This document shows positions 1 to 64,000 of a stretch of 64,000 nucleotides of DNA, piece after piece; the stretch's first letter is position 1; every line of letters starts with the position of its first letter. The stretch covers positions 495,037 to 559,036 of the forward strand of contig NMRA01000219.1 of the NCBI GenBank assembly GCA_002633005.1. Direction: 5' to 3'. The stretch comes from Phoronis australis (lineage: Eukaryota > Animalia > Phoronida). The translations under genes were made by a program, and so were the position numbers. The notes beneath the pieces are model-generated. The model saw nothing but the letters and a program-made list of their open reading frames with translations, made no database searches and was not told the DNA's origin.

Positions 1-108
1 ATCGAATTTCTCAGAAAATCTGTTCAACCGCAAAAAAGAGTAGCAAGTCTTAGCTTTGCAAAGCCGCAGGGATGGGAATGAAAATGAATCCTAATCACTT
101 GCAGAGTT

Positions 109-177
109 CAGTGGCGGATTTAGAGGGGGCCAAGGGGCCATGGCCTCTCTAAAATTCTACCAGATTCCATTTGGCAG
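109..177 (+). mobile_element. 5' part of a CAGTGGCG-terminated MITE, same family as 41912-42079
   Basis: CAGTGGCGGATTTAGAGGGGGCCAAGGGGCC...CTAAAATTCTACCAGATTCCATTTGGCAG closely matches 41912-41987. Confidence 0.55.
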
Positions 178-2028
178 TAGGCTNGGGTCTTTGATCCGAA
201 TTGATTCTTTCGCAACGAATTTGAGAGGAGTCTGTGCAACCTTAGTATAAAATGCTTGCTTTTGCCTAGTGTGCAGCCTGCTGTATGAACCCGGTGCCGA
301 TATGTTCAAAAGAGATTTCCGAGGCAGTTGTTCTGGGTTTTGGCTTTAGTTTTTGCTTAGGGAAGTTTTTATCAAAGAGTGAGATTAAAGGGCACATGAG
401 CAGACGTAATTAAGATTTTTATCGACACAAACTCACGAACGGATATTTACCAAGTGTCGGGCAACGTACTAGCCAGTGATAAATAGGTCAAGGGGCCATT
501 TCCGTAATGCAAGCTCGCAAATGAAAGCTTGTAAAATCACGTTCTTCGTGTTTTGCATGATATCTCGCGAATACTTTCAAGATTTCGCCAAACTTAGTGG
601 AAAAACGCAGGCTAGATTTCTGAGACAACTAGGGTTGCCTGCTGGCGTTGCACTTATGTCGTATTCAGATGTGGAAGTTTTATAAGATAGCAGGTGCCTG
701 GCTGCCCGGCCAGTGTTCAGACTATTGTTTGGCTAAAAATCAGTTTACGTGTGACTTCAGTAGCCTGTTTCTCGAAATCAGGTTAAGGCTAAAAGTAAGA
801 ATATCTGTCTGTAACTCAAAGCCAAAGGACTGAATCCGCACCCAAGCTGTTCGGCAGCAGCCATGAGACTATAAGGCAAAATAAGTCAAAAATCAACTTT
901 TGGCTATAGATTATAAACAGGCCCCTCATCAGAAAGCAGGTCAGGGACATTGTTGTTTTTATGGTCGAAAAACACAGTTTTGGGATTATTGTTGAAATCT
1001 GTTGTCTTCTGTGATTTTATTTCTAATCGCCAACTCTTGCCATTTAGACAGTGGGCCCGGTAAAGCTATGAGGAACTTTGAAAAGGGTCGTGTAGGCCGG
1101 CCTATACTTTCATTGAGGTGTTTCCCCCTCACACATAGGTGTAGTTTCCTAATATAAAAAGCTCCTGCGTTTAAATATGCCCAGTTTCATTATCATAATG
1201 CCTACCAATTTTGTAAAAAAATGACAAAATGTTGAAATTTAGAGTTCGCGTTCAACGAGTCATTATTAATGAAATACAAGCGAGCCAAATAGGTCAAAAA
1301 AGATTTTTTAAACCACACCGCTACCAAGCGGTAGAATATGAAACTACCTTTAAATACAACTACCTGGACCGTTTATGTTTATGCTAAACAAGTGACTAAT
1401 TTAGATTTCAAGCTGTTTCAATTTAACGAGTAACACTTTTCAAACAATTTGATGTGAAAATATATTGAGCATTGTGAAGCACAAAGCTGTTATATTCCCT
1501 GTTTATTAAGATATAAAAGAGGCCAATAAATAAATATGATAAATATTTACCAGAATTTTCGTTTGCTCATTTCTCATTTAAGTCAACAGCAGTCTTCCTA
1601 TATTCCAACAGTATACAAAGATGTGATGAAAATTGTTTGGAAAGTTGATTTTTGTAAAGTTATTGAAGTACTGACACCATTCATTTACTCATACAATTGG
1701 TGTTGTCAGTGAATATTTGCTTAAAAGTTGCTTTGGTAAAGGACGTGTTTTTAAACATTAGGTAAAACGTACACCAACAGAACTCAGTTTGCGGTATGCT
1801 AAATGTTGTTGCAATTCCATTAAATGCCGTTGGTGTCGTGCTTATCGTCACCGCTGTATAAGGCATATCAAACAAACAAAATTTATTACGTTGTTCGCAT
1901 GCTGATATAAATTTGATTTACGTGTATGCTGAAATGATTGAAATTGTCGCAGAAAAAGAAACTTCAAATGTGAAATCAGCTTCCGCTTGTAGAGTCCGTG
2001 CGTCCACTACTTAATGTAGGTCAGGTGA

Positions 2029-2626
2029 TTACTAAAGACCAGAAACAATGTAATTGTGACTCCACTGCAAGTTTAATATACTCTTTCGGCTTCATGTTCG
2101 TTAGAATCAGTACAAAACGAATCAGTATATTTAACCAAACACCCAGTTGCCAAAAAAGACCGCGATTTAATCGTTTTTTTTTTCAATGAAATGATAGAGA
2201 TCTTGATTTTGACGACTGGGTTTTTGGTCGAAATAGACCTTGCTAATTTTTTTCCAGACACCCGATTGTATCAAATAGAAATAAATATGGAGATAGAATT
2301 TTTAAGTTTCATGTCACGTATGCAGNTTACTAAAGACCAAAAACAATGTAATTGTGACTCCACTGCAAGTTTAATATAGTACTCTTTCGGCTTCATGTTC
2401 GTTAAAACAGTACAAAACGAATCAGTATATTTCACCAAACACCCAGTTGCCAAAAAAAGACCGCGATTTAATCGTTTTTTTTTTCAATGAAATGATAGAG
2501 ATCTTGATTTTGACGACTGGGTTTTTGGTCGAAATAGACCTTGCTAATTTTTTTCCAGACACCCGATTGTATCAAATAGAAATAAATATGGAGATAGAAT
2601 TTTTAAGTTTCATGTCACGTATGCAG
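2029..2626. repeat. Direct duplication of ~300 bp joined by a single N (probable haplotype/assembly overlap)
   Basis: 2029-2325 and 2327-2626 are near-identical; N at 2326. Confidence 0.85.
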
Positions 2627-3143
2627 ATGCAACTTACCCCGCTCCGAACTTGGAAAAATGGCAATCTAAGAAAAAAAAAACAGTTACGTGATTACAAACA
2701 GCAAGGTATTATTTTCGTGCGCACAGCAGTTTTCTGTGATTATCAATCTGAAAATATATAGTTTCATGGGTTAACGAATTGTATTTTAAAAGATATTTTA
2801 AAAAGGATGACTCTTGGTAGTGAAGGCATCCAATCATACTTATCTGTGCCGGTCTTAGAATCAACGGGTTCGCTTTTTTCAATGATTTTATTGTGTATAA
2901 ACATGTACACTTATAAAACTAATGAGATATTTGGAGACTCGTTGTATTTTGTCAAGAGCAGTTTTTACTTCTCAATCAGACGAACAGCTCGGTTCAAAGA
3001 CCCTTTAAAAGTTGTCCTGCTTTTGTCTTTGTGGCCTGTTGTTAAAATGCTATATAGGCATAAGGAAATTCAAATAAATTCGAAATCGATGCTTAAATTT
3101 CCACGATCAAAATCCGTCAATTTATCAACCGTTGTGTTTTCAG

Positions 3144-6100
3144 ATGAACCCCAAAGGAAACGTTCCCACTTTAGACGACAATGGTTTCTATCTCTGGGAA
3201 AGGTGGGATTTCAGTGTCATTTTCTTCAAAAAAATGTCTATTACAAAATAAAATGCTAATTCAATAAAACATTTGAATTTGAAACCAATATATTAAATTC
3301 CCATCAAAATGAGAAATAAACAATAAGCGTGCATTATATTTGCAAATGGCATTGCATTATTTTCTGTTCGAACCTTTGATTTAACATCAATTAAACATTT
3401 GAAATGGTACCACGTGCGGCAGATTGTTAGTCCTTAAACATTCCGTAGTGACTGGAAATGAACTTCTATATCAAGAGAAGACATTTCCTTTGCACCGAAA
3501 GATGGCGCTGCTGTATTTCCACTTCTTTAAGATTACCATGATTGCGACTGTCCGCCAACGAGTTTTAACACGCCTGATACGCCGTAAAATGTAACAATTG
3601 TTACAATGTCATTGTTACATTTTACGTTGCTAGGCCTCTCCTAAAATGTAACAAGTTGTTACATTTTATGTAATTGTTACAATTTACGTCGAATGCACAT
3701 GCGCGAAATGTACCATTGTTACATTTTACGAAAGCGACGTCATATTTCATGAGTTTGCATGGTATTTGTCACACGGAGGAAAACCGTTGACACACTTAAT
3801 GCCTTCTTTCTCGGATAGTGTGAATGAAATTCTATCAAATGTGCCAGGTCGACTTGGCAGATGTGTCCCTATGCACTTTCCACGTTTTTTTAACATGAGT
3901 AGTTTTATGATGTCTAACCTGCCTGAAATAGCGGTGGTAACAACAGATGCAACCGTGACGTGTATACGTAAAAATGGGATGCCTAGCTGGGGAAATAAAA
4001 AATATTTTGCACTCTGAAAGGACATAATCAGTTTGCTCAAACCTGGTCTAGTTCGATAATTCAAAGGGACAATAGTTCAAAGAAGCTTACTGGACGTGAA
4101 GTCACGTGTCTCATGAGGAGCCACTTTTTGTGTTGCAGCTCGCAGATAAGGAAATTTGGTACATTAATCCTTTTGATGTATTGCATTAAATGCTCATATT
4201 AAACATCACTGACTTCCACGTTGGCGGTTTTTGTTCTATGCGATCCACTTTCAAACACCTTCTCATTTGAAATGAGCTTTTCTCAAATAAATGAGCTTCG
4301 AAAAAAGGACTTAAATTGAATACTTAATAAGGTATTGCCCAGACAATGCCACACTTGCATATTCATTAAACGGTCTACCCTATATATATATATAGGGTAT
4401 ACCACTAGCGTCATTCGTTTGAGTGGTCTATCCTATATATATATATATAGGATAGACCGATTAATGAATTTGCAAGTGTGGCATTGTCTGGGAAATACCT
4501 TATTAAGTATTCAATTTAAGTCCTTTTTTCGAAGCTCATTTATTTGAGAAAAGCTCATTTCAAATGAGAAGGTGTTTTTCAATGAAACCTAGTTCAAGTC
4601 ATTCTGTTAAATCACTGCGTTTTTCTAAGAATATTGGGGCCCATTCCACGTAAAATCGTTGCGTGTTTTGTATGTCCGTTACCAACTATTCTAATGACCC
4701 GGTGACCGCAGCCGACTAATCGTTAGAATTGCCGAAAATGTCTGCCTCCAGAGTTCAACTTAACGCAATTTTTCAACTTACACATCATCATGGAACGATC
4801 CCCAGTTCTTTAACAAGGAATGTTTTCAACAAGTCAGAGACAATATTGAGGTCTGAATTCGTTTTTTTTGGCAAACTACAGATGAATATAGTTATATTTA
4901 CAAAGTCTGCTTGCCGATAGTTCAGAAATAATCAATTTTTGAAGTTGGTGCACGCCTAAACAAGATTTTGAATCTCAGCCTCCTCGTTTCCAAAAACTAG
5001 GCCTACTCTGCATCCACAGCTGCCAAGACGTTCCTCGCAATATCGTTAAAGCTGAACATAGCAGCACCTTTAAAATCCTTTTGGAACATCACTGGCCGTC
5101 CACTATGGAAAGCCCGATGGCAACATTGAACCACAAATGAGATGATTTTAAGATCTTTGAAAAGCATGATGTATCAGGACTTTGCTAAACATGTATTGTG
5201 TCCTTAATCAATAAATTTAAAAATATTAATAATAATAATAATAATAATAATAACGAAAACGAAGCGATAACGAGTAATACTAGTGATAGTAGTAATAGCA
5301 TTAATAGTAGTAATAGTAGTGATGGTAATGTGATACTAATAAAAATGATAATAGGTAGCGAAATTCATGTCGTGTCAGCCGGTCTCATTCCTAGAGAAGA
5401 TGTATACGAAAAGTGCAGCCCAAAAGGGTGTTTTTTTCACAAAAAATATTCTCCAAAATGGTGCAATTTCCGACAAGGATAGCTTTCCTGAATTTCTGAA
5501 CCAGAAGTGTGCGAAAATATGAATTTTTACACAAATTAGTCTCTAAACGGGTCACTTTTTTGTTCGAGCTCACTCTCTAAACGGGTGAGTATTTAAATTT
5601 TTCGGGCGACACTCCTCATCTAAAAATACTCCAGTACCCCTTGCCGTGTCAGATACCACTTGTTCGTGATTTTGGTCATTTTCTTTGCAATATGACGCGG
5701 GTTTCGTAAAATGTAACAATGGTTCATTTCTCGCATGTGCGTTTGACGTGAAATGTAACAACCACGTAAAATGTAACAACTTGTTACATTTTAGGAGAGC
5801 CTTAGCAACGTAAAATGTAACAGTTGTTACATTTTACGTTATTGTTACATTTTACGTCATTGTTACATTTTACGAAATTGTTACATTTTACGGCGTATCA
5901 CACGCCTCCACGTCTTCCAAGCGACACGTGTATAGATGCAGACAATTTTCCTTTCTCCCTCTAATCTAAGAACTGATGGACATTTAAATTGACCTGCCGT
6001 GTAGGCATGTGAGCGTCGTTGAAAATACGGCGGTTCATTTCCTTGCAAATTCTTAGCACGAAAATGTATTTTCGGCTCATTGTGCGATGTGTGTAAGTTA

Positions 6101-6893
6101 ACGTTATCTATTTTGTCCTTTGCCTCTTTTTCAGTCAGCCTATCATGACATACTTGCTGCAGAAGTACTGTGACCCGACACCTATTTATCCCAAATGCAT
6201 CAAAAAGAGGGCGCTGGTTGACCGTCTACTTTATTTTGACTCTGGAATCGTCAACAAAGCCGTAGTTGAATGGATTGTGAGTTAGCCACTACACTGTCTT
6301 GAAACATTCAATTTTAGTAGACTGGCTACCAAGTGGTAAAAACAAGGCGAAGTTCACCTAAGCATTCAGAACAATAACACAGCATTCCAGAATGGCCTTA
6401 AGTTGAAATAGGTTAAATAAATTTGAAACAGTATAATTTGTATGAAGGGCGCTGCACTATTCACTTCACTATGTATTTTGCAGCTCTGCAATTCAATTTT
6501 ATTATTTGAAATCTGAAATATTCAAAGCAGCTATGCAATGCCATTCACCGCCTTTGTATTTTTCAGCATCCGTTCATTTACGGGACGGAACCGTGTCAAG
6601 AAAAAACTGATGCTCTCAGAAAGGCAATAAAAAATGTCGACGATATTCTTGAAGACAAGAAGTGGGCGGTTGGCGACACATTCACTCTCGCTGACTGCGC
6701 TCTGTTGACGTCTTTAATTACTCTGGAATTCAAGGACTGGGACTTCTTACCGTGGCCCAATGTTGTCAGGTGGCTGACGAACGGAAAGACTCTGCCCTAC
6801 TTTAACGATTGCAATAAAGCCCTGTATGATATGAAAAAGAAATTCCAGAACGACAAAAAGGAACTTCTTGAAAGCGGAACAGTGTGTATTTAA
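3144..6893 (+). CDS. Glutathione S-transferase (delta/theta-like), 5'-incomplete (GST-A)
   Basis: Exons 3144-3202 ([20 protein letters not shown]), 6135-6276 (QPIMTYLLQKY...YPKCIKKRALVDRLLYFDSG) and 6567-6893 (…WAVGDTFTLADCALL…, TAA). All are GT-AG, with the same 59/142-nt exon sizes as the other GSTs. I did not find the first coding exon; it probably lies upstream of the window. Confidence 0.88.
3575..5900. mobile_element. Non-autonomous TIR DNA transposon with 6-bp TSD and subterminal repeats, in the GST-A intron
   Basis: Left end TGATACGCCGTAAAATGTAACAAT is the reverse complement of right end ATTGTTACATTTTACGGCGTATCA. CACGCC is duplicated at 3569-3574 and 5901-5906. TTGTTACATTTTACG motifs repeat at both ends. 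No transposase seen. Confidence 0.8.
4253..4577. repeat. Long near-perfect inverted repeat (foldback), ~155-bp arms
   Basis: AAACACCTTCTCATTTGAAATGAGC... pairs with ...GCTCATTTCAAATGAGAAGGTGTTT. Each arm contains a (TA)n tract; the loop is short. Confidence 0.9.
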
Positions 6894-9206
6894 ATTTGCT
6901 GATCATTTTACAGTTAATAAACAATATTACAAATTCTTTTTCTTTTTTTCCAAGCGCGAAATGGAATAATAACAAAAATCTGTTGCAAAATTATTAGTCA
7001 CAGGACGAGGGGGGGTACAGGTGGACGTCACCACGAGTGTTAGCGGGTGGTATGGTGCGTCAACAGTCATGAGGACGCGGTGAGCAGGAAATTGTGAAAT
7101 TTTGTGACCCTCATGGCTGGAAGTGGTGGCAACCGGGGACTAAGTGTGAAATTTTGTGACCACTGATAATATTGACGAAGTTGGCTATCTGCGCTACAAA
7201 TAATTTTCGTCTTCCTACAGGCCTGGCCAGCCGTTCTACCTTTAGTTTGACTGTTTGGAAATTGTTTACAGGAGTACTTTTTAACATCAACATGTCCTAT
7301 TCATTCGGGATAACTGTTATGTATTTTTCCGATAGATGTCTCTTTAGTATATGAGTTGTTGCTGAATAATGTCGGCTGTATGTCTAAACCAGACATATAT
7401 AACAATAAAAAGCACATTTTCTTCAAACCTATGGCTAGAAGTTGTTTTGGGCCCGATACGTCATGTCGCAATTGCAACATTGCGAGATATTAAGGCCCAA
7501 CATTGGATTACTTTACAACGATTTTACACAGCCTCTAAACGGAGACTTACGCTAAAACTTAGGAGTGGTCGTCAGTCTCGGTTTAGACTTTGTGGTAAAA
7601 AACATCATAAAGTTACAACAGTTTAATGACACAGGTCTCTGAAATCTGTCAATTTGCACATCACTTTTAGTTTGTTTGGTCAGGGGCGCTATAGCTACGA
7701 AGGTCAACTTTTCACACTTTGAATATTGCGAAACATTTTCAAATCAAATATTTTCATTCTAGAGACTGGACGGCAACTGTGTGTACACACATAACAGAGA
7801 CCCAGTTCCTATTTGATGTTGGGCTTAACAAACAAAGCATTAGCAACGAGTGCTCAACTGGTCGTGTTTATTTGACGTTTGATTAAAAAACCCATACTAC
7901 TGGGTGTAAAAAAACATCCTTATTCGTGTTTGATGTAATCTCATTAGAAATTCACAGGACATCGATGAATCTATTTTCCTATTTTATACAAGATAACTAA
8001 AAAGGACAAATAATGTCACTATATTTGACGTACAATAAACTGTTATCGAGACAGTAAAAATTTATCCATTTCTTCGATTTTTAGTTCACGTTTACTGGTT
8101 AAACATCACAAAGATACTTTCTATAAATATTGTTAGTAACATTTTTGGACCACGCTGATGGAATATGAAAAGTGATGCCCGTGACGACGGTGACAATGAC
8201 GACGATACAAAAAATATTCACCAGTTTGTGCGCTTATATTGTCTGGAAAATTGACTGTTTATAAAAATAGCAATGATGACAACAGCGGTGTTGCAGACAA
8301 ATGACTATAAAGTCTTGTGCTTTACAATCACAGCTTAGAAATTATTCGTTAGTGAAACGGAAAAGTAAACAATTCACAACATCACGCACATTAAAATTGA
8401 TTAAAAGACTACATGGGTTTCCCGATAACGAATCGAACTGAAAGGCTTTACGTACTTTTAAATGTTTGTTTTGTTATCAATGGTTTATCAGTCTCTATCT
8501 GTGCAAACTTTAGCTGATTTTGCAGATGAAATATTGAAATTTAGATAGTCGTGTTGTTGAAGGATAGTTATGTTCTTGTGAATGAATGCAAGTAACTCCT
8601 GTCATTGCTCTAACTATAACTGTTGCTAAATGTAAGCGCTAAACGTTACCAACACTTTCCTAAATTAAAATAATGCTAAACCCTGTTTTAGTGATTTCTA
8701 CCAACCTTCGTTCTTTTATACAAGCAAAATTCAAGAGAAAACACATATTTTGTAACGGAATGGACTCGGAAATTATGGGTCTTGGTGGGTGGACAGTTGT
8801 GACTCCTTTAAAGTGTAGGCCTCGCTTGCCCGTTTAGCAGATTTTGCGAGTTTTCAGAACTTGCGCCAAGCTTTTGAGGGCTGACATTATTTTCTTTCAG
8901 AAAGCAGGATGGAAAAGTCGTTGTTCATATCTATTGAACGGCCAAAACCGCGCTTAGTGAAAAGACCCGCATAATGCAATGGGCTCTTTTCTGTTATTTA
9001 ATCATAACAAGTGTTTCATCGATTGACATGTTGATATAGCTATGGTTAGACGAGTAGCCATGCGTGATTTTTTACCCACCCTGTACGACAGTGCCAGTGA
9101 GTGTTTGCATGACAGAGCACTTTTCGTGTAGTTGTCTTGGGGCAACTGGATCTGTTATAGAAGCGTAGTTTCTGCATTGACCGTCGACAAGGGAAGACGA
9201 GCAAAA

Positions 9207-12157
9207 ATGGGTGTCGATCTATACATCGTTCCAGCGAGCCATAACTGTCGCTCGGTGCTTATGGCGTTGAAGGCAGCCGAATGCGAAGGTGTGACGTTGA
9301 AAGAAGTAAATATGCAGAACGGGGAGCATATGACGCCAGAGTATTTGAAGGTATGAAACTATAAAACTATAAGGTTTTCTTACAGATCCCAGAGATCATC
9401 GTGTTTTGAATAAAGCGCGCTTACTAACGAAACACGTACTCCCCGATAAGAACTAAATCGTGTGTCTTATAGAGAACGGACAATTGTTTAATGAAAGAAC
9501 TGGCAAAGAGGCTGTTTGTACTTTTCATTATATTTTTACGTGTAGTGCACATGACGTAGTCGGTGAAAAGAGATACGGGATTTCGGCAGCACCCAAGAAT
9601 ACAGACTATTCTTAAAGAAAATTACGCCGCCTCTTTGAAATCAAATCTTTGCAGTTGTAACCAGTTAAAACTAGTTTAAATGTATAAGTTCTAATTAGCA
9701 CGGTGGCCACAGAGCAACCAAACCTCAAAGCGACGTAGACGGAAAAGTACGTACGTACGTACAGAGACACGAACTATGGTACGTGTCCCTTTAGCTCAGA
9801 TCTTTATAAATCTCTACTCTTCACGCACGTTCTTACTTTTCCGAGGACGTAAAAAGAGCATTTTCAAATGCATTCCCACAAGTTTCTTTACGAAATAAGA
9901 ACGTAGTTGGATTCTGAAATAAAACTGGTGAAATAAGCTAGTTCACGAAACGCGATTGGTATGACACTAGTTCTGTCGCAAAATAGTCGTTCAAAAATTG
10001 TCAACAATCATTTACTAGATTTCAGTTTGCCGTCTATAATACGTGCCTATATCAAACAAGCTGCCACCTTGAAAGCTCAGCAATCCAAATTTCGAAAATT
10101 TGTGAATCACTGTATAATAGAGATGAAGACAGTTGATCATTAAACAGTAAACAACCACGGGAACTCTAAGAAATGAAATCCTCGTATGTGTCAGAATAAT
10201 TGCGCGCATAATTGGAATTGTAGATCCTATCAAGTTCGAGAGTGCCTATAAAGTCACAAAGCAAAGTCCATAACTTTTGTACCTCAGTGATTTTAAGATG
10301 ATTTCCACTGCACTTTATGACATACTTGTTTCAGATGAACCCGCATCATACCGTGCCAACGTTGGACGACAACGGATTCTACCTCTATGAAAGGTATGTT
10401 GATTTGCCCCAAAGGTGTCGCCTCGTTAGCATACAGTATAGAGTATTTCAATAGTATGCAGTGATGTTTTGGCACTTTGCACCGAGTACAAATTGGCCCA
10501 ATTAAATCAAAAAGAGCACAGCCACCTAAAGTACCTCAGTATAGTCTTAGTTTTACAGTTGAAACAAAATGATTAATTTTGGGTGCTATTGACCTTTTTA
10601 CATATAGGCGGATATGTCGACAAATTACAATGGATTGTGGAAAGCCAGTTATCCGACGCAGAATGAAACCAATCAATGAAAACAAGAAATATACTCGTAT
10701 CTTTCCAGCCGACAGGTGGCCTGAATGATACCTTTTCCACAAATTGCCAACCTTAAAAATGTCAATTGTGAACGACTAGCGTTTTTCATATTACGTTGGA
10801 AACCTATTGCTGAATACTTATTGATTTATAGATCCAAAATCAAAATACACTACAAGAAGCTTTTAAATTTTTACTACAACTATGTTCTAAATTTTCATTG
10901 AAGCCGGCCAATCATATGCTATCTTGTGGACAAGTATGGTAAAAAAGACTCCGTGTTCCCCAAAGACCACAAGAAGAGAGCGACAATCAACAAGTGGCTA
11001 TATTACGACTTAGGAAGTATTTCGAACAAAATTTCGGAATATATTGTAAGTGATTCCTCGATGTTGTGTCTCTTGTTGAGAAGAAATTTCACCGATGTTG
11101 TCATTTTCATCACCATAATCTGACACTAACATCATCCTCATCATCATCTTCAATCATCATCATCGTCAATCATCTTCATCGTCACCGTCATTATCATCGT
11201 CGTAGTAATCACCATCATCGCTACCATTATCGATGTCATTGTCGCCATCATCGCCACCACCTTCAGCATATCCACCGTCACCAATGTCATCGTCATCCCT
11301 TCAGGGCTACTGTTCACGCAAGAACGTTTATTCAATGGAACTACAACCGCTGATAGTGGAGGAACTCGTTCTCGCCAATTCCAGGGCACTTGCACTTACC
11401 GCCAAGCACAAGTTCATGTACAAGAGTGATGGCTTACAGCTTCCAATTCTGTACCATGTTGTTCGATCCAGGTTCAAAAAGAACTTGGTTGAGATCCGTT
11501 GAGCCACGAATCTTGCCAAGGAAGATCACGTGCTTCCCTTGTTATACATGGCGATATCTCGCAGTCTTGAGTACTCTTGCATTTTTACAAGATTCGCGTG
11601 TCTACGGAACTCGCACTTTGTGAGTGTTCGGATGCATTTCAGAACATGTGAATCAGCTAACCACATGTAGCAAGCCGGCAGATCCAGATTACTTTCGTAA
11701 GCGTTTACTGTTGTAGTAATACTTTGAAAGTAGTCTGCAAATAGGTTTCTCGTGTTGAACCTTTGTAAACTTAATCCATAAAATTGTAAAGGCATCAAAT
11801 AAAATTAAAAACAGCTAATATCTATGCAGCCATGTTCACAGGATAGAGTTTCTTTTTCAGGGGCCCCGCTTGTTCCAGGGGAAGCCGTTTGACCCAGAAG
11901 TTGGGAAGAAGCTCATTGAAGCGTTGAAGGTAGTAGACAAGCAGTTGGCGACTTGCAAGTTTGTTGCAGGCGATGAGCTCAGCATTGCCGACCTCACAAT
12001 CGCGTCGAATGTTTCTATGTTGGAGCTTGATCCTGATCTCGATCGTTCAGAGCTTACTAACCTTCAAAGCTGGTACTTAAGGATGAAGGAACTACCTTAT
12101 TGGGAGGAATGTAACAAGGGACTGAATGCGTTCAAGGAAATGGTGAAGGGCAAATAG
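9207..12157 (+). CDS. Glutathione S-transferase, delta/epsilon-like, 213 aa (GST-B)
   Basis: Exons 9207-9350, 10335-10393, 10904-11045, 11861-12157. Motifs: [78 protein letters not shown] at 12249. Confidence 0.95.
11099..11298. repeat. Degenerate (CAT/CGT/CAC)n trinucleotide low-complexity tract, intronic
   Basis: Visible triplet periodicity; it produces the His/Ser-rich spurious ORFs. Confidence 0.85.
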
Positions 12158-15100
12158 ACTTCCACGAATTAGTCAATTGACTAAAAGAACTATCAAGCTA
12201 GTCTCTGGATCTGTATATTTTGGGCACTTGATATTTCAGTGTTTGCGTAATAAAAACATATCTGGAAATTTCCAGCATTTTCGTGTAATTTTTAAAATAT
12301 TGTATGTCGAGTTTATATACATTTAAATCAGGAAACTATATGAGAATATACATCGTCTAATGTTTGAATTGTCCACTGTTTGTGATAAATTTACACATGA
12401 AGTGTCCAAATGGGAGCCGCATGCTCTTCATTTTTGTCACATACTACGAACCTAAAGATCCTGAAATATGCCACTTGCAGCAATTTTAACACATTGACCC
12501 TATATATTTGAAATTGCACAACGACCAACTAAACTCACGCAGCGAATCTGGGACCCGTTTTGTCGAAGAGCTAAATATTGCTACGGACCTAAATGTGATT
12601 GTCGTCGGTTCACAGTCAAGCTGAAAGCTCACCTTCATAAACATTTTACAAAAATAAATCGTTTTTTAACGATTCTTTTCGAAAGACCGAGTTATTGTAT
12701 CATCGATCAATCCACGCCGTTGGACGCAGAACACAGTTAAGTGAGCACTTGAAGGCAATGAGCAGAGTTTATATAGATGTTCATGTCCCATGCAGCGCCA
12801 CCTTAGAAAAACACTATTTTGGTTCATGATTTTGCGTGAAGCACTTTGTTTTATATTTAATGCGGTTGGTTAGTGTTGCTAATGACACGTGATAACAACG
12901 TGAACTGAACGCAGTTCACTGATTACTTCACCATGAAGTTAACGGCCTCTACTGATACTTAGAAGTCTGCGACTTAGGCTTGATATAAATATGCCACCGT
13001 GGTACTTTAAGAACACACCTCTATCTCATTGTTCTATTTCCACTAACTTCCATCACATGCCAGTGGATAAATTTAGGGACAGGTTAATTCTCGCAGACTA
13101 TCTTCAGGCATTTTTTCATCTTAGAGGACCCGAAATTTTTGATAAATTCTGGTTCCTGTACTAAAGCATGAATTGAAGATCCAAACAATGGTTCAAAGGC
13201 TGATCCAAGTCCATAAATCTTTTTTTTTTTTTGATAAGGGTGTTCGGTACAGTTTTAATTCATAGTTTAAATTACTTTAAACTTTCTTTTGTATTTCAGT
13301 CTTTGTCGACCACAAATTAGCAAAAAGTGTGGTGTCCGTTACAGCGGACAAAATAAAAGCACATCTGACAAAAATATGGAATTTATGTGGGTTTCTGAAA
13401 ATTCGCCTCTAATTCAATTAATGATTCAAATCTTTTTGAAAACAGATCATTTTCATTGAACGATGTCAGTTTTATGTTTTACGGATTTCTTTATATTTTG
13501 CGATTTACCGATTTTCTTACGTCGTTGTAAGTAAACGTTTTCTTTCTGGATTTTGAGTTCCTCAAATTTTAACGTTTTTGATTCTACAGAAAAAGGTAAA
13601 CCATTAATTCTTTTTCTTTTTTGTTTTATATTGATGGCCATCTTGTTTTCCTTGAAATAAAAAATTAGGGAGTCACCGACTTCTTATTAGAACGATTTTA
13701 GCTAACACAGTGTCATGTAAGAATTTGAACAGTTTCAAGATAAAGATTATCTCTCGCATTTCACTTGATGGCAGTTATGTTATGATAGAATTCTGAATAT
13801 CAGCTAAGTAGATGTGAACATTCTCAGACAACAAGTTTCTTCTAGATTCAAAATTGATTGATGGTTGCACTTGGGTTTGCCTATTACTTAGTGTGACGTC
13901 ACTGTGAAATTTGAGGTCGCGCTCTATTATCAAAGCTCCAAAGTAACAAAAACTCAACACAAAATCAACATTTTAGAATTTAATAAATATAATATTTTAT
14001 TTGAAATGGAAAATCATACTAATGTTCTAAGTTGTCGTTGTCGTAAACCAACTACTGCTTTACCGCATTTGGCAAACTGGCTCGAACCTGCATTTAAAAG
14101 AACATTTACTGAAGTATTAACTGGGTAGAGTTTAGTAACGATAGGACCTACGCTAGGGCTTCGCTAACATCTAGCCAAAATCACGTGTTCTCATTGAAAA
14201 TACACGACAATATCTCTCGTAATCTTGCGAAGTCTTGCTTTTTAGCGAGGATCTAGCGTTGCTGAACTCGGAGCTTTTTTGAACGCGTTCAGATAGTTCT
14301 TCCCCAGTCCAGGTGACTCGACAGGAAACAAAGCGCCGGGACAGCACGAGCGAACCAATTTGAACAGCGCCACAGCCGGGGTCAGAATCCACGAACTTTG
14401 CTGTCCTCAGTTACTTGAATTTATATTTTGCTTTTGTCTGTGAGTACATTGCTTTTTTATAAAACCGCACTTCTCACCAAGGACAACGCACTCTCGCGAC
14501 AATATCGAAAAATTAATAGGGGTCTCAGGAGTAACCTGGTCCACGAATATTGTTAGAGAATGCGAGAACGCGCGCGCACAGCTTTTGGACGTTTTTGTAA
14601 CAGGGTCAAAGTTCATGATTCGTTTCGATGTATAACACACAAAAAATGATTGAATGTGAATTTTAGCTCTGGTCCAGTAATTTTAATAATGAGACAGAAA
14701 ATTGACTCTTGTATCCAAAGATGCGTTCAAACCAATTGCTAGCTTTTTAGCACTAGTCAATGACTCAGTTACCACATAACCTTGAAAACTAAAGAAAAAT
14801 CGGAGTTCCAGTCTTCGCAGTTTGAGCTTGAGACAGAATATTCTTATTTTCAACAGGCAACACGTCTACCCCCATAGAACACCAACTGGGTGTTACCTGG
14901 TTGCGTTCCGTAGACGCAAGAAACTCGCGAAAAGCAAAATCAAGCATGTCTTCGGGAGATATTGCCAAGTGTTTGAATCCCGTGTTCACAGGCGGATTGT
15001 CGTGAGTATGTAGCGGTTACTGTATTACTATTAGTTTTTAAACAGGGAGTGAATGTGTTTGAATGTAACGAACATCTCCACTGGGAACCACCGTCAAATA

Positions 15101-15518
15101 CACTTTAGACCCCGGCGTCTGACGTTTCCATGTGTTAACGGGATCCATATCCATTTTTACGTAAGTTGTCCTTTTTAATGAATCCACTGGCTAATATTTA
15201 TTGTTCGTTTCCGCTACACCGTGATTCTCTCCCAGGAAATAATTCCAAAAACTTGTCGCAATATCAATGAAATGATAATAAATCGTTAATGAGGTTTCCC
15301 TACCTAAATGTTATTCTTGACTAATAAGACAGTCGATAAACCGAATGTGCTTGCACAAGCTTATGCAGGGCTTAAGCCTAATTCGTAATTACATTTAGTT
15401 CCAAAGCAATCAAACGTCGCCATGAGACGAAGGATCGATACCACGTGTTCAATTCCGGTTACGGACAACCAAAGCCCGGCATTGAAATAGACCTGGATGC
15501 TGGAACGTCGGGATGTGC

Positions 15519-15661
15519 TTTTAAATACGCACTTTATTCGAATCGATCAGTGTAGTTGTGTATAAGTCTACATTGTGTAAATTTGGGTTCTGCATTTACA
15601 CTGTTGAGATACGACGAGTGTCTAAGCAAACTGGAGATTGATCAAGGATTGCCGGATGTTT
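15519..15661 (+). promoter_or_regulatory. Candidate core promoter plus first non-coding exon
   Basis: TTTTAAATA at 15519, Inr-like TCAGT at 15547 (about 30 bp downstream), strong GTAAGT donor at 15662. Confidence 0.3.
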
Positions 15662-17763
15662 GTAAGTGAAACTTGCTTGTTTTCGTAATACAAAAAGTTA
15701 GTTTGTCGTTCAGCAAACGAGCGCGCGATCGCTTACTTGTACGTCAAAGTATCCGAAATTTCAATTTACATTCATTGGGGCTAAACTACTCTGTAAACAA
15801 ACCGTATAGACACTTATTCTCAAAAATTTACAAAACGCGCCGAACAGCCCGAAATCACTCGAATTGAGAAGTTTACTAAATTCTATTGCCGTGCTAGATT
15901 TTGCAATATAGGAGTGCGGTAATTTGTATAGGCTCTACAGCCGTGTTAAGACCCTGCTTGGCAATTTTGTGACCCCCATATCGTTATATTTTCGCGCGTA
16001 ATATGCCCAAGTTAGGAGACAAAAATTTTACGAAATCTAGACGTTCTGGATCGTTTCATATCCTATGTATTACCATGAAAATTGTTTCTTGTAATTTTGA
16101 TATCTGTCAGAAATGATCCTCCTTACATTGTTATGCCTCCATGATGGTTTCGATTTGTATTATTCATAAGGTGAAATAAACAGTTAAAAATAAAAAAGAA
16201 TCACGGCGAAGGTCCACTTAAAGCCAGCAATGCGAGAAATGCTGTCCGGACTTTGACATGAAATAAAATTGCTCATCACGGTTATTTATAACCACCATGG
16301 TGGTTAAGGAGCCAAAGGAGTAAATGAGATGATATTGTACTAAAACAGCGTGGAATTGGAGAGGGGGTCATTTTATTTGTTTTCGTTTGAGGATAGATCT
16401 AGAATTGAACTGAACATAAGTCAAATGAATAATACTTCCGAAAATTTCAAAATAGTTCCAGATACATCAAATTCAATGGGAGATCGAGCTTCACCAGATG
16501 GCGCTTGTGACGCAGATTCCACCTGTATAAATGCATGCATTCAGGTAGTTATGCGAGAGACCTTTGCTGGAGACGACTTCTATTGATTTCAGTCTTCATC
16601 GACCATTCTCAGGCCTTTTGATTTTCCCCACAGATTTGAGAGAGTGACTCAATTTACAGGACAGTTTACGATCTACGATTGACGGGTGAGTTTCTCGTAC
16701 TTTTTATTTCCCTCTCACAACGAAAATATCGGCACTCAATGGGGATTCTGAAAATGTTTACCTTTATGTGGAAAACGGCGAATAGTTAAACCGTTGTTTT
16801 GTGAAACGAGAAAGGGCCTCAAGGAGGTTGACAATCGCCTTAAACTCTACATACAGGTAAAAACAAATAAGTTATATTCGATCAAAACAGCCTTTTAGAC
16901 TACTTATTGTCTTCAAGAGTGACTTCGAAAATATGTTTATGGAAATGATTGACTGTATAATAACCCAACCCTCATTCCCTTCCTCTTTGCTGTTTTGACG
17001 CATTATTCTTTTTGTCAATTATTATTTACTTAGTGACATTTCTTACACAGTCTCAACATGTGTAGACGTAATGCTACCATTATTGGTCTGATCGCGTTTA
17101 TTGCATGTAAAAAATCATGTAATTTAAATAACACAAACGCTAAATTGTCTCCTACGCACATAGTTTCGTATATTTCATTGAGCGTTTGCTCGCTGTGCTT
17201 CGATTAAAGAAAAGTAAATTGGACATCAGAAGAATAGGGAGATCCATTGTTTGCTGTAAAGGCGAAATTCCATACTTTAATTGCGCCTTTCACTTACAAA
17301 ATCAATTCCTTTTTGTGCGACACGCATGAATGGATAAATCAATTGCAGTTTTCTCGAATGGTCTCCAACTGGGTATTAAACATACGACGGCTAATGTAAC
17401 AATTATTATATTTTCCGTTGAGATTGGTGACAACTTTAACTACATTGGTAATAATTATTACATTGTGTTCAAAATCACTCGCGAATTCAGATTTCCACAT
17501 TATGTGGTAGACACAAATGTAAGGATTGTGACATTTGCGTTTCAAAAAGACAAATCGATCGTAAAATACATTGCATTTGCTAAAAAGCTGAGCAAAACTT
17601 ATTGTCGAAAATTCTTTATTTCTGATTGTAGTCAAGCGTTCTCTTTGGCCAGTCCTCAAGTGCCAATTTACCTTTCACAATTTATCCGTGTATGCGTGCG
17701 GGCGTGTGCGTGTGCAAGTGTGCGTTCGTGCGAGTGTGCGTGTGCGTGCGCTTGTTTGTATAT

Positions 17764-17836
17764 ATTATTGGTGGAATTACCAGAGATTATTGAAATTATG
17801 TAATTTCAATAATCTCTGGTAATTCCGACAATAATA
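17764..17836. repeat. Short palindrome/hairpin
   Basis: GGAATTACCAGAGATTATTGAAATTA pairs with TAATTTCAATAATCTCTGGTAATTCC. Confidence 0.85.
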
Positions 17837-18121
17837 CAAAGTGCATTCATCTAAGCTTTGACATTCAAAAACAGGAGTAAAAATTTTGGGATATTACTCA
17901 TCTCCTTATCTCTTTATTTCACGATCGTATTGAAAACATTTATGGCAATTTGAACTAGGAAAAGAAATTGTATGTCAGGGGACAATCTATCCTCGCTAGC
18001 AACAACATGACGTTGCATCTCAGTCATCAAAAAACGTTCCACGTGTGTTCGGTGCATCTTTTCTGAGCAGGCAGTAGAGTCCTCACACTAAAGGTTTGAT
18101 TCCAACAATCTGTGACTATTT

Positions 18122-18172
18122 AGCAGTAGTAGTAGTAGTAGTAGTAATAGTTGTAATAGTACTAGTAATAGT

Positions 18173-18261
<89 letters not shown>

Positions 18262-18272
18262 CAGTAGTTGTT
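18122..18272. repeat. Compound (GTA)n/(GCA)n microsatellite
   Basis: Seen directly; it explains the poly-Ala and poly-Leu ORFs. Confidence 0.95.
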
Positions 18273-21200
18273 GTCTCAAACTGGAAGGCTAAAGCAAACT
18301 CTAACATATCTACTATTTTGTGTTTTCATTGATTTAAATCAATATTTTAACCTATTCCTAGCCTTCCTGTAGGTGTCGCATTAACCGCATTTCTACCGGC
18401 AAGCAACAAAATATTATAAAACATGCTATGAAATCTCGTCACAAGCATAGTTGAATTAAAATTTCTCGATAAATTATGTACTTCCATGATAATTTACTCG
18501 TAATTGTGAATATTTCCTTTTTTAGTAGTTTTATGACAGCTTGAAATTTACTATCACACTGAGATTGGATTCTACGGGAAAATGATCTGTGAAATACGTG
18601 ACAGTGGAGATTCATTTACAACTATATAGTCAGCCACACTACACTCATTGGTTTCCACTAGTGCGAAATGACCGATGCCCTCATTGTCTTCACGACCATT
18701 AATCTAGATACAATACCTCAGTACCATAATCATTAAAAAGACTGTTCTTTGACATCCGAGGTGTAGTAAAGCCATCAATAATCATATTCCAGTTTCAAAA
18801 GTAACTCTACCCTACGCGAACCTGTTGTTAAGTTCTGCCATCAAACTCCGACGTAATTATGTTGAAGGAAAATGTTTTTCTATAATGTCACGAGATCGGC
18901 CGGTTTATTCAAACTGGCAGCAAAAAATTCCTTGCCGACAAAAATGAATTGAGTGGTCACCTGCGATTGATAGGAAGCGGTGGAAATTTTTATAGGTTAA
19001 TAACTTTAAGTGTTGAAACCGAAACTCTGTCAGTCACGCCCACCATAGTGAGTGCAGCGAAGTCCTACGGGGTGCCTTGGTGTTAGGAAAAACGTGTCTC
19101 GACGAAGTCACGTTTCCCGTAGCCACATGCGCTACCACCCACATATGTTCTACACGTTTTAGTTCAATTCACTATAGAAACTAATCGGTAAATTTGTGAA
19201 GCGTTGTGAAAGCGAATTCTCCTTTACTTTAAGTCTTCGTTTCTTCAGACGTGGAATCTGTTGCATGTTATCCCAGTTTGTTCTCCGTATATCGTTCATC
19301 CTTGCGTGTAGTAAAACTATTTTACGTGAACATTAGCAATCAATGTTTATGGGAANCCCGTTTACCATCAACAATCCCAGTAGCCTTTGCGCACCCTAAT
19401 TTCCGGACATGCGCAATCGTTAAATCGATTCGGTTGCAACTCCGCTATTGTAAGGGCCCTTGCGTGTAGTAAAACTATTTTACGTGAACATTAGCAATCA
19501 ATGTTTATGGGAAAAGATGGTGAACTGGCTCATGGTCCTGAGCCAGGATTGGCTGGAATGAACAGCTTGATTGACATCTGATCTCGGTATTGAAGGCATT
19601 TTGGCGCCCTATTATTTTCTTAAGGCCACCGGTCCATTACACCAAGTGCAAACCGCAATACATAACTGCCAAAGCATTGTAATTGAGCAAATGCGCAAAA
19701 TAATAACGCTCATTACAATACAATACTCCTCAGTTTGCAAAATCATATGTTTGGATTAATCGATGTGCGCCAACAACGGTAGTACACGTATTATGGTTGC
19801 TTAGTTATATTCGTTTTAAATTTTTAACATCTTAAATTTAATTGACTGGGCTCTAAAATGACAAAATGACGACACTGTAAGCAATTTATATGTACAATGG
19901 ATTTCTCGCGCAAACCATATTTTGGAATAAATCGAGGTATTTGGGAAATCCGGTCTCACATTGGGTCTTGGGAATGATCTCCATCGCATATAATTCCATT
20001 CAACCTTTAACAAACCACCTACAGTTTGCCTTAGCGAATAATACCGTCCCCGCGGATACTGGTTTTTGTAATTATGAAAATTACGCAAAAGCGCAGAGGA
20101 CTGAGATATGTACTTTTAGTTCCTCGGCACACAAGAACACACGTATAGTTCATTGACTTTCTGAGAATGCCTTAGTCGCCGACTGTTTCTTATCTGTGAC
20201 TCCAAGCCTCGACGTTTCAAAGTAATATCAACTCGCCAAATGGGACCCAGCAAAATTCCCAGGTCGCCAAACGGAAACTGAAGTGACCTAAACAAGGAAA
20301 CCATGCGCAAGAGTTTGCTAAAGTCCTGTCCCCTAATTTTGGATTTCGCCCTGTTTATCCGACTAAAAACAAAAATAGAATCGGGCCTTTTACTCTAATA
20401 AAATCGGCCTCCTAATATCCCTTACAGTTATAGGATTCTATTTATCGACAAGAACATCCAAATCATCAGCTACTCACGAAAACGCTTCAGAGTTTACTGG
20501 GGTTGGCCAATCCTAAAATTGTGAACTCGTGGCTAGTGGGACTCGTTCTTATTCCATGCGCGCACCCAGCCTAAAATAAAAGGGGGCTCGAATTTTTCAA
20601 TATGCGGACCTTTTACTGAAAGACATCAACGAGGACTAAAAAATGGAGCCCACTGGGTTCAGGCCCACGAATTGTGCATTTGTGCATCCGCGCCGACTTC
20701 CCCTGGATTTAGTGGACTTTTGTCTCGTTTACCCAGACTTTTTGTTTCACTAAGGCGAACCTTTTTACCCAGGCTCGTTCTAGCCCCTCGAGCCCCCCCC
20801 CCCCCTGGGTGCGCCCATGTATACGTTATTTATGGAAATTTCTGTCTTGAAAATTTAAATAAGATAATTTGGTACAAAGTTATGTGTAAATAAAGATGTC
20901 CAGGTTGCACCATGAAGGGGTATCACAAGATTGAAAAGTCTGAAAAATGAAAAGTGTTTTGAAGGCCATTTTGGTTAAGTATAAGTCTTCCAGCATTGTT
21001 CTATAGTTTATGAAGATTTTCACAGTTTCCCCTTAAGACAGTCAGGGATAGGAAAGTAGCCCCGTTTATGTAGTCCCTGACTTCACAAATGTCGAGTACG
21101 CTGAAAAACCTTTTTACACCCATTTACAACGACTGTCCGTCCCACGATAAACTCTAATCAATTTTCTCACCCACTGGCAAATCTTTGATGTAATTGTCAG

Positions 21201-21559
21201 CGTTAGTCACCTGGGTGCCGCTCAATTGAAGATGACAGTCAGACAGTTATAACCTTGGTTTTGCCAACATTCAACGTCAGCTTAATTGTTTTCTACCAGC
21301 CTTATAAATACACCATTCCTTTCTTCGGTCACGGTAGGTGTCGTTGACTTCTTTGGTCGTTTTGGCAGAAAAGAAGATGGCTCTGTCTTCTTCGTACAAA
21401 CTAATTCTACAGTTTCATTGAGCAAAGCAAATCATTTACATGCAAAACAACAACGGGGCAAATATCGACCCCTGAGGAAAACCATGTCGCTCTGTCCATC
21501 ATCGTAACTTGACTACGATTACGTGAATAATCAGTAAACTAGTCGAGTTCGGCACCGCA

Positions 21560-21700
21560 CACGTCACAGTGCAGTGTAATCTATTGTGGTCTATAGTGTC
21601 AAAAGCTTTTTTGACCACGTTGAGAAAAATAACACCAGTAAGTTTGTAACAGTTCATGTTGTCCTGAAAGTAGTCAGCTGTATCAAGAAGAAAAGTCATT
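21560..21700 (-). pseudogene. LINE (L2/CR1-like) reverse transcriptase fragment
   Basis: Minus-strand translation LTGVIFLNVVKKAFDTIDHNRL resembles the non-LTR RT motif 'FLDLxKAFDTVDH'. Confidence 0.65.
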
Positions 21701-23796
21701 ATACATGGGAGGCGCACCATAGGGGGCTGGGGACTATAGCTCCCACTTTTTTCAGTGCTGCGCTGCCCGTGTTAATTATAGAGTCTACGGAGCGGAGAAG
21801 TCCAAATGTTCGCCACATAAAATGTTGGTGGATTATGTGTGCGCTCCTCATTCTAAAGTTTACATAACAGCAGGAATCACTGAGAGGTAATGATAGTTGT
21901 TTGCAAGATAGTTTTCGCACTCATTAAAAGAGGCGTCACTTTTTCCTTTTTCCAAGCGTCTGGTACGGACATTAAATAACAAAAAAAAATCCGCTGAAGT
22001 AGAAAAGGTGACGAAAAACAACTAGCTACTTGCAAATATTAGTTTAGTGTAAACCTTCTTCAAAATTTAAAAAAGCAATTCTCAGATTTCTCAATGGAAC
22101 ACAGTGAAAATTGCACTCTCTCTTCACAAATACTTCAAGTATTTTGACCTCACAGAAGAACTAAGCAACATTGCATTAATTAGCCAACCATTGAGCAAAT
22201 AAAATTGATATTTAGATAGTACTCAGTCGAACGAATAATAAGCATTTAAACCAAACAAATCAAAGGAGGTAAGAATGTTACTCTTTGAACTAAGCTCTTC
22301 TGAATGTTGATCGGCCTGAAATTGGGAGTGTCGTAGGATGATATAAAGCTCTCTTCGAAGCTTACTTACAAACTAAACGTTTTCAGTTTCAGCTAATCAA
22401 GCCTGTGTGCATATTTGACGTGTACGGCTACCAGCGATGTCTTCTAACACGCAACATAAATTTCGAAAGAGAAAAGGGTACAAGAGGTGTTCACATGCTG
22501 CCCGGTCAGAAGGCAAAAAAATCTCATTTAAATTCTAGTCAAACGTCTGGTCCACATTCTTATCATCCGCCTCAAAAATTACAGGGCCGATTTGTTTACT
22601 TACGGGAAAATGCCCACACTCCGATCCCGTAATTTGTGGTTTGTGTCTGTTCGCCCATGGTGAACGCACTAGATAGCCCAGAATATTGGCATTTCCAAAT
22701 GAACAATGCTATGCTCATTACTCGTAATTCGGCGAATATGATGACTCTGTGAAGGCTTAGTTTAAAGCGCCATTATTGGCTGGGAATTGAGTTAGAAACT
22801 ATCTCGTCGAATCCAAACGCTCTGTTGGCTAAGCTAAACCCCACAGCATTTTAAGCGTATTTAACTGATTTCATCGAATATCTGACAGACACTGGCGAGA
22901 ACTGGCGATTTGTAATTAAGTCACAAAAACACAACAGTTCATGTTTTATAGCCCTGGTAAATGTTAATTACGTCGGAAAGAATTTCTCATTCAACAATAA
23001 ACCCCAAACTTTTTTTTCGGCCTTAAAGTCGATAATGTCCCTAAAGTAAGAGTCGGATCCTCCTCATAAAACTTCCACATCTGAACACGGTATTCATATT
23101 TTGGTTCTCACCTTAAACAAGGAGACGACTTTCATTATAGGCAAGATGCCCAAGACCGTAGGAAGCGGGGGCCGAGGAGCACGTTCCCCCAATTATTTGT
23201 AGGCGCCAGGTTAAAACCATGTTGACCAGCATAGGTGTGGAGCCGGGGCACGGGGCACAGCGAGAACAAGCGAAACACAAGATGGAGAAGAGAAAAATTT
23301 TCAGAAAACGTTTGCTGCTACAGTGACCATTTAGGGCCTCTGGTCTGGGCATTTTTGTTTGATGGTCTATTTTCTACACCAGATTCTGGAGCCATTAAAA
23401 ACTTAGTCTTATTAATCATACTTAACCCGAAAAGTACTTCCTCTTTTCAAGAACAAATTGGTTGTGATTTTTCAATTCAAGAAGACACCGCATTTCTCCA
23501 TTTACCCCCCCTACGGCAAAGGTAAATAGTCATCTGTCACTCTCTTTCTTCCGTTTTTTTGAAATTGTATACCGCTTGATATAAATTGAGAACCTGACCG
23601 ATAGGGGTCCTGGTGATATCAACTGCTGTTCATTTCAAGTTTTTGAAGTTATATGATCCTTTCCAATTTAGGAGTTCGGCCCTTAGATGGAGTCGTTAAT
23701 GGCATTCACGGCCATTCTTTTCTTGTTGTCTATTGACGTCATTCCTTGGAATCGATGGTATCTCTTTCTATTTTTTTGTGAAATCGCACATGTTAA

Positions 23797-24758
23797 AGTG
23801 TACACAACATGTCTCTAGTACCTCAAAATAAATTTTATTATTATATCTTACTTGATTTCAGTGCCTTTAGTGCACAGCTCATAAAGAAACACGCAAAAAT
23901 TGAAAAAAATAATAATTATGTACAACGTCATGGGTTGAACCCAAGTCGTTCGCCATACCGTTCGGATCAGAGACAAAGTGTATAGAGTGAAGAGAATGCA
24001 AAGTAAATTTAGCGTCGAGAAGGTTCGTAGAGGGATCAAAAGATGTGTTTCCGGAGGCTGCAGCAACAGCAGCCAGGCGGAAAACGTCTCGGTGTTCCGA
24101 AGGACACCAAAGTTGCGCAGAAGTGGCATGACTTCGTGCGCCGAACGAGAGTGTGGGACGTCATCGTGGACCAAGCGATTCGGTCCGGGGCCACTCTGTG
24201 TTCTGCCCAATTTGAGGACTCGTGTTTCGACTCCAGTCACAGGAGACGATGAAGGCCTGGTTCAATAAAGGACAATATTTATCATTCAGAAACATCAGCT
24301 CTTAATTCAGGATCGTCTGTTGGATGACTGGGTTGACTCGCCGAGCCCGAGCGGGGCCGCTTCTCTCGCGGGAGGATCCAGTTCACAAGGCTCAAAGTAG
24401 AAAAGTACGCAGCCGGAAGCACATTAAACTTGTTTTCGCTTTCGTGCAACCCCATTTCCTCATCCTGGCCACCATTCTCATACGTTTCTTCATAGTATTC
24501 GTTCAATTCGTGCTCATAATCGTCGTCACTTTCAAATTCCCTGGTCTCCGCTATTGTTCAATGCTAGTCACTGATCTCTTGTGTTCAACCCATGACGTCA
24601 CATGGCGGGAAATGTGAAAATTGGCAAAATTGAAAGAAAAATCAAAATTTTGAGCTAATTACACAAAATAAACATGGGTTTAGCCAAATTTTACGTCATA
24701 CATTTAGTCTGTGGCCACCGGTAATTCAAAATGTGCAAAAATCCATGGTGTGTACTGT
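23797..24758 (+). mobile_element. Kolobok-like non-autonomous DNA transposon with decayed THAP domain
   Basis: TTAA flanks at 23793-96 and 24759-62. Imperfect TIR AGTGTACACAACATG / CATGGTGTGTACTGT. Frameshifted THAP remnant at ~24035-24230: CVSGGCSN...PKD...W...LCSAQF. Confidence 0.65.
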
Positions 24759-25286
24759 TTAAAAAGGTCACATTTTAGATGGTTACCCGGTGATGAAATT
24801 AACCTTCACACTTTTCAAGCCTTTCATAACAAGGTGTTCGTTTCAGATGAGGTCCTCACTTGCAGATGCGGTCAGGGGCAACTGCTCTTTTGCCACCTTT
24901 AAATCCGGCACTGCCAACTACTCATAAGGACAAGTAGATAAAATTTCGAATTTCTCGAAAGATTACAGAACATGCCAAGCCCAGCAGCATCACAAAATGT
25001 GGCCCAAGCGAAAAGTGTGAGATTGTATTAAAGAAAAAACAATTATTTAATCGACCACCATCAAAAGGATGGAAATTTCAAGAACTTCAAGACCACACGT
25101 TGTGAATCAAAAAAATCTATTAATAAAAAATATTCTCGATGGTTTCATAGCGATGAAATATTGACACCTCTTTCCAACGAATTCCAAATAGAATTTCTTT
25201 TGATGACCGTTATTAGGAAAAAAGTGTCGGTGTAGAGGTGGTTATTCGTAAGCGACTCACACATGTCGAACATACTGTGGAGTTAG

Positions 25287-25670
25287 ATTGTTACATCTCT
25301 AACAGTGTGTGTACATTGTTACATCTATAACAGTGTGTGTACATTGTTACATCTATAACAGTGTGTGTACATTGTTACATCTATAACAGTGTGTGTACAT
25401 TGTTACATCTCTAACAGTGTGTGTACATTGTTACATCTCTAACAGTGTGTGTACATTGTTACATCTCTAACAGTGTGTGTACATTGTTACATCTCTAACA
25501 GTGTGTGTACATTGTTACATCTATAACAGTGTGTGTACATTGGTACATCTCTAACAGTGTGTGTACATTGTTACATCTCTAACAGTGTGTGTACATTGTT
25601 ACATCTATAACAGTGTGTGTACATTGTTACATCTCAAACAGTGTGTGTACATTGTTACACCCCTAACAGT
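25287..25670. repeat. Minisatellite, 28-bp unit, ~13.5 copies
   Basis: Unit GTACATTGTTACATCT(C/A)TAACAGTGTGT repeated head to tail without spacers. Confidence 0.95.
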
Positions 25671-26032
25671 TTACGGTGCTCAAAGTATATGTACTGGCAA
25701 TCGTAAACATATTTTTTTCGTAACAGACTACCACTGGAATGAATCAGAATTCACGTTAGCACGACTTAATTCCAAATATTTCTTGGGGGAGGGTTCCTAA
25801 ACCTTCATGGAATGTCTCGTTTTCTATGCGCTCCCAGTTGCCCCTCAATTGGGCTTCTGCGTGCATGTCCTCGGAAGTTAGCCACTAGATTGTCGCATCT
25901 ACTGAGCGAACGTCACCTTTATTGAGAAGTATTTTGCCTCCCGGGAACGTGTCTCAGTCGCCTCAATCTCACTGCATATGTAAAAACCCGGTTTCAAACC
26001 TAATCTCTACAGCATTTTTATTGATAATGGTG

Positions 26033-26122
26033 TGATATAGCGTGCCCGAATTTTGAGAACCAGTTTTCTCCACTAAATAACGGGCGTCAAACTGGTTCTC
26101 AAAATACGGGCACGTTACATCA
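26033..26122. repeat. Small inverted repeat (MITE-like hairpin)
   Basis: CGTGCCCGAATTTTGAGAACCAGTTT pairs with AAACTGGTTCTCAAAATACGGGCACG. Confidence 0.8.
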
Positions 26123-27803
26123 GACTATTGCCGTCGACCAGTAATCATGCGTTTGAATAAAAGTATAATTTCATAGTAGTAATTTTGTAACGCCTTTGGA
26201 TAAATATAGATTATTGGACACTTCAAAAACATTTCCAGTATTAAAACGCGTTACAATTTCACAGGTGACTCAAATTGATTTAAAAGAACTCTGCAAGTTC
26301 AGCTACAACGATAACTGATGCACAAACTAAGTTGCATCTTGGTTTTAAACCTGACATCGTTGAACAATGTTTTCCGAGCTTTATTTCCTACTCTCTGTGT
26401 TTTCTTCCGTTCAAGTCATCGTGGTTCATCGTTGAGCGCTGAGAGACAGTTTTTGTAAGCGCATCAAGGATCTTAATCATTGACTGGTGATACGTTTTAT
26501 GAAAATTCAAGTCTGCCCGAAGTTCAAGGATATCTGTCAAATCTTTTAGCATTCACTTTTATCGTTGGTCTGGAAACTTTTCTCCGGGAGTTAAAAGGTT
26601 TCGCAAACTAGACGCTGGGATCCATGTCGACATCTAGTTATTGAGTGAATGATGATACTGTTTCATCGATTTGTTACATGGAGATGGCGTGTCGGGTGTT
26701 AATGTCTTCTTTCTGTTGCTCGGTGGTAAAAAAAATATATTTTTCATGACTACGCGCATGATTGTTACAGTAAAGATAAAATTGATTTTCAACACCATTA
26801 GACAAAAGAGAAGTTGGTGTAGTTTGCATTCTGTCATGTATGTACAAACTTAGTGCCAGGAACCTATTCAATAATTGTACGATAGGATTACTAGAGCTCG
26901 TCCAATGTAAACTTGTTCGGTTATAAAAATTTGCATTCATACCTCCATGAAAAACTACTCTTTTACAGACAATCCTGATGCGTGAAAATCTAGTGTGTAA
27001 CTGCTACACAAAGTTGATCTTAATCAGTGGAAAGACGCTAATCACATTCGCTCCGATGGTAACTGTCGTGATCGTGTGTGCCGTCCACGCGCTTACGCAA
27101 AGTATGTCGTTTGAACAAAATTCTATCGAGAGGAATTGGGTGACTCTCACATTTATAGTTGTAGCAAATTTATGAACAACAAACAAAAAGTCCACACAAA
27201 GTTTCCAACGTCAAATGTTATTCGGAATGAGCTCTGTACCCAACTGTTTCCTTTAACTATTGCAGTGTGTCACACTTCGACTACCCCCAGAAAAAAATAA
27301 ATTCATTAGAATCACTCAAGCACAGAGAAATAAAAGAAAAACATAAAAACACAAGACAAAAAAATAAAAGTGCAAGATACAGATAACATAAAAAGCCAAA
27401 GACTTATTTCCATACGGTCCGTGGTAAGGAACTACTAATACTCTATCATGTAGGATGCCTGCCGGCCCGAGCAGGCAATATACGCACATTCTCTTCAGCG
27501 TCATTAATAGATCATAAAAGCCACATGAATTTTAATGGGATTAAATATCAATCGATAATCCGACTTCAGCGGCGCGCAAACTGAGTGAGAGCGATGGCAA
27601 TTCAGTCAGCTGTACACTTTTTGGGACAGTGATCAAATTGATTTTTACTTAGAAATCAATTGGTAATACTTTCCGTCACCTTTCAACGTGAAGTTGTGTG
27701 TTTATTCCAGGTATAAAGGACGCTATCGTGAAGGGCTGTAACTACGGTCAATGAAACAATGGCGCTGGCGGATTAGTGTGGAAAGCCGACTGCGCTCGAT
27801 AGA

Positions 27804-30232
27804 ATGGGGGCTTCTTCGAGTTGCACTGTTACGTCGAAAGCCTCGCCCGGCATCACAAAGACAGAAAGCCAGGTAGATTTAATAAAACGAAAATATATAT
27901 TTTGATTAAGGGTTTTCCTCAGCTAATGTGAACATGAAAACTGACTCCATGGACTTCGTTATCTGGGCCCGCTGAGTTTCAATTTTTCCGCTCGAAATCT
28001 AATTTGAAATTGTTTTGGTATTTTCCGTTCTAAATCTTAACGAACTCAACACTGTTGTCTATTACACTGTGTTCGAGTACATTATGGTTTACGTGGATAA
28101 CTGTCTAATCCTAGATTGCACTTGATGACTCCAGAATTAAGACTGTAAGTTCCAGTCGGAACTCGAAATCTCGAGTTTTTACCCGAGTTCGTGGTTTGAT
28201 CGTGGACTTGAAATTCATATGCATAAACCATAACATACTGTTAGCAAAAAGTAGAACTAGAAATATTAAAAATAATTTCCTGTTCTGTTTCGTCTAGAAG
28301 TATTATATACCGGGCCCAGCACTCAGCACAGAAGAAGAGTAGTTGCCACTTTGTTGGCGGGACTGCCCGCCTTTTGACACACGGTTTTCATGAGAAATTC
28401 GCTACCCGACATCAGGTTTTTCAAGTGATGCCCCTCCCCCACGAGTCATTTAGTACTGAATAGCGGGCAATCGTACATAACAATACACCTGACAGTTCTC
28501 CACAGGAGTATGACTGCTTGCGCGTGGAGCTGGCGATCTTTCAGTGACTTGAAAGTTATAGTTTACGAGAATAGATCAGTATGGCAAGTGTATACATGTG
28601 TACAATGTCATTTATTTACAATTTCATGAAGTTTCATGACCCACTGACACGACAAAACCACTATAAAATATTTGTTAAAACCCAGCATATTTTCCAATAG
28701 GCCGACTGCCGGACCATGTTCGTTTCTTTGTTACCAAACTATATTACTTGTTAAAACTGTAGTGAAGGAGGACTGGAGTATTCTAGCCACCAAAGATTGT
28801 ATTTTCATTTATTATAAATAAGTGCTATTGATTTTCGCAAATCAGCTAAACTCTTGTCTCAGCTTGTTTTCATTTAATAGACACAGCGGAAAATTGTTGC
28901 ACTGCTGATTACGAGTTACAACATGTATCGGCAATTAACGTAGGTTCGACTCGTACTCATTGAATCCCTCGTCAAGACTAATGATTTAATGAGCACCTGA
29001 ATTATGCTGTCTCGTTTGTCAGTGGTGATAACAGAACATAAAACCGTATCATTAGCTCCCAATCGAAAGTGTGGAAATTCTTTCTAGTCACTGAAGTCAA
29101 ACATGTTCACGCACTTCACTTCGAAGGAGTGTAGGGTTTCTCGCGAATTCACGTCCGCTTTCGGAGTTGCGGTTTTTCAGTTTTGAACAGCTACTTATTA
29201 AACCCGGCGAGCTTCCTGTCACAAAAACGTTTTGATTTTAGCCACTTGACGTAATGAAGTTGGTCTCAAACTGTTCCTTAGGCAACATAGACGACGAAAA
29301 AAGATTGAATGAATAAGTTTATTTTCTGCACAGACGAAAATTGGCCAACCTAACCTTTCCGGCGGATTTTCTCGTCAACACCCATTCTAAAACTAATCTC
29401 AGTGTATCATGAAATAATTCATCGACGACAAAAAATGCTTTTTTCAAATCTAATAGGCTACGGTAGTATAACGGGTATTTCAAAACACGAATCACGGAAT
29501 TCATTGTGATTCACTAACGAGTTGTGAAATAAATATCTAATTCTTCATTTATTTCGGAAATAAACATTTGCCAAAATTGCATTTTTTCTATTTTCCAACT
29601 GTATCTTTTGCAACAACTGATGATAGTTCAACAGATGTTGTTTATGAATGCGCCTCAGGGCACGTTATGCAAACATCAGAATGAATTCTTTGTATATTCT
29701 CATTTTAGTAGAGTGCCCATACTGGTTTTGTTGCGTTTTCAATTCCCTTTTCATCTCTTAGGATTCCCTTTATGCTCAGCCTGAAGCAATGGACAACATC
29801 ATGGGAATAGACATCGACAGGAGTTCGCCACAATTCCAAGAAACATTAAAGTTGACAACGGAGCTCATTATTCAATACAGGGATGCGATATATCCGTTGC
29901 TCAAACTGCCTTTAGACATGTTCGCTGATTCGCGTTATCTCGAATTTCGAGAGATTTGTGGCGAGATTCACAATGACCTAGTTTTTGAAGAAAAGGATAC
30001 GCCCAATGAAAAATTTCAAGACGATTTGGATATGAAAGTAAAGGATTCTATTTCCTCCCTTGCCAAACACTACACAACGATGTCGTTGAATGTCAACCAG
30101 GCAGTCACTATGCACTTTGAGGATTATTATGATGACACGCTGAAAGTGATTATAACAGATATTGAACGGAAGCAATTTTGGCGTAAGGAGCACCGACAAC
30201 CGAAGATACAGACATTATTGTTACCACTTTGA
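27804..30232 (+). CDS. Uncharacterised 179-aa protein with a predicted N-myristoylation motif (MGASSSC)
   Basis: Exon 27804-27872 (MGASSSCTVTSKASPGITKTESQ; donor CAG|GTAGAT; in-frame upstream stop at 27774) splices in phase 0 to acceptor CTCTTAG|29762, in frame with the 147-aa ORF ending at 30232. No family recognised. Confidence 0.7.
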
Positions 30233-30812
30233 ATTGTCTGGACGAATCCTAGATCTTAATGCGTAACACGAACACGTCAGTAATAGTTTTAAAAGGATGT
30301 CACCGTGAGTCCGTGAAACAGGATCTAAAGAGTTGATATGTTACGAAAAGATAATTTACTGGAGTAATCTGCACACGGTGAAGGTCTTTTCTAGAAAGCA
30401 ATACACTAATTTACGTATTTTGCGGACGTATCTTTTAGAACTGGGGTCTGTTTCCGTGAAAGTAGCTAAAGGTTAAGTAGGCCCTTATTGACTTGTCTGT
30501 TTATTTAATCCAACGTACACAAAACTATAGATTTTAACTCAGTAAAAGTGAATACTTTCTGAAGGTAGAACGCCTGTAGAAATTGATTTTTGACTTTAAT
30601 TCAGTCACTTTTGAGATATGGTGTTCCGAAAAGTGCCAAATGTGTACAATTTTCGAGGGTCCAACATAACCTTAAGACAGATATTGGTCTGGGCTGCACG
30701 TCACCTATTGGCTACTTCACAAAAAGATTTAACGAAGTAACTATGAGCGCATCACAGTTTACAAAATAATTTGCCGAAGTTATCTCAGTAACTATCAGTT
30801 TTGTGCATATTT

Positions 30813-31869
30813 TCAGCCTTTAGACATTTGCACAAGCGAGTTTTAATCATTTTTGAGAAACAGTTGGGTGGAGTGTAAGGCCAAATCACTTTTCACGAAA
30901 CAGACTTCTGACCTGTTACAAAGATGGTGAAGCTTCCGGGATTTGGGAAGTTGTTAATTACGTTCCCCCCATCTTCCATTTGATTGGATGATGGGATTCC
31001 CGCCATTTCCCAGTCGGTTGACGCAAGACACTCGCAAAATAGCAGAATCACGCAAATCGTTACCAGATATCGCCATGCATTACTAGCGACGCACGTGATC
31101 TTACTAGCTTTGCCCTCAAGAGTTTTGCATCTACGGAACGCGCCCTAGAATGTGTTGCTAGGCTATTGGAGTACTGCATCGCGCTATCGTTGTAACTGTG
31201 CAAAATCAACTGTCGTTGGACGGTCTCCATACTGTTGACACCACAGAAATGCATCCACAAAGACGAGTATGCCTGGATGCTATTAGTCTCTTCGCGCTTT
31301 TTTATCTTACACGAAGCAGTGTCACAGTAACATCGATGAANTCAGCCTTTAGACATTTGCACAAGCGAGGTTTAATCATTTTTGAGAAACAGTTGTGTGG
31401 AGTGTAAGGCCAAATCACTTTTCACGAAACAGACTTCTGACCTGTTACAAAGATGGTGAAACTTCTGGGATTTGGGAAGTTGTTAATTACATTCCTCCCA
31501 TCTTCCATTTGATTGGATGATGGGATTCCCGCCATTTCCCAGTCGGTTGACGCAAGACACTCGCAAAATAGCAGAATCACGCAAATCGTTACCAGATATC
31601 GCCATGCATTACTAGCGACGCACGTGATCTTACTAGCTTTGCCCTCAAGAGTTTTGCATCTACGGAACGCGCCCTAGAATGTGTTGCTAGGCTATTGGAG
31701 TACTGCATCGCGCTATCGTTGTAACTGTGCAAAATCAACTGTCGTTGGACGGTCTCCATACTGTTGACACCACAGAAATGCATCCACAAAGACGAGTATG
31801 CCTGGATGCTATTAGTCTCTTCGCGCTTTTTTATCTTACACGAAGCAGTGTCACAGTAACATCGATGAA
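30813..31869. repeat. Direct duplication of ~528 bp joined by N (probable assembly overlap)
   Basis: 30813-31340 versus 31342-31869, with a few SNPs; N at 31341. Confidence 0.85.
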
Positions 31870-32864
31870 GTTTTCTAACATTCTGCGATTCATACCTTAC
31901 TTCTTCATCACATTCATTTATTCACGATATTCATTGCCCACATAACTACATAACTGTAGCGGATTAGGGTAAATAGTTCAGTGCAGTCCTGTAAAACATT
32001 GAAATATGCGTGAATACAACCGTTTGTATGCTGTTAACTCTTTCCTCAGAGCGCAATTTACGAACGTCTCTATATAAATGGTGTCGGGTTGAAAAGTGTT
32101 AATTCGTCATTAGGTCAGAGTGTTATGACGTCATCGATGACACAAGACGCAGGGGAGATTAAGTGGGTGTTTTCTATTGTCCATGTTCAAACTAAACAAA
32201 CGAAAAACAAGCACGCATTATTGTGTCACTAGGTAAGACATAAACACATAGACTGAGATTAAAAGCATACCGGCTGCCGGGAATCTTTCGCGTGATTATC
32301 TGTTCAGTTATTGCTATAGCTTTGATAGTATTGTGTTGGGCTAAGATACGGTAAAAGTTTGACCAATAGAGTATTGATGGGCTTCCGGTTAGACTGGACA
32401 GCGTTCGGTAAACCGCACGACATAAGCTTACACCTGCGTTGAAAAACGTTAGGCAATGGAGCGAAAACAATAAAATCAATCCCACGCTCTAGCCTGACGC
32501 CATTTTGCTAGGAAAGGCTATTTTAAACTACCTGGCATACTTGCGAAGCAATCTACTCTAATTCGCGAGATTTTGCGGGATTTTCCCTTTCTTGCGATAA
32601 ATTAGGTCGACAGAAACCTCCTCCTGACGAAAGTTGAAAGGTATCGTTTGTTAATGAAATTTCTACCATTAATAAAGCGTTTCGTAGACACATCTTTGAG
32701 AGAGATAAAACGCGAATAACAATCTCTTCTGAAATGGTCATAAAATATAGAGTATTTTGTCAGAATTTTGTGATGCACTAACTTTTCTAGTCTGCGTTTC
32801 AACGCTCGACGGTAAGAGTGAGTGGGCCCAAAGGCACAAACGTCCGACTTGAAAATGCTTGAAC

Positions 32865-35800
32865 ATGGGCTGTGTACGCAGTAAACAACCTGAAGCGAAA
32901 TACCAACCAGACAAGACAGATGTGAGACCATGTACAGCACACCATATTTCAGTATCAAGCGAATTCTGTCCTGTAAGTGCGATTTCTTCATTAGATACGT
33001 GCAGTTATGAAGTAACTGACACTTTTTTTACTTGTGCCTTCCTCGCTGCAGCGAATCTCGACAGCACCGGGTCCCGTCTCGTATCCACATCGCATCTCTA
33101 ATTTCATAACTTGTTCAGAGAATTGTTCACGGCGGCGGGTTAAAAATTCTCGAGATCTCTGAGGGAACCTGAACTTTGTCGAGGCGGGGTAGGTGAAAAA
33201 ATGGACACGATTGGGAAGAGACAGCTTAAATTACCAGGGCCCCAAGACTCCTTACAGCCTAGAGCTCCGTGATATCTTAATCCAGCGCTTGCCCTTGGAT
33301 TATTCGCATTTAGGGCCATGTCGATAAAGTGGATCACTTTCATATATTTTCTTCGAAGACAAATTGGGGACACGGTGTAGCCAGAAATCCTATAACTTTT
33401 AGAAGAAAACCACATACAGCAGTGTCTTGTTGTGATGGCGGCTATCTAGTTTAATTAGGAAAATTTCCGTAGGGTAGATGATGGGGACAGTATTCCCACA
33501 CAATAGAGGCACATATCTTAAAGACACTTGTTCCCTTATTTTGACAGAAAGATATCACTAAAATAGGAATATCCTGGATGTATTTGTGTTTTAAATAAAC
33601 TGTCAGTTAAAATTGGCAAATTATATAATGTGAAAATTCAGAGGTGGCCATTTTGTTGACCACTAGAAAAATTAGTTTGAAAATTCTGAATTCAATTCTG
33701 GTCATTGCGAAAATATTTGATGACATGTTGGAAAAACATCATTTGAGAACAAGTTTAACTGAAAAGAAGTGGAAAAAGTATGGTTGTCTAATATTCATTC
33801 GGCTGTTGTCCCCAAATACTGGGTTTCATTAGCTGGCAATGGAACTTGGAATTCTATCAAGACTTTAGGGAACTCTTTTTGTCTTTAGTCTTGATCTGAA
33901 TTTAGACAATTGGCAAATTGTTAGGTCCATCATTCAAGAGTTGTAAGGTAACGCATGGAAACATTACCAGTCGCATAGATTTCACGAAATGAAACCAGAC
34001 CCCAGTTGTTTTAATTAAAGTTTAAACTTAATGGACATTCCTACGGTTAGAGCATTGTGGGATATAGATGTTCCTCGCCACCTGTTGGCTGGAAATCACA
34101 GTGGGTGAAGATTCCTTCGTTTCTCTGATTGGTGCCATTAAGAAACGCTTTATCTTCCCTGGTTTCATTTTGCTGGTAACAGCGATGTCTCACAATCCAT
34201 TTCAGATTTCCCACACACCTCTACCGTGAAAATGTCAATGTCATACTCGTCCTTGCCTTTACCTGTTTTATGGTTTTATGCAATTAATAACTTTAGGTGC
34301 GTTACGATACTTTTTATGAAACTTTAATCCATTACTGTTCATTCGAAAAATTTCATACTCTCATTTTGCATTCACGACTTGCATGAATGTATTGCTTCCA
34401 AGGAATGTTCATTTATTGCTCACCATAAGATCGCCAGCATCTCCTGCCATGTATTTGTACATTTAGTTCCAAGGTGACAAAAAACTCGACATATACCTGC
34501 ACGTACTGAGTTCGTCCTGCAGAGCCGTTATGATGACCTGTGCTGCGATTGAGTTGAAATACCAGGCCAAGATTATTGACTTGTTTAAAGGAGACCACCT
34601 GACGCCAGAATTTGTCAAGGTATTCCCAGCAATATGAAATTAATAACGAACGCTACCGGAAATGAAATCTCAACCATTCAGCTTTTTCCGAGAGCACTAT
34701 TTTCTCGAAGTAACCCTAAGTTCAATGTCGTAAGCGCTCTGCGCGCTACATTTACGGACATTTAGTTTTACTGCATCCTGATCTAATGGAAAGAACAAGG
34801 CAAAGTTGTTAACCGATTTACAATTTCATTTAAGTGGCGAGCAACCGAAAGTGAAGATGGTTATGTGTATGGGGTTTAAAGTTAGTGGTGAATTGNNNNN
34901 NNNNNNNNNNNNNNNNNCGGACAAACACGGCACCGAAGGAGTTTTTTCGCAATAAATAGGAGGACGTGACCCGTTAACACTCGCTGCCTCCTCCTTGTGG
35001 CTAGACCAGTGGTTATGCAGAAACATTCTGTAAACATCAATATCAAATTAAAGCAACAATTTCAGATTAACCAAATAAACCAGAAATGATTGACAATTAA
35101 GACTAAGAATGTAATTAAAGCAACTTTAAGTATCAATGTTCACGTGATCGTTAAGTAAGAGATTAGAACATTGTTTCGAAACGTCGCCATGACTGATAAT
35201 GAAAATATAAGTGCAAAGTTTGGTAATTCACAGTGAATTGTTTGTATGAGCTAGACAAAATAAAACGTCACATATATGGGAAATTGTATGGGGCCTGGTC
35301 GTTTTCAACTGTGTAGATTCGTGCTTATTCATTACAAATATTGATCGACTTAATGGGATAGATTCGCTGTATTGCCAAACTCATTTCACTCACGCATTGC
35401 TCGCAATAACAAGAATTGATTTAGACGTTATTGCTGTGAGAATTCATAAAACATTATGTTGCATAGAAAAGGTGCATTGTCTCTTGATGTGTATGTCAAT
35501 GCTCATTGCATGCACACCCGCACTACTAAAAGTTGCACTGACACGTCACACCTGGACAAAAGTCTTCATCGTGCGCCTGCAACTCATAATCACTTGATTC
35601 TATGCTTACATAATAACAATGATATTAATAATAAACGGTTTCAGCAATTCCTAGGGGTGGAATGATGTACAATTTTAGGAATTCGATTCGATTCTCCTTA
35701 GAGGAAATTCCATTGTTGTCGATTCGATTCTTCAATTGCCTGTCAAATTAATTCATTATTTCTCAAATCTAAGTAGATAACTTACCACTGCTACCAATTT

Positions 35801-37800
35801 TGCTGATAAAATTCTCCCAAACGAAAGATCCTGGGCTGTTCAATTATTCAATATTTAAATTACGCCCTTTAATAGATGCAACAGTCGCACACTTAACGGC
35901 AAAAATATTGGAACTAAGGATCAAATCGAAATGGACCTTTGAGTCGGCCGGCGTATCGGTATCGAAACTGGTCACTCCCGCAATGCGAATCGATTATGCT
36001 CGATTAACCGTCACACCCTTAGTTCGGCGTTGTTAAGGAAAGTTAGATATTGCTGACCAATGGCTTCTGTGTAGATGTGTAGTTTGTAGATAATTTGGTT
36101 CAGTTCGTCATGTTTAGATGAACCCGTGTCATACAATTCCTCTGGTGGACGATAATGGCTTTATTTTGTGGCAAAGGTAAGAAATTACATTGAAAGTCTC
36201 TCTCTTGCGGCAAATGAGGATCACCTTCGTTCCAGTACATTCAACTTATCCAAAGTCGTTATAAACAATGTTCTAACGTCTAAAGACAACTTTTTCACAA
36301 ACAGTTTACCTTAAATGCGTGGAATATCCGACTTTCGAAATAACCGCGCCGTTTTGAAATTCACTTTCTCGTCAGACGGCTCATCAGGGTAGAGTTCAAT
36401 AAAGCTAGAACCTCGATAGAAATGCACAATTACGCGCGAGATTACGCGAGATACTGCTAATGAGCTCTACCCCGGTGGGCTGGCGTTCAGCGATACCTAC
36501 AAATCCCATGAGAAGTTTCAACTCATTGGTATAAACGGCGTTTCAACATCTTTCCTGCTATCATGATGACCGAAGTACGGTAGAGGGATCACATTAATCA
36601 TGGACATTTTAGTATGCATATTTGTTTCTTTGCCTTGGACAATGTCTACATGCACTCAGTCGCCCGTTGACAGAACTCACTGACATGAGAAATTACGAAA
36701 GGCTGGCCTTGAAGCTGGATAGAGTCAATATATCTCGTGTATTCAACGAATCTCGTGAAAAATACCTAGAACTGAGAAGGCGAGGGTTTATTGCACTTTT
36801 TACTGAAAATAAGTCATTAAACCCCGCTTTGTTCGAAAAAGAGATAAATGGCACGATATGGGGTATTGTTGGAAAAAGACGCCCTTTGAGCCCTGAATCC
36901 GCTGAAGTTGTTTCTCTTTTCGCGTAGCCGAGCAATCATGGTGTACATCATGCGAAAGTACGCGCCAGAGAGCGCCATCTATCCGATGGATCTTGAGCAG
37001 AGATCTTCGGTGGACATGTGGTTGTATTATGATGTAGGAACTCTCTACAAAACAATCAGTGATTTTGTGGTGAGCATTATCATTTTTGGCCGAGTGTCGG
37101 CTAGTTTCACCACAATTGTACAAAAGTGAGTACTTGAAGTAACTTGTATTGTTGGAATCTGTTTGCTTGTGACAAGGTCTCTTCGATACATTTATATTGT
37201 CAAACTTCATTTACCGTCAAATTTCCAAATTCTAAACGTTTTGCCCTGTGTACGAGTCCTGGATAAGTTTGCAGACAATTGTGACCCTCTTGTGTCATTA
37301 GATGTAATTTCAAACGTCTTGTGTTGATTTTGCTTTCACAGTATCCCCAGTGGTTGCGAGGCTTGGCACCTGAAAACTACCAAGCTAAATTGGTGGAAGG
37401 ATGTCTCTCACTCATGGACACGTGTCTCCAGAATAAAACGTACCTCGTCGGCGAAACTCTTACTCTTGCCGACATCAGTACGTCCAGTTCGATATCATTT
37501 CTCCTCGTCCTGGAGGACTTTGATCTCCGAAAGTGGCGACATCTTTCGGTGTGGTGGGAAAGAATCAAGGCCCTGCCGTACTTCGATCGGGTCTACCGCA
37601 AGTTTTTCGCGTTTAGAAAAGCCAGACCACCACTACCTAAAGCCAAAAAAATATCACGAACGTCAATTGAAAAGGAGGTAATTTCCTCCAAAGTATCCAT
37701 CGTCGGATCTGTAGCTGAAGAACTAATTAAAACGGACACCAAGAACGCTCCCAGCTCGTCTGTGGGGATGTCCGAAAGCGTAGGATCAGACCCGGTGTAG
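32865..37800 (+). CDS. Glutathione S-transferase with MGCxxSK N-terminal leader and C-terminal extension, ~306 aa (GST-C)
   Basis: Exons 32865-32972 (MGCVRSKQ…FCP|GTAAGT), 34467-34619 (LDIYLHVLSSSCRAVMMTC…DHLTPEFVK), 36118-36176, 36928-37069 and 37342-37800, all phase-compatible. The GST core is certain; attachment of the first exon is inferred from phase and from the absence of an ATG ahead of the GST N-domain in the 34467 exon. Confidence 0.88.
34896..34917. other. Assembly gap (N run) in a GST-C intron
   Basis: Run of 22 N. Confidence 0.99.
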
Positions 37801-38749
37801 CGACGTCTGTAACCTAAATTCATAAATTGAAAACAGCAAAGGAAAGATATAAAATGCTTGTCGATCAAACATGTGAGGTTATTTTGAAGCAAAATTGTGT
37901 ATGAATTATTTACGGCTGCGCGTAGTGACGTCTAAAACCTGTATTCAAAGGGGGAAAACGGTTATAAGTTAAGATGTAAAATGCTTGTCGTCCGTACTAT
38001 ATAAGGTTATTTTGAATAGAAAAGCAGTATCTGAATTATTCACGACTACACAAATATTTCAACAAAATATTTTATTGGTGCCGGTGACTTTTTATACTAA
38101 GGCCATGTGTTATTGAAGATGGCAATATTTTTCATCATTGTGTTACGAAGCCGAACAATGTTTTCCATTTCATAACTAAATGTTAATTCAAAGTACCCAA
38201 GTCTTCCAAGAACATGTTGATCCTTTGTAAAAAAAAAATACCGAACAACTTCGCGCCAAGTACAAATCATCTTGCATGCTCCTGCGGTATTTTCTTCGTA
38301 ATAGGTTGACATTATCAGCGTCATTAGTAATTCCTTCCTATTTTTAGTTAAATGTGACATAGTAAAAACCCTTTTACAAGTATTTTCCACAAGAGAGGAC
38401 ACGCGTCACTTGGCGAACAAAAGATTTGCAAAAAACGTCTTTATTGTGTTGGTAGTTGATAGGCGTTAGCGTTTGTTAAAAAAGTTCCCCGGACAACTCT
38501 CGACAGTTTGTTTAACACGTACTTGTAGTTTCCTAGGCAAATATCGTGATTTACCAGACAATTACGTTTACTTTAGTGATTATGCCTGAAACAACGCGAG
38601 GCGTCTCTATTTGCCGTGTCTAACGGTACTCGGTGTCATATTTAGTGTCTACAAAAAGAACATTTATATTTGGCGTTAGGTTCAAAGCAATCATATAGAG
38701 TGACAATGATCATGGCTGCAATCCGTAGACCCAAAAAATCGTTATAACC

Positions 38750-38850
38750 CAAGATCACACATAACTTCGCGAGATATCGTCATGCATTACATAGGAAGCA
38801 CGTGATCGCACTAGCTAGATTCTCGCGTCTAAGGAATACATCCCAGGATG
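38750..38850 (+). repeat. Copy of a dispersed repeat family (core CGAGATATCG…CATGCATTAC…GCACGTGATC…ACTAG)
   Basis: Related diverged copies at ~31030-31170, ~31560-31700 and ~51575-51705, and in reverse orientation at ~11500-11600 and ~14140-14250. Confidence 0.55.
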
Positions 38851-39700
38851 ATCCTAAAGTTATTGCTATCGAAAAACGACCGTATGTCTGAAAGAAAATG
38901 CCAACAAATGCTGGTTGATAATTTGACCGTGTTCCCATCCAGGAAATAGCTTAGTCTAGCTATTTAAGCCAACAATTGAACAAATTTAAAAACACAGTAT
39001 AATTCGTTCTTCCGACTAGTGTACTCGTTCAGTGTCAGTTCAAGGGTCTGCCAGTGAATCGTAAGTGGATTGCTAAGTGTGCACACAGGGCGACGAGCTT
39101 TTCTGTCCAACCTGTATTTGCACTGTGCTTCACTCTGTTACTAGGGTGAACGTCTCTGAGTAAATATTATTCCCAGTAACCGCAAACGCTTTGACAGAAA
39201 TTTGGTCTTATTTTCCTTCGTGTTGCAATTAATGCTTGCTTTTTATAAAAGTACATATTTTATAGTTGTTAATTATGTCAAAACCCTTGAAACAGTGGCT
39301 GTAAAACATACATATTAACCCAGTTTTGACTAATGCAAAATCTACGTGGAACAGAATAACAGTATAGGATTTCTGCCTTGTCTAAAGTCCACACGTAAGG
39401 CACTGCATTTACTTTTTGTTCATAGATGTGTCACAGTAAGATACATACGTCGTTATAATGGTTTGTCACCTATTATGACCCGGTGAACCCCTGATTTCTG
39501 CAAGTCACGTTGTTTGTTTTGTAAACTTTACACATCAAACATTCAGGCAATTGCTCTCCTTAGAAACGAAGTACAAAAGCAAATAATACAAACCCCTTGT
39601 CTCGAGACTACCCGAGTAGTTTGCTGCTGGGGGATTGATCAGTCAGTCGTGATCGACGTTTAATACTTGCTCGGGGTTTTGAACTGACTTCAAATCAAAA

Positions 39701-42700
39701 ATGGGAAACGCGTGCGCCAGCGAAAATAGTGTGCAGACGGCTGATCAGAGTAAAAGACCAGCAGATAAGCCCACGAATTCTAACAAGCCTCGGCAAAAGA
39801 GTGCCGAAAAAAAGCAGAAGAATGTGGAAAAGAACCAGACATCAAACAGCAAAGAATCTCCGAAGAATTTGGACCTTTACGTGTTTTCTGGGAGTTCAGC
39901 ATGCCGAGCGGTGATGATGACATGTGAAGCCGCGGGAATCAAATACAACAAGAAGGAAATCGACGTGCTCAAAAATGAGCACAAATCGGAGGAATTTCTT
40001 AAGGTAAGAAGATAATAAAAACAAATCCGGAGCTAAATGAGGTGATCCCGATCATTGCCTGCATACGAATAAAACAGAAAAGCAAACAGTGGTGAGGGGT
40101 AAGAATGGACGAAGGTATTGCAAATGAAATCTATCGGAATCAACTTTCACAGCGAATTAAGTCACTGAAATTGGCTGTGTTCATAAAAAAATTTAAAAAG
40201 AACGATATAAAAACTTTTGACTTCTATTTAGGTTGTTCTTTATTATTCCGTTATTGTTATTATTGACAATATTGGTATTTCTATTGGTATTGTTACTAAT
40301 GCTCTATTGCAGCACTGTCAACTACATTAAGATGATCAAAGACGTTAAAATACAAACATGTAATTTACGTTTCTACGGTTAATAATTGTACAAAAATGAT
40401 ATTAAACACTGGACATAGCAGAACAACAGGTACAATGGTTGAAAACTTCACAAAAGAACTTAACTCTTCCGTTCTTTTCAGATCAATCCTAATCACTGTT
40501 TGCCGACAATGAATGACAATGGATTCATTCTGACGGAAAGGTAGGTAGTTCTAATATTTAGTAATCAATATAACGTCAAGCCTGACATTTCTTGATTTTA
40601 GAGGACTGGTGCAATTCAAAGCTAAAGCCAGATTAAGGTTTCTTGGTGCCTTTGAACTATCAAAAGTAAGAGGGCCTTGGTAATTTGAGCGACTTACCGA
40701 GGGTGGCCATGAATATCGATCTTCGTCTCTTCCCCTGGTCCCCACGATTTCTATCCCCTGTCGCCAAAGCTTTCTAATTTCATGCCCCTAGTTTCCAAAA
40801 TTTCCCGCAATTAGCCATTTTTCAGTCCCGCAATCGACAAAAGTTTTGATGACTGTTGAGCTACGTGTCGGGCCCCCTATTTTGTGCGAGCCCCACGCCT
40901 AATTAGCTTGGATAATCTGGCACTGCAAGAGTGGTTGCCCTGAACCAGCATGGATTATATCGTTCACATTTGCAAAGTAATGAGCACTCTGAAGCTGTGC
41001 AAAGTTTGCCATAGGTCACCTACTAAGCCCTCATAGGATAAGTAACTGCGCCAAGTACACGAGACATTGTCAAATTTGCAAATACGTGTTTCATGAAAAG
41101 TGACTTTAAGACATAAGACAGAAATTTGGTCTTACTGAATAAATTGGCACATAACAACCTAAAAATAATTTATACTAATTGTCTGAGTATTTAGAAGTAA
41201 TTAATGACTACGTTCTCAGAGACTATGAGATTTGATTATATTTTCTGAAATAGTTATGAAGAGTGTAAGACCAAATTCTGACTTACGTTTTGGGTCACTT
41301 TTCATGCAACAGACACTTCTGATGGCCATGTTTGTGGGCAACAAGTTAAACTGGATGTTTTTAATAAATGTAAATTGATTTAATATTACAACTAGAACAA
41401 ATTGCAATAATGAACGAAAACCAGTTTCCTATTAATTAAATTTCACATTCGATTCAAATCTTTTTTCCAGTCGAGCCATCATGATATATCTGCTGGCTAA
41501 ATACGCGCCAAAGAGCGACTTGTATCCCTGTGATCTCCAAGAGAAGGCGATAGTTGACAAATGGCTGAACTGGGATTGTGGATCTTTCGCGCCCCAAGTT
41601 ATGAAACACGCAGTAAGTGATAAAGTTTTCATTTTCACTATTATTCATCAGTTATATTGAAGGAAGATAAGGCGGAAATTGAAATTTAATTTGTTTCCCT
41701 CCTTCGACCGACCATACCTTATGTGCGCGACAGTTATTTCAGTGCAGTCTCGCAAACGACTAGCAAACAGAATATTTTTTAAACGAAAGTCAAAAATATT
41801 TACGGTTAACGGTATTACAACCTCCAACCTCCATCGCGTTCGCAAGAGCAGGCATTGTTGTGTATTGAACCGCCGTTTAAAAGTAAATCATAAAAATATT
41901 CCCTACTAATACAGTGGCGAATTTAAAGGCGGGCCAAGGGGGCCGTGGCCCCGGCCCCCTAAAATTCTCCCAGATTCCATTTGGCAGTTCGGGAGTGCAA
42001 ATGTTTGACGGGCAAAATTCTGGCTAATACTTTGCCCTGCCGCCAGCCCCCCCAACTCAAAATTCTGGATTCGCCCATGATGTAATAGACACTACTAAAT
42101 TTTAGCTCAGTAGTGACTGAAAACTCAGTACTGATTTGTTTGCATTCTCAATACATAAGGCGTTACTACACTCTATACTAAGGGCGGTGTGACAGGTCCC
42201 TAACGGGAACAATGCTCTATAATCCTTAATAAATAGGTATTCATTAGCGTTTTCTTAAACGACAAAATGCCGATGACCGCCAACCGTTGGCACAATGGCA
42301 TCACAGACTCGTGTACACCTCTTGTTGTCACAAAAATGCTATCTCTTTTGTAGGCACCGATGCATTCGAAAGGTGAGAAAAAGCTCACGGAGGACATAAA
42401 GAAAGATGTCTGTCCTCTGGTGGAAGGCCTTGACAAGTACCTCAGCACACACGAGTACTTGGCTTGCAATAGGCTAACCATCGCAGACTTCTGCGTTCAT
42501 TCCACCGCCACTGTCCTTTGGCTTGTCGGCTACGATTTCAGTGTCCATGCCAACATCTTCACGTGGAAGAAAAAACTGTTTGCTCTTCCCTACTACAAGA
42601 AAGTCAACGAGGGATTGATGGACATGCGCAAGAAGCTAGAAATGATGAAGTCGGTGCCGAAACCGGAAAAGTTGTGCCTCTACGTGACACCCGGTAGCGC

Positions 42701-45700
42701 CCCCTGTCATGCATTGATGATGACATGTGCCCATGCTGGAATTGAATACGAGTGTAAAGAGATCGACTTGATGAATGGAGAACACAAAGGCGAAGAATAT
42801 ACTAAGGTTTGTACATGCCCGGAGTAAACGATGAATGCTCGAATTTTCAAACGGGGATGAGCCAATATGCAACTCAACAAATATCATTTTGTTGGAATGA
42901 ATCATGAAAAATGCTTGATCAAATAGGACTATGTCGCGAGAGCATTTGAGCCATCACTAATTTCATCTCCTCTTGTCGTTGGTCTTCCCTTGGTGGTTGG
43001 CATCATTTCTACTCTCCCCATCGTCAGATATTTCATCCAACAAACCCCTTTTTGTCCTAAGCCCTATTAATTAAATACTGCTGGAAACGCACAGTCAATT
43101 TCCGTTGACTGTGACAGACAGGAGCTGCACAATCATGTTATGTCAAATATGGTCTTTGTAAATGAAAGTCACTCAACTTCTTTATTGGATTTAACTTTAA
43201 ACCAACTTCTCGTATTGATAATAGAAATGTAATTGGTCCTCTCCCAGCTAAAGCTCTGTTAGATTATGATGGCATATCCATGAAAACAAAGAAATATTTA
43301 AGTCTGATTTTGTTAACTGATCCACTGAGTGTTATGTTGAAACAATCTATTTCTATCTAAGTCTTCACAGAAAACATGAAAATTGACGTGATTCCTGTGT
43401 TTAAAAAGAGGACCGTTGCTTTTACACAACTACAGGCCAACTTTGTTCTGTGTCCTGAGATATTTGTTTTAAGCCTTCTGGAAAGGTAATTTATAAACAG
43501 TTTTAATATCAGTTTCAAACTGATGGCTTGCTACATCGCCCAAAGTATGATTTCCGTGGGGGGCGCTCATGAATAAAATTGTTAAAGATGTGAAAAATCG
43601 TAATTACCTCTGGCTTTCTTATTTAGTCCCCCTAAAGGTTTTGTGCAATCACTTTCATCTTTTTGAGTAGCTATCTCATTAACAGTTCTCAGAGGATTCA
43701 GATAAACAATAAAATCATAGTTATCATTTCTGCAGGGCGTCCCACCGGGATTTATACAGGGTCCATTATTGTTTCCCATTTACGTGAATAATTTTGCAAA
43801 TTGTACCAATGCATTTGATTGTATTCAGCGTGCTGATGACACAACCATTATTAAAGTTATTCAAACCTCATTGTCTGGTAAAGGAATTTCAAGTCATTTC
43901 GAATGATCTCGGGAAAATTAAATGTTATTGGAATGGTTTTTATCACAACTAAGATAAATAACATGTTTTTTATGAATCTCAAAAAATTATTGTCGAGAAT
44001 TTAGATACTGAAGTAGTCGATTCTTGAACCTGGTTATAATTCTTCATGATGATTTATTGATGGCGCCATATATAAACAATTTGTAGAGAAAATAAGCAGA
44101 CTGTCGTTTTCCAAATAACATCAAACTCTTCGTACCCTTCATATTGAAACTTCAATGCATTCACTTCGATTTTCCAGATTAATCCTCAACAAAAAGTGCC
44201 AACAATGGATGACAATGGATTCATTTTGACGGAGAGGTAAGTGAATTTTAATTAAGAGCAGATTTGTGCTAGCATTGAAGTGTTCGCCTCGTTATACCAT
44301 TTCAACTACATAAATAATAAGACTGTTTTTAAAAGAGTTTGCGTGGCACGAGGCCAACCGCTTCAAAATGAATTTCTGTTAAGAAAGCAGGTTGCTATAG
44401 CTCTCTGGATGGCGATATATAAAACATTAAACAGCAAACAGAAATATAAAACGACCAGGGAATAAATTGCTGTTCCTATTTTCTGACTTAATCCATCGCC
44501 ACCGTGGCTCGAACATCAGGACTTTCAGAGAGTTTTATAACTATCTTTCGGCTGAAAACATGACTTTTTAGACTTTCTTGAGAAAAAATCAGTGCTGTAG
44601 TGGGGGGTAGGCGCACGTAGGCGCAGCCAACCACCTTTTGGTATTTGAACGTAAAGCCTACGCACCGTAACTTACGTTCAGTGTTCAAGGTTATGCGGTG
44701 GGCTCTGGGCGTCTACTTACCTCTAATTTTACCAATACAGCACTTGAAAAAATGAATTACAGTTGGTAAATAATCAATACAGTCGCGTGTTTAATGAAAC
44801 GTACATCAAGAAACATTTACTGCCTATGTGCAAGAAAAGCTAAGAAATTCACTATACGAAACCTACTGGCTACTATACGGAAACATTGCAATGAGAAGTC
44901 TACCGAGCCATGTGCCTACTCAAACATTCGATTAATATTTGCATTTCTCAGTAGGTACGTTTATTCTCATTTTATAGCCGCGCTATCCTCTCTTACCTGG
45001 TCTCCAAATATGCCCCACAAAGTCAACTTTATCCCTGCGACTATCAGAAGAAGGCACTCGTGGACAAATGGTTGTGTTACGACATGGGTACTCTATACCC
45101 AGCCCTGGGAGCTTACGTGGTAAGAACGAGAGAAAACTCAATCGGCTGAATTGTCTGTAATATACAGACAGTTGCAAATTAAACATTTTTTAAAATAATC
45201 CAATGCCCTATTAGGCCTACTTACCACTCAAATATTTTTGAAATTTGTATGGACTGTCTTGACAAAGAAAGTGCCGAAACTTTGTGACGTAGAAAACGAA
45301 CATAAATCGCGATATGTATTTAACTTTGAGCTTCACTGCAACACAGTGCCTTGATCTCGACCATATTGTTTTAAACAATCTCTTTAACTTCCAGTATCCT
45401 TTTGTCATGCGCAATGAGCCCCTGAGTGAGGAGAAGAAGGCTAAAGTCACAGCCGTGCTGGATTTCGTTAACTCGCATTTGGAAGGCAAGAAATGCCTTG
45501 TCGGAGACTCGGTCACCATCGCCGACATCTCCACGATAGCATCCGTTTCGATGCTTTACTTGGTTGGATTCGATCTGTCTCCGTGGAAGAACCTTCACGG
45601 CATGTTACAGTGCTTCAAAGAGCGTCCATATTTCAAGGAGGCTAACAGAGGACTCTTCAAAATAAGAGAATCCATTGTCGCAAGATCCGGCGACAGTTCC

Positions 45701-48700
45701 CAGACTGGTGTCGCCGCACCTGTTAACCACCAATCAGCTACGCACGGCGTGGCTGGTGTTCCTTCGGAAGGGCTCACACTGTACTGGACCGGCTTGAGCC
45801 AACCTTCGCGGGCGGTTTTTGCGACGCTGAAGCTTGGTGGTGTTGACTTCAAGTCTAAAATGGTTGACTTCCTAAGTGGTGAACACAAGCGCCCAGAATA
45901 CCTTAAGGTAAGATTGTTATGTCGGTCATATGTTTTACCTTAGTGCTTTTTCGTAGTCTAAATTGTTAGCAAGACTCGTTATTACTCTACACATACCATG
46001 TTCTCAACTATTTTATACCAATCATGTCACTTCTTTCAGGTAAATCCTTTGGGAAAAGTACCTACGCTTGTTGATGGCGATTTTTGTTTAACCGAAAGGT
46101 AAGGAAATATATGCAAAAGCATCATTCGATTTTTTGCGTGCCACCGTTAAAATCAAAACTAATTTTCTTGGTTTTAAGAAACTCTCAAATCAAAATACAA
46201 TTTATACATTTCGGGAAAGGGCACCTGAAGGAGCATTATGAACGGAATCAAGCGGTATCACGTGTTCGAAAAAATGTCCACAATGAATTAAGAAAGGAGA
46301 GCCCGGATGAAATCCAGAGAGGACATCTTTTAAAGTATTCACTCTTGTGTTGGATGTTGACTCTTTATTGTCGGCAGACTTTTTCCACATTTCTTCAAGT
46401 TTTCAAATTTAGCATTTACAATCTTTTTTGTTTCAGTCGCGCTATCATGAAGTACGTTATGAGCAAATTCTGTCCAGATCACAATCTTTATCCAGCCGAC
46501 CTACAAAGAAGAGCCGAGGTTGATAAATGGTTGAGCTACGATCAAGGAACGTTTTCAGACTGTCTCGGAAAGTACGCGGTAAGAACAACACAGTGCCATA
46601 CATTTGTACGAGGGACGGTGCGGGTATACGCATGCACGCAAGTATACGTACCATTCTGGGAAGTAGCTGTAATAATGACTTGGCATCTCCTGATTGCCTC
46701 AGCTATTAGCAGAAATATTTGATGGGGGGTGGGGTCAAAGGCAAAATTGTTGGAGGGGCTGAAATGATCAAGTGGCAACATGGCGGTACTTTGCAACGAT
46801 CCGGGAGGCAAACGTAATGAAAGGAATTCGACTATCACCGGGGAGGGGTTTTTGCAATGAACAGGGGCGCAATGACCCTGTTGTGTCTCACCCTAGACAC
46901 TCCAGTGGTTGATGCTGAGCAGACCTGATGAGCATACTCTCAAACTTGTCTGTGACATTTCGTTAGGACTATCTTTCAATCATCGAAACAAAAAATGACA
47001 AAGAGAAAAATAACCATCTTCGAAACTTGTAAAGTTGCGACTTCTTACAATACGGCGAATTCTCGATGAACTTGTAAGGTACAAAGTACGAATGGAACAA
47101 TAGGATTCTGTAATCATGCTGTTCCAATTGCCTCGTATATCATCGAGGCCCATGTTTCATATNCGTTATGAGCAAATTCTGTCCAGATCACAATCTTTAT
47201 CCAGCCGACCTACAAAGAAGAGCCGAGGTTGATAAATGGTTGAGCTACGATCAAGGAACGTTTTCAGACTGTCTCGGAAAGTACGCGGTAAGAACAACAC
47301 AGTGCCATACATTTGTACGAGGGACGGTGCGGGTATACGCATGCACGCAAATATACGTACCATTCTGGGAAGTAGCTGTAATAATGACTTGGCATCTCCT
47401 GATTGCCTCAGCTATTAGCAGAAATATTTGATGGGGGGTGGGGTCAAAGGCAAAATTGTTGGAGGGGCTGAAATGATCAAGTGGCAAACGTAATGAAAGG
47501 AATTCAACTATCACCGGGGAGGGGTTTTTGCAATGAACAGGGGCGCAATGACCCTGTTGTGTTTCACCCTAGACACTCTAGTGGTTGATGCTGAGCAGAC
47601 CTGATGAGCATACTCTCAAACTTGTCTGTGACATTTCGTTAGGACTATCTTTCAATCATCGAAATAAAAAATGACAAAGAGAAAAATAACCATCTTCGAA
47701 ACTTGTAAAGTTGCGACTTCTTACAATACGACGAATTCTCGATGAACTTGTAAGGTACAAAGTACGAATGGAACAATAGGATTCTGTAATCATGCTGTTC
47801 CAATTGCCTCGTATATCATCGAGGCCCATGTTTCATATACTGGCCAGAATACCAGCATTTGCCAATGCACGTGTTGTGGAACATCGAAATGTGTCAACCT
47901 TGAAGTCTCTTGAGCGGTATCATTATACATTTCCAGTATGGTGAATTCTTTTTGGGAGGAAAGCAAGAACCATCAACCTTGGAACAGATCAAGAAGACTC
48001 TGACGTTTGTGGACAACCATCTCGCCACCAACTGCTATGTCTGCGGAGACAACCTTACTCTTGCTGACATCAGCATGTATTCCAGCGTGATGCAGGTAGT
48101 ATGCTGCAAACTGGACGTGACCGGATACAAGCATCTCTGCACGTGGATGGACAAGGTGAAGAAAGAGCTGTCTAAATGTGACGAATTTGCCGAAGGCGTG
48201 AAATCTCTGGAAGCCTTTCACAATAACTTGCTGGGACAGAGGACGTCGAGCGGACCAGTTCTTTACATGGACTGGATCAGTCCTAACGCTCGCCCCGTAT
48301 ACATCGCTATGAAGCTGTCTGGAAAGGACTTCACCACTAAACAGATCAGTCTGATGAAGGGAGAGCACAAGGGAGCGGACTACCTTGCAGTGAGTATCAT
48401 GTAGTAGTTGCCTGTAGCTGAGTGTCAGAACGTTCCAGAATATTTAAGAAATCCGGCGTTTCGGTCATTTATGACGACAGGTTTTTACACTCGAAAGCTT
48501 TATGACTATTTTCTGAAATTACTGGTAGAGGGCAATAATTACGTGATGATTGAACTTAAATCCAAAAGGATAACAAGAGCAACGCAGAGCGTTGAAATGC
48601 GCCCACAATTGCACCGTACACGGTATCCTTCTAGGGTTGTTTATTGGTACCATAAAGTGGCCAGTAGAGGGCATATATGTAGTATGTTGTACTTTGCAAA

Positions 48701-51486
48701 ATGGAAAGGCATGGTCAATGTCTCCTCAATAGGCTAGGGGCAAAATTTGAGTGATCTTCATAATACAAGCACATACTATACATCAGTTGCTTAAAGCACC
48801 ACAGAAACATAGAATTAAAAACAAATTTACCAACATACGAGATTAGCACAGCATTAGAATGCCAGAAACAAATTTCTACTTGGAACTTTTCCTTCATAGT
48901 CACGAAGTAACACAAAGTATACACCTGAAGACCTATGAAAATACAGAGGTCAATGTAAAATACTAAAATTGCCACTAGAGGCATACCGGTAGTCAGAATC
49001 ATCCTAAAGTCGTCATCGTCCGTTGTCAACATCACATAAATACACTTGCTAAATTTAGTAAAGATCCTGCAAACGGTTTGGGAGATACAGCCATGGGCGC
49101 AAAAAAAACTGCCACTAGGAGGCGCCACAGTAATCAAAGTCATGGGAAATTCAGCGTCAACCGTCCTCTTCATAGTAAGAACATACATGCCAATTTTCAC
49201 AATCATACTTAGAGCGGTTTGGTTGATAGAGGGGTGGACGCCAAAAAACAGACTCAAAAACAGTAAAAATGGCCACTGGGTGTCGCAAACTAGGTCGAAT
49301 CCATCCGAAAACGGGAGGATAGCGTCATCGCACTAATAGGTGCCTACATACCAAATTTCATGAAAATCCGTTCAGGACTTTTGAAGATACAAAGGTAAGT
49401 GTAAAAAACTAAAATTGCCACTAGGGGGCACACCGGTAGTCGGATCCGTCCGAAAGTTCGCACATGCCGTCCCATTCATGAATGGAACATACGTGCCAAA
49501 TTTCATGAACGTATGTCAAAGGGTTTTGGAGATAAAGCAGCGGACGCCGGACGGACGCCTCCCGGACGGACGGACGGACGGAGATGACGGCATAATGCGT
49601 CCACATATAAATATGTGGGCGCATAAAAACGCATTGGTAATTAGCAATTAACATGAGACGCGACCAGCATACACTGTATCGTGACTTCTTCACTTGTTTT
49701 TTCCAGATTAATCCCACCGGCCAAGTTCCGGCTCTCACTGACGGCGACTTGAATCTAAGCGAAAGGTGAGAACAAGCAAACTAGAGGACAAATTGGAGAT
49801 CGTTCTGTAGACCTAGTTTCGCAAAATTGCGCGATTAAAAAGCGAGTTTTTCGCAGCAAGTAGCCCGGGGACTTACTAGTGGCTAACACTTGTGGTCTAA
49901 GGAAGTCAACCCAGGTCTTTTTCAAAAATGCGATCGCACAGGACCGTAATGTTGGAATTATCTCTCGAAACGTACGCACATATAATGAAGATATATAGAC
50001 GACGACTACAATATCCAGACAGTTGCTACTGAAGCTATTAAGTGATCACGTATTTCGCAAGAAATGCATAGCGATATCTCGTGAGGTCGACTGGCAGGAT
50101 TTTGCTTTTCTCGCAAAAAATTGCTCCCATGAGTTGATGTAAAGTTCAGGCCATAGACATCTTAATACTAAGACACTAGTTGGTTTCTAATACAGCCTAT
50201 CATGATTCTGGTGAGCAACTTCGAAATGATGGGACTGTTCTTTATATCTTGTTTACCTCTTGTTCTTTGGAAGAGTGTGAATGTCTCACATTCGTAGGTT
50301 ATATGATAAGGTATACGAAGCAGGTACACTAGACACACACTTTTCAATAGAGCTTTCGAGCCATGTATAGGCTACCGGAGTACACTACCTACTTTCAATT
50401 TATTTCAGTCGGGCTATATTGGCATATTTCTTGAGCAAATACGCACCAGACTGTGATCTGTATCCAAGCGACCTGCAGAAGCGGGCTTTGGTGGACCAAT
50501 GGCTGAGTTATGATCAGAGCACGTGGAACTCGTCGTGTGCAGGCATTACGGTAAGTTGCGGCGTGTTGGGAGTTCGTACATACAGAATTTGATGAAAACG
50601 GGCAAGGAAGTTTTCATGGGTAAGACTTGAACAACGGTGTCACTTAAACATAACCTTTTTACCCTGAGTGACCATCGTATACAAGACAGAGTATCTAATT
50701 TTTTGGAAGTTTCTCATAACCGGCGACCCAAGCTAATCGCGCTAAGTCATGCCTTCATCCTCGACGCGCAGAACAAAAGAAAATTCGAGCGTTTGTTCTA
50801 TAAAATAAGTGCGCGAATGCAGAACACGTTGGTCTTTGTTAGCAAGGGCTTTCTTGGAACGGACCGAGTGAACTGCCAACTCCGGACTCAGACATACTAC
50901 TGAATCGCGAAAAATTCACCACATACTACAATACTATGGCGGGGTAAAAAAATTTACAAGACAGAATTGCAGGTCACTCACTGTTCGAAGTGCAAAACAA
51001 AAACAACTGGCGCTTCAATAACTTATTAATGAAATAAACTTTATAAAGGACTCTATTTAAGCAATTAAACTTTCACGGTCCCTCATTTTTGTTCTATCCC
51101 AGACCATTAAGGTTCTACGGACTAAATAAAGCGTCATAACGACTGATGATTTATTCAGTGATTCTGTGTTTACTTAATTCCAGTTTCCAAAGCTATTCTT
51201 GAACAAGGAGCCAGAGGCCGAAAAGGAGGAGGCGTTTCAGAAAAGCCTGAAGTTTGTCGACGGTCACATGGACGGCAAGTCGTTCGTCTGCGGAGACGAC
51301 ATGACGATTGCTGACCTCACCATGTACACGATGCTCTCTCAACTGATGGTGACTGGTTACGACATCAGTTCCTACAAAAACGTCAGCGCCTGGTATGCGC
51401 GAATGGACGAGGTAGCGAAGAAATTTGAGGAGATAACCGATGCTATGGAGAAGTTGAAAGAGTTCTATGAAAGTAAACAGAAGTAA
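39701..51486 (+). CDS. Four-domain tandem glutathione S-transferase polyprotein, ~942 aa, with a myristoylation-type basic leader (GST-D)
   Basis: 13 coding exons: 39701-40003, 40482-40540, 41471-41612, 42354-42806, 44178-44236, 44978-45119, 45395-45907, 46040-46098, 46437-46578, 47937-48389, 49707-49765, 50409-50550, 51184-51486. All are GT-AG and in frame. Exons 4, 7 and 10 each encode a GST C-domain running without a stop into the next GST N-domain. AATAAA at ~51975. Confidence 0.93.
41912..42079. mobile_element. Short MITE (hAT-like CAGTGGCG terminus) in a GST-D intron
   Basis: CAGTGGCGAATTT … GGATTCGCCCATG imperfect TIRs; homologous to 109-177. Confidence 0.55.
43380..43860 (+). pseudogene. 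Degenerate L2/CR1-type LINE reverse transcriptase fragment
   Basis: Recognisable decayed motifs: VIPVFKK, NYRP, GVPPGFIQGPLLFPIYVN (compare GVPQGSILGPLLFLIYVND) and ADDT. Confidence 0.75.
46455..47838. repeat. Direct duplication of ~700 bp joined by N, including most of GST-D exon 9 (probable haplotype overlap)
   Basis: 46455-47162 versus 47164-47838; N at 47163. The second copy lacks the acceptor and first codons and has a 33-bp deletion. Confidence 0.85.
48572..49629 (-). mobile_element. Non-autonomous Helentron (HINE/DINE-1-like) element
   Basis: SubTIR ATGCGCCCACA (48597) / TGTGGGCGCAT (49614). Partial inverted repeat at 49595-49606 forms a terminal hairpin. Stem-loop CAACGC-AGA-GCGTTG at 48580. 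(GGAC)n (GTCC on the minus strand) microsatellite at 49541-49582. A-rich ends. Confidence 0.75.
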
Positions 51487-52766
51487 GAACGTACTTCGCC
51501 AGATTCATGTGGAACCACCGAGAGCACGCAAAAACAGATTATGCTCAACCAGCCTCTCGTTCAGTAACGCTAGGAACTCGCTAAAAAGCAAGACTTCGCG
51601 AGATTACGTGAGATATTGTCGTGTATTTTAAATGAGAACACGTGACGTTGACTAGGTTTTAGCTAGGTCCTAGCGTAGGTCCTAGCGTCTACTGAACGCA
51701 CGCCAGGTTTTTCGCTCCTGTTGAGTAGCATACCGCGTGGTGTCGATTGTAAGAAATTGTGACCACATTCATAATATATACCAAAAATGCTTCTCCAAAG
51801 ATTTTTCGCCAATTTATTTTTTTTTTGTGTACAGTGGTCAACTAATTGTAGTGTTACTTATTCAAACCGCTATATTTTTTAAAACTGTTTATTCTGTATT
51901 CTATTTAATATGAAGATAATTGCGCTTTTGTAACTGGCATCATGCTGTATAACTAGGGGCCCAAATATTTCATAAATAAACAAGATCAAATATAAATTGC
52001 TTGTTTATCTCGGTTACTTAAACACTCACAAATACTACAAGACACCATAACTTATGCACATATACATTAACGATCCTGTCTTCTGAAGAACCCACAGCTT
52101 GTAAAGTACAAACTAAACAATAATCATACATCTGACACCAAAGGTTGACATATTTAATGATTGCATATCAACAGTGACCAGTACATCACAATATTAATTA
52201 GTTCACAAATAACAAAACAAAGTGCTACAGTAATGGGTTGGAAAGCCGCCAGAAATTGCGCAGACATAGATGATGGGCTTAATACAACTCAGGGCAGTTA
52301 GGGTAGTTGTTCCTTAAGTAGCACACAACATGGCCCAGGAGTGATTTTTTAAAAAATCATTTACAGTAAAATGATTCAGCTTTTAAAAAACGGAAAAATG
52401 GAAAATAGTATCCTGCAAAATAAATAGAGAAATACTGTAACCTTAGAAGTTACAAAAGCACCATTGGAAAGCAGCGTTTGAAGCTTAGTGACATCCCACT
52501 GGAGGACACGCAAAGGTCTTTTTATAGTTTTTCAAAGTGCAGCCCTGTTTACTGAATTCTGAGATGTGCTCTAGAAATCCCCAAAAGTTATATTTTGCAG
52601 CACCGACTCCACTTGGTCTTTCAAATAAAGTTTCCCAGTTCTGTTCGTTTGCTTTCCATCAGAAAAAACAACTTCTGCCTTATGCCACTTTTGGTTATGA
52701 AATTGGTCTCAAATTATTCTTTCATCAAATAAGAGGTAATTTCAGAGCTTTAAAAGGTCTTGAAAA

Positions 52767-52879
52767 CAGACTCTACAAGCTGGCTCATCACAGTGGTTCA
52801 TTTGATGAGCAAAGCACGGTCTCAGACTCTACAAGTTGGCTCATCACAGTGGTTCAATTGATGAGCAAAGCATGGTCTC
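52767..52879. repeat. Two-copy ~56-bp tandem duplication
   Basis: CAGACTCTACAAG(C/T)TGGCTCATCACAGTGGTTCA(T/A)TTGATGAGCAAAGCA(C/T)GGTCT twice. Confidence 0.85.
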
Positions 52880-54345
52880 AAGACATAATGAACTGTCAGT
52901 TTCTTGGTAAAACCAGAAATCACTTCTCATCAGAGCAATGAAAAAACTGAGACCAGTTTTATAGCAGGAAATGATCTGCATGAAAAGTTCACTTCATGGA
53001 CAGAACGCGGGTTAATAATAACTTTAAAATGAATTTCCCAAACATTTTAAACAAATAATGGACAACATTTCTCTTGCAACTATCTTTTTAGCACGCCCAG
53101 TACAAGTGTTGAGAAACCATGAACAGTTGAATAAAATGAACTGTTAATTATTACAAATAATCACTTAGCGATGTTTTGCTACAAAGATATAAGTATCACT
53201 AGACACTCAAGGTCTAGTTGTCAAACTCAACTTCAAACATGAAACAAAAAGTTTAGTAGTGAATTTAATCCTTGAACAAAAAGTTTAGTAATTAATTTAA
53301 TCCTTTTAAGATTATGTAGGATCCAAGAAGAATTTGGCAAACTTTGGAACATCATAGCTCAGAAACAACTAATTGGACTCGTGCAAAACTTTCAGATACT
53401 AATGCTTTATGGAACGTTCTTCAAAATGCTGCAAAGAATTGCTTTAAATTGACTCAGATTTGCTTGATGAACTATAACACATAGCACTTTGACGAGTTTC
53501 ACTAAAAAATGAGAAGTTGCATAAAATGAAAACAAAATGAACATTTATCGCAAATGAAATTTGATTACGTTATCGATACCATTGTTTTGCTATGATTGTA
53601 CCTTTCTTTGGTTGTTAAATTTTACTGAAGACACGTGGACACAGAACCCAATCAATGGCAGACTGATATAAAGTCAAAAACTAAATTCTAACTTCTTTTT
53701 ATCATTGAGTTAAATTCTATAGCTTTGTAAATATTTAGTTGAATGCACTGCCTTCCCAACAAGTTCCTATTACATAACCTTAATTTGACTTTGATTTGGA
53801 TATGACAATGAAAAGAGGAGACTGAATAGTAAACATCATCAAGTAACCTTCTGAAATTTCCATTAAATGCATCCATGCAATGTGTATTGTATAAATATGA
53901 CTTAATGTTACATAACACAAATTCACAGGCTCCTTAACAACATTTCAATGACAATCAACTATACAGTTATGCAATTTTGATAAAAAATACAATCTATTGC
54001 AGAAATGGCACATATTTGAACTAAGAAGTCATTAACAACAAAGCACTAGGAAATTACAGCAATTTTTTGAACAGCATTGACATGTTCATTCAATAATAGA
54101 CCAAACTGTAAGAAACTGTATAGATGGAAACTTTAAATAACTGACCCACACTTTTACTTGTATTCTTATTCAAATGATCCGTATATCATGATTTCCGAGA
54201 CCTGAATAGGTTTCAATTTTTACTGCTTTCCGAGACCTGAGCAAGTTTTATAATTTTTGGGGCAAAGACAAAAATTGCCTTTAAATTGCAGGGACCACAG
54301 CCAGCTCTAACAGATATCCAAGAGCAGAATACCTGCTGTGTGACC

Positions 54346-57300
54346 TCATTTCTGTCTTAGGTCAACCAAAGTGATTCTGGAGGATGTGTCGATTTTTGCA
54401 TGGCAAGCCTCCTGTAAGAACATTGGCAGAACAAGGTGAAACAAAAAATACATACAGTACATGTCGAAAGTAATCGAACAAAAAGTTTCCTAGTCATGGC
54501 AGCCAGACATTCTGATAGTAAATTACACTTGCACACACCCATCTTGAGAGAGAATTTCCAGGTTATTTAGTGTGATTATTTTCGTAAAATACATCTCAAC
54601 TACATCAATGTCAGATTGGCTGCAAGATTAAACCTGCTCAGGCAATGCTCCAACTCTTTTTGGGCCAATAGTTAATTTGGCGAACTACAATCCACAAACA
54701 ACAATTAAACTTTGTTTCTTTAAATTCATAAATTCTCACAACACACTGCCTCACGCCATTAAAGACGTTTGTGTTGCAACGAAAATACCAACCTACAAGT
54801 AATAAAATAAAGTTCAACTCACATCAAACAAAGCTGGGTCCTTGGGATGAGGATGGAAGCCTGCTAGGCGACAGTTGGCTATGTAATCCAACCCGTGATC
54901 AGGTGTGAGGTAGAAGATTCCAGTTCTAAAAGACCGAATAAGCCAAGTGCAACAACGAATCCAGACACTTTCTTCAACTTTTAGTTTAAGTGACTGTCTT
55001 AATTCAGGAATTCTCTAAAGACAAGACTCGTCAGAAAAAAAAAGAAAATTACAAATTTCTGCGCAACACATTTTTCCTTGTGAGAGCATTAGCACAAACT
55101 TATACACTGACATTTCACTTCTCATCTGACTAATAAAAAAGTTAAATCAACTTTGATAAAGGCACTCTTAATCAAAAGTTACTTTTTTTTCAAAAGGCTC
55201 AATAATAAAATAAACATTGATGTAACACAGTTTCACTGCAACTCTTTCAAGCACCCAATGCTACCTACTGAAAGTCCTGAAAATTGTCGCAATGTAAAGA
55301 CAACCGGGTAGTAGTAACAAATGCCGACAACTTACTCATCAAACTTTGGTGAGTAAACGATAGCGATTGCCTCAGGCATCATGAGTTGATAGGAGCAATG
55401 TGTGTGCAGATCCACGCTGGAGAGAAAGGCTGTTTGAGAAGGATGAGTCTGTAACAGTGAGACAAGAACTACAGGACAACAGTTCATGAACAAGCAGTTA
55501 AAAGACATCTCTTTACTCATTTCAGGATAAAAGCTCCTAAAAACCGAGTACTAAGGGGGCATTTCTTCCTTCATTACAGAATAACAGTTTATGGAAACGC
55601 AGTTAAGACATTCATTTTTCATTTCAGAATAAAAGCTCATGCAAATGGAGTATTAATGAAGCATTCTTTCTTTCATTTGAGGATGACAGTTTGTGAAAAA
55701 GTAGTATAAAAGGGGCACTTCTCGTACTCAATCACTTAACATCATAACGATAACTTTAACAAAATGGTGCAAAATTTTTCTTTGCCACAATGGAAATTGG
55801 TTTCTGTCAAATACAGGAATCGAAAGACTATTGTGACTAACCCAACAGAGCTCAACTTTCAAAGGATTGATCACCTCTGTCAAAACTGAATGCTTTGTAT
55901 GGACATTGAAATACATTGATCATGGTATGAAAAGGCGCGAGGCATACTGAACCTGACACAGAAGCTGACTTAAACACAATGCACAAAATAATTGCTTACC
56001 AGAAACTTTGACTTCGTCTTGGCTTGTTAACAAGACTGTAGATTCTACGCTTACTTATTAGTGAATATTTGTCCTACCAGAAATTGCCCTCTTTGTTACT
56101 ATTGGTTATCAGGCCTGTTAATTCTGTTACACAAACTGACCATTATACCATGATGGTTGATAGTACTGGTCACAAGCTCCATTTGTTTAGGTCATTTCAA
56201 GTTATTGACTGACCAGCACTGCTTGAGGCTGCTAATTCCATTACACTGCTCTCACAGTTGGAAAATGGGGGATAGTAATGGTTTCGTCATGTGTTTTGTC
56301 TTTTTAATGCACTTTGGGCCAAATCCTGCAAACAACTCACATGAATCCAGCCTAGTGTGATCAAGTCGTGAGCATCTTGGTAGTCAAATAGGGCCTCTTC
56401 GCCCTGTGTTGTACAGGAGTCAGACGTGCCGCTCTGCTTAGGAATCAAAAGGTGCGTGATCTTGAATGCACCCCGAGACTACAAGAAATAAGTTGACGGT
56501 AACATGACTTTGTGGAGAAATCGTGAATGCACCACAAGTCTATTGAAGATGAGTCATAAGTCCATCACCTCATGTGCCGTGTTGTATTGTGATCGTGCAA
56601 GCAACAAAAAGTTGAAGATACGAGAAACGCCATTTTCAAGGAGCATATGATAGCTGCATTTAACTAGACTGTACCACTTGAATACATGAAGCAATACATA
56701 TCTGATCATGACTACAGAGTAAAAGTTACGTAAATAAATCAAATGCAATTTGACGTCACACCAGGGATGTGTTTCCTAACGCATGACACTTGCAAGACAA
56801 TTACGGCACAAAACCTCGACTTAGATAAAGAAAAAGCAAGTTTCTTAAAGCTTTCTACCAAAATTCCTTCCAACATACTAGCCTCTCTAACCAATCCCTT
56901 CAGTGGCGGCCATTTTGCTAGACATGTACAGAAGCAAAGTAATGTATAAAAATTATTTGCAAAACACTGGCCTTTCACTCGAGTGATCCCGCCAAACTCA
57001 TAACAAACTCAATCAACAGAATGCACTCCACAAATCTAGTACAAAGACACACGTCAAAAGGTTTTGAATCCTTAAAGCTGCAACACATGCTGGGACATGC
57101 AGCATTCAACCCATCTAGTGAGTGGTCAGGGAACCACCTCTCCCTATCTAGGCAACAGTGAAACTGCTTTTGGAGTATCAATTTTTGCATATGGTCCAAC
57201 CTAACTGACCGAGTCCGTCCAAAATGTTTTTTTCCATTCTACCAGTCTCAAAATCAAGGACTGTGGAATACATTGAAGCAATTTTATGTTGGTAAGACAT

Positions 57301-60300
57301 TCACTTCAAAAGATTGTCTCTGAACAATGAAAATTGCAGAACAGATGATAAGAGTCTAAATTTACCAATTTCCCAGATAGTATTCCACAAGTTTCCACGT
57401 TCCTGCGAGTGTTATCCTGTGCAACCTTGATGAACTGCTCGACTAGGTCAATGGGTACCATTATATCCTTCAGACCAAATCGATTTGTACTGGTTGTATG
57501 TCCCACACTAGTGAAGTGATCTAAAGATGGCTTAGTACCACGGTCAGGTACAACCGGGCTGGCACTGAAATGTAAAATAGTTATTAACTTCACTGACAAG
57601 CACAAACCAAGGCAGAATTGACGAAAGGTTTAAGTTCGGGCCACAGTGAAAGACAACAATCTAAAAGCTCTTGGTTGGAGATACCTTCGGAAATCTTTGC
57701 CCTTCGAACAATCATCAATATTTCATTGTCGTAATCATTGTCGTAATTGTTCCCTGATTTAGCACACAATATGGTCGACAAGTGAAATTGTACTTTGTCA
57801 AATTTCTTCACAAAAAAAAGATTCAAAAAAAATTTCAATCTATTACTAGCATAATTTGTATTGTGTAGATTTCATAAAAATGGCATTTGTTGAAATTCCC
57901 ATTATTTGTAGCATAGAAATAAACCTTTGGAAAATGGAAAAAATGGGAATTTTGGCAACAATTTTGTGTTAAATAAGTGGAGAATTACTGTTCCATAAGT
58001 ACTAACTTACTTTTAGTATTATCACCATTTCTAGAACTTGATTTTCTTAAAAACAAACATTTAGTGTTGTTACAAAACTGATTTCACATTCGAAAGAATT
58101 CCATAACTTCTAATACTGTTCATGCAAAATCACACTTCAAAGCAGTTTACAAGGTCATTCACAATTTTGACAGCTTTATAACCTTTCAAAACAATATGGA
58201 CAGTTGTCAGGTCTCCACAGAACTTCTTACCTATCAACGGCCAGGCCTCCACCACCTATAGTGGGCCCTAGGACATTTTTCTTTAAATCACGACTAGGTA
58301 TAACAGGTGGCAACACGGGTTTCCCATAAGCACTTGGCACAACACTGTCATACGACGGTGGGGGAGGAAGATTGTCAGAGTCTAGTGCAGGAGCCGATGG
58401 CTGTGGTGTTGGCACATCCATAGGAACCTGCGGAATCACGTCCCCTGGAGCAACCAGTGGCACAGGGGAGACAATGCCAGCCTCGTTATTGTTGTCCGTA
58501 GGCACGATTTTGTTCAAAGCACCATTTGTGTCCCCACCTGCCATAGCACGCTTTCTCTCCTGCTCCTGAAGAATCGCCAACTTCCGTTGTTCTTCAACAC
58601 GCCGTTCTTCTTCCTCCTTCAGTCTCTGAGTTTCCAGTTCCTTTTGTCGCTCAGCTTCCTGCCTTGCCAACTCCTCTAAACGTTTTCTCTGATGAAACAG
58701 ACGACTGTACTACAATGCTGTTTCGAAACATCCATGGGAGATACCAAAGGCTTCAAATAATGTGGCAAGTAGATTCAAGGCAAGTATTCAGAACATGGCA
58801 ATTTTAAAGTAATTTTACAATCACAAAATATAAAATTAGTCTACGTCTGGGTATCTATGATCAGAAACAGCATCAGAAATAATATTCTGCAGAAAATAAT
58901 CAAAATGTATAATGTAAACAAACCTCAAACCTATCTGACTGCATTGGGTCCCCACCACTATTCAATTTTAGGTGAAATTTTCTAGAAAAGTTACATTAAC
59001 AGAACTGATGTTTACTGCAATTTGAATGCCAGGTTCTACCAAAACAAGACACACCTCAACCTCTTGTCTTTTTGATTCTTCCATGGTATATATTTCAATC
59101 AACTTCTTTTTGATAGTGTCTGCTTTGTCGAAAGCCTCCATGCATTTCTGTAAGACAATGCAAACCATGTTGCACGCACAGATCAAAATGGAAAATGACT
59201 CATGACAATATGCGTACCATACGTAAGTCATATTAGTTAAAGTACACGACATAAGACGCGTGTATCACAACAAATGAAATAAGTTTCTGTATTGTAAAAC
59301 TATAAAACAACAAAAATATGCACTAATCTAAATAACTGAAGCCCTAACGACGATTTTCCACCATAGAAGACTTTTACTACCAATCATTGGCGTATGCAGA
59401 ATGTCGTAAGAAGGGCTAACCACAATCTTCTAAGGAAAATGTCTGCGGAAGCCCTACATTTTGATATTTTTGGTCGTGTCCACAAAATTCGTCTACCCAG
59501 ACAGACCACTTATTCACAATCACAGGAAAAAAATTAATAAAATGCTCTGTATCACAGTTTGGACCAATCTGGTCAACTTCCTTCAAAGTTTGGTGCAAGG
59601 AAGTGTAGATAAGACAATAAAAGTGTACAGCAATAGTTTTATCAAAGACATTCTGACATGAACCTGAAAACAGTCAATAGACTTGCCAAGGCACGATAAT
59701 GTGATCACTAGTGACACTGTCACACCCAGAATTCTTACCGGTCTAAAACTTACTACAGACCCAATGGACATTAGAGACACTGATGTGAATACGTAAATCT
59801 TAAACCAGTGCGGAAATGAAGATCACAAAATTTTTAAGTCTGGTCTGCATGCCACCAGTTGGCCAGAAGGATGTCCATGGTCTGATTGGATTTCTGTATT
59901 CGACCGGTGGCCCCATTGCCTCAGTGGGCTAGTGTCTGCATGGTTAGCAGAAGGTCCCGGGTTCGAGTCCCCGTTGGGGCACAAAATTTTCCTTACTTAT
60001 ATTCATTACAACAGGTGGCGTGCAAACCAGACTTGAAAATATTTGAGCTAGAAACACTTGTAATAACCCGAAAACCGCCTGGACGGAGTCACATTCAATA
60101 CGTGGTGTTGGGTCAGAGTGGAACGTTTCCGCCTATCATCAAATCGTTTCAACAAGATTTTAGGACGAGGCTTGGTATGACAAGACCCACGACAGGCATG
60201 AGCACAAAGGGAAGATTCACAGCAAAAAAACTCAGCCAGGTGACTGGCCAGGATGTATTCCAGTGACAGCCATGACTTGCCAGAATGTATTCTTGTGACG

Positions 60301-62315
60301 AACAGACACATCACTTGCCACGATGTATTCCAGTGACAAACCTACGTGACTGGCCAGAATGTATTCTTGTGAACAGACATATCACTGGCCAGGATGTATT
60401 CCAGTGACAAACAGACGTGACTGGCCAGAATGTATTCCAGTGACAAACAGACATATCACTGGCCAGGATGTATTCTTGTGACAAACAGACATATCACTAG
60501 CCAGGATGTAGTCTTGTGACAAATAGACATATCACTGGCCAGGATGTAATGCAGTGACGAACAGACATGACTGGCCAGAATGTATTCTTGTGACGAACAG
60601 ACATATCACTGGCCAGGATGCATTCCAGTGACAAACAGACATATCACTGGCCAGGATGTATTCTTGTGACAAACTTGTGCACATGGTTGGTCAGTAACTG
60701 TGAGTATTTACACCTAACCACCAGAAAGAACATGAGGTCTATAGCACAGCTTAGAAGCTTACATGGACCTATGAAATCAGACTGTTAAAATTGAACTTAA
60801 AATTATATGAAGTTGGTTTATATTAAATTACTGCATGATAATACTCACCTTTTTATTTTTGGACCTTTCTGCTGGGGGTGTGCTCTTGAATTCCGGATGT
60901 CTCGGCAACTTTTCGACAAATAACCTAAACAGGATACACTAGGTTGTGAGTAAATTTAAATTATCAGCATTGGAATATAATTGTGTAGAACAGCCAGCAA
61001 TATCACAATCATAACACAATATCATGACCTGCACACAGTCACATAACTCAAATAGTCAACTTTCCATCAACCTTTCTTTCACAAGTTGAACAGAAACATC
61101 CCGACTTGAACAGAAACAAAGTCTGTATTCATAAGATGCAGTATTTACAAGTGCATGAAACATGCAATACTCGTCCGAGTTATAACCCACCCTTGAAATT
61201 TTCAAATTTTCGCTTTAAAAAGCCCATGCTCTACTTTTCGCCCATCCCCAACATAAAGAGGAAAATCATTACATGTTTGGATGGACAACAAAGACACTAA
61301 TAGCTGACCACCAAAAACAAAACCAAAAATACATACACAAATAATTAATGAATAACAAAAAGACAGTAATGGCAAATATGATCAAGACTTCCTTAAAAGT
61401 GCCACTGTGTTTGTGAGCATCCATGTCGTGAGAATTTCAGATCCCTCAACCTGAGGCTAATGAACATTTATTTCCAGTGGAACCTTGCCGTATTCAGGTG
61501 CTAAAATACCTGTCTCTTAATGAAGATTCGTTGGCTCATATACATTCTTATATTATGGTACATATGTTGAAAAATAGCAAAAACATTTACGCAAGCAACC
61601 ATTCTCCCATCAAAGACTTTAATGTAAAAAATTTTGTATTTATATGCCTCGGTTCGTCACACACTGTAATTTTTTATTTCCTAAAGTAAAGGGGCATTTC
61701 AATGTTGTTTAGATATCAATGTTGAATTCTTACTTAACCAATGCTTTCTGAGCTTTAAAAACATCTTGAATTGTAGCCAAGTAAACCAGCGACTCAAGCC
61801 ACAGGAAATGTGTACGTGCAACATTTTCCAATTCACAATTTTAGCAATGGCCATTCCCAATAAATTCAGAAGGTTTTTCATACGTCATTAGTGGCCTCAA
61901 TGTTCTTATTGCAAACAGTAATCAAATCCTATCTAGTACGAAACATCAAGAAACTGATTTCATGAGCTTCAGTGGCTTAATTCATGTTTCATTTTTGCCA
62001 GCTTAAAACTGAAGAAAAGTGTTTCCCAAGTAGCCTGGGTGTTAACCCCTGCTGAGGTACTATGGAGCACTGACACCAAACAGAGAAGACTTATCACACT
62101 TACGTAACAAATTTTGAATACAATATGAATGCACTTTCCAGATTGCGTTCCTCATAGTAAACGTTCGCCATCCTTATCATCTCCAGTCCAGAGCGAAGGT
62201 AGCGTTTCGGTGGAATACTGGGATCAACATCGACCTTGCACCCATAGTCACACAAAGCACGCACACGGGATGATGGGTCATGGATATCAGAAAACATGGT
62301 GCCAGTTGACGGCAT
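54346..62315 (-). CDS. STAMBP: STAM-binding protein / AMSH, JAMM (MPN+) K63 deubiquitinase, ~485 aa
   Basis: Exons (minus strand) 62315-62104, 60924-60849, 59147-59055, 58688-58231, 57564-57366, 56478-56341, 55448-55336, 54925-54823, 54411-54346. N-terminal RVRAL…[20 protein letters not shown]…LFVEKLPRH; [10 protein letters not shown] (STAM SH3-binding-like); ETCGIL; [29 protein letters not shown] motif; GFHPH; C-terminal DLRQK. Confidence 0.96.
59827..60044. mobile_element. MITE-like element with ~35-bp TIRs enclosing a tRNA-like sequence
   Basis: 59827-59861 is an imperfect reverse complement of 60009-60044. Confidence 0.65.
59910..59981 (+). pseudogene. tRNA-derived sequence (pseudo-tRNA or SINE head)
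   Basis: Acceptor stem GCCCCA/TGGGGC; A-box-like TGCCTCAGTGG; anticodon arm TCTGC-ATGGTTA-GCAGA; B-box GGTTCGAGTCC. The D-stem is weak and the loop bases are non-canonical. Confidence 0.65.
60236..60673. repeat. Minisatellite with 36-38-bp variant units, ~12 copies, in a STAMBP intron
   Basis: Unit GAC(ATATC/GTG)ACTGGCCAG(G/A)ATGTATTC(TT/CA)GTGACAAACA. Confidence 0.9.
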
Positions 62316-62951
62316 GGTGACTCATGTAACCTGCAAGAATAGTAAGGACAGAAATGAACAAGAGAAAAAAATTCCCAGGAGCACTACTTATCCATGACCA
62401 ATGACCAGACAGTTGGTCCTGAAGTTGAAATTTCTCCAGTTTGAAACCGCCTCCAAATTTAGACACCAAAATTCAAGTTGAAATGGCATTTTCTTGATAC
62501 TCAAGATTGGAACAAGGGCGTTTTCTGTGTTCATCATATTTCTCATATATTAGACAATGTGAGTTGTATCAACAGAGAAAATAGACTATACTGTTCATAC
62601 AATCGTCAAAAATTACTGCCAACACATTTTCATGCATGAACCCCATAACATGTAACACTGAGGTGAGTGATCCTTTGTCGATTAATCTCTTGTATTTGGG
62701 ACGCCCATTATTGCCCACTTCTAAATTTGGTACGAGCTCTGACCCAGAGCAAAGCATGTTTGATTGATTTGTTGATTTATTTAACTATAGTGATCCACAA
62801 AATAATACCATACAACACAACAAAGACATACATTCAGACAGATGAGAGTTACGGGTAAAAGTACACAAAAATCAATTAATTGACGTACGGATGGCATGAA
62901 AAAGTAAAAAATTATTTTCAACATGCCCCGCCCTATCTAAGTTTCTAGCAA

Positions 62952-62983
<32 letters not shown>

Positions 62984-64000
62984 GCTCAAAAATAAATAGA
63001 TGAATAAATTAAAATAAATAAAATTGTTTGTTTTCTCCTTAACCTACCATGTAAATCTCATATCGGTGGGAACGAGTTTTCAAATGTAAAAGTTACTGCC
63101 TGCTGAATAGTTGAACTCCGGCCTAATCTTTTACAATACCTTGGTTCCATTGCTATTCAGACCCAGGCCTTTATCCAGGATTTCGAAAATAGGGTGTCCA
63201 AAATGGGGTTCCCAATATTCCAGGGCGTCCATGATTCTCTGACGCGTAACCCGCCACCCCCAGCAATCCACCCAAGCACACAGATTTTTTTACAAAAAAT
63301 GCATAAACCAAGGTTTTTACATCTACATTTACAAAACAGCCTTCTGTAGTGAGCATTTTTACTAAAAAAAACTGTAGACCCAGACATTTACATGCCTATC
63401 AATCAAGTATGAACATAGCAACATTGTATATACTTTGTATATACATTGTATATTTCTTCCTGCTTTGAAAAAAGGGCCACCACAATGTGTATGTGTCCAC
63501 ACTTGAAAGGTTCCTATTGATAGTGGGCATCCAAATGATACATTGGGAGCCTGGCAAGGGAGTCCATATTAGTGCTAGGGGGTCCATTTGGAGTATGCTG
63601 CATAAAGGCCTGTTCAGACCTCACTGCCATAATGCCCGAAGTTGTTCATCACTACGGTATTCCAAATGCACTTCTGCAAAACCTTTGGCCAGCCCTTGTT
63701 TTATTACACTGGTGTCAAACAACGCAACAGTCTACCAAATAACTTATAAGAAGTAGAATCTTCCTAGTCAAACTTAAACACCATATTTAGACACTAGTAA
63801 TTTACATACACAAAACTTGAGAAGTCCAAAAGTACATAAGTCATGAATATGTGTATTCTTGCATATTCAATCAACACATTTCAAAGAAAAAGAGTGCAAA
63901 CAAAATATTAAAATGCAAGGAAAATGACATTTGCAAGTAAATTCCAATATTTTGCCAAGGAAGGATGGGGTGTCCTAACTCCCAACATACCCCCCCCCCC

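Follow-up and report, generated by a model that had tools for sequence, protein, structure and literature searches.

The window, the whole 64,000-nt stretch of Phoronis australis DNA that was analysed, carries a 13-exon gene at 39701–51486 on its plus strand. The 2829 nt of coding sequence specify 942 amino acids and the stop codon, without internal stops, and an in-frame stop precedes the ATG. All 12 introns are of the GT..AG type, and the computed mass of the chain is 106 kDa. The gene forms the end of a tandem cluster, 3′ of three single-unit GST paralogues (G1–G3) on the same strand. It is real, expressed and old. The features of the cluster are as follows.

3144–6893, plus strand: G1, single-unit GST paralogue with 59- and 142-nt exons; first coding exon not found
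9207–12157, plus strand: G2, complete single-unit GST paralogue of 213 aa; intron positions as in the four-unit gene
34479–37800, plus strand: G3, single-unit GST paralogue ending in a stop of its own, 1900 nt ahead of the four-unit gene; start exon not found
39701–40003, plus strand: exon 1, leader plus beta1-alpha1-beta2 of unit 1 with Ser65; from the spliced ORF and sense RNA depth
39701–39868, plus strand: N-terminal leader (aa 1–56), Met-Gly start and Cys5, then a polar tether
40482–40540, plus strand: exon 2, 59 nt, cis-Pro loop and ES of unit 1
41471–41612, plus strand: exon 3, 142 nt, unit 1
42354–42806, plus strand: exon 4, C-half of unit 1, 12-aa linker (42636–42671), start of unit 2 (Ser283)
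44178–44236, plus strand: exon 5, 59 nt, unit 2
44978–45119, plus strand: exon 6, 142 nt, unit 2
45395–45907, plus strand: exon 7, C-half of unit 2, 31-aa linker (45680–45772), start of unit 3 (Ser521)
46040–46098, plus strand: exon 8, 59 nt, unit 3
46437–46578, plus strand: exon 9, 142 nt, unit 3
47164–47838, no strand assigned: assembly echo, a copy (~98.6–99.7%) of 46455–47162 joined by an N; partial exon 9 without acceptor, outside the gene
47937–48389, plus strand: exon 10, C-half of unit 3, 11-aa linker (48228–48260), start of unit 4 (Ser739); joint 48389 to 49707 seen in RNA
49707–49765, plus strand: exon 11, 59 nt, unit 4
50409–50550, plus strand: exon 12, 142 nt, unit 4
51184–51486, plus strand: exon 13, C-half of unit 4 and stop codon

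Besides the cluster, a STAMBP/AMSH-like gene lies at about 52000–62315 on the minus strand; it is expressed on the strand opposite the GST gene, its 3′ end is seen in the RNA, and its best matches are in Lineus, Tubulanus, Capitella and molluscs, which places the host probably among the lophotrochozoans. STAMBP and a related GST entry are recorded on equally long contigs both in Lineus and in Tubulanus, which suggests that they share one scaffold there. A weak tRNA-like match (59910–59981, plus strand, 32.3 bits), possibly SINE-derived, falls within the STAMBP span. Between G2 and G3, at 29789–30232 on the plus strand, a 147-aa open frame without a Pfam match follows an acceptor-like site.

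Four diverged units in one chain

Canonical cytosolic GSTs have one unit of ~25 kDa per chain and work as dimers, a layout from which this 942-aa chain with its four units departs. When 23 GST units from the databases, and no window sequence, were made into a profile, it matched the chain four times (iE 1e-62 to 2e-72), at aa 57–262, 275–481, 513–721 and 733–940, covering profile positions 3–208, 3–210, 3–212 and 5–213 of 216. These near-full-length matches confirm the single ORF of about 942 aa with four full GST units described in the initial annotation, which had also expected Pfam GST_N plus GST_C to be detected four times. GST_C was over the cut-off in all four C-half exons. GST_N was listed for two of the four exon pieces, slightly below the cut-off in both, because the domain is split by introns; the pieces contain just the first ~45 of its 76 positions. 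By profile and Pfam GST_C, each unit has the layout of the superfamily, an N-terminal thioredoxin-like domain followed by an all-helical C-domain. Every unit also has intron phases 0,2,0, with a 59-nt exon and then a 142-nt exon.

The motifs claimed for each unit were found in all four: a Ser at the catalytic position, where helix 1 begins (Ser65, 283, 521 and 739), which lines up with its counterpart in 1PN9, 2IL3 and Delta GSTs of the databases; the cis-Pro (Pro109, 327, 565 and 783); the Glu-Ser pair that binds GSH (ES; 120, 338, 576 and 794); and the N-cap Thr (Thr210, 427, 665 and 883). In unit 2, His replaces the Arg which the other units carry after the catalytic motif. The best PDB sequence matches of the exon pieces are Delta/Epsilon/Theta GSTs, namely Apis AmGSTD1 (7RHP), Anopheles 1PN9, 2IL3 and human theta 1LJR. 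These have the fold, Ser, cis-Pro, ES and N-cap in common with the units; four units and an acylation-type leader set the present gene apart. Judged by sequence, the units are Ser-type, Delta/Epsilon/Theta-like members of the cytosolic GST superfamily. Identity to the best matches listed, from arthropods and elsewhere in the databases, is 32–45%, the rule for GST classes being more than 40%, and in trees the units fall outside the insect Delta clade. Their chemistry is most likely ordinary, like that of four ordinary Ser-type GSTs tied together.

Pairwise identity between the units is 26.8–44.1%, the pairs U1/U2 and U3/U4 being most alike. The C-halves are 14–30% identical. The best-kept part is the 142-nt exon, which encodes the dimer-interface segment (22–26 of 47 residues identical in all six pairs); here the third codon positions match at 30–45%, compared with 61–67% at positions 1 and 2. 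BLAST comparison of the 12 introns gave no mutual match at E ≤ 1e-3. Since third positions are near saturation and the introns are unrelated, the units are old duplicates and not an assembly echo, as had been proposed; the separate echo of exon 9 had gone unmentioned. Of the covalent multi-specificity array under selection put forward in the initial annotation, the single covalent four-unit frame and purifying selection on the units both stood, and different substrates per unit are likely because the C-halves are so dissimilar.

Continuity of the frame and its transcription

The unit junctions lie within exons 4, 7 and 10 and contain no stop, as the initial annotation had stated. They are 33–93 nt long, whereas separate paralogues of this cluster are 1900 and 2313 nt apart. 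From the stop frequency in the introns (0.0565 per triplet), simple arithmetic puts the probability that three gaps of this kind would stay open and in frame by chance at about 0.002. The linkers measure 12, 31 and 11 aa (aa 263–274, 482–512 and 722–732). The middle one is rich in G/S/A/P/V, and the first contains two Met residues and a basic stretch; linkers 2 and 3 have no Met, and units 3 and 4 have lost the start Met. A scan of the three junction exons revealed neither AATAAA/ATTAAA nor an acceptor-like site.

Four separate genes merged by assembly or annotation would give the same picture, and echoes joined by an N do occur in this assembly, at 2326, 31341 and 47163; many multi-GST models in the databases also resemble merges. 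The junctions, however, are intra-exonic and away from the Ns, DNA contigs run across all three of them (42002–42697 with no differences, 44715–46903 and 47580–48598), and the junction exons are covered by RNA from another study. We consider the chance of such a merger negligible. The DNA contig run may be from the source sample of the assembly and hence not independent of it. A DNA contig that runs over 44715–46903 and continues at 47580–48598 lacks the exon 9 echo. Each of the three single-N joins is flanked by 97–99% duplicated sequence; the N-joined echo is thus systematic and could mimic exon duplication elsewhere in the genome.

Transcription was followed in three stranded RNA runs, all from one study other than that of the DNA, with ~18–19% of each run sampled. 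In each of the 13 exon bins free of repeats, sense depth summed over the runs was 13–49 per base of exon; in four pure-intron bins the mean was 0, 0, 0 and 0.58. Exons 5 and 13 fall in repeat-swamped bins. Depth was low (0.1–5.4 in run X5) and fairly even over the exons, with a rise of about two-fold toward the 3′ end. Sense-strand transcription thus extends over all four units. Intron 10 (48389 to 49707) was spliced at GT..AG in 36 reads (3+12+21). One continuous mRNA across the gene is inferred, because this intron is the only one of the 12 joints to appear among the 15 of 369 splice joints listed. Of 258 substitutions and 17 indels, the 36 and 12 listed come mostly from repeats; the three listed substitutions in repeat-free exon bins are all missense and none is a stop. 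The initial annotation had raised the possibility of stop codons at the junctions in raw reads: around junction 3 (flanks 48227 and 48297, 11–20 reads per run in two runs), the RNA changes are missense only. Intron 10 also holds a very high-copy repeat (48570–49630) whose reads, at a depth above 1000, are predominantly antisense to the GST gene. Smaller repeats lie at about 41950, 44600 and 51550.

The frame might instead be cut as a polyprotein, or shorter transcripts might give rise to one- or two-unit enzymes. The basic stretch and the two Met residues of linker 1 could serve such a scheme, as could the many AATAAA/ATTAAA hexamers within introns and the rising depth at the 3′ end. That rise, however, is usual for poly(A) libraries, and transcripts ending in introns would cut units in mid-fold, because no intron lies at any junction. 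Among the sites listed, at this low RNA depth, there was none where many molecules start or end, and units 3 and 4 would have to begin without a Met. Such processing appears improbable, and we prefer a single chain of all four units.

Origin, and multi-unit GSTs in the databases

Shared introns and the trees point to an origin by duplication and in-frame fusion. The four-unit gene likely arose in this way within the tandem GST cluster, in an order of events that is not fixed. U1 and U2 are a sister pair in the first tree (96/89), as are U3 and U4 (100/98), and both pairs were kept in four of four trees. The four units and G3 were monophyletic (96/83) in the first of the four trees only. A five-unit gene including G3 was ruled out, as G3 has its own stop and an AT-rich tail. 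The G3 protein also has a low-complexity C-terminal tail of ~50 aa. Expansion of one fused cassette as the sole history was rejected too: copying predicts that the N-start segments of U2–U4 are closest, and those of U1/U2 were found to be so (26 of 47).

To look for relatives, a junction profile was run against 1.84 billion representatives, clustered at 50%, which could hide a four-unit relative. There were 2479 matches at E ≤ 0.001. Among the best 150 of these, 108 entries had one full unit, 25 had two, one had three and none had four; 15 had no full unit, and one was without a profile match. As scores add over units, a four-unit relative would be expected high in the ranking. We found no orthologue among the best 150 of 2479 matches, because the top identity to any unit was 46.5%. 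A word-indexed search with exon 10 against longer proteins gave 0 of 204 candidates, and a metagenome scan returned 80 loci, none with two GST units in one ORF. Atlas matches were generic GST clusters at 0.88–0.90, with one arthropod cluster of 433 aa and 88 members among them, and serve as leads only. In open papers, screened by title and the start of the abstract, no four-unit GST was found. The PDB, searched with a two-unit profile, returned single-unit chains of at most 305 aa in all 60 of 65 matches listed.

A characterised two-unit GST is Leishmania TDR1 (PDB 4AGS), reported to be a trimer of two-domain subunits in a non-canonical assembly and tabulated among the Cys-type GSTs (PMC4138524). 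By this account it resembles the present protein in having more than one GST unit per polypeptide, and differs as a two-unit, Cys-type protein of a trypanosomatid from a four-unit, Ser-type one of an animal. We found no evidence that the two fusions are homologous by descent. Plant GST2N likewise repeats part of a GST; it reportedly has the N-terminal thioredoxin domain twice and lacks a C-terminal domain (PMC13495499), whereas whole units are repeated here.

Uncharacterised multi-unit GSTs are closer to the Phoronis gene, with tandem units in one frame; several are transcript-assembled and several start with Met-Gly-Cys. The entries examined have up to three full units, compared with four here.

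Diplonema japonicum, P0080: two units
Flectonema neradi, P0081: three units
P0068: three near-identical units
Further multi-unit entries: Diplonema papillatum P0213; Arcella P0119; short-contig entries P0078, P0085 and P0099

Because they occupy separate tree branches, these are independent fusions. The transcript-derived diplonemid proteins, the short-contig entries and the amoeba entry look like genuine multi-unit GSTs. The diplonemid entries P0080, P0081 and P0213, together with P0068, are two- and three-unit chains, two of them from transcript assemblies. Other long multi-GST entries, from Timema (P0006), Ooceraea (P0008/P0009), ants (P0012–14) and Tubulanus (P0067), come from tandem clusters and, judged by their protein sequences, are probably merged gene models: they keep the start Met of the next gene (8/8), have truncated units, or belong to clusters with other annotated lengths. 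In the Phoronis gene, unlike these, the junctions are intra-exonic. Long multi-GST entries in the databases are therefore not all annotation errors, and an intra-exonic junction together with a lost start Met offers a test for sorting them.

The uniqueness implied by the initial annotation does not extend to multi-unit chains as such, given TDR1 and the 26 of the best 150 entries with two or three full units; the two- and three-unit forms recur. What was not found elsewhere is the number of four, the highest full-unit count among the entries compared here.

Recurrence of tandem GST fusions across unrelated lineages could also be taken to mean that the fusion is a tolerated accident, with selection on one or two active units while the rest bind ligands or play a structural role. 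The changed motif residue in unit 2 would fit, as would the failure to find an orthologue. Against this, Ser, cis-Pro, ES and N-cap have been kept in all four units in spite of near-saturated third positions, and we regard the idea as very improbable.

The leader and the pairing of the units

The leader (aa 1–56) has Gly2 and Cys5, followed by a basic polar tether with 12 K/R and 6 D/E. The initial annotation mentions neither this leader nor the upstream single-unit paralogues. The leader fits the PROSITE-type myristoylation pattern. Myristoylation of Gly2 and palmitoylation of Cys5 are predicted on these grounds, and membrane anchoring via the leader is reasonably probable. With Ala6 and Ser7, the leader lacks the Ser/Thr6 of the classical consensus MGxxxS/T. 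This residue is reportedly not essential and is absent from HK1S, for which dual acylation at Gly2/Cys5 has been shown experimentally and drives membrane location (PMC4736023). Both proteins have Gly2/Cys5 and both lack Ser/Thr6.

The mechanism to which we give somewhat better than even credence is a single 106-kDa four-unit chain of duplication and fusion origin, N-terminally acylated at the membrane, with GST dimers formed between chains. A Ser-type GST unit activates GSH at its Ser and requires a dimer partner. By family knowledge, four intact Ser-type units translated as one 106-kDa enzyme would each bind GSH via Ser, cis-Pro and ES, and conjugate electrophiles or reduce peroxides. The predicted fatty-acylated N-terminus would tether the chain to the membrane. 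The weakest step is the pairing of units in trans, from chain to chain. It would be favoured because the linkers between units 1 and 2 and between units 3 and 4 are short, and the 31-aa middle linker may act as a hinge joining two two-unit modules. In a model of exon 10, seven residues separate the last helix of unit 3 from beta1 of unit 4 (pLDDT 63.5, three sequences); in a fold search with this model Delta GSTs ranked top and nothing reached E ≤ 0.001. As a proxy, a two-unit chain from the databases, whose units are 5 residues apart, was predicted at pLDDT 85 and pTM 0.54, that is, with no confident packing of its halves. A fold search with the proxy model returned single-unit chains only, TDR1 being absent among the 50 matches listed. 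The pairing geometry is weakly suggested by this proxy, which is another chain than the one studied here.

The 942-aa chain could also be a monomer, soluble or anchored, with two intrachain pseudo-dimers, such as U1:U2 with U3:U4, or U2:U3 with U1:U4. Such heterodimers would suit the even number of units, the likeness of the sisters U1/U2 and U3/U4 and the conservation of the dimer-interface segment, and the middle linker is probably sufficient for a U2:U3 pair. The other two linkers, with 11–12 aa, leave only ~7 free residues, the short-linker proxy did not pack confidently, and two-unit TDR1 is reportedly a trimer of non-canonical assembly (PMC4138524). We therefore hold intrachain pairing to be unlikely and retain dimers between chains.

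An expressed chain of four diverged units raises the question of how an enzyme that must dimerise manages with subunits joined head to tail; at issue is whether tethering fixes heterodimer pairs or drives higher assembly. If neighbouring units leave the four dimer-forming faces of each chain unsatisfied, the protein might self-assemble into ladders or lattices of GST dimers anchored at the membrane; this would amount to a tetravalent scaffold for detoxification, with four specificities and with its pairs fixed as homo- or heterodimers. This is a speculative proposal to which we assign a low probability; if true, it would be a new quaternary form of the GST fold in animals.

A start of Met-Gly-Cys with a polar extension was also seen in 7 of the 95 single GST matches that start with Met, including a Lineus longissimus GST. 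In a quick tree, three of the Met-Gly-Cys singles stood beside U1/U2 (SH-aLRT 90), a position not recovered in a careful tree. The acylation motif was not enriched in multi-unit chains (3/23 compared with 7/97, p = 0.40), where the entries were sorted crudely by Met at the junction, which mis-sorts some. Such Met-Gly-Cys leaders, on single and multi-unit GSTs alike, may mark an overlooked group of lipid-anchored ‘cytosolic’ GSTs. Met-Gly with a nearby Cys and a polar extension is present in entries P0090, P0106, P0114, P0115, P0141, P0186 and P0196, and likewise in P0030, P0068, P0078, P0080, P0081, P0093 and P0213.
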